A stretch of 29,565 nt of DNA from the UHGV virus genome UHGV-0175179. The stretch is one strand, 5' to 3'. Both the position numbers and the translations under genes were made by a program. Shown one piece after another: positions 1 through 29,565 of this stretch. The DNA comes from a virus. The notes beneath the pieces are model-generated. The model searched no databases and was not told the origin of the DNA. It saw nothing but the letters and a program-made list of their open reading frames with translations. Positions within the stretch are counted from its first letter, which is position 1, and every line of letters starts with the position of its first letter.

Positions 1-153
1 CAGACCGGGAACCCCTGACATGGCGTTCCCGTTTTTCTCCCTTTACACCCTTTTTTCACCTTTTCTAAAAACGCCCTTGACCTTCCCCTTGCTGGGAGGT
101 TTTCAAGTAGCGCAGTACCGCAAGGCACTGCGCCAATTCAGTATTTTACAGAC

Positions 154-1176
154 TTAACTAACCCTCAAAACCCCCGCATTGCCTCCAGAGTGTGGACGCA
201 ATGTGGACATTCCACTAAGGGGATTGTAGCTCACTGCATCCAGTAAATAGTCCGGCGCGAAGTGAGCATAGGTCATAGTCTGCGATATGTCGGAATGACC
301 AAGAATTCGTTGTAACGCGATAATATTTCCGCCCTTAATCATGAAGTGCGTGGCGAACGTATGACGTAGCGCGTGCGCGGCTTGCCCATCTGGAAGATTG
401 GGCTTTGCTTCTTTCATACGCAGACGGAAGGTTTTATAGCTCACGCGGAACAGTCTTCCCGATTCCTGATGTTTCACTATTTTTGCAATGTCGTCAGATA
501 TGGGGACCACCCGCCGATCTCCGTTTTTAGTGATCGTAAACATCACCCTGTTACCGACAATGTTTTCCGCTTTAAGCTGGTAGGCTTCGCCCCATCGAGC
601 ACCGGTAGCAAGCAGCAGAACGGCGATGCGGTAGTAATCACCTGAGCACAGGGATAACAGCCGGTTTACTTCCGACTCAGTGAAATACGACATTTCCGTT
701 TTTGGCTCTTTCAGCGCTGAAATTGCTGTTACCGGGTTTTCACCGTGAAACTCATCAATTTCGGCCATAGCTTTAAACACACCACTAAGTGCAAACAGGT
801 CATGATTTATCGTTGAAGCCTTGATCCCTTGCTCCAGCCTATATGCCCGGTAATCAATAAGACATCGCGCATCAATCTGGTAAATCATGGGATCCCCCAT
901 ATCGTGGCAAATGCAGTTAACAGCACTAAGCCTGCGGTTTGCGTAGTTCTTATTCCGTCCGATTAACTGCCACCATAACGCGATAAATTCGCTTAGTTTT
1001 CGCTTATCAGCCGGTCTATTTAAATAATCATGGTTTTGATACTTGGCAATAATGCTGCGCTCAAAAGCGTGCGCATCTGCCTTTCTCTCAAACTTCCGCC
1101 GAATGCGCTTTCCGTCGCGCCCGCGCGGCCTGACATCCACTTCATAGCGACCATCTTCGAGTTTCTTAACGGACAT
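154..1176 (-). CDS. int: Tyrosine integrase, P2 Int-like (track ORF begins at a TTG at 1191; ATG at 1176 preferred)
   Basis: Translation MSVKKLEDGRYEVDVRPRG...HALRHTFATHFMIKGGNIIALQRILGHSDISQTMTYAHFAPDY carries the tyrosine recombinase catalytic box (R..H..R..Y region) and closely resembles P2 Int from memory. GGAGGG lies about 8 nt upstream of the ATG at 1176. Confidence 0.9.
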   Translation of the reverse strand: MSVKKLEDGRYEVDVRPRGRDGKRIRRKFERKADAHAFERSIIAKYQNHDYLNRPADKRKLSEFIALWWQLIGRNKNYANRRLSAVNCICHDMGDPMIYQIDARCLIDYRAYRLEQGIKASTINHDLFALSGVFKAMAEIDEFHGENPVTAISALKEPKTEMSYFTESEVNRLLSLCSGDYYRIAVLLLATGARWGEAYQLKAENIVGNRVMFTITKNGDRRVVPISDDIAKIVKHQESGRLFRVSYKTFRLRMKEAKPNLPDGQAAHALRHTFATHFMIKGGNIIALQRILGHSDISQTMTYAHFAPDYLLDAVSYNPLSGMSTLRPHSGGNAGVLRVS

Positions 1177-1245
1177 AAGAAAACCCTCCAACAGTCAGAT
1201 CACTATCCTGGTAACAAATAGTGAAAATGTAATGTTTATATAAAG

Positions 1246-1545
1246 TTAACCAATCTGTTTCCCGGAGGGGGATGACAGAATTTCGTCCGGCCCATTGTGT
1301 GCGAGAGCCGGTGCTATCTGGCCTCGGCTCGGGTCTGTACGGTCATACATGAACCAATCCTGATACTTGTGAAATCGGGGGTGACCAAAAAGTTTGATCG
1401 CAGCATCTAATGACATTTTTGATTTGCCAAGTTCATAACCATTATACGTTCCGTAATTTACGCCAATTAAATCAGCTACTTCCTTAGATTTAAGACGTTC
1501 GGAATCCCGAATCAATTGAAGTTTTTCACTCTGTGATATTGACAT
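1246..1545 (-). CDS. Immunity repressor, P2 C-like (99 aa, HTH)
   Basis: 99-aa product, the same length as P2 C, with an N-terminal HTH-like segment (KEVADLIGVNYGTYNGYELGK) and a C-terminal GQIAPALAH motif as in P2-family repressors. It is co-oriented with and upstream of int, as in P2. Confidence 0.75.
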   Translation of the reverse strand: MSISQSEKLQLIRDSERLKSKEVADLIGVNYGTYNGYELGKSKMSLDAAIKLFGHPRFHKYQDWFMYDRTDPSRGQIAPALAHNGPDEILSSPSGKQIG

Positions 1546-1670
1546 GATATGTCAGATCTCTCATTGTATACGCGAATAGACACTCACAGGCGACATTGAA
1601 CGCCTATGACACCAGAGACTTTAGAGGGCTAAAGATGCCTCAACAAGCCTCAACATTAGGAGTCTACCAA
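1546..1670. promoter_or_regulatory. Immunity switch region between the repressor and cox-like genes (expected face-to-face Pc/Pe promoters and operators)
   Basis: Position matches the P2/186 face-to-face promoter switch. A tandem 9-bp direct repeat GCCTCAACA occurs twice with 10-bp periodicity at 1636-1654. No clean sigma70 hexamers could be assigned by eye. Confidence 0.4.
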
Positions 1671-2138
1671 ATGAGAGAAATACGAGAAAACGAATTAAAT
1701 GCGAGATCTCAGCATTTACGTCAGTTTCCGTTAGATGGTGCTCGTATCGCACGCATCTGCAAAATGACTGACTCACAAGCTAATGCAATTCGCGATATGA
1801 ACACCGAAGAACTGCAAAAGCAGATTTTTGTTACACCTGTTGAATTTGCCTACCTGACAGGCCGGACTCTTAAGTCAGTTCGCAATCTGATGGATCGTGC
1901 TCAAGTACCAGTCCACCGCGAAGGGATGCCGGGTTCAAAACGTCCTAAGCGTTTCATTATGTTGCAAGAATACTGGGAAGCCGTAGCCCACTGCCGCGCA
2001 CTAATTACCCCAGAAGAAAAGCACTACATTGATCGTCTGATGCGCGACAAGAAAACATATCGCCGCGTAACTGGTAACAATCACCAGACACATAAGCGCA
2101 CCCGACACAATCTTCTTTCTGTTTCACATACAGCTTGA
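1671..2138 (+). CDS. Cox/Apl-like early regulator or excisionase candidate with an N-terminal extension; start uncertain (1596, 1635, 1671 or 1764)
   Basis: First rightward gene after the repressor. The C-terminal half (VEFAYLTGRTLKSVRNLMDRAQVPV) resembles the P2 Cox HTH region. AGGAG at 1658-1662 precedes the ATG at 1671; AGAGGG precedes an alternative ATG at 1635. Confidence 0.5.
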   Translation: MREIRENELNARSQHLRQFPLDGARIARICKMTDSQANAIRDMNTEELQKQIFVTPVEFAYLTGRTLKSVRNLMDRAQVPVHREGMPGSKRPKRFIMLQEYWEAVAHCRALITPEEKHYIDRLMRDKKTYRRVTGNNHQTHKRTRHNLLSVSHTA

Positions 2139-2155
2139 TAGTAGCGAGGCTTATC

Positions 2156-2377
2156 ATGGATTTATCACAATGCCCATCACTCGCCAGCCTGCTCACCCAC
2201 GGCCAGCAGATCACCCACCGTCAGCATCAACGCGGCTGGATTGAAACCCCGGACGGGCGTTTCTTCCAGCCTAAAGCGGCAGATGTTCAATTTGTTAAAA
2301 ACTGCCGTTTACCGTTTATGTCACGCCCGCGTAACAAGCGCCGCTGGTTTTCCCGCTTAATGGGCATCTTCGCGTAG
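2156..2377 (+). CDS. Hypothetical early protein (~74 aa)
   Basis: ATG at 2156 with GAGG 6 nt upstream, co-oriented in the early operon. No recognisable motif. Confidence 0.35.
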   Translation: MDLSQCPSLASLLTHGQQITHRQHQRGWIETPDGRFFQPKAADVQFVKNCRLPFMSRPRNKRRWFSRLMGIFA

Positions 2378-2392
2378 TTCGGGGAGGTGATT

Positions 2393-2782
2393 ATGTTGAT
2401 GGATAAGACAGGACCGCAGCCAGGCCGCCGCCAGTTCTTAGAGCAACGGGCGCGGCTGCAAGCCAGTTTGAACGCCTCACGCGTGAATGACACTGCAACC
2501 CGTTTTAACCGCCTGGATGATGCCTGCAAAAAGGTGATTTTCATCCTGGCAAACGATGCGTCCAGATACATAGCCGGAATGCCGAAACTGAGCGCCAAAC
2601 ATTTGGGTTGCACTTACGAAAATCTAACCGAAAAGGAGCAAACGTGCCTTTTGATGGGCATTAAGCGCCTTACCGAATTTGCAGCATCAATGCCGTGGGA
2701 ATTTGAGGACTACGCCGCGCCACGCGCTGAAATTCAGGCGATACGCGATAAACCACCCACGCCAGATAACGCAGTCAATTAA
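2393..2782 (+). CDS. Hypothetical early protein (~130 aa)
   Basis: ATG at 2393 with GGAGG 5 nt upstream (the track used a GTG at 2387). No recognisable motif. Confidence 0.45.
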   Translation: MLMDKTGPQPGRRQFLEQRARLQASLNASRVNDTATRFNRLDDACKKVIFILANDASRYIAGMPKLSAKHLGCTYENLTEKEQTCLLMGIKRLTEFAASMPWEFEDYAAPRAEIQAIRDKPPTPDNAVN

Positions 2783-2852
2783 CAACTAACTACTCACAAA
2801 AAAGAAACAGGCGCTAACGCGTCGGGCTTCTTGCACCCTGGAGAAAGTAAAA

Positions 2853-3836
2853 ATGATTCGATCTCTCGTTAAATGGCCCGGTGGTAAAGGCCGCGTTATG
2901 CCTGATTTGCTGCCGATTCTGCCGAAAGCCGATTGCCTGGTGGAACCGTTTGTCGGCGGTGCTTCTGTTTTCCTCAATACTGAATATCGCCGTTATATCC
3001 TGGGTGATATAAACCCAGATTTAATTAACCTGTATCGCCAGATAGCCCGCTGGCCTGATGTGGTGATCGACGCTGCTCGCCCGCTGTTTAAAGTGTACGG
3101 TGATAAAGACGGCTATAAGTGGATCCGCGACGATTTCAACGCTCGCGCCCATGACCTTCTTTCATCGCGCAATGTGTTTGAGGACGGACCGGACGCGGGC
3201 AAGATTCTTCGTGCAGCACAGTTTCTTTACCTGAACCGTCACGGATATAACGGCGTAGTGCGCTACAACCAACAGGGCGGATATAACGTTCCCTTTGGTA
3301 GACACAAAACCCCGCCTTACTTCCCGGAAGAACAGATCCGTTTATTCTCTGAAAAAGCTAACGACACGAAAGCTATTTTCGTGTGCTGCGATTTCCAGAG
3401 CACGTTAAAAATCACGATTGGTAGTGACGCGGTTATCTACTGCGATCCGCCATACCTGCCAACAAGCGAAACCGCTAATTTCACCCAATACCACACCGCC
3501 CCGTTTGGGATTAAAGAGCATCGCCAGTTAGCTGCCGCCCTGCTGGATATTAACCGCCTTACTGGTTCGCCGGTGATCCTGTCCAACAGCGACACCCCTG
3601 CTACCCGCGAGATTTATCACACTTTCAACTTCCAGGAAATCAGCGTTAACCGTTCTGTCAGCGCGAACGCCATTACCAGAGGGGTCGCCAGTGAAGTGAT
3701 TGGCGTCCTGAAAGTGTGCAGCGGCTGCGGTCGTGCCGATGGTGGCCGTTGTCCTGACTGCGGCCCGGTAATGGGTGACGCGACCTACAACGAAATGCTG
3801 GCATCGGCTGCGGCCAATGGCGTGGAGGCTTTTTAA
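2853..3836 (+). CDS. dam: DNA adenine methyltransferase, Dam family, with a C-terminal Cys4 zinc-ribbon extension
   Basis: KWPGGK and LVEPFVGGASVFLNTEYRRYILGDINPDLINLY are near-identical in pattern to E. coli Dam (KWAGGK, LVEPFVGAGSVFLNTDF..YILADINSDLISLY). DPPY catalytic motif present (IYCDPPYLPT). The C-terminal ~45 aa add CSGCGRADGGRCPDCG. GGAGA RBS 8 nt upstream. Confidence 0.9.
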   Translation: MIRSLVKWPGGKGRVMPDLLPILPKADCLVEPFVGGASVFLNTEYRRYILGDINPDLINLYRQIARWPDVVIDAARPLFKVYGDKDGYKWIRDDFNARAHDLLSSRNVFEDGPDAGKILRAAQFLYLNRHGYNGVVRYNQQGGYNVPFGRHKTPPYFPEEQIRLFSEKANDTKAIFVCCDFQSTLKITIGSDAVIYCDPPYLPTSETANFTQYHTAPFGIKEHRQLAAALLDINRLTGSPVILSNSDTPATREIYHTFNFQEISVNRSVSANAITRGVASEVIGVLKVCSGCGRADGGRCPDCGPVMGDATYNEMLASAAANGVEAF

Positions 3837-4036
3837 TGGCAACCCGTATCGATGCAACTCAATCCGAATTTACCCGCGGTGCGCTGGCTGCGCTTAACGA
3901 AGCTAAAACCATTGCGCTTGCCCATGCGACGTTAGCGGGCGTTCTGGCTGGGCCTGACGTGGCTAATACATTGCTGATTTCTTTCAATACGTTATTAGAC
4001 CCGCTAATCGAAAAGCATTCACAACGGGAGGGTTAA
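3836..4036 (+). CDS. Hypothetical small protein (66 aa), translationally coupled between the two methyltransferase genes
   Basis: ATG overlaps the dam stop (TAATG). Ala/Leu-rich, no motif recognised. Confidence 0.4.
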   Translation: MATRIDATQSEFTRGALAALNEAKTIALAHATLAGVLAGPDVANTLLISFNTLLDPLIEKHSQREG

Positions 4037-4038
4037 TC

Positions 4039-5049
4039 GTGGGTGCTTTGGCTTACTACAACGAAATCGATCCATATGCAGCACAGTGGCTGCGCAACCT
4101 CATTGATGCCGGGCATATTGCGCCAGGCATTGTTGATACCCGTTCAATTGAGGATGTAACCCCCAATGACCTTAAAGGCTTTACTCAATGTCACTTCTTT
4201 GCCGGGATCGGTGTGTGGTCATATGCCCTGCGTCTTGTGGGCTGGCCGGACGACAAACCGATCTGGACTGGATCCTGCCCATGCCAGCCTTTCAGCCCGG
4301 CAGGCAAAGCAACTGGGTTTGATGACGAGCGGCACTTATGGCCCGCCTTTCATTGGCTCATTGCTCAGTGCCGCCCTGTCGTTGTCGCTGGCGAGCAATC
4401 TGGAAGCGCTAACGCGAACGTCTGGCTCGACCTTGTACAAACTGACATGGAAAGCCTGGGCTATGCCTTCGGGGCGGTCGCGTTTCCGTCTGCGAGCGTC
4501 GGTGCGCCACACATCCGGGACAGAGCTTACTGGGTGGCCGACACCAACGGCGAGCGCATGGAAACACCCTGGAAATCAGGGGAGGCAGGGAGGCTTGAAT
4601 TTGCAAACGGCCACAGCATTAGCTGGGTGGCCGACACCAACAACACAGAGCAACAACCAAATCTCAGGAGTTGGAGCGGCTGCAGATCACCCGAAGCGCG
4701 GGACAACTTTGGGCGGGGCTGCTCAGCTGTCGGGGTGGCCGACACCAGCTTCAAGGGACGGCAAGGGGGGGTATCAGGGCGGGAGGATGCGCAACGGGAA
4801 GCTGTCGACGGACACGCTGGATGTGACGGCGCAAATTGCGGGACCGGTCCGGTTAACGGTTTCTGGCGATCTGCTGACTGGCTGTATTGCCGGGATGGAA
4901 ACTGGAGGCCAGTTAAACCCGGACTTAAGCCGCTGGTTGATGGGGTTACCGGACGAGTGGGAAAAATCCGCGCCTACGGAAACGCTATCAACGTTGAAGC
5001 TGCAACAGCGTTCATAAAGGCTTATATGATGGGGGCGTCAAATGTCTGA
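4039..5049 (+). CDS. DNA cytosine-5 methyltransferase, phage orphan Dcm-like (GTG start); reading frame integrity uncertain
   Basis: Motif I-like FAGIGVW, motif IV PCQPFSPAG, motif VIII-like APHIRDRAYWVA and motif X-like RAYGNAINVEAATAFIKAY in this frame. GGGAGG 7 nt upstream of the GTG. The stop overlaps the gpA start. Confidence 0.8.
   Translation: MGALAYYNEIDPYAAQWLRNLIDAGHIAPGIVDTRSIEDVTPNDLKGFTQCHFFAGIGVWSYALRLVGWPDDKPIWTGSCPCQPFSPAGKATGFDDERHLWPAFHWLIAQCRPVVVAGEQSGSANANVWLDLVQTDMESLGYAFGAVAFPSASVGAPHIRDRAYWVADTNGERMETPWKSGEAGRLEFANGHSISWVADTNNTEQQPNLRSWSGCRSPEARDNFGRGCSAVGVADTSFKGRQGGVSGREDAQREAVDGHAGCDGANCGTGPVNGFWRSADWLYCRDGNWRPVKPGLKPLVDGVTGRVGKIRAYGNAINVEAATAFIKAYMMGASNV
4531..4749 (+). 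repeat. Three direct copies of a ~15-bp motif GGGTGGCCGACACCA inside the Dcm-like gene
   Basis: Copies at 4531-4548, 4623-4641 and 4732-4749, read directly from the sequence. They encode WVADTN / WVADTN / GVADTS in the gene frame and GWPTP three times in the overlapping frame. Confidence 0.8.
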
Positions 5050-7660
5050 CACCGCCTTTGCATGGCCCTGGAACGCGCCGCGCCAAGCTGTTGGCCTGTA
5101 CACCTACGAACCGAAAAAGATCGCCCCGCTTGCCGGGGCGGTGGCGCATCATCCTGCCGTAAAAAAACACATCGATCACATCTTCAAACGCGCCGGTTAC
5201 AACCCCGACGACGTTCGAGACCGTGACGCGCTGATCCAGTCGCTGGACAGGTACGAACCGTGCGGCCTGCCACTGGCCGCCCAACAAAATATCATCCGGC
5301 AGGAAAGTGCAGCCGCCAAAGCTGCGGCGGCTGCCTGGGCCAATACGCCGGAAGGTGTCGAAGCGCGTTTGTTGTCTGAGCCGTTCTTCATCCGCGAAGT
5401 CTGGCGCAAAAAAATTGAATGGTTACGGGCCAACCGTGAAACCAGACACACCAATGATTTTCTTATGGGGACCGTGAAAAAATCATTGCTGCGTCTCGAT
5501 GTTGTGCGCACAAGGCAAGGTGTTTCGCCTGATATCACCGGCGAACTGGCCGCGTACTGGTTCGGGCGCTGGCAACGACTGGCTGATTTCACAAAGCGGG
5601 AAGCACTAAGCGCCGCTAATGAGATCGCCAGCCGCATGACTGAAATGCTGGGGACGGAATGCGAAGCCCTGGGACGGAATGTTTCCGACATGAACGTCGA
5701 AGAACTGGACTGGCTTTATTGCCACATGGGCCGCGAAATGCTGGCGCTTCGTATTGTGCCGCCTGCATGGTATGCGCCGTGGGAACGCGAGCGCATATGC
5801 ACGGCCATTTTGCGTATGGCTTCGCCTGACTGGTGGGGGCGCAAAATCTGGCGCCTGCGTTGTGACTGGCGCGAAAACCAGCTGCGTGCTGTTGGCGCGG
5901 TAAATAAAAAAGCGCATCCGTATATTAGCGCATCAAGCCTGATGGAATGGCAGGAACAGCGACGTAAAAACCGTAATTTCTTCAAAAGTCATGAACTGGT
6001 AGACGAAGACGGCAACGTTTCGTCGCTTGAGGACATGATTAACAAATCCACGTCTAACCCTGCAATTCGTCGTCATGAGCTTATGGCCCGTATGGCTGGT
6101 GTGGAGCTTGTCGCCCAGAGCCGTGGCGATGTTGGCATCTTCCTGACCATCACTTGCCCGTCGAAATATCACGGCAATATTGCGTCCGGCCACCATAACG
6201 CAAAATGGAACTACGACACGGTTGCACAGGCGCAACGCTATTTATGCCGCGTATGGAACCGGGCAACCGCCAAACTGAAACGCGAAGATTTGCGCCCTTA
6301 TGGCTTCCGCGTCGCCGAGCCGCATCACGATGGGACGCCACACTGGCACGCGTTGTTATTTATGCCAAAAGAGCAAGTCAAAGCCACGGTTGCGATACTT
6401 CGCGCCTACTTCATTGCGGAAGACCGCGACGAGCTGGGCCGCAACACCGGTGCTCGCTTCAAGTCCAAAAAAATGGACCCACGGAAAGGGTCAGCAACGG
6501 CATACATCGCCAAATACATTTCGAAGAATATCGACGGTCACGCGCTGGCCGGTGAACTGGACGACGAAAGCGGCAAGCCGCTGAATGAAACAGCCAAATA
6601 TGCAATGGCCTGGGCGTCACTTCACCGCATCCGCCAGTTTCAGCCCATCGGACAGCCGCCCATATCGGTTTACCGCGAGCTGCGCAAACTGAGCAATCAG
6701 ATCACGACCCGCCAGAAAATTGACAATACCTTCAAGCGCGGTGCGCCGTTGCTTGTGGATCCTGCAATGGATGCGGTTTGCGCCGCTGCCGATGTCGGGT
6801 GCTTTGCTACCTACATCATCCGCCAGGGTGGTGTTTTGATCCCGCGTGAAAACTATGTCGTCCGTCTGGCCTATCAGCCAGCTGATGAAATGAATGCTTA
6901 TTGTGAGATCCCCGAAAAGGTTTTCGGGGTCTGGTCGCCGCGTCTGGGTGATGCCTCCCGTATTTGCACCCGTCTGGTTAAGTGGAAAATCCGCGCCAAA
7001 TCCAAAGCTACCACCGAGGCCAAAAACGGCCCCGGTTTGGGGGGTGACCTTTTGCCGTCGCCAACCGGCGACGCTTGGAGTTCTGTCAATAACTCTACGG
7101 AAGCCGAAAAAATCACCGATTTTTCGCCTGATGTGGAGGGGATGACAGAAGAATCAGAAGAGGAAATCGTCGATTTTGAAAACATGGACCAACCGACGCG
7201 GCGCAAATTGATGCGGCGACTACGTGAAACACCATTCAAAAGGCAGCAAAACGGATCACCTTATGAGCCAGGCAGCGAATTAGATGTCGCCTGGCGTTCT
7301 GCCGTGGAAAAAACCGAGGCCAGATCGGCGGCAGAAAAGGCCAGACGGGGGGCGCTTGCTCCTGCGGTTGCCAGCCTGCTAGCAGATGCGGCGTTGTATT
7401 CGGTTGAGATTTCAGAGATTCAGGCCGTTTCGCTGTTAATGGGGAGTTGTCTGGAAATTGGCGGCAAAGTTTATCGGGCCAGTGCTGACGGCCAGTTGAT
7501 AACGCGTCAATTACCCGACGAGTCACGGACGGTGAATAAATTATGGGAACGTCTGCGGGATAACCACGGCATAGATGCCACGCGCCTGCGGTTCGATCCT
7601 GCGGGTGAATACGCAAAGATGTTAACGAAAGCAATTAATTGCGCTGACAAAAAGGGGTGA
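5042..7660 (+). CDS. A: Replication initiation endonuclease, P2 gpA family (HUH rolling-circle initiator)
   Basis: HUH motif HWHALLF and active-site tyrosine motif SATAYIAKYISKNIDG, typical of P2 A-type initiators. 872 aa. Position after the early genes matches P2. Confidence 0.9.
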   Translation: MSDTAFAWPWNAPRQAVGLYTYEPKKIAPLAGAVAHHPAVKKHIDHIFKRAGYNPDDVRDRDALIQSLDRYEPCGLPLAAQQNIIRQESAAAKAAAAAWANTPEGVEARLLSEPFFIREVWRKKIEWLRANRETRHTNDFLMGTVKKSLLRLDVVRTRQGVSPDITGELAAYWFGRWQRLADFTKREALSAANEIASRMTEMLGTECEALGRNVSDMNVEELDWLYCHMGREMLALRIVPPAWYAPWERERICTAILRMASPDWWGRKIWRLRCDWRENQLRAVGAVNKKAHPYISASSLMEWQEQRRKNRNFFKSHELVDEDGNVSSLEDMINKSTSNPAIRRHELMARMAGVELVAQSRGDVGIFLTITCPSKYHGNIASGHHNAKWNYDTVAQAQRYLCRVWNRATAKLKREDLRPYGFRVAEPHHDGTPHWHALLFMPKEQVKATVAILRAYFIAEDRDELGRNTGARFKSKKMDPRKGSATAYIAKYISKNIDGHALAGELDDESGKPLNETAKYAMAWASLHRIRQFQPIGQPPISVYRELRKLSNQITTRQKIDNTFKRGAPLLVDPAMDAVCAAADVGCFATYIIRQGGVLIPRENYVVRLAYQPADEMNAYCEIPEKVFGVWSPRLGDASRICTRLVKWKIRAKSKATTEAKNGPGLGGDLLPSPTGDAWSSVNNSTEAEKITDFSPDVEGMTEESEEEIVDFENMDQPTRRKLMRRLRETPFKRQQNGSPYEPGSELDVAWRSAVEKTEARSAAEKARRGALAPAVASLLADAALYSVEISEIQAVSLLMGSCLEIGGKVYRASADGQLITRQLPDESRTVNKLWERLRDNHGIDATRLRFDPAGEYAKMLTKAINCADKKG

Positions 7661-7662
7661 GC

Positions 7663-7878
7663 ATGAAAATTATTATTGGACATAAGAAGCAAAATAATCA
7701 GTTAGATGTAGTTGTAAGTGCCTGGTGTTGGGAAATAGAGCAACTCAATAAGCTGACAAAAGAAGTGATCCGGGTGTTTTTTGTGGAGGGGGAAGCAACG
7801 TGCGTGCCGTCGTCATTTCTTCTGCGTCGTAAATACAAGGTAAGCGGGCCGGAAAGTTCTAAATCTTCCACCAGATAA
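7663..7878 (+). CDS. Hypothetical small protein (71 aa) in an AT-rich islet
   Basis: ATG at 7663 with AGGGG 5 nt upstream. Markedly lower G+C than the flanking phage genes (by eye). Followed by a terminator-like hairpin. Confidence 0.35.
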   Translation: MKIIIGHKKQNNQLDVVVSAWCWEIEQLNKLTKEVIRVFFVEGEATCVPSSFLLRRKYKVSGPESSKSSTR

Positions 7879-7892
7879 AACAGTCAATCGCG

Positions 7893-7925
7893 AAAACCTG
7901 CGTTACTTGTTGCGCGGGTTTTCAC
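7893..7925 (+). terminator. Putative intrinsic terminator of the early operon
   Basis: Stem CCTGCG (7897-7902) pairs with CGCGGG (7913-7918) around a 10-nt loop, followed by TTTT (7919-7922). Sits 15 nt after the stop of the 7663 ORF. Confidence 0.35.
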
Positions 7926-7989
7926 GATTCTGCGGGTGCGGGCGGCAAAGAGTCCGCATGTTTTGATTCTAAAAGTGAGATAAGAAAAA

Positions 7990-8205
7990 ATGAAAGCGAG
8001 TTATATCAGTTACTTTGAAGGTTACGATGCAATTGGCCGAATGATTTTTAATGGCAATGGTTCATGTTCGGTTGAATACGACGAGACTGAGGGAATCGAT
8101 CCTGAAGGGTTGCAGGTCGCGCATTGTGAGCATCTTTTAAAGGTGGCCCAGGCCAAAAATACCAGTGTCGTGAGAGTCACGATTAATAACATGATGAAAC
8201 TGTAA
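7990..8205 (+). CDS. Hypothetical small protein (71 aa) in an AT-rich islet
   Basis: ORF with ATG at 7990 and a weak RBS. Low G+C. Convergent with the ogr-like gene and separated from it by a hairpin terminator. Confidence 0.3.
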   Translation: MKASYISYFEGYDAIGRMIFNGNGSCSVEYDETEGIDPEGLQVAHCEHLLKVAQAKNTSVVRVTINNMMKL

Positions 8206-8221
8206 TTGTTATCAATTCCAA

Positions 8222-8253
8222 TAGTTAAAAAGCCCGCTTTATGCGGGCTTCGT
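8222..8253 (-). terminator. Rho-independent terminator, mainly for the leftward P-Q-ogr transcript (bidirectional hairpin)
   Basis: AGCCCGC / GCGGGCT stem with a 5-nt loop (8231-8249). On the minus strand it is followed by TTTTT; on the plus strand by a weaker T-rich tail. Confidence 0.5.
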
Positions 8254-8580
8254 TTATGCTGTCTGGCCGTTGAGCAGGTCCAGCGCGAATTGACGTTCTT
8301 CCGGCTTGAGCCGGTCAATCAGGAATTTAACCAGCTTGTTACCGGTCAGCCCGCTGGGGCTGAGAGTATGTGAAAACTGGGCGTTAAAAACAAAGGTATG
8401 GCCGCATTCAACTTCCGTGCAGGCGCAGTACAAATCAGCCAGTTTTTTGTCTTTCCAGTCAGATTTACGAATGATGGCCGGTGAGCCGCATTCAGGACAT
8501 TTAATTTTAAAAACTCGCATGTTCACCATCCCGCACGCCATTGCTAACAATGGGGATGATTTTAACTTAATTGCGCTCAT
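8254..8580 (-). CDS. ogr: Ogr/Delta-family zinc-finger late transcription activator (possible shorter form starting at 8520)
   Basis: CPECG...LYCACTEVECGHTFVF matches the Ogr/Delta C4 zinc-finger pattern (P2 Ogr CPLC...YHQCQNVNCSATFIT). The ATG at 8580 overlaps the portal stop (ATGA); an internal ATG at 8520 would give an Ogr-sized 89-aa product. Confidence 0.75.
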   Translation of the reverse strand: MSAIKLKSSPLLAMACGMVNMRVFKIKCPECGSPAIIRKSDWKDKKLADLYCACTEVECGHTFVFNAQFSHTLSPSGLTGNKLVKFLIDRLKPEERQFALDLLNGQTA

Positions 8581-9638
8581 TTTTCGCCCTTTTCGGCGGT
8601 GATTGCCGGGATATCCACGTCAAAAACCAGGTGCAAGTGTGCGGGGATCTCCGGGTCATTGTTGACGCCGTTCATTAGCTTGCGCTGCAACGGGATAACT
8701 TCATCCTTGCGATAGGTTGTGCGGGCGGTTTCAGGGTTGCCCATTACCGCGCCGTTGGTCGGGATGATACCCGCCAGGCCAGCGGGAAAACGGTGGGCGG
8801 TAAAGATATCCTGTGCGGTGATCCCTTTGATGTTGGCGAATTCATCCTTTGCGCTGACTTCGCCCACTGGCATGATTTTAACCCCTTCCGGGTCGCCCTT
8901 CGGGATGTTGATAAACATATTGCGGAAGTTACCCAGCCCTTTGGACTGGGCGATCTTCTCTTTGATTTCGTTTTCCATTTCCAGCGTGAGATTGGGATCG
9001 CTGGTATAGAGAATAAAGCCCATGTGCGCCCCGTTATTGTAGTAACGGCGGCGGAAAATGGTTGCCTCACTGTTGAGTAACACCGAATGGATGCCGCCGA
9101 TATAGTCAGGCAGGCCATATACCTGCTGGCGCGGGTCGTACATTTTAAAGAAAACGATGTCTTCCGGGTCATAGATAAGCGCTGGCCCTTCCTGCAGAAC
9201 AGCAAACGAGCCGTCTTTCCGGCAGCGCAGATACAGCGACGGCAGCGGCAGCAGGTCGATCACTTCCCCGAATACGTTACGAATTTTCAGGATAGCGACG
9301 TCACCAAACAGCAGGTAATCAAAGACAGCCTGTTCGACCTGGTCAGGCGTCAGGCCGCCGCCAATATAGCCACCGGCCACCATATTGCGCCGCGCATACA
9401 GCACCCCACCATGCTGGCCGTTAAGGTTCGGCAACTGGGCCAGCGCCAGGCGATCAATCGGGAGTCGCCAGTGGTCATATTCATTGTCATACCAGATATT
9501 GTGATAATCCGTGCCGGTCGTCAGGATGGGTTCGGGTTCGCCAAATGTGATCACGCTTCCGCGCCCTGGCGTGAAGGTTTCAACCTTGCTGCCGGTCATG
9601 GACCTGAATTTTTTATTATTACGCTGTTTCTTTGTCAT
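8577..9638 (-). CDS. Q: Portal protein, P2 gpQ-like
   Basis: 353 aa. Lies immediately downstream of the large terminase gene on the same strand with an ATGA overlap, as in P2 (P then Q). Size and sequence character match gpQ. Confidence 0.8.
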   Translation of the reverse strand: MTKKQRNNKKFRSMTGSKVETFTPGRGSVITFGEPEPILTTGTDYHNIWYDNEYDHWRLPIDRLALAQLPNLNGQHGGVLYARRNMVAGGYIGGGLTPDQVEQAVFDYLLFGDVAILKIRNVFGEVIDLLPLPSLYLRCRKDGSFAVLQEGPALIYDPEDIVFFKMYDPRQQVYGLPDYIGGIHSVLLNSEATIFRRRYYNNGAHMGFILYTSDPNLTLEMENEIKEKIAQSKGLGNFRNMFINIPKGDPEGVKIMPVGEVSAKDEFANIKGITAQDIFTAHRFPAGLAGIIPTNGAVMGNPETARTTYRKDEVIPLQRKLMNGVNNDPEIPAHLHLVFDVDIPAITAEKGEK

Positions 9639-11446
9639 GCTGCTTTCCCAAAGTACCAGCCCGATGGGCGGTCATATTCGTGATCGATAGGTTCGTTAAT
9701 TACGGCGTGCGAAATGGCGAAGAAAACATCTGCATGGCCGGTCGCATCAGAGCGTTCGGCAACAAACGTCAGCGCGTTGCCGCTGTTGGTTGTCGTGCGC
9801 CGGATAGCCATAAAGCTGGCCGGAATTTCGACACGCTCCTTGTTCGTTTCGTCTACGGCGTCTTTTGCCCATTCGATGCGCTTACGCTCGACAACGTCGA
9901 TCATCTTCATTACCAGACGGTTTTTGCTTTCGACGCTGTAAAGAATCGGTGTGGCTTCGCGTGGAGCAAACTTGCTGACCAGGTCATAAACGCCTTTACC
10001 AATGCCGGTTGTATCGATCCCGATGTAAGTGATGTTAAAGCGGCGCATAAGCTGCTTTATCTGGTCAGCCTGCCAGCTAAAGTTAAAGCCCTGCCATTGC
10101 CAGACGGCCAGCACGCGGAAGCGCTCGCCGTCCTCTATGGGGGGCGCGATTAACACAAAGGTGGAGTTGTCGCCGGATCGCGATGGGTCAAAGCCTGCCC
10201 ATACTTCGCGATTGCCGAAGGGTCGTGCAGCGGTTAGATCAAAGTCGCCCCATGTGGCTCGGTCCACTTCGCAGCCGACAAGCGCGGAGAACTTGAAAAC
10301 CGCGTCCTTACTGTCAACAAACTGGCACATGTAGAGCATGGCAAACGCGGTCGGGCTGTATTTGTTGCGCAGCCGTTCAATATCGACAAGCGCCCCGAGG
10401 CCGCCTTCGATAGCGTCTTCCATCGTGATGATGTAGCGCCAGATCTGGTCCGGGCAAAGAATGCCATGGCGCATTTCGCTTTCTTTCGGAAACGCCACAC
10501 CTTTGCGTTTCGGGTCGTCCCCGCGCCAGGCTTCGCCAGTCCAGACCGGGTAAGCCTGGTGCGTTTTCGCGCTGGGCGTCGAAAAGTAGGTCGTGCGGTA
10601 TTTGTTATGCGTTGCCATTGCGCTGGCAACTTCATGCAGGCGCGTGAATTTCGGGATCCAGAAAACCTCATCACCATACAGGTGGCCGTTAAAGCCCTGC
10701 GCGGTGCTGGCGTTCGTGGACAAAAAGCGCAGTATTGCGCCGTTGCTGAGGCGGATATTTTTACCCGTCAGCGTCACGCCGAAATGGTTCTGAGCGATCT
10801 GGACGATGTATTCACGGAAGATTTCAGACTGGGAGCGGCTTGCAGAGAAAAAGACCTGGTTATCACCGGTAATGACAGCATCTTCGAATGCCTCCCAGGC
10901 GAAATAATAGGTCATGCCTACCTGTCGGCTTTTCAGAATGAAACGCCAGTCTTCGCCTTTATGTTCGCGGCAGTGCAGCTGGTACTCGAAGAGATGTTCC
11001 CGCGCCCAGGTGTCGAGCATTTCCGCTGTAATACCGGAAACGTCGTTTTTCTTATACCGGCGCTTTCTTTCCCCAGGTTCCCCGCCTGCGCTGCTGAGGC
11101 AGTACCCTTCATCATCATAAGCCGCTTTCTGGGCCTGAATTTCTGCCAGCTTTTCGGCGTGCTTGTTGCGCTGCGCCATGAGTTTTACATGGTGAGCAAT
11201 CAGATCGCGCAGTTCTTCCAGTTCCAGCGCTGTTTTTTTCTCGCGGCGGGAGAGCTGGTCGATACGGCGGGCGATGACATTTTCCACCGATTCAACAGGC
11301 AGCAGTGATGCCCACTTCCCGACGTCAGCCCAGTGGTAAATTGTACGCGGTGGAATATTCAGTTCCTGCGCAATATCTTTCGGCGTCCAGCTTTTTATAT
11401 AAAGCGTGCGGGCCGCTTCTTTTAATTCATCGGAATATTTAGCCAT
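9635..11446 (-). CDS. P: Terminase large (ATPase) subunit, P2 gpP-like
   Basis: 603 aa. Walker A-like segment (LKSRQVGMTYYFAWEA region) and nuclease-domain character. Divergently arranged against the scaffold gene, as P2 P/O. Confidence 0.85.
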   Translation of the reverse strand: MAKYSDELKEAARTLYIKSWTPKDIAQELNIPPRTIYHWADVGKWASLLPVESVENVIARRIDQLSRREKKTALELEELRDLIAHHVKLMAQRNKHAEKLAEIQAQKAAYDDEGYCLSSAGGEPGERKRRYKKNDVSGITAEMLDTWAREHLFEYQLHCREHKGEDWRFILKSRQVGMTYYFAWEAFEDAVITGDNQVFFSASRSQSEIFREYIVQIAQNHFGVTLTGKNIRLSNGAILRFLSTNASTAQGFNGHLYGDEVFWIPKFTRLHEVASAMATHNKYRTTYFSTPSAKTHQAYPVWTGEAWRGDDPKRKGVAFPKESEMRHGILCPDQIWRYIITMEDAIEGGLGALVDIERLRNKYSPTAFAMLYMCQFVDSKDAVFKFSALVGCEVDRATWGDFDLTAARPFGNREVWAGFDPSRSGDNSTFVLIAPPIEDGERFRVLAVWQWQGFNFSWQADQIKQLMRRFNITYIGIDTTGIGKGVYDLVSKFAPREATPILYSVESKNRLVMKMIDVVERKRIEWAKDAVDETNKERVEIPASFMAIRRTTTNSGNALTFVAERSDATGHADVFFAISHAVINEPIDHEYDRPSGWYFGKAA

Positions 11447-11623
11447 GCGGCTATTATGGCGGGATTATTTTGCATAATTGATAATTAAATATCGGTAAAA
11501 AGTGGCTATGTATTTATAACCGAATGCATAAGAAATAAAGCGGTCGCGCTGTTTTAACCAATTCGCAATACTGACCACCACGAACGAATCATTGTTATTT
11601 AATTTCATTATTAAAGGTCAGTT
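11447..11623. promoter_or_regulatory. Divergent late promoter region between terminase (P) and scaffold (O) genes
   Basis: 177-bp AT-rich intergenic region between divergent late operons, as PP/PO in P2. Contains repeated TGCATAA motifs and a TTATG-N14-CATAA dyad. Confidence 0.4.
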
Positions 11624-12673
11624 ATGCCGCAACCTAATTTACGAACGGACTGGATTTGTATTGCCACGTCCGGTAAGGCAGTGGACGGTCGCACTATTGA
11701 GCCGCAATGGTTGATCGATGCGGCAGAAACATACACCCGCAAAACCTACACCGCCATGATTTGGCCGCATCACCCACAATACGACATTGGAGAACGTGCC
11801 TTTACTTACAATCTGGGGGAAGTGGACGCGCTCAAAGTAGAGACTGAAGGTGATGTCACTAAACTTTATGCCCAGCTTATTCCGAATGAATTTTTATTAG
11901 ATGCCAATCGTATGGGGCAAAAGCTTTTCACATCTGCGGAATTTGTTTCTGATTTTGGGGGGAGTGGTCGTGAATATCTTTTCGGGCTGGCTGTGACAGA
12001 TATTCCCGCGAGTCTTGGAACAGAAAAAATTAAATTCGTATTGGCTGGAGAAGAAAAGGACGCCGAACGCGGAAACCTTGAAACATTCAGCCTGGGTGAT
12101 TTGCATAAAGATAAGCCGGGGTTTTGGACGCGCTTATTTACTGCCGGTAAAAATTTTACACCAACACCAGAGCCAAACACTGATAAGCCCTCTGAGGGCG
12201 ACGGAGAAAAAATGGAAGAGTTAAAAGCCCTCATCCAGCAATTACTGGATTTAGTAAAAAGCGGTAAAGACGCTGCAACGGGTGACGCTGACACGGTCGA
12301 TACACCGGAACAGGCCGCCGACGAAGTGGCCGTCATTGCTGACGAAATCGCAGACGCTGCCGCCGAAGTGGCAGATCTGGCGGAGGAAGTTGCAGAGAAC
12401 CCGGAAGACGAAGTCAAAGCGGAAGAATTCAGCGTCGCCAAAGCCAACCTGGCAAAAGCGATGAAAAAATTCAGCGCAGCCCCGGCACGTCGTCAGCGTA
12501 CCCGCAGCCGCCGCCGTGAGCTTTCCGCAGGGCGTCAGGCCGGTAACCCGCTGAACGGCCTGTCCGAACAACTGACCACCGTCATGACCAAGTTGTCAGC
12601 GATGGAAAGTAACGGAACGCGTCGTCCTGGTAATGCGCCAGCGGGCGACAAAAAACCGCGTGAATTAGTTTAA
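11624..12673 (+). CDS. O: Capsid scaffolding protein, P2 gpO-like
   Basis: First gene of the rightward head operon, directly before the major capsid gene. Acidic Ala/Glu-rich helical C-terminal half typical of scaffolds. Confidence 0.7.
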   Translation: MPQPNLRTDWICIATSGKAVDGRTIEPQWLIDAAETYTRKTYTAMIWPHHPQYDIGERAFTYNLGEVDALKVETEGDVTKLYAQLIPNEFLLDANRMGQKLFTSAEFVSDFGGSGREYLFGLAVTDIPASLGTEKIKFVLAGEEKDAERGNLETFSLGDLHKDKPGFWTRLFTAGKNFTPTPEPNTDKPSEGDGEKMEELKALIQQLLDLVKSGKDAATGDADTVDTPEQAADEVAVIADEIADAAAEVADLAEEVAENPEDEVKAEEFSVAKANLAKAMKKFSAAPARRQRTRSRRRELSAGRQAGNPLNGLSEQLTTVMTKLSAMESNGTRRPGNAPAGDKKPRELV

Positions 12674-12696
12674 GCGCCTGTTTTAAGGAAAATAAA

Positions 12697-13728
12697 ATGC
12701 ATCATACGCAACAACTATCAGCCCGCGCCGAGGGAATGCTGCAAAGTTTTACCGCAGCCCTGGCTAAATCTTATGGCGTGCGCGACACCTCAAAGATGTT
12801 TGCTATCACGCCACCGAAAGAAACCTTGCTGCGTCAGGCGCTGCTGGAGTCTTCCGAATTCCTGCGCCTGGTGAATGTGAAAGATGTCCAGCAGACCACC
12901 GGCCAGGTTATCAGTACCGGCAAGCCGGGTATTTATACCGGGCGTAAGAAAGGCGGCCGTTTTTCCCGTTCCCTGGGCGTCAGCGGTAATGCTTACGCTC
13001 TCGCGGAAACGGATTCCGGTTCCTTCCTGGACTATGACACGCTGACCAACTGGGCAAACTCCGGCAGTGAAGATGAATTCTTCCAGCTGATTCAGGCATT
13101 CAGCAATGAGCAATTTGCGCTGGATATGCTGCGCGTGGCGTTTAACGGCGTGAGTGTTGCCGAGACTACCGACCCGGAAAACAACCCAAATGGCGAAGAC
13201 GTTAACATCGGCTGGCACCAGATCGTCAAAACGCGTACGCCAGGCCAAATCATCACCGATAAGGTCACGCTGGGCGGTGCAGGCGCAGATTATGTGTCGC
13301 TGGATGCGGCAGTCACTGACCTGCTGCATACCTGCATTCTGGAGCATTACCGCAATGACCCGAACCTCTGCGTTCTGATTTCCGGTGACCTGATTGGGAT
13401 GGACGCCACAACCATGATGAATATGGTTGACCGTCCAACTGAAAAAGTCGCGGCGCAGCTGATGAACCGTCAGATTGCTGGCAAGCAGGTGTACACCCCG
13501 CCATTTATGCCGGAAGGTCGCCTCATCATTACCACCCTGAGCAACCTGCATATTTATACGCAGTCGGGAACCCGTAAGCGTAAAGCCGACTGGAGCGACG
13601 ACCGCAAGCAGTTTGAAAACAACTATCTGCGCATGGAAGGTTACGCCGTCGAGCATGACGAGCTGTATGCAGCGTTCGACAAGATCACCCTTGCAGCCGA
13701 TCCGGTAGCACCGGAGGGAGGCGCGTAA
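12697..13728 (+). CDS. N: Major capsid protein, P2 gpN-like
   Basis: 343 aa. Segments AFNGVSVAETTDPENNP and GADYVSLDAAVTDL resemble P2 gpN (AGFNGVKRAETSDRSSNP, GGDYASLDALVMDA) from memory. Position between scaffold and small terminase. Confidence 0.85.
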   Translation: MHHTQQLSARAEGMLQSFTAALAKSYGVRDTSKMFAITPPKETLLRQALLESSEFLRLVNVKDVQQTTGQVISTGKPGIYTGRKKGGRFSRSLGVSGNAYALAETDSGSFLDYDTLTNWANSGSEDEFFQLIQAFSNEQFALDMLRVAFNGVSVAETTDPENNPNGEDVNIGWHQIVKTRTPGQIITDKVTLGGAGADYVSLDAAVTDLLHTCILEHYRNDPNLCVLISGDLIGMDATTMMNMVDRPTEKVAAQLMNRQIAGKQVYTPPFMPEGRLIITTLSNLHIYTQSGTRKRKADWSDDRKQFENNYLRMEGYAVEHDELYAAFDKITLAADPVAPEGGA

Positions 13729-13730
13729 AA

Positions 13731-14435
13731 ATGGCTATGACCCTGTGTCAACGACACCGAGCACGCGTGAAAGCCGCAAAGGCGCTGGATAACCGCGAAG
13801 CCCTGACCGCGTCGCCGGTCAGCTTCCACCTGCAAAAGCTGGAGCTGGAAAAAGATGTCGCAATGCTTCGCAGCGTACAGCGCACGGAAGACCGCATCGA
13901 ACTGAAGCGCGATGTTCTTCTGCCGCGCTGGATGCCGACCGTTGAAGCATACCTCGCCGGTGATGCCCGCTTTGCCAATCCGGCCCTGGTTTACTGCGTG
14001 ATCTGGTTGTTCGATACGGGGGAAATGGGCAAGGCGCTGGACTGGGCTGACGTGGCTATCAGTGAGAGCCAGGCCACGCCGGAGAACTTCAAAAGCAACC
14101 TGCCCGCCTTTGTGGCCGATACGGTGCTGGAGTGGGCGATCATGCAGGCGGAAGCCGGTCACAGCATCGAACCCTATTTCAGCCGCACGTTTGAAAACAT
14201 CCGCGAAAAGTGGCGTTTGCACGAAGACATTAACGCGAAGTGGTTCAAGTTCGCCGGTCTTTATCTGCTGCGCGACGAGAAGGGGCAGCCGCGTGCCACT
14301 GCCGTGGATGATGTGAACACGCTGGAGCAGGCCGACGCCCTTTTGGCCCAGGCGGCGGCGTACAACAAAAACGCCGGAGTTAAGACCATGCGCGAAAAAA
14401 TCCGCGCCCGGATTAACGGCCTGACCCAGCTTTAA
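13731..14435 (+). CDS. M: Terminase small (endonuclease) subunit, P2 gpM-like
   Basis: 234 aa, directly after the capsid gene as in P2 (N then M). Confidence 0.7.
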   Translation: MAMTLCQRHRARVKAAKALDNREALTASPVSFHLQKLELEKDVAMLRSVQRTEDRIELKRDVLLPRWMPTVEAYLAGDARFANPALVYCVIWLFDTGEMGKALDWADVAISESQATPENFKSNLPAFVADTVLEWAIMQAEAGHSIEPYFSRTFENIREKWRLHEDINAKWFKFAGLYLLRDEKGQPRATAVDDVNTLEQADALLAQAAAYNKNAGVKTMREKIRARINGLTQL

Positions 14436-14537
14436 CGACTCCCGCAAGCCGGGACGGGCGCGGGGGAGGCATCAACCATGCGGTTGTTGGCCGTGGAACC
14501 CGTTAGCCCGTTTCTATTGCAAAACCGAGGTGTGTCA

Positions 14538-15011
14538 ATGAGTGGCCCAAGTTTCAGTATCAGCGGTAAGCCAGTGACGGTGACGCCAACAGCGATCACC
14601 AACGGCGTTGCGTTCTGGCCCGATCTCGATCTGGCCGAGTTTCAGAAGGTGCGCACGTTGCCCGCTGATCTGCCGCCAGAAACCGCTGGCGTGGCCCTGC
14701 TGGCCGCCATTGCGGAGGTAAACGACGCGCTGGCCGACGTGGTGACGTACTGGAACGCGAAAGCCTGCGAGCGGGCCGCAGATGTACCGGGTGCAAAGAT
14801 GGGCGATGAAACCCAGTTAACAGCCCAGTACAAAAAAGCGGTCTACGCCCGCGCAAAGGCCGATTTGCTGGGGGAGTTTGCCACCATCGGGCGACGTGAA
14901 TCGCATCCGGGGCAGGAAAGCCAGGACACCCGCGCCAGCCTGCTGGCCGAGGCGGCCAACGTGATGCGAAACATGCTGCGACAACCACGCGTGGGGGTGC
15001 ATCTGATATGA
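14538..15011 (+). CDS. L: Head completion/stabilisation protein, P2 gpL-like (track ORF starts at 14478; ATG at 14538 with GAGG RBS preferred)
   Basis: ~157 aa following M, as in P2. GAGG 8 nt upstream of the ATG at 14538. Confidence 0.6.
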   Translation: MSGPSFSISGKPVTVTPTAITNGVAFWPDLDLAEFQKVRTLPADLPPETAGVALLAAIAEVNDALADVVTYWNAKACERAADVPGAKMGDETQLTAQYKKAVYARAKADLLGEFATIGRRESHPGQESQDTRASLLAEAANVMRNMLRQPRVGVHLI

Positions 15012-15484
15012 GCCAGCTTGAAAGCCTGACGGCGTTTATTACGGCAAATCTGCCACCTGATGCCATGCAGATGTTTTCCAGTTCAATGGAGGATTGCGAG
15101 CTGGTACGCAACGCCAAAGCGCTGGGGAACAACCAGCGCCGGATCGGGGTGCTGACTTATACCGCCCGTTTGTCGTGGGATGACTTCCCCTACCGCAAAT
15201 ATTCGCCGGGGCTGATTTATGCCCTGGTGCTGGCCTGGGTGGATGAGTTCGCCAACGAGCTGCGCGACGAGCTGAAGTTAGCCGATCCCACCGTGGACCC
15301 GGAGTTCGACGACGAAGGGTCATGCATTCTGGATGTGGTTGTCCCGCTGGTTGATCCGCTGGTCCTGCGTGAAGTGGAAAAAGGGCCGATCCCCTTCAAA
15401 GGTAAGAAATGGGACATCGTAAACCCCGAAATCTGGGAGGCGTCGCAACTGGAATTTATTGTCCAGCGTGGTGACGCGTCGTGA
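15008..15484 (+). CDS. Putative tail completion protein (gpR-like)
   Basis: 158 aa, start overlaps the L stop. Segment ALVLAWVDEFANEL resembles the gpR family from memory. Assignment by synteny and weak similarity only. Confidence 0.4.
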   Translation: MSQLESLTAFITANLPPDAMQMFSSSMEDCELVRNAKALGNNQRRIGVLTYTARLSWDDFPYRKYSPGLIYALVLAWVDEFANELRDELKLADPTVDPEFDDEGSCILDVVVPLVDPLVLREVEKGPIPFKGKKWDIVNPEIWEASQLEFIVQRGDAS

Positions 15485-16176
15485 TCCGTGGGGAGCTGAA
15501 CCAGCAACAGCTAAAGCAGATGCGGGAAACGCTGGCAAAAGCTGACCTTCCCCCGCGTAAGCGCCAGCGCCTTTTATGGCGTATTGCAAAGCTGGGCATT
15601 GTCACAGCGGCAAAACGTCACCAGCGCCAGCAGGCGGCCCCGGACGGTACGCCGTGGGAGCCGCGCAAGCGTGGCAAAGGGAAGATGTTAAAAGGGCTGC
15701 CCAAACTACTGGCCGTGCGTGAAATGCCGGAGATTCAGGGGGTAAGAATTTACCTCAAGGGCGGGAACTACCGGAACGGGACGAAGCCCATTGCGGCGGG
15801 TCTGGTCGGTGCGGTCCAGCAGGATGGCGCACGGATCCAGATGAAAGCCAGTAACGCCCCGCGCAAGCCGCAGGCTGACAAGCCCGCGCTACCGAGACAG
15901 GCCAAGCGCCTGCGGGCGCTGGGCTACAAAACCCGCAAGGGCAAGCGCTGGGTTAAACCGTCCAGCAGGCAAATCATGGAAACCATGAGCATGGCCCAGG
16001 CGGGATTACTGATTCGAAAACTGAAAGGCACACCCTCAAAACGCACATGGACCATTGATATTCCTGGGCGCGTTTTTCTGGGGGTGAGCAACGACGAATT
16101 TAACCAAATTATTGCGCGGCAAATGCAGGCAATCGGCTTCGGCTGGGACGTCAACGCGCAGCAAATCAGGGGGTAA
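15481..16176 (+). CDS. Virion morphogenesis / tail completion protein (P2 gpS / Mu G family) with a Lys/Arg-rich insertion
   Basis: C-terminal IPGRVFLGVSNDEFNQII matches the conserved gpS-family motif. GTG start overlaps the upstream stop. 231 aa, longer than typical members. Confidence 0.55.
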   Translation: MIRGELNQQQLKQMRETLAKADLPPRKRQRLLWRIAKLGIVTAAKRHQRQQAAPDGTPWEPRKRGKGKMLKGLPKLLAVREMPEIQGVRIYLKGGNYRNGTKPIAAGLVGAVQQDGARIQMKASNAPRKPQADKPALPRQAKRLRALGYKTRKGKRWVKPSSRQIMETMSMAQAGLLIRKLKGTPSKRTWTIDIPGRVFLGVSNDEFNQIIARQMQAIGFGWDVNAQQIRG

Positions 16177-16178
16177 AA

Positions 16179-17321
16179 ATGACCTGGCCGAATGTCAACG
16201 TCAGTCAGAAAAACCGCTTCAACGGCACAACGAACGACGTCGAGCGCGTCATCCTCTTTGTGGGTTACGGCGACACTAACATCGGGAAAACCCAGTCGCT
16301 GAATACCGACAGCGATCTGGATAAAGCCCTGGGCGACAAAGACAGCCTGTTAAAAAGCATTGTGGCCGCTGCGGCCAATAACGCCGGTCAGAACTGGTTT
16401 GCTTATGTGCACGTACTGGGGCAACCGGACACGGAAGCCGAGGGCTATAAACCAGACGAGGACTGGATGAACGCGGTCAAACAGGCCCAGAGCGTGGCAT
16501 CCGTGGAAGGGATCCTTCTGGCTTTTGATACCACCGACGCGGCCACCATTAACCGCGCAACGGAAATGCGCGTCACCTTACAGGCCAGTTTTGGGCGTTT
16601 TATCTGGTTTGCCCTTGCTGTGGGCGGGCCGGAAAAGGACGAAGCGTGGAGCGACTATGTGACGCGCCTGGCAACACTCCAGGACGGTATTGCATCGCCT
16701 GGGGTACAACTGGTCCCGCGTCTGTGGGGTAACGAACCCGGCGTCCTGGTCGGTCGCTTGTGTAACCGTTCGGTGACGGTGGCAGACAGCCCCGCCCGCG
16801 TTGCAACCGGCGCAGTCACCGCGCTGGGTCGCGACGGCCTGCCGGTCGACGGGACGGGGGTCGAAATTGATCTGGCCGTGTTGCAGTCTTTGCAGGCAAA
16901 CCGCTACAGCGTGCCGATGTGGTATCACGATTTTGACGGCATCTACTGGGCTGACGGTCGCACCCTGGACGTTGAAGGCGGTGATTATCAGGTGATTGAA
17001 AACGTGCGCGTGGTTGATAAAGCCTCCCGCCGCGTCCGTCTGCGTGCAATCCCCAAAATTGCCGATCGTTCACTGAACAGCACACCGGGCAGCATCGCCG
17101 CGCATGAAACCTATTTCGGCAAGCCGCTGCGCGAAATGGCGATTGCAACCCAGATCAATGGCGTCGAATTTCCGGGCGAAGTGAAACCACCAAAGGACGG
17201 CGATATCACCATCACCTGGACCAGTAACGAAGCGGTACAGATTTACCTTGTGGTTCGACCGTATGAGAGCGCGAAAGAAATCGGCGTCAGCATCGAACTG
17301 GACACCTCACTGGAGAGCTAA
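16179..17321 (+). CDS. Putative tail sheath protein (not P2 FI-like in sequence)
   Basis: 380-aa protein immediately upstream of a ~150-aa tube-like protein and the chaperone/tape-measure pair. Assignment by synteny and size. Confidence 0.5.
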   Translation: MTWPNVNVSQKNRFNGTTNDVERVILFVGYGDTNIGKTQSLNTDSDLDKALGDKDSLLKSIVAAAANNAGQNWFAYVHVLGQPDTEAEGYKPDEDWMNAVKQAQSVASVEGILLAFDTTDAATINRATEMRVTLQASFGRFIWFALAVGGPEKDEAWSDYVTRLATLQDGIASPGVQLVPRLWGNEPGVLVGRLCNRSVTVADSPARVATGAVTALGRDGLPVDGTGVEIDLAVLQSLQANRYSVPMWYHDFDGIYWADGRTLDVEGGDYQVIENVRVVDKASRRVRLRAIPKIADRSLNSTPGSIAAHETYFGKPLREMAIATQINGVEFPGEVKPPKDGDITITWTSNEAVQIYLVVRPYESAKEIGVSIELDTSLES

Positions 17322-17324
17322 TCA

Positions 17325-17780
17325 ATGAATGAACGTATTAGCGGTGGATCATTCGATGTGAACTACGACGGCATCATGATTCACGTCGAAAACGCCACCG
17401 TCACCATTACGGACAACAGCGCGGTAGCACAAACCCGCGGCGTCCCGAACGGCCACACGAAAGGGTCAGTTTCGGCGGATGTGGAAGTCGAAGTCGATTC
17501 CCAGAACTTTAAAAAGTTTACCGCCGTGGCCCGTTCGGCAGGTTCCTGGCGAGCCATTCCGGCAAAGGACTTTTTGTTCTACGCCAACGCCGGGGACGAC
17601 GAAGAAAAAATCGAGGTGTTTGGCTGCGTTCCGACGCTGTCTGACATCGTCAACATCAACCCCAACGAGGCCAGCAAAACCACGAAGAAAATTAAATTCA
17701 TGGTGACAAGCCCGGACTTTGTCGCGATTGACGGCGTGCCGTACCTGTCAGCCCGTGACACTCGCGATCTTAAAGGCTGA
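17325..17780 (+). CDS. Putative tail tube protein
   Basis: 151 aa, beta-rich, directly after the sheath candidate. Confidence 0.5.
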   Translation: MNERISGGSFDVNYDGIMIHVENATVTITDNSAVAQTRGVPNGHTKGSVSADVEVEVDSQNFKKFTAVARSAGSWRAIPAKDFLFYANAGDDEEKIEVFGCVPTLSDIVNINPNEASKTTKKIKFMVTSPDFVAIDGVPYLSARDTRDLKG

Positions 17781-17784
17781 CACG

Positions 17785-18096
17785 ATGATGAACGGAGAAA
17801 CGTCACTGCTTGAAAAGCTGTTGCTTATCGGGGCCGTGATCGGTCTGGGGCAACTGATGGTCAGCAATGAGCGAATCACAACCCGTCTGCTGGTCGGGCG
17901 GATGATTCTGGGATCTGCGGTCGCACCGCTGGCCGCAATCCCGCTACTGAAATTCCCCGATATGCCGGAACTGGTCGTCATTGGGCTGGCCTGCGCCCTG
18001 GGCATTCTGGGAAGCGCGTTTATTGAGGCCGGGTTAAAGCGCTGCCTGGATATGTATATCAAGCGATGGGGGAGCAAGCGCAATGAAACTGAGTGA
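17785..18096 (+). CDS. Holin (small membrane protein with three predicted TM segments)
   Basis: ~103 aa with three hydrophobic stretches (LLLIGAVIGLGQLMV, LLVGRMILGSAVAPLAAIPLL, LVVIGLACALGILGSAFIEAGL) and a charged C-terminus. Immediately upstream of the endolysin. Confidence 0.6.
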   Translation: MMNGETSLLEKLLLIGAVIGLGQLMVSNERITTRLLVGRMILGSAVAPLAAIPLLKFPDMPELVVIGLACALGILGSAFIEAGLKRCLDMYIKRWGSKRNETE

Positions 18097-18421
18097 AAAA
18101 CAGCAACTTTTCACGGTGATGATCGCCAACCTGATTCATTTTGCCGAAGAAAAGGGTTATCGCCTGACGTTTGGCGAAGCGTACCGCACGCCGGAACAGG
18201 CCGCGCTTAACGCAAAAAATGGGAGCGGCATTACTAACAGCCTGCATACCCAGCGCCTGGCGGTGGATTTTAACCTGTTTGTTAACGGCGAATACCAGAC
18301 CGACAGTGCCGCATATCGCCCCCTGGGCGAATACTGGGAATCTATCGGCGGATCGTGGGGTGGCCGTTTCAGTAAGCCGGACGGGAACCATTTCAGTCTT
18401 GAGCATAACGGGGTTCGCTGA
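18083..18421 (+). CDS. Endolysin, peptidase M15-type (L-alanyl-D-glutamate / VanY-like zinc peptidase fold)
   Basis: SLHTQRLAVD fits the SxHxxGxAxD zinc-binding motif and DGNHFSLEH supplies the distal His. 112 aa. Flanked by holin and spanin genes. Confidence 0.7.
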   Translation: MKLSEKQQLFTVMIANLIHFAEEKGYRLTFGEAYRTPEQAALNAKNGSGITNSLHTQRLAVDFNLFVNGEYQTDSAAYRPLGEYWESIGGSWGGRFSKPDGNHFSLEHNGVR

Positions 18422-18804
18422 TGCGTAATTTGCTGGGTCTTTTGCTGATTCTGGTCGCTGCGATGTCAGCGGGCTGGCAGGCGCATGACTGGCACGACGC
18501 AAAGCTGAAACTCGCTGCCAGTGAAGCGGCAGAACAAACGCGCCAGATTGTCGTTGATATGACGCAACAGTCTGGCGCCGCGCTGGAAGCAAAACTCGCG
18601 GAGCTGAGGGCCAATGAAATTCACACGGAACGGGTTATCCGCACGGAAACCATTAAGCCGGTTTTTAGCAACGTTTGCGCTTCTGATGATTACGTCCGGT
18701 TGTTCAACGAAAGTGCAGATCAAGCCGAACGAAAATTATCAGGAAAACCAGCTGACACTTTGCCCGGTCACGCTGCCACGTCTGGCCGGACCGACCGGAA
18801 ATGA
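18421..18804 (+). CDS. i-spanin (Rz / LysB-like)
   Basis: N-terminal TM segment (LLGLLLILVAAMSAGW) followed by a charged helical region (AKLKLAASEAAEQTRQ...LEAKLAELRANE). Start overlaps the endolysin stop. Confidence 0.65.
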   Translation: MRNLLGLLLILVAAMSAGWQAHDWHDAKLKLAASEAAEQTRQIVVDMTQQSGAALEAKLAELRANEIHTERVIRTETIKPVFSNVCASDDYVRLFNESADQAERKLSGKPADTLPGHAATSGRTDRK

Positions 18805-18910
18805 CTTTGACGCGGCGCTGAAAGCCTACCGGCTGATGTATACCGACTGCGCCGCCCGACATAACGCCCTGGTGGGCAACATTCGACAACGTAAGGAATT
18901 TGCACAATGA
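18614..18910 (+). CDS. o-spanin (Rz1 / LysC-like outer-membrane lipoprotein), overlapping the i-spanin gene in another frame
   Basis: Signal peptide with lipobox LLMITSGC. Starts inside the i-spanin gene and extends beyond it. Stop overlaps the next gene's ATG. Confidence 0.65.
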   Translation: MKFTRNGLSARKPLSRFLATFALLMITSGCSTKVQIKPNENYQENQLTLCPVTLPRLAGPTGNDFDAALKAYRLMYTDCAARHNALVGNIRQRKEFAQ

Positions 18911-19176
18911 GTAAACCGAAAAAAATCGCCATGACCGTGGCGGGCGTAAATCTGAGCTTTGAGCCGAATAAAACCGCGTTTAACAACCTGCTTAACGAAA
19001 TGACCATGACCAATAAGGTTGCCCCTATGGTGACGTATCTGGGCCGCATTGTTGATGCCGAGTGTAAAGAGTCGCTCAACAAGCTGATGGAAGATTATCC
19101 GGGTTGCGAAATGCAGATCGTCGAGAAAGTTAACGAGATTTACTCCCCCAAACTTGAGATCGAAGTAAAAAACTGA
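18907..19176 (+). CDS. Tail assembly chaperone (P2 gpE / lambda gpG analogue), short form
   Basis: 89-aa ORF immediately upstream of the tape measure gene. Ends with slippery heptamer A_AAA_AAC in the zero-frame register. Confidence 0.6.
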   Translation: MSKPKKIAMTVAGVNLSFEPNKTAFNNLLNEMTMTNKVAPMVTYLGRIVDAECKESLNKLMEDYPGCEMQIVEKVNEIYSPKLEIEVKN

Positions 19177-19364
19177 CGGCGCGGGTAGCGGCCATTCGCA
19201 CAAATGCGCTTGAGCAATACCTTGCCCTGCGCCGCTACTACCTCCCGCACGAAGCCGACGACGAAGAAAGCATCGCCCGCGCCCTGTGGCTGGACGAATA
19301 TTTCGCCCAGACCCGCGCCAGCAAGACGGCGGAAGGGATAGCCATCGCATTTAACGGAAACTGA
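18907..19364 (+). CDS. Tail assembly chaperone frameshift-extended form (gpE+E' / gpGT analogue) via -1 programmed frameshift
   Basis: The -1 frame is open from 19173 to a TGA at 19362-19364 with no internal ATG. It fills exactly the otherwise empty 190 bp before the tape measure start at 19366. Confidence 0.55.
19167..19173 (+). other. Programmed -1 ribosomal frameshift slippery site A_AAA_AAC
   Basis: Heptamer AAAAAAC in the X_XXY_YYZ register relative to the chaperone frame, 1 nt before the zero-frame stop. Confidence 0.55.
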
Positions 19365-19365
19365 T

Positions 19366-21480
19366 ATGAGCCACCTGGATTTTACCCTGAGCCTGATCGA
19401 TAAGCTGACGCGGCCATTAAAGACGGCCCAGTCTTCGTTGTCCGGCTTTGCTGAAAAATCGCAGGCGTCTTTTACAAAAATCGGGATCGGTGCGGCGGCT
19501 GTCTGGGGGGTGGCACAGTCCATCGCGGGCGTGGTGGGTCCGGCGTATGAGATGAACGCCGCACTTGCAGAAGTGGGTTCCAAAGGCGTGGCAGAGGACG
19601 CGCTGAAGCGTCTGTCCGGTGAAGCCATGCGATTCAGTATGCGCTACGGCAAAGGGGCCGTTGATGTGGTCCGGTCAAGCTATGCGATGAAAGGCGCAAT
19701 GGCGGGCCTGTCCGATATGGACCTGCCCCGCGTCACCATCGCGGCCAATACCCTGGCCGCAGGCGTCAAGGCCAGCGGCGAAGAGGCAGGCGAATACATC
19801 GGCGCGATGGCGTCACGCTTCAACGCGGAGTTGTCCAGTCTGGGCCATGTACGTTTTGCCGAAGAGCTGGCAGGGAAAACGGCGTACATGGTGCAAAACT
19901 TCGGCGTGAAAATGCAGACCATGCAGGAGCTTATCGAGGGGACGAAAAGCGCCGGTGCTGACTTTGGCGTCAGCCTGGATGAACAGTTCGCCGTCCTGGG
20001 TACGCTTTCGCGCACGCTGGGTACTGAGGCCAGCGGGATCTACGAGCAGTTTTTACGCAGCGCCCCGGCTGCCGCTGAAAAGCTGGGTATGAGCTTTGTC
20101 GATGCCACCGGAAAAATGCTGCCGATGGGTGACATTCTGCAAAAACTTCAGAGCAAATACGGGCAGAGCATTGAAGGAAACGTCAAGGCACAACAGGCGC
20201 TGGACGCCGCGTTCGGTGGTGGTGCTGACGTTATCAAAAAGCTGTACGGTCAGCAGGATAAATTAAACCGCAGCATCACCGAACTGGGCAGAAATGACGG
20301 GATGAAACGCGCCCAGGAAATGGCCGAACGAATGGCCGAGCCGTGGGAACGTATCAAAGCGACATTCTTTGCCATTCGCGCGGCGATTGGTAACACGCTG
20401 ATCCCTATCCTGTCGCCGCTGATGAACCGTATTGCCGACGTGGGGACAAAATTTGCCCGCTGGCTGGATATGTTCCCGAATATTGCCCGCTGGCTGGGTT
20501 ACATCACCCTGGGCGTGTTGTCATTCGGGCTGGCCGGGGCGGCGGTCAATATCGTGATGGGGGTCTTTGGCTTCACCATGACGGGGCTGGCCGCAATCGC
20601 TAAGGTACTGGGCGGCGCATGGAAACTCCTGTTATGGACGCTCAACCTGTTGCGTCCGTCCCTGCTGACGACGCGCATCGGTCTGGCTGCATTGTGGATC
20701 CAGTCAAAATTACTGGCGCTGTGGACGGGCGTCTGCCGCATCGCGCTTGCTGCATGGAATATCGCGTTAAAGGCCGGGGCCATTGCCATGCGGGTTTACG
20801 GCGCGGCGACCATGTTTGCCGGGGCTGCAATGCAATTCCTGATGAGTCCGATCACCCTGATTATTGCCGCGCTGGCACTTCTGGCCGTGGGGGTCTGGTA
20901 CGTCGTCACCCATTGGGAAGAACTGGCGGCAGCGGTCATGAATACGGCGGCTTTTGACTGGGTGATGTCGGTCGCGGAACAGGTGGGCCAGGTGTTTGCG
21001 CAGGTCTGGCAGTCCATCACTGACGGCTGGGCCGTGGTGGTTGATTTCTTTGCCGGTCTTTCCCCGCTTGCCACCTTTGAAGGGTTCGCACAAACCATCG
21101 GCGGGGTATTCAGCAAACTTTTTGACGTCCTCAAAAATACCTTTGCGTCTACCTATAACTGGATTGTGGAGAAGTTAAACAAGATCCCCGGCGTCAACAT
21201 CGACCTGAAAACCGTTTCGCCACCGGCAGCGGCTGCCGTTCCGGCAAACGCGGTCATTCCTGACAGTGCTGCAGGTTCGTCGAAGCTGAACAGCCCGTCA
21301 GTGCTGACGGGGAACCGAATTAATGCAGACATCCCACGCGGCGGCCTGATGAGTCAGGTTAAAACCGACAGCAAAACCGCCGTTGATAACCGTAAATCGT
21401 GGGGCGATACCTACATCAACGCCCCCAATGGAATCACCCCGGCCCAGTTGGCTGAATGGCAGGAGCTTAACGCAGGATGA
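19366..21480 (+). CDS. Tail tape measure protein
   Basis: 704 aa, Ala/Gly-rich with hydrophobic segments in the C-terminal half. Follows the frameshifted chaperone pair. Confidence 0.85.
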   Translation: MSHLDFTLSLIDKLTRPLKTAQSSLSGFAEKSQASFTKIGIGAAAVWGVAQSIAGVVGPAYEMNAALAEVGSKGVAEDALKRLSGEAMRFSMRYGKGAVDVVRSSYAMKGAMAGLSDMDLPRVTIAANTLAAGVKASGEEAGEYIGAMASRFNAELSSLGHVRFAEELAGKTAYMVQNFGVKMQTMQELIEGTKSAGADFGVSLDEQFAVLGTLSRTLGTEASGIYEQFLRSAPAAAEKLGMSFVDATGKMLPMGDILQKLQSKYGQSIEGNVKAQQALDAAFGGGADVIKKLYGQQDKLNRSITELGRNDGMKRAQEMAERMAEPWERIKATFFAIRAAIGNTLIPILSPLMNRIADVGTKFARWLDMFPNIARWLGYITLGVLSFGLAGAAVNIVMGVFGFTMTGLAAIAKVLGGAWKLLLWTLNLLRPSLLTTRIGLAALWIQSKLLALWTGVCRIALAAWNIALKAGAIAMRVYGAATMFAGAAMQFLMSPITLIIAALALLAVGVWYVVTHWEELAAAVMNTAAFDWVMSVAEQVGQVFAQVWQSITDGWAVVVDFFAGLSPLATFEGFAQTIGGVFSKLFDVLKNTFASTYNWIVEKLNKIPGVNIDLKTVSPPAAAAVPANAVIPDSAAGSSKLNSPSVLTGNRINADIPRGGLMSQVKTDSKTAVDNRKSWGDTYINAPNGITPAQLAEWQELNAG

Positions 21481-21812
21481 GTACCGAACCGTTATACATC
21501 GACCTTTTGATCACTGACGGTGATTTCACGCTGGACAGCGGCAACGAGCCGCGCCGTTGCGATAACCGCGACAGCATCACCCAGGACATTATTCACAGCA
21601 TTCTGGAAAGCGGTATCACCACCCGCCTGATCGGTGAACGCAGCCCGACAATGCGCGGTGACGTGCTGACGCAACTGTCCTTATTGGTGGAAAGCGACGA
21701 ACGTCTGGTCCCAGGAACCATAGTGATCACCGAAGAAACCCTTTCGCGGTTGTATGTCACGGCGGAAACCTACGATTTCGGCCCTGTCGGTACAGAGGTT
21801 AACTATGACTGA
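21477..21812 (+). CDS. Putative small baseplate protein (111 aa)
   Basis: ATG overlaps the tape measure stop (ATGA). Lies between tape measure and the baseplate J-like gene. No clear match to P2 gpW. Confidence 0.35.
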   Translation: MSTEPLYIDLLITDGDFTLDSGNEPRRCDNRDSITQDIIHSILESGITTRLIGERSPTMRGDVLTQLSLLVESDERLVPGTIVITEETLSRLYVTAETYDFGPVGTEVNYD

Positions 21813-22989
21813 GAAACCCGACGTTGATTTTGAAAAGGTACTGAATGACAGCGGGATGCCCGCGACAGAGGCCGAGATTACAGCGGCATTTAAAGCCACC
21901 GTGCAGGCGGAAGGATTTGTCACAAACACGTCGAGGATGTCACCTTTCTGGCGGCTGATTTCGAAGATTGTCACCACGCCGGTGTTATGGCTGCGTGCGG
22001 CGCTGATCGATGTGGTTCTGCGCAACATGTTTGTTGCGACGGCCACCGGTCCCATGTTGCGCCTGTTGGCCTGGGCAGTTCATATCGTGCCTAAAGCGGC
22101 CAGTGCTGCCGATGGCGTGCTTCGGTTCTATAAGCTGAATGCGGCGGATGCGGTCGTTGTGCCTGCCGGAACACTGGTGCAAACGGAGCGCATTAACGGC
22201 GTGGTTTATGTACTGGCCGTGAATGAAGACGTGACACTGCCTGCCGGGGTTGAAAGTGGCCTTGTTCCCGTTACAGCGACTGGCACCGGCAGCGGCTACA
22301 ACCTTGCGCCGGGCTATTACCGGATCTTACCCGTTGAAGTGGCCGGGATCGCCAGCGTGGTTAATGAGGACGAATGGCTGATTACGCCGGGGGCGAATGA
22401 AGAAAGCGACGACGAGCTACGCGACCGCACCCGCAACCAGTTTAATCTGGTGGGGAATTACCACTCTGACGCTATCTACCGGAGCATGATTGCCAGCGTT
22501 CTGGGGCTGAGCGTTGATCGCATTTACTTTTTGCACGATGCCCCACGAGGGCCGGGTACGGCAAATGCTTACCTGTTACTGGATACCGGCGAAGCATCGC
22601 AACCCTTTATTGATGCGGTTAACGATTATGTGAATACCCAGGGCCACCACGGACACGGTGACGATCTGCAGTGTTATGCCATGCCAGAAACCAGCCACAC
22701 CCTGGCGGTGACGGTCTACGTCAAAAGCGTGGAAAACATGGAAGCGGAAGATCTGAGCAGGTTAAAAACCGGTATTACCGACCTGATTCGTTGCGCATTT
22801 CGCGAGAACGCCAATTACGACGTAAAAAAGACGCAACCCTATTCGCGCTATTCCTTTTCGAATCTGGGCCGCGAGATCCACAAGACTTTTCCGGTTGTCG
22901 ATTCCCTGCATTTTTCGCTGACGGATATCGTCAGCGAACTGTCGGTCCCGCGCCTGTCAGGGTTAACGGTGGAGATTGAGAATGACTGA
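21805..22989 (+). CDS. Baseplate J-like protein (gpJ / gp47 family); ATG at 21805 rather than the track start 21754
   Basis: NEESDDELRDRTRNQF resembles the conserved ESDxxLRxR segment of baseplate J proteins. GAGG RBS 7 nt before the ATG at 21805, which overlaps the upstream stop. Confidence 0.65.
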   Translation: MTEKPDVDFEKVLNDSGMPATEAEITAAFKATVQAEGFVTNTSRMSPFWRLISKIVTTPVLWLRAALIDVVLRNMFVATATGPMLRLLAWAVHIVPKAASAADGVLRFYKLNAADAVVVPAGTLVQTERINGVVYVLAVNEDVTLPAGVESGLVPVTATGTGSGYNLAPGYYRILPVEVAGIASVVNEDEWLITPGANEESDDELRDRTRNQFNLVGNYHSDAIYRSMIASVLGLSVDRIYFLHDAPRGPGTANAYLLLDTGEASQPFIDAVNDYVNTQGHHGHGDDLQCYAMPETSHTLAVTVYVKSVENMEAEDLSRLKTGITDLIRCAFRENANYDVKKTQPYSRYSFSNLGREIHKTFPVVDSLHFSLTDIVSELSVPRLSGLTVEIEND

Positions 22990-23575
22990 GTTTTTGAAGT
23001 CGCTTGCCGGTCTTAAATTACCGTCGTGGATGAATAAAGGCGACCCTGCCAGGCTGCTGCGTGCCTGCGTAAAATTCTGGTCGCAGGTGTACGGGTGGAT
23101 CACCTGGCCGTTAAAACAGTTTGACCCGCTGGTCTGCCCCGAGCCGTTGTTAAATCTGATTGCCTGGGAACGTGATATTACCCGGTTTAAGGGTGAGCCA
23201 ATCGACATTTTCCGTAAACGGGTGAACTACGCATTTATTAATGCTCAGCAGGCCGGAGAAGTGGCGGGATTTGTCGCCATTTTTGAGCGGCTGGGGATTG
23301 GTTACGTTGAATTACTGGAGCGGCAGGATGGGCTTGACTGGGACGTAATTGTCGTTCGCGTGACAGATCGCCAGATAGCAAGCAACAGTGATCTCCTGCT
23401 GGAAATTATTCGTAAATACGGGCGCACCTGCCGACGTTACCGCTTTGAGGTAATCAATGCCGTGCCACTGAATATCAATATTGGCTGGTATCAGGGGGAA
23501 TATATTTGCTGGCCCGCCACCCTGGGTGATGTGAATAACCAGTCAGAAGCAACATATAGCGCAAGTTTGAAGTAG
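22982..23575 (+). CDS. Putative baseplate / tail protein (gpI-like position)
   Basis: ~198 aa. ATG at 22982 overlaps the J stop, with GGAG 7 nt upstream. Assignment by synteny (J then I then fibre). Confidence 0.45.
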   Translation: MTEFLKSLAGLKLPSWMNKGDPARLLRACVKFWSQVYGWITWPLKQFDPLVCPEPLLNLIAWERDITRFKGEPIDIFRKRVNYAFINAQQAGEVAGFVAIFERLGIGYVELLERQDGLDWDVIVVRVTDRQIASNSDLLLEIIRKYGRTCRRYRFEVINAVPLNINIGWYQGEYICWPATLGDVNNQSEATYSASLK

Positions 23576-23586
23576 AGGAAAGACCT

Positions 23587-25134
23587 ATGTCACAGGCCGT
23601 TATTACAAAAGTATTTTCAGAATGGAAAGCCCGGCAGGCAATTGATAATCAGCCCGTCACGCTGGATGAATTTATTTTCGCTTATATTCCGGGGCTGGAT
23701 ACTGATAAGCCGATTGATAATACCGAGACAATACCCACAGCGGATAAAATTGTTGATCGCCTGCCGGTAAGTAAAACCGGCGTTGTGAATGAAAATTCTG
23801 TCGTTTATTCCGTCACTCTGGGTGCGGATGTGGGCGATTATGATTTCAACTGGATCGGACTGGCAAATAAAGCCACCGGTACACTGGCGATGATTATTCA
23901 CGCCCCGACCCAGCGCAAAATCAAAAATACGAACGGCCAGCAGGGAAACGTGCTGGTTCGTTCCATGCTGATGGAATACAGCGGAGCCAGGGAAGCAACA
24001 GAAATTACCACCCCGGCAGAGACATGGCAGATTGATTTTACTGCCCGCCTGGCGGCAATGGATGAGCGCCAGCGCCGCGAAAATATCGATCTGTATGGCG
24101 CAGCGGCATTTTTTGATTCGGGTTACCTGGTCGCAAAGTCCGGCAATCAGTTTTTTGTCACAAAGGGGGCGGGATACGTTGCCGGGTTGCGTGCTGAGCT
24201 GCCCGCAGACCTGAACATCACCGCATCCGCCAGGCCAACAAAGGTCTGGCTTGATGTCTGCTGGACAGGGACGTTAACGAGTGAATGGGCAGTACAGAGC
24301 AACATTACCGTTGCGGCAGATCTTGCCGATTATGTGCTGGGCGGAGTGCAGCATTATGTCTTTGCACTCGCCAGTATTGATGCCGCTGGCAATATCACAG
24401 ATTTACGCCCGAAAGGCACGCTGAATGACCAGGCGGCCAGCGATGCGCTAAAAAAGCATGAGCAATCCAGAAATCATCCTGATGCATCAACCAGCGAAAA
24501 AGGTTTTGTACAGTTAAGCAGTGCAACGGACAGCGATTCCGAAAAACTGGCCGCAACGCCCGCAGCGGTTAAGCAGGTTAACGAGAACGCCAATAAAAGA
24601 CAGCTGGCGAACCCCCTGTTAACTGCGCTTGCCGATCTTGTCACGAAAAAGGACATGTTTCCGTGGTTTACCGGGAAAAATACGGTTGCCATGAGCGCTT
24701 TGACAGAGTTTGCGCGTGAATTGCTAAGTAAAGGGGATGTGGCATCCGTTCTCAGGCATCTGACGCTGGGAGATGCTGCAACAAAAGATGTTGGTGTCAT
24801 GCCAGGACAGGTATTACCCGCCGCCGCTTTTACCGCGCATCTGTCTGGCTCGGGAATGTGTAAGTTTCCTGTGCAGGCAACATCCGGGGCGGTTATTAAT
24901 CTGATTTTTATGTGGGGTGTCACCAGTACCCCGCCAGGATCGTCAGGTGGTTACAATTTCCACACGGCATTTCCTTATGCCTGCCTGATGGCGATGGGGT
25001 GTCGCGGGGCAGATGGTACGAATGCCAGCATGAACGTCAGGGCGCATAACAACACAACAATGATTATTCAGAACTGGGCGCCAGTGGGTTCCGGTTACTG
25101 GGAAGAATGCATCTGGTTTGCAATTGGTTACTGA
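23587..25134 (+). CDS. Tail fibre protein
   Basis: 515 aa. Contains the conserved fibre motif HPDASTSEKGFVQLSSATDSDSEKLAATPAAVKQV. Followed by a tail fibre assembly gene. G+C lower than the surrounding tail genes. Confidence 0.8.
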   Translation: MSQAVITKVFSEWKARQAIDNQPVTLDEFIFAYIPGLDTDKPIDNTETIPTADKIVDRLPVSKTGVVNENSVVYSVTLGADVGDYDFNWIGLANKATGTLAMIIHAPTQRKIKNTNGQQGNVLVRSMLMEYSGAREATEITTPAETWQIDFTARLAAMDERQRRENIDLYGAAAFFDSGYLVAKSGNQFFVTKGAGYVAGLRAELPADLNITASARPTKVWLDVCWTGTLTSEWAVQSNITVAADLADYVLGGVQHYVFALASIDAAGNITDLRPKGTLNDQAASDALKKHEQSRNHPDASTSEKGFVQLSSATDSDSEKLAATPAAVKQVNENANKRQLANPLLTALADLVTKKDMFPWFTGKNTVAMSALTEFARELLSKGDVASVLRHLTLGDAATKDVGVMPGQVLPAAAFTAHLSGSGMCKFPVQATSGAVINLIFMWGVTSTPPGSSGGYNFHTAFPYACLMAMGCRGADGTNASMNVRAHNNTTMIIQNWAPVGSGYWEECIWFAIGY

Positions 25135-25138
25135 GGTG

Positions 25139-25582
25139 ATGATGAGTGATAAATATCGTTTTTCCGGAAATATTTTTTATCCATATTCCAGTAAAGCTGA
25201 TTTTGATGCTGCCGGAACCTGGCCGAAATCCGGCGTGGATGTAGATTTGAATACTTATCTGACTTTTATTCAGCCGCCTCCATATGGAAAGCTGCTTGGT
25301 ACAGATAAAACAGGCGCACCATGCTGGATTGATATTCCGCCATTAACGCGCGAACAACTGATTACCCAGGCTAAATATGAGAAAAGTCGCCGTCTGGACG
25401 AAATTAATACATTTATCAATGACAGGCAGTGGCCGGGTAAAGCAGTGCTGGGTCGTCTTACTGACGACGAAAAAGAACTGTATGGCAAAGCCCTGGATTA
25501 CCTTGATGAGCTTAGCGCTTTAGATCCGCAGGATATACCAGACAACTGGCCGGAATTTGAAGGTTTTAACAATGTGGCGTAA
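25139..25582 (+). CDS. Tail fibre assembly protein (Tfa / gpG-like)
   Basis: C-terminal signature DRQWPGKA...EKELYGKALDYLDELSALDPQDIPDNWPE typical of Tfa chaperones. Low G+C. Start at tandem ATGs 25139/25142. Confidence 0.75.
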   Translation: MMSDKYRFSGNIFYPYSSKADFDAAGTWPKSGVDVDLNTYLTFIQPPPYGKLLGTDKTGAPCWIDIPPLTREQLITQAKYEKSRRLDEINTFINDRQWPGKAVLGRLTDDEKELYGKALDYLDELSALDPQDIPDNWPEFEGFNNVA

Positions 25583-26300
25583 TTCAGTTATTAAAATTGC
25601 CGATGATATGTCGGCTTTATCCTGCTCAGTTATTCCGGCGCATCCCTGGGTTTACGGTCTGGGACAGAACACCGATTCAGGCGGTTATCTCAGTCCGGCC
25701 AATGCGCTGGGATACCTTGCTAAAAAGCTGTTATCCGGTGGCGGTAGCGGTAGCGGTGATGTCATCGTCATGATGGTGGCGGAAAATACCCACGACGCTT
25801 TTATGCAGGGACTGAATAAACTGTCCACCGTATTTCCGGCCCCGGTATTTACGCAGGTAAGCCGTATGGCCGCAGCCGCCGCAGAACTCAGCACGGTAAA
25901 AATGCAGTTGCCGGTTAAAGCCGATGTATTGCCAGCCAGTACGCCGTTATCAGTCTCAACCAACCGGCTGGCGCTGAATGCCCAGCGTGTTGCCGCCGCG
26001 CAGCTGGCCGCCGCAGTCAGTACCACCACAACAGATCTAAAAAACCAGGTGACGGGATTTATTCAGGAGCGGGCCGGTTTGCTGGCCTCACTCAGCCAGG
26101 GACTGGATGAACTGAAAGCCGCCAGCGCGAATATTTTTTCATTCAGCTACAGCGGGAATTATGCCGTTGCCGCCGCTGAATTACTGAAAGGCATCCCGCA
26201 AACAACGGCAGTGCATACCGCCGCGATGATGTTTATCGGGGATTCGTTATCTGACTTAGGGAAGATGCTACATGAGCCAGACCGCACTACTCGCGCTTGA
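25572..26300 (+). CDS. Hypothetical protein (242 aa); tail-associated or cargo
   Basis: ATG at 25572 with GAAGG RBS, overlapping the Tfa stop. Gly/Ser linker GGGSGSG and an Ala-rich helical C-terminal half. No motif recognised. Confidence 0.4.
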   Translation: MWRNSVIKIADDMSALSCSVIPAHPWVYGLGQNTDSGGYLSPANALGYLAKKLLSGGGSGSGDVIVMMVAENTHDAFMQGLNKLSTVFPAPVFTQVSRMAAAAAELSTVKMQLPVKADVLPASTPLSVSTNRLALNAQRVAAAQLAAAVSTTTTDLKNQVTGFIQERAGLLASLSQGLDELKAASANIFSFSYSGNYAVAAAELLKGIPQTTAVHTAAMMFIGDSLSDLGKMLHEPDRTTRA

Positions 26301-26814
26301 TGGTGAAGGGATCGCCATGCAGAACATGCTGGTTTCACCTTCCATGCAGTTTCAGGAGAAAGACCAGTCGGGCCAGACATCGAGCACGGCCAATGCTGAA
26401 CAGGGTATCAAGGCCAAAGAGCTGCGCGTGTCGGGTCTGGTGACATTCGACGACGAAGCCGTCTTACAGCGGCTTTTCCAGCTGGCATCCGCGACCGAAG
26501 CCAGCGGCGCACTGAAAAAGTACCGCGTAGCCAATGCGACGGCGACGGCTATCAACCTTCGTGAAGCCACGTTTACCGGTCAGATTGATGCCGTACCGCA
26601 GGAGGATCGCCTTGCCTGGCAGGTAAGTTTCACCCTGCGTGAAAAAGGCAGCGTCCCGGAAAAACGACAGGCCCGAAAAGGCAACGCGACGGCCAGCACC
26701 AAGCAAACAGGGGTAAAGGGCGCGGGTCCGGCTGCCGGTGCTGATGAGCCAGCCGACAAAATGAGCTGGTTTGAAGAAAAGGTCTTAAAGCCGGTCAACG
26801 ATGCGCTGGGGTAA
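26272..26814 (+). CDS. Hypothetical protein (180 aa); tail-associated or cargo
   Basis: Overlaps the upstream ORF by 29 nt. No motif recognised. Confidence 0.4.
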   Translation: MSQTALLALDGEGIAMQNMLVSPSMQFQEKDQSGQTSSTANAEQGIKAKELRVSGLVTFDDEAVLQRLFQLASATEASGALKKYRVANATATAINLREATFTGQIDAVPQEDRLAWQVSFTLREKGSVPEKRQARKGNATASTKQTGVKGAGPAAGADEPADKMSWFEEKVLKPVNDALG

Positions 26815-26821
26815 TTAAACG

Positions 26822-28546
26822 ATGAAACCAATTAAACGCCTGTACCTTTCCTCTGATCCGGTCCATCTGATTGACTGCAATATCGTGCTGGAGCTGAACG
26901 CGTGCGGTCGGGGGTTTATTACGGCAGGGACAGAGACAGATTACACCGGCAAGATGGTGCGGATCGATGTTGGCTATGATGGTCTGGTCCTGCGCTGGTT
27001 TACCGGGTACGTTGAACGGTCACAGCCTGCTGATAATGGAACATGCCGGTTATTCGTGCGTGAGCTGGTTGGCATCTTTGACAAATTGTGGCCGTGTTCT
27101 TTCCAGCATCCAACGCTGCGCCAGATTACTGACTGGATAAGTGAGCAAAGCGGGCTTACCGTCACAACGCCGGTCGGCGCTGCTTATGCAGATAAACCGA
27201 TCCCCCACTTTACGCATAGCGGCACGGGCTATCAGCTTCTTGCCAGTCTGGGCCGTGCATTTTCAGTGACGGATTATCTTTGGTATCAGCTGCCGGACGG
27301 GGATGTCTTCGTCGGCGCTGCGGAGCACAGTCTTTTTGCGGGTAAACCAGTGGAGATCCCGCACGAATTTAGCCAGGAATCGGCAGGCGGAAATTCAATG
27401 GTTGTGCCAATGATTCAGAGCCTGCGACCGGGTGCGGAAGTGAACGGCCAGCGGCTGAACCAGGTTCGGCTAAATAACGACGACATGGCAATCACATGGC
27501 AGCCCCGCAACAAAGCCAACGGCCAGCCATTGCAAAAATCACCGATTCAGCGGCAGATTGAAAACGCATTCCCGGAGCTGGCAAGCGGCCTGCATCTTCC
27601 AAAGTTCGCCAGGGTGGAAGCACCAAGCGAGGATGTTTCCGGGGGGAATATTGCCGATCCATTCCGCCCGCGCTACGCCGTGGATCTCCAGCTGCTTGAC
27701 GAAGACGGCAAGCCAGCCGCAAATACGCCGGTTTATTCTGCCGTTCCGCTACCTGTGCCAATGGCGGGCAGCGAGTCGGGAATGTTCCAGTTTCCGCCCC
27801 CTGGCACGCTGGTTGAAATTGGGTTCACTGAGGGGCGGCAGGATAAGCCCTTTGTGCGCCAGATTATGGCGGAGGGTCATAACCTGCCAGCGGTTAAACC
27901 CGGCGAGCAGTTGCAGCAACAGCGCGATGGTGTATCGCAGCGCGTGACGGTTGCCGGAGACTGGGAACGCCAGACGGACCAGACAATCCGCGAAAACTCC
28001 ATGATGCGCGAAGTCACCACCGACGAAGAGATCCGCAAAGTGGTTGTCCGTGAAACTACGGTCCAGGCAACGGATAAAACAACCGTGCTTGGCACGGCCA
28101 CACTTCTGGCCGGGGCGGTGGTCCATATCAGCGAGGGTGATTACAGTATCGGCACATCCGGCAACCTGACAGTAACCTGCAGCAAGGACAATTCCGTCAG
28201 TGTTGGCCGGAACGTAAAACGGGACGTCGCGGGCGATGTTACAGACGACGTGAAAGGGAATGTTACGTCAAACGTCAGCGGCGCACTGACTGAAAAAATC
28301 AGCGGCATCCGCCGAAGTGTGGCCCAGGCGCAACAGCTGATTGCCCCGGTGGTAAAACTGGGAAGCGAAGAGATTAACGTCCTGACACTACTCACCGACA
28401 CCCTGGACGTGGTGAGGGAGCTGGCAGAGACTGCCGCGTCACATACTCACCCCAATACAGGGGCCAGCGGGCAGGCTGCACAGTTCACCGCAACGGCCAC
28501 TAAAACCGGCACATTAAAAAGCAAATACGGTCCCCTGATAGCCTGA
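26822..28546 (+). CDS. Baseplate central spike protein (gpV / gp5-like OB fold with C-terminal beta-helix)
   Basis: FPPPGTLVEIGFTEGRQDKPFV matches the gpV/gp5 OB-fold signature. C-terminal repeats (GDVTDDVKGNVTSNVSG) and HTHPNTG resemble spike beta-helix and apex His motifs. Confidence 0.6.
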   Translation: MKPIKRLYLSSDPVHLIDCNIVLELNACGRGFITAGTETDYTGKMVRIDVGYDGLVLRWFTGYVERSQPADNGTCRLFVRELVGIFDKLWPCSFQHPTLRQITDWISEQSGLTVTTPVGAAYADKPIPHFTHSGTGYQLLASLGRAFSVTDYLWYQLPDGDVFVGAAEHSLFAGKPVEIPHEFSQESAGGNSMVVPMIQSLRPGAEVNGQRLNQVRLNNDDMAITWQPRNKANGQPLQKSPIQRQIENAFPELASGLHLPKFARVEAPSEDVSGGNIADPFRPRYAVDLQLLDEDGKPAANTPVYSAVPLPVPMAGSESGMFQFPPPGTLVEIGFTEGRQDKPFVRQIMAEGHNLPAVKPGEQLQQQRDGVSQRVTVAGDWERQTDQTIRENSMMREVTTDEEIRKVVVRETTVQATDKTTVLGTATLLAGAVVHISEGDYSIGTSGNLTVTCSKDNSVSVGRNVKRDVAGDVTDDVKGNVTSNVSGALTEKISGIRRSVAQAQQLIAPVVKLGSEEINVLTLLTDTLDVVRELAETAASHTHPNTGASGQAAQFTATATKTGTLKSKYGPLIA

Positions 28547-28750
28547 CAAAAAGCGGTATAATCGCACACCTCACCAGACACCACAGAACGCGCCACAGCA
28601 GGCGCAAGCATTAAAGGTCGCCACCGTGCGGCCTTTCTTTCGTTCGTTCAACAGCGGCCCACAGCGTAAGCGACAGCTGGCAGACGGAAGCGGATCCAGG
28701 ACGGAAACGGCGCTACACCGCACCCGCCTGCGCAGTTTGGATCATAAAAA

Positions 28751-29041
28751 TTTTGCAAAAGAAATTTTGTGCAAAGCACCCCGCCAGCCTGCGCCGCTGC
28801 TGGGCTTTTGAATCCTGCGGGTGTTTGCACGCTGCGCAAAGATTTGCAGCACTTTGCAAAAGTCACCGCGCCGCCAGTTGCTAACCGACTGGATAACATG
28901 ATGTTTTTAAAAGGATCGTTTTAGATTCCGTCACGATCAAATGTGGTCGGCGGTAGTCTGGAAAGTTTCTTTGAAAAATGCGTGAAGCCTTGCGCGGCAA
29001 GGCTTTGGGGGAAAATGAGGCTGCTATAGTTTTTGCAAAAT
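28751..29041. repeat. Cluster of TTTGCA(A) / TGCAAA(G) repeats and dyads in the 3' non-coding region
   Basis: TTTTGCAAAAG (28751), TTTGTGCAAAG (28767), TTTGCACGCTGCGCAAAG dyad (28824-28841), TTTGCAGCACTTTGCAAAAG (28843-28862), TTTTTGCAAAAT (29030). A perfect palindrome GCCTTGC-GCG-GCAAGGC at 28987-29003. Confidence 0.5.
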
Positions 29042-29055
29042 AATGCGAGGAAGGA

Positions 29056-29565
29056 TCAATCGGGCAAGCGCCCTTTTGTCACTTCATAATCAACCATTTT
29101 GTTTGTTTTTGTGTCAAGGGTGCATGAATACGTCATGTTAACTTTGGCGTTAAACCCATTCGTAAATTTCAGTTTGTCACCCACGTAAACAATCTGGTTT
29201 TGTTCCGGTTTATTGATGTACCGACTAAAGATATTTTCAAATGCACCGTTGGTCCATTCGAAATCATACTTTGAAGTTTTCTCAATCGGGCTTTTGCAGG
29301 CTACCAAAGCATCAACCAAATGGGCTTCAAAAATACACTGCCCATCATTCTTATCACACACCTTTACTTTTGGCTCATCTTTGGCCGTTGCCTCTTCATC
29401 ACCGCTGAAATACCAGTAACCAATTGCCCCAAGGATTAAAAGAAAAACAAAACCACCCATTGCATCTTTGGCGCTAAAGCCAGGATCCTTTACTCCACAA
29501 TGAGGGCAAGTCTTAGCCTTTGCTGATACCTCTTTTTTGCACTCTTTACATTTTGTCATTGCCAT
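29056..29565 (-). CDS. Zinc-ribbon membrane protein (N-terminal CxxC...CxxC, one TM segment, periplasmic domain); reaches the window edge
   Basis: MAMTKCKECKKEVSAKAKTCPHCG zinc ribbon, then hydrophobic GGFVFLLILGAIGYWYF. Low G+C relative to the prophage. Likely host gene or prophage-edge cargo. Confidence 0.5.
   Translation of the reverse strand: MAMTKCKECKKEVSAKAKTCPHCGVKDPGFSAKDAMGGFVFLLILGAIGYWYFSGDEEATAKDEPKVKVCDKNDGQCIFEAHLVDALVACKSPIEKTSKYDFEWTNGAFENIFSRYINKPEQNQIVYVGDKLKFTNGFNAKVNMTYSCTLDTKTNKMVDYEVTKGRLPD

Follow-up and report, generated by a model that had tools for sequence, protein, structure and literature searches.

The non-coding spacer close to the right end of the analysed window (the complete stretch of 29,565 nucleotides of UHGV virus genome UHGV-0175179) is most probably a cohesive-end (cos) site, at which the DNA of an HP1-type prophage (P2 family, Peduoviridae) in a Citrobacter chromosome would be cut for packaging into capsids. 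It would consist of a nicking box and terminase-recognition repeats. Based on the comparison of sequences, the probability of this reading was estimated at about 0.88. The region is an ordinary, previously unannotated phage element, and cos sites as a kind are already known. New are the conserved box in more than 120 related contigs and a clade-specific switch of the repeats together with a helix of the large terminase subunit (TerL). In the literature that could be searched, no paper was found that contains the box sequence or describes a cos site for these genera, and the GenBank records of the relatives carry no cos annotation at the box. The coordinates of the features are listed in Table 1.

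The window was identified as a prophage of the P2 family whose genes are arranged as in Haemophilus phage HP1 (Hpunavirus; int, C, cox, rep, ogr, portal, terminase L, scaffold, capsid, terminase S, tail genes, orf33, orf34, orf35). The integrase gene is followed by a repressor gene, an ORF in the cox position without a family match, two DNA methyltransferase genes and a gene for a GPA-type replication protein. The last tail gene, which encodes 574 aa, is a homologue of HP1 orf35. Cognate gpP-type and gpM-type terminase genes are both present in the same genome according to Pfam. In this region, Salmonella phage SI7 (Irrigatiovirus) and prophages of 19 E. coli genomes show 95% identity to the window.

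TABLE 1 Features of the putative cos site and of its prophage context in the window.
Feature	Position	Strand	Sequence	Remarks
attL core	76-95		CTTGACCTTCCCCTTGCTGG	Comparison of attP, attR, attL and empty attB; window 1-75 is host DNA
Integrase gene	154-1191	-		
Ogr/Delta zinc-finger gene	8254-8580	-		Upstream of portal
Large terminase gene, gpP type	9635-11446	-		N-terminal helix-turn-helix; Pfam Terminase_6N, Terminase_6C, Terminase_5 (residues 8-62); proposed reader of the repeats, in trans
TerL helix pair of the two types			IPPRTIYHWADVGKW vs LPNARIVYYWAEKYSW	
Small terminase gene, gpM type	13731-14435	+		Pfam Phage_term_smal, E = 1.5e-36; in trans
Spacer	28547-29055			Between the stop of the 574-aa gene (26822-28546, +) and the stop of the 169-aa ORF (29056-29565, -)
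Rho-independent terminator	28613-28636	+	9-bp stem, then CTTTCGTTCG	End of late tail operon; terminator scan
Direct repeats	28683-28710	+	GACGGAAGCGG (28683-28693), GACGGAAACGG (28700-28710)	Tail-gene side of the cut site, i.e., right end of the virion map
Conserved box	28706-28731		AACGGCGCTACACCGCACCCGCCTGC	Proposed nicking site, cosN analogue; conservation and HP1 junction alignment
Virion-end zone of relatives	28713-28727		CTACACCGCACCCGC	15 nt
Candidate single-stranded overhang	28713-28719		CTACACC	Best candidate
Cluster A	28751-28775		TTTTGCAAAA, then TTTTGTGCAAA	In A+T-rich stretch
G+C-rich dyad	28784-28803		CCAGC-N10-GCTGG	Between clusters A and B
Cluster B	28822-28861		TTTGCACGCTGCGCAAAGATTTGCAGCACTTTGCAAAA	Plus-strand copies at 28824, 28843 and 28853, spacing 19 and 10 bp
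Weak IHF-like site	28894-28906	+	TAACATGATGTTT	Followed by A/T tract and GGATC; consensus match only
Perfect palindrome	28987-29003	-	GCCTTGCGCGGCAAGGC, then CACGCATTTTTC (T-rich)	Fold -13.0 kcal/mol, z = -4.1
Cluster C	29031-29040		TTTTGCAAAA	Second palindrome, last conserved element ahead of the variable cargo
Cargo gene, 169 aa	29056-29565	-		Zinc ribbon and one hydrophobic segment; between cos and attP; right border of the region, outside cos

The longest ORFs within the spacer comprise at most 83 aa. In comparison with eight diverged relatives, the substitutions in these ORFs are distributed evenly over the three codon positions (e.g., 136/125/137), and in the relatives the same frames are interrupted by internal stops and -1 indels. 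This confirms an earlier note on this DNA, in which the region was described as lacking a convincing ORF. A hidden small gene of the ogr-like or toxin-like kind was rejected, since the ORFs fail the codon-position test and the Ogr/Delta gene is located elsewhere. The first 90 bp of the region comprise the 3' end and the terminator of the tail operon, the latter folding with -12.4 kcal/mol (z = -3.0). The perfect palindrome GCCTTGC-GCG-GCAAGGC, which had also been pointed out before, is present 53 nt downstream of the stop codon of the cargo gene at 29056. It stays below the T-run criterion of the terminator scan and is probably the terminator hairpin of this convergent gene.

The small RNA and the sigma54-like promoter suggested in the same note could not be substantiated, and a reading of the region as a non-coding RNA gene or as a sigma-54 or other promoter is very improbable. 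A sigma-70-like match at 28535-28562 precedes the tail operon terminator and could give rise to a transcript of about 75 nt, but it is the only promoter-like match in the promoter scan, where 1.0 is expected by chance. The sequence TGCGCA-N5-TTGCA loosely resembles a -24/-12 promoter; however, it lacks the invariant GG of the consensus TGGCAC-N5-TTGCW, and most relatives have CTGAAAAGATTGAAAAG at the homologous position. Against an RNA speaks that Rfam 15 yielded nothing at E values up to 10 for the two strands of positions 28300-29300, that the box shows no sign of RNA structure (z = +0.7), and that the primary sequence is conserved without compensatory changes.

The central element of the proposed cos site is the 26-nt box. 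Its 16-nt core, CTACACCGCACCCGCC (28713-28728), has exact copies in over 120 IMG/VR contigs, and almost all of these also share the conserved flanks, with the consensus ...ACAAAATAAATC...GAC(A/G)AAAACGGC(A/G)-CTACACCGCACCCGCC-TGC...GGATC...AAATTTTTCAGTTTT...CTACAAA...GCCAG.... The complete box is identical between the window and phages with only 50-65% protein identity, which points to selection on the DNA itself. Distant phages (Yersinia vB_YenM_324 and a Salmonella Kentucky phage contig) match the window in no more than a short central segment. At the position of the direct repeats on the tail-gene side, the relatives carry GAC(G/A)(G/A)AAACGG, with a within-class conservation of 0.82-0.98. 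A satellite with the same cos site was considered and rejected. The loci L098 and L114 contain the box with a different right flank, and L098 proved to be an ordinary prophage, in which the box follows orf33-35 and precedes a tRNA fragment. The box can serve as a precise cos marker for a large group of enterobacterial HP1-type prophages, and it flags spurious "hypothetical protein" calls over the repeats.

The virion DNA ends of relatives map to this site, as judged from the positions at which assemblies of relatives from other laboratories begin or end. Six virion-derived records of relatives, apparently from three groups according to the record metadata, converge on the same 15 nt in genomes of about 30 kb. 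The GenBank record of SW5 ends on the tail-gene side with ...CTACACCGC / ...GGCGCTACACCGC and starts on the attP side with GCACCCGCC / GCACCCGCCTGC..., and that of Cronobacter phage ESSI-2 carries CTACACCGCACCCGC at both ends. ESSI2_ev015 starts with GCACCCGCC and ends with ...GGCGCTAC followed by the Nextera adapter. ESSI2_ev129 likewise ends with ...GGCGCTAC and the adapter, and its start consists of adapter followed by CGCCTGC. In SI7 and SW3, whose assemblies run through the site, precisely the 7 nt CTACACC are missing. The records disagree on the exact ends, placing the left one at box position 1, 8 or 13 and the right one at position 0, 4, 9 or 15. They imply an overhang of 7 nt (gap in SI7 and SW3; start of SW5 and ev015 at box position 8), 9 nt, 15 nt (duplication in ESSI-2) or another length.

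Furthermore, the region is homologous in sequence and in genome position to the experimentally mapped cos site of HP1. The HP1 record NC_001697 corresponds to the linear virion map, with cosL at 1-9, attP at 251-694, int at 698-1711 and orf35 as the last gene at the right end. In both phages, the site follows the orf35 baseplate gene and precedes attP and int, and the HP1 end junction aligns at most 2 nt from the start of the box. The flank ACAAATAAATCT and CACGGAAAAT (three copies, HP1 right end) can be aligned with the right-end side of the window, and on the left-end side of HP1 TTTTTTCAGTT and the TTTTCA/TGAAAA repeats align. The terminase is of the same type, with an N-terminal gpP-like helix-turn-helix. 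However, the box reads TCCTTCCCCACCG in HP1 and CTACACCGCACCCGCC in the window, and the repeats of HP1 are of the TTTTCA type, whereas the clade of the window has TTTGCA-type repeats and another recognition helix. In addition, a cargo gene lies between cos and attP in the window, and protein identity between HP1 and the window is no higher than 31-52%. HP1 has a 7-nt overhang.

Coliphage P2 (NC_001895, cosL at 1-19, 19-nt cohesive end) belongs to the same phage family, has the same terminase families and carries ATTTTTTCAG some 45 nt in from its left end. This distance is similar to that of cluster A. In contrast, its cos site is located beside the portal gene Q and not beside attP, and its cohesive-end sequence GGCGAGGCGGGGAAAGCAC is unrelated. 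The late activator gene ogr lies beside attP in P2, whereas the Ogr/Delta gene is found upstream of the portal gene in the window.

P2 packages its DNA from circles. The cos site of lambda consists of cosQ, cosN and cosB with the R sites and the IHF site I1, and its logic is alike, with a nicking site, one-sided terminase-binding repeats and a bend site between them. In lambda and phage 21, packaging specificity results from matching repeats and the helix-turn-helix of the terminase. Lambda has no sequence or protein homology to the window, however, and its recognition helix is located on the small subunit Nu1, whereas the candidate in the window is the N-terminus of the large subunit. The P2-family Pseudomonas phage phiCTX has the layout cos, ctx cargo gene, attP and int. 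It shares with the window the cargo (moron) gene between cos and attP, but differs in the cargo itself (a 169-aa zinc-ribbon membrane protein in the window), in the cos sequence and in the host.

The putative recognition repeats lie to the right of the box. The earlier note had listed at least five TTTGCA/TGCAAA-type repeats, and nine hexamer starts were found, with coordinates and motifs as described. TTTGCA starts on the plus strand at 28752, 28824, 28843, 28853 and 29032, and TGCAAA at 28754, 28770, 28855 and 29034. Among these are the TTTTGCAAAA palindromes at 28751-28760 and 29031-29040 and the dyad TTTGCACGCTGCGCAAAG at about 28824-28841. All nine starts are located in the 301 bp from 28745 to 29045. 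The frequency in the remainder of the window predicts 0.30 for this length (Poisson P = 4e-11), and no other 301-bp segment contains more than two.

In the alignment, the TTTGCA/TGCAAA sites share columns with TTTTCAG/CTGAAAA of HP1 and most relatives in three clusters. The columns of cluster A read TTTTTCAGTTTT...CTACAAA in most relatives and TTTTTTCAGTTAGATTTCAAAA in the HP1 left end. Those of cluster B read CTGAAAAGATTGAAAAGAATTTCAnnnTTTTTCAG in most relatives and AACTGTAAAAATTTCAATCTTTTTCATCATTTTTCAC in HP1, with a conservation of 0.84-0.87, and cluster C aligns with AACTGAAA(A/T)TT of the relatives. Between clusters A and B, the dyad GCCAG...CTGG(C/G)G is kept in nearly all relatives. As an RNA it is no more stable than shuffled sequences (z = +1.2), so that it is more likely a site at the DNA level. 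A match to the IHF consensus YAANNNNTTGATW with at most one mismatch was found in 65 of the 158 family members at about +181 from the box, compared with 18/158 and 3/158 in the control intervals. The IHF-like site of the window itself has two mismatches and is a poor match.

Two classes of repeats could be distinguished in the set of 122 family loci. The minority class carries 5-10 TTTGCA-type hexamers and about no TTTTCA, and in the majority class the reverse is the case. The minority class comprises the window, SI7, the E. coli prophages and the loci L060, L078, L083, L099 and L120, to which L357, L363, L379, L384, L398, L402 and L410 were added later. Mixed repeats occur in L096 and L387. 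Conservation within the TTTGCA class is highest at 28683-28862 and 28883-28942, and the functional site is therefore about 260 bp long. The concerted change at seven or more sites implies that one sequence-specific protein reads the repeats.

A candidate for this protein is the large terminase subunit. Its recognition helix is of the type ELNIP-PRTIYHWADVGKW ("IP-x-RTIYHW") in the window and of the type ELNLPNARI(V/I)YYWAEKxxW in ESSI-2, YenM_324 and ev015. HP1 has a close variant of the latter ("LNSRRPIYYWA"), which keeps the YYWAEKxxW part. Other helix variants occur in L184, L185, L188 and L190. When terminase and cos were paired by contig name in 13 + 6 genomes, with L096 and L387 left out, TTTGCA repeats were present in 13/13 genomes with the "IP-x-RTIYHW" helix, at a TerL N-terminal identity down to 69%, and TTTTCA repeats in all six genomes with the "LPN(A/R)RI(V/I)YYWA" helix or the HP1 variant. 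These data are suggestive of the large-subunit helix-turn-helix as the reader of the repeats. The covariation amounts to about one switch between two clades and is thus weak as statistics, suggestive rather than proof. No intermediate terminases were found in the "phages" collection, where matches are either at least 99% or less than 60% identical. The small terminase was rejected as the specificity determinant, because the N-terminus of TerS differs between HP1 and the ESSI-2 group despite their common TTTTCA repeats.

Tentatively, and with chances slightly below even, the clade of the window (Irrigatiovirus-like prophages of Salmonella, Citrobacter and E. coli) may represent a distinct packaging-specificity group among the HP1-type phages. 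This group would have kept the ancestral nicking box and switched all recognition repeats from TTTTCAG to TTTGCAAA, with the TerL helix changed alongside. If so, the N-terminal domain of gpP, and not the small subunit, would be the determinant of cos specificity in the P2 family, the two classes would form a natural pair of orthogonal packaging signals, and L096 and L387 with their mixed repeats would be possible intermediates. The switch of the repeats with the change of the terminase helix suggests a way in which P2-family phages set their packaging specificity, which bears on phage-satellite piracy and on the design of cosmid-like vectors.

The repeats could also bind another phage or host protein. 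In one alternative reading, the TTTGCA array would be an operator for a regulator (phage C, Cox, Ogr or a host factor) of the cargo gene or of tail read-through, and cos would be limited to the box. The palindromic TTTTGCAAAA 10-mers do resemble the sites of a dimeric helix-turn-helix protein, and the clade-specific change of the motif shows the sites to be read by a sequence-specific protein. The type of the repeats, however, tracks the terminase helix, and the homologous HP1 repeats are found at the start of the virion chromosome, up to nt 170. Moreover, the flanking genes converge on the region, so that no gene start is available there for regulation. The motif is not present in the C-cox switch region (1545-1600) and is clustered nowhere else in the phage; for this absence from the switch region, an operator array of Cox or C was rejected. 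An operator function is therefore regarded as unlikely. Of the four options in the earlier note, only the regulator binding array holds in part, as an array of protein-binding sites with the likely purpose of DNA packaging instead of regulation.

For the cos reading, the following course of packaging can be envisaged. After excision and replication, the terminase, composed of the large and the small subunit, would recognise the DNA to the right of the box. The sites to be recognised would be the TTTGCA/TGCAAA repeats of the three clusters, and the large subunit would most likely read them with its N-terminal helix-turn-helix, possibly assisted by a DNA-bending host factor at about 28894. As indicated by the virion records of the relatives, the terminase would set staggered nicks inside CTACACCGCACCCGC. 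By analogy with lambda, packaging would then proceed from the repeat-bearing side (cargo gene, attP and int onward) to the next cos, and the end with the left GACGGAA repeats would enter the capsid last.

The right prophage-host junction, attR, with sites for integrase, IHF and excisionase, had been considered for the region as well. The spacer is non-coding, repeat-rich and close to the right end of the prophage, and in HP1 no more than about 250 bp separate cos from attP, so that the two were neighbours ancestrally. Nevertheless, the comparison of attL, attR, attP and attB excludes attR in the region, which left this the least probable of all readings. The att core was found in the first 100 nt of the window (Table 1), and its second copy lies 189-208 nt past the start codon of the 169-aa gene, i.e., beyond the end of the window and near copA, which places attR about 0.7 kb to the right of the region. 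The first 400 nt and the last 1.1 kb of the window share no word of 9 nt or more. The Int arm-type repeat TGTGGAC occurs at 191-208 of the window and also beside attR/attP in L003 and L004, but not within 28547-29055. In SI7, the region is kept at a distance of about 350 bp from the attP arms of this phage.

The junctions themselves could be reconstructed from two sources. One metagenome contig contains two phage copies, with the 169-aa gene beside the host copA (attR) in one of them and beside int (attP) in the other. An empty attB is present in Citrobacter braakii ATCC 51113; its DNA matches window positions 1-75 identically, it has the core in the copA promoter, and it contains no phage DNA. 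The region is thus phage DNA and not, as would have spoken against its relevance, host intergenic sequence of prophage-free strains. The right end of the prophage is thereby re-read, with the conserved repeats as the putative packaging site and the junction, some 1 kb rightward of the box, in the copA promoter. The position at the 3' end of the prophage, as given in the earlier note, is correct insofar as the region is near the right end, but the 169-aa gene and an attP arm of about 0.2 kb follow before attR is reached.

The stretch between cos and attP is a variable cargo slot. Homology of the window with SI7 and the E. coli prophage stops just past cluster C (29031-29040). The 169-aa cargo protein gave weak zinc-ribbon matches in Pfam only and no match in PADLOC. 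In the relatives, other genes were found in the cargo position; one E. coli relative has AbiH there, and the phages ev015 and ev129 encode an acetyltransferase.

The promoter of copA is the integration site of the prophage, as seen in the first 95 nt of the window, in the empty attachment site of Citrobacter braakii (L418, NZ_NAEW01000003) and in a related contig locus (L003). The att core, CTTGACCTTCCCCTTGCTGG, overlaps what we take to be the -35 and CueR operator region of this promoter. Because the core is duplicated, the promoter-proximal sequence adjoining copA is kept at attR; everything upstream of it is replaced by phage DNA.

Between the cos region and attP, the gene content varies among the relatives (see table), and this position resembles a hotspot for morons or defence genes. 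The protein encoded there in the window had no match to defence families. Its gene is present twice, about 30 kb apart, on the contig ena:ERZ17930848 NODE_35 (L003 and L004, 92.5–134.7 kb), with one copy adjoining copA (attR) and the other adjoining int (an attP junction). Either the host is a double lysogen with the prophages in tandem, or integrated and circular forms were merged during assembly.

Nextera transposase adapter sequence (CTGTCTCTTATACACATCT...) was found at the record termini of the Escherichia phages ESSI2_ev015 and ESSI2_ev129 (RefSeq/GenBank NC_049395.1 and NC_049394.1), and in the ev129 record one of the adapter-bearing termini is spanned by a CDS annotated as a hypothetical protein. 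In several phage records, genes of the same description overlap the cos repeats or DNA adjoining the conserved 26-nt box, the proposed nicking site. The matching window ORFs at cos lack a coding signature, for which reason the annotations in SI7, SW5, SW3 and YenM_324 are probably spurious.

Features in the window and in related loci
Feature	Sequence	Position	Strand	Description
att core	window	within 1-95		20 nt; copA promoter
DNA methyltransferases	window	2853-3836, 4039-5049		Dam-type (MethyltransfD12) and C5
Late activator gene	window	8254-8580	-	Ogr/Delta-type; directly upstream of portal gene
cos-attP cargo	window	29056-29565	-	169-aa zinc-ribbon protein, one hydrophobic segment
cos-attP cargo	E. 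coli 2011C-4251 (L002)	4832-5797		AbiH abortive-infection protein
cos-attP cargo	ev015 and ev129 (L135)	197-1949		serine acetyltransferase and small ORFs
Adapter-bearing terminus	NC_049395.1 (L134)	about 1-45
Adapter-bearing termini	NC_049394.1 (L141, L142)	ends
Hypothetical protein at cos	SI7 gp25 (L001)	3431-3595
Hypothetical protein at cos	SW5 (L128)	18-182
Hypothetical protein at cos	SW3 (L143)	240-404
Hypothetical protein at cos	YenM_324 gp37 (L006)	2340-2486

Two contigs, L098 (7226-7650) and L114, carry the exact box and its left flank, but their right flank differs and is devoid of the TTTTCAG array. In L098, only about 380 nt further on, there is a tRNA 3' fragment that is likely to be an att site. 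These loci may show another variant of cos recognition, or else the end of a prophage that has been rearranged. In the two contigs L096 and L387, TTTGCA and TTTTCA repeats are mixed at homologous positions, and both could be intermediates of the proposed specificity switch.

The phage encodes two DNA methyltransferases, and the 509 bp of the cos region contain five GATC sites (28693, 28740, 28914, 28935 and 29054), several of which are GGATC at positions kept in the relatives. By analogy with the P1 pac site, it is conceivable that methylation is linked to cos use. Finally, the late activator gene ogr lies beside attP in P2, whereas its Ogr/Delta-type counterpart in the window is located in the portal-terminase operon.

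Follow-up and report, generated by a model that had tools for sequence, protein, structure and literature searches.

The HK97 gp15, P22 SieA, and T4 Imm proteins block the delivery of phage DNA across the cell envelope (PMC10883804; PMC11436027). P2-like phages carry cargo genes at hotspots, and a minor hotspot lies between int and att (PMC9122126; PMC13586616). Also named among the systems closest to the gene described here are bitopic proteins of the VirB8/TraM/DotI type, which have periplasmic domains with an NTF2-like fold, and cystatin-like folds. The gene under study lies at the end of a 29,565-nucleotide stretch of viral DNA (UHGV virus genome UHGV-0175179), referred to below as the window, and encodes a small protein with a zinc ribbon, a transmembrane helix, and a predicted extracytoplasmic domain. 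The phage is an HP1/P2-like temperate member of the Peduoviridae, near Salmonella phage SI7, and has integrated into the promoter of copA in a host resembling Citrobacter braakii. The best explanation overall is that the gene is an envelope moron expressed during lysogeny, most likely functioning in superinfection exclusion, a reading to which we would assign a probability of roughly 40%.

The coding sequence occupies positions 29056..29565 on the minus strand (TGA at 29056-29058, ATG at 29563-29565) and encodes 169 amino acids beginning MAMTKCKECKKEVSAKAKTCPHCG. The window ends at the ATG, as the preliminary description had stated, with the start codon forming its last three bases. The reading frame is nonetheless complete, because extended loci, including L003, have an in-frame TAA directly 5' of the ATG and an AAGGAG 9 nt upstream, and because all 57 aligned homologues share a start of MA(M/L). 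The dN/dS ratio against close homologues is about 0.1 to 0.2, which shows that this is a real accessory gene under purifying selection. The low G+C content that had drawn attention to the gene is also apparent (0.408, compared with 0.536 for the window and 0.565 for the neighboring late gene; GC3 is 0.41 in the gene and 0.62 in that neighbor). Low G+C, below that of the neighboring late gene, was seen in 17 of 17 relatives examined, down to 44% protein identity (39-45% against 43-61%), and is therefore a stable property of the gene. Recent acquisition as its source was rejected on the basis of this conservation.

The gene was first described as lying at the prophage edge, either as a horizontally acquired host gene or as cargo next to the prophage. 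It is, with near certainty, cargo within the prophage. Searching for the exact protein located two copies of the gene, separated by 29,678 bp, on contig NODE_35 (147.8 kb) of ENA ERZ17930848. The extended locus L002 reads gsk-ybaL-fsr-ushA-ybaK-ybaP-copA, followed by the gene and then the late tail genes; in L003, the integrase is followed by the att core, the gene, and the same late genes as in L002. Positions 76..9887 and 19056..29565 of the window match the two halves of L003 at 100% identity. The L002 segment is likewise 100% identical to the window. NODE_35 is either a tandem double lysogen or the product of assembly through excised circles, and the junction of int, core, and gene exists either way. 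The order of int, core, gene, and late genes is also found, at 96% identity, in the 29.8-kb IMG/VR viral contig L137.

Alignment of the copA side with the int side gives a 27-bp att core, AAACCT(C/T)CCAGCAAGGGGAAGGTCAAG, at which identity starts. Its int-proximal copy, which is the copA promoter/CueR box, lies at 76..103 of the window (no strand assigned), and positions 1-75 are host DNA. The second copy is located 188 nt upstream of the ATG, just beyond the window (L002 9786-9812), which explains why a direct-repeat search within the window returned no att pair. We take the core to be the -35 to -10 region of the copA promoter together with the CueR operator, reading CTTGACCTTCCCCTTGCTGGAAGGTTTAACCT. 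Within it fall the -35 box, the dyad of the CueR box, and some of the -10 region, which leaves the copA promoter intact, and a further copy of the CueR box with one mismatch sits beside int. The relatives L116 and L122 are also integrated at copA. Flanking the core are five GTCCACA repeats that all point the same way. Two are within the 3' end of int (191-197 and 202-208, minus strand), and the remaining three are on the opposite arm (L003 9852, 9863, and 9883); these are probably arm-type integrase-binding sites.

A pattern made of the core and the host flank recovered empty attB sites in three Citrobacter genomes. In C. braakii ATCC 51113, C. pasteurii, and Citrobacter sp. Cu233, the copA promoter continues uninterrupted into this flank, free of prophage, and no core host gene equivalent to the zinc-ribbon gene occupies the locus. 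Across the flanks, C. braakii ATCC 51113 shares 99% identity with the window's host, which makes that host C. braakii-like. These findings bear directly on the idea that the gene belongs to the host, or to an acquired island, and merely flanks the prophage. The gene is indeed AT-rich and the last before the window ends, but the att core lies outside it, attB is empty in three Citrobacter species, the gene is present in the int-core-gene junction and on the viral contig L137, and prophages elsewhere carry the same gene, leaving this explanation with next to no probability. The description of the gene as next to the prophage thus does not hold, as the core lies 188 nt beyond its ATG, and neither does that of a horizontally acquired host gene, since the empty attB lacks it and its homologues ride on prophages at yegQ and mntR. 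Cargo was the correct term, the gene being within the att boundaries and absent from SI7, and co-occurrence follows the phage rather than the host locus, with related prophages at yegQ and mntR carrying homologues.

On the other side of the gene lies the last late gene of the phage (26822..28546, plus strand), which converges on it and encodes a 574-aa homologue of HP1 and HP2 orf35. This late gene is 98% identical in Salmonella phages SI7, SW5, and SW3 (Peduoviridae, Irrigatiovirus). SI7, which was deposited as an isolated phage, has no homologue of the zinc-ribbon gene, its orf35-int interval holding only two tiny annotated ORFs, and the gene is likewise absent from SW5 and from many prophage relatives. 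Both SI7 and the E. coli prophages lose homology to the window precisely at 28941, and relative to relatives without the gene, this breakpoint (28941/28942) marks positions 28942..29055 (no strand assigned) as non-coding DNA specific to the cassette. To the right of it, the cargo, attP, and int differ among relatives, with int only about 80% identical over 267 nt.

The breakpoint adjoins a non-coding stretch of about 395 nt (28547-28941) that is about 95% conserved in E. coli prophages and SI7/SW5. The SW5 record starts at the equivalent of window position 28720, which may be a cos end. TTTGCAA/TTGCAAA motifs are enriched in this area, with 6 of the 13 in the window falling in 28500-29100, and a promoter-like site at 28535-28562 (plus strand, 10/12 match) points into the stretch. 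An intrinsic terminator-like site follows the late operon at 28613..28646 (plus strand), and a search of 28400-29565 against Rfam gave no match. In the early region of the prophage, two DNA methyltransferase genes (2853-3836 and 4039-5049, plus strand) are situated just upstream of the gpA-like replication gene; the identical genes of L003 carry the Pfam labels MethyltransfD12 (Dam-like) for one and DNA_methylase (C5) for the other.

The content of the slot downstream of orf35 was surveyed in 30 IMG/VR relatives. AbiH was present in five loci and the zinc-ribbon gene in two (L100 and L137), and further cargo consisted of a hexapeptide acyltransferase-like protein, membrane proteins of unknown function, and other unknowns. 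Empty slots were also found, in which the host genes yegQ, fieF/pfkA, gapA, or copA come directly after orf35. In E. coli relatives, AbiH replaces the gene, just before yegQ. Slot cargo was recorded at L001 6631-7596 and in L096, L099, L102-L104, L117, L125, and L129, and that of sister prophages also includes a 287-aa Cys-rich protein and two proteins with multiple transmembrane segments. Most sister-prophage cargo had no PADLOC or Pfam match. The slot is therefore a variable cargo site and the gene dispensable, given that SI7 and SW5 do without it and that slot contents vary.

Despite this dispensability, the gene is persistent in the lineage. Related prophages integrated at yegQ and mntR have homologues of 44-91% identity in this att-proximal place. 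These include Kluyvera prophages at yegQ, where an 81%-identical homologue has the same att-proximal, convergent placement, and mntR prophages of C. freundii and E. coli, where homologues of 49-54% identity are separated from orf35 by extra cargo. Among IMG/VR proviruses of the lineage, 16 are arranged in this way. The gene and orf35 diverge roughly in step (identities of 81% vs 82% and about 50% vs about 64%). It is conceivable that a gene found in the same place in so many members of the lineage, and roughly co-diverging with the neighboring late gene, is needed for lytic growth itself, perhaps in controlling lysis, in the entry of DNA, or in assembling virions. This is highly improbable, however, as SI7, SW5, and many prophage relatives lack the gene, its composition is atypical, and it is transcribed against the late operon. 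With its location inside the att sites, its absence from viable relatives, and its atypical composition, the gene is typical of the morons that Peduoviridae prophages carry next to att.

When the phage genome is mapped as a circle, the minus strand carries the repressor, int, attP, and the gene in that order, so the gene belongs to the lysogeny side of the genome. The integrase (154..1191, minus strand) is directly upstream of attP and the zinc-ribbon gene on this map, and upstream of int is a 99-aa gene (1246..1545, minus strand) that is matched by position to the XRE-family repressor of SI7. Distant full-length homologues (34-42% identity) were found in other temperate phages at 32 loci. In 24 of the 32, a CI-like or HTH repressor ORF is encoded on the same strand no more than 2.5 kb upstream, and in 19 it is directly adjacent, with some of the loci being near-duplicates. 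The seven repressor queries differ in length and in their PHROG matches, and several of these sequence-distinct queries give the best match in different loci. In L031 and L032, the gene has an HTH protein on one side and int on the other; L027 and L011 have it inserted, on the opposite strand, in a tail operon; and in L039 and L049, it converges on a 328-aa tail gene that matches phrog_52 and is presumably gpD-like, after P2.

The linkage to repressors raises the prospect that the protein senses for, or regulates, the lysis-lysogeny switch from the membrane, with the periplasmic domain detecting an envelope cue and the zinc ribbon passing it to the repressor or to DNA. A same-strand CI-like repressor does adjoin the gene in most distant loci, the zinc ribbon is conserved well past its Cys ligands, and the domain layout recalls that of anti-sigma factors, in which a cytoplasmic zinc-binding domain, a transmembrane helix, and a periplasmic domain follow one another. 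However, near-identical zinc ribbons accompany repressors as different as the 99-aa protein of the present phage, an HTH protein of about 120 aa, and an S24-type protein of about 225 aa, and such variety makes a specific repressor partner unlikely. In the phage under study, int and attP separate the gene from the repressor, elsewhere the gene sits in tail operons, and the isolated phage SI7 has no copy of it. A regulator of this kind is accordingly improbable. Still less can be said for a broader version, in which the family would be a widespread, single-protein transmembrane sensor of the lysogeny modules of temperate phages of Proteobacteria, its periplasmic NTF2-like domain picking up an envelope event and its zinc ribbon relaying this to DNA or the immunity circuit; it is very improbable, too, that the cue would be attack by another phage or cell-wall damage and the output a lysis-lysogeny decision or an abortive response.

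Expression of the gene in lysogens appears reasonably likely, the indirect evidence being the repressor genes near its distant homologues in 24 of 32 loci. A sigma-70 scan upstream of the gene returned no site at threshold, and the sole promoter-like candidate was picked out by eye (TTTACT-16-TAGACT, 8/12 match); a strong Shine-Dalgarno sequence is present. In L003, outside the window, the interval from the att core to the gene contains, on the strand of the gene, a strong hairpin followed by seven T residues (9900-9924), so that in a single lysogen the gene needs its own promoter. This hairpin would end the repressor-int transcript in the circular form and would insulate the gene from host read-through in the prophage. 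Downstream, a 9-bp GC-rich hairpin (28985..29005, minus strand; z-score -1.65) lies 51 nt after the stop codon, with UUUUU following after 5 nt. It is possibly a weak terminator of the gene, although the terminator scan did not call it.

The preliminary description of the protein as an N-terminal CxxC...CxxC zinc ribbon followed by one transmembrane helix and a Cys-containing domain is upheld throughout. The zinc ribbon (residues 4-26; 29488..29556, minus strand) is Lys-rich, predicted to be cytoplasmic, and built on Cys6/Cys9 and Cys20/Cys23 in a CxxC-x10-CxxC arrangement. Two CxxC knuckles some 10 to 15 residues apart, as in Zn_ribbon_3 (PF13248) and UPF0547 (PF10571), are thus present. Over residues 2-26, the match to Zn_ribbon_3 misses the Pfam gathering cut-off (22.1 bits vs 27, E 1e-4), as does that to UPF0547 (22.5 bits vs 29), and the stored Pfam annotations of many homologues name both families. 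Across the 57 aligned homologues, C6, C9, C20, C23, P21, G24, and P28 are invariant, and conservation of the ribbon extends well past the Cys ligands. The single hydrophobic stretch, at residues 35-53 (29407..29463, minus strand), has a 19-residue Kyte-Doolittle mean of 1.76 and falls within a helix spanning residues 32-53 in the AlphaFold2 model. The segment before this helix has 8 K+R against 4 D+E, while the segment just after it has 4 against 7. An acidic linker follows (residues 54-69; 29359..29406, minus strand), which is predicted to be disordered (pLDDT below 50 for residues 54-66) and varies in length among homologues.

The remainder of the protein (residues 70-169; 29059..29358, minus strand) is an α+β domain, predicted to be extracytoplasmic, that contains the motif GDK(L/V)KF(T/Q)NGF. 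At 100 residues, it is close to the 110 or so first estimated, and it does carry conserved Cys residues, at positions 70, 77, 90, and 148, of which C77, C90, and C148 are each at least 90% conserved in the 57-homologue alignment. The four conserved Cys probably form two disulfides. Both the charge distribution and the presence in relatives of a lipobox or another membrane anchor before this domain argue for its extracytoplasmic location. We infer a bitopic inner-membrane protein with its N-terminus in and its C-terminus out, the zinc ribbon facing the cytoplasm and the C-terminal domain the periplasm.

AlphaFold2, run with the 57-sequence alignment, models the domain as two helices packed on a five-stranded antiparallel sheet, with residues 70-165 at a pLDDT of about 90; the zinc ribbon and transmembrane helix are modeled less confidently, and residues 54-66 form the disordered linker. 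The modeled fold appears to be generic NTF2/cystatin-like, and structural matches to it are weak. Foldseek searches with the model against BFVD and the PDB gave no match at E <= 0.001, and a profile search of PDB sequences also gave none. No Pfam model was found for the C-terminal domain, DUF2511 (YebY-like, PF10709) was absent from a Pfam scan of the protein at E <= 10, NCBIfam returned noise-level matches only, and none of the families in PADLOC-DB v2 matched at E <= 1.

The class to which this fold would belong, which comprises cystatin, latexin, PepSY, and NTF2, contains many protein inhibitors and ligand binders. It is therefore possible, if rather unlikely, that the protein is a lysogenic-conversion factor outside of defence, the periplasmic domain of which binds or inhibits a component of the host envelope. 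Peptidoglycan, a periplasmic hydrolase or protease, or a redox or metal target could, with similarly modest probability, be what it acts on, affecting fitness, stress tolerance, or colonization. In some relatives, the C-terminal domain is preceded by a peptidoglycan-type SH3_3 domain or by DUF4875, the four conserved Cys are predicted to be periplasmic, and elsewhere the slot holds cargo that does not look like defence, such as the hexapeptide acyltransferase-like protein and the membrane proteins mentioned above. Indeed, a slot that can hold AbiH and adjacency to repressors fit any lysogenic-conversion function and not defence alone. On the other hand, no specific target is indicated and the structural matches are weak, and since the phages integrate at the unrelated sites copA, yegQ, and mntR, a link to copper is coincidental. 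Such a link, based on the copA promoter, the periplasmic Cys, and DUF2511 in N-terminal relatives, was considered and rejected because close homologues occur at yegQ and mntR and because DUF2511 fails to match the protein.

The family itself has already been catalogued, and the gene adds one more moron to it. The protein matches phrog_13160 of PHROGs v4, where function is unassigned, over residues 10-159 (E 5e-23, 82.7 bits), covering positions 1-134 of the 139 in the profile. A search of 5.8 billion protein clusters at 90% identity returned 99 relatives, and those that are named come mostly from Enterobacterales, plus Pseudomonas and Marinobacter; NCBI labels them "zinc ribbon domain-containing protein" or "hypothetical protein." In a profile search of 1.84 billion representatives at 50% identity, 265 clusters were found at E <= 1e-30 and 2210 at E <= 1e-10. 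By tblastn against 50,697 phage records, only 8 matches were obtained, none of them to a named, characterized exclusion gene; HK97, P22, and T4 were absent among the 8, indicating no detectable similarity. Literature searches of the library consulted found no paper on this family. All of the contexts inspected place the family in phages.

The protein consists of two separable modules. The zinc ribbon and transmembrane helix (55-70% identical) also precede DUF4875, Sel1, or DUF2511, the last of these only in relatives where nothing beyond the N-terminal module is shared, and the C-terminal domain also follows other transmembrane anchors, a lipoprotein signal, DUF4875, or SH3_3. Between the window and L012 (IMGVR_UViG_2851019069_000003, 1-510), dS is 1.27 over codons 1-54 and 0.035 over the C-terminal domain, a mosaic that points to recombination within the gene between the anchor module and the periplasmic domain.

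Integration at attP carries the gene to the opposite end of the prophage, where it is separated from the att core by 188 nt and converges on the late tail genes. Taken as an exclusion moron, the gene could function as follows. Lysogens would make the zinc-ribbon protein and place it in the inner membrane, with the Lys-rich ribbon in the cytoplasm, the helix spanning the membrane, and the acidic linker and 100-aa NTF2/cystatin-like domain in the periplasm. There, the protein may act at the envelope to exclude superinfecting phages at or after adsorption, for instance by interfering with the delivery of an incoming phage's DNA across the periplasm. This proposal is drawn from analogy to HK97 gp15, P22 SieA, and T4 Imm/Sp (PMC10883804; PMC11436027), and it is consistent with the presence of AbiH in the slot of sister prophages. 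A role in superinfection exclusion or anti-phage defence is put forward tentatively. Whatever the role, the true boundary of the prophage is now fixed and the gene is phage cargo, not host DNA. It belongs to a family of hundreds of 50%-identity clusters, often beside repressors, whose main domain is without a Pfam model. If the protein does act in exclusion or defence, a common single-gene system working at the level of the envelope would be added to the prophage repertoire.

When set against the described systems, the gene occupies the same kind of position as the att-adjacent or hotspot cargo of P2-like phages, here a slot between the last late gene and attP/int. In this HP1-like phage, the slot runs from the orf35 homologue to attP, as opposed to the gpA-gpQ or Z/fun hotspots of P2, and the gene is not a recognized defence gene. 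Like HK97 gp15, P22 SieA, and T4 Imm, it specifies a small prophage-borne membrane protein in a moron-type position, with relatives beside the repressor. Its predicted architecture sets it apart from SieA, which has three transmembrane helices, in that a single transmembrane helix here joins a zinc ribbon to a folded periplasmic domain.
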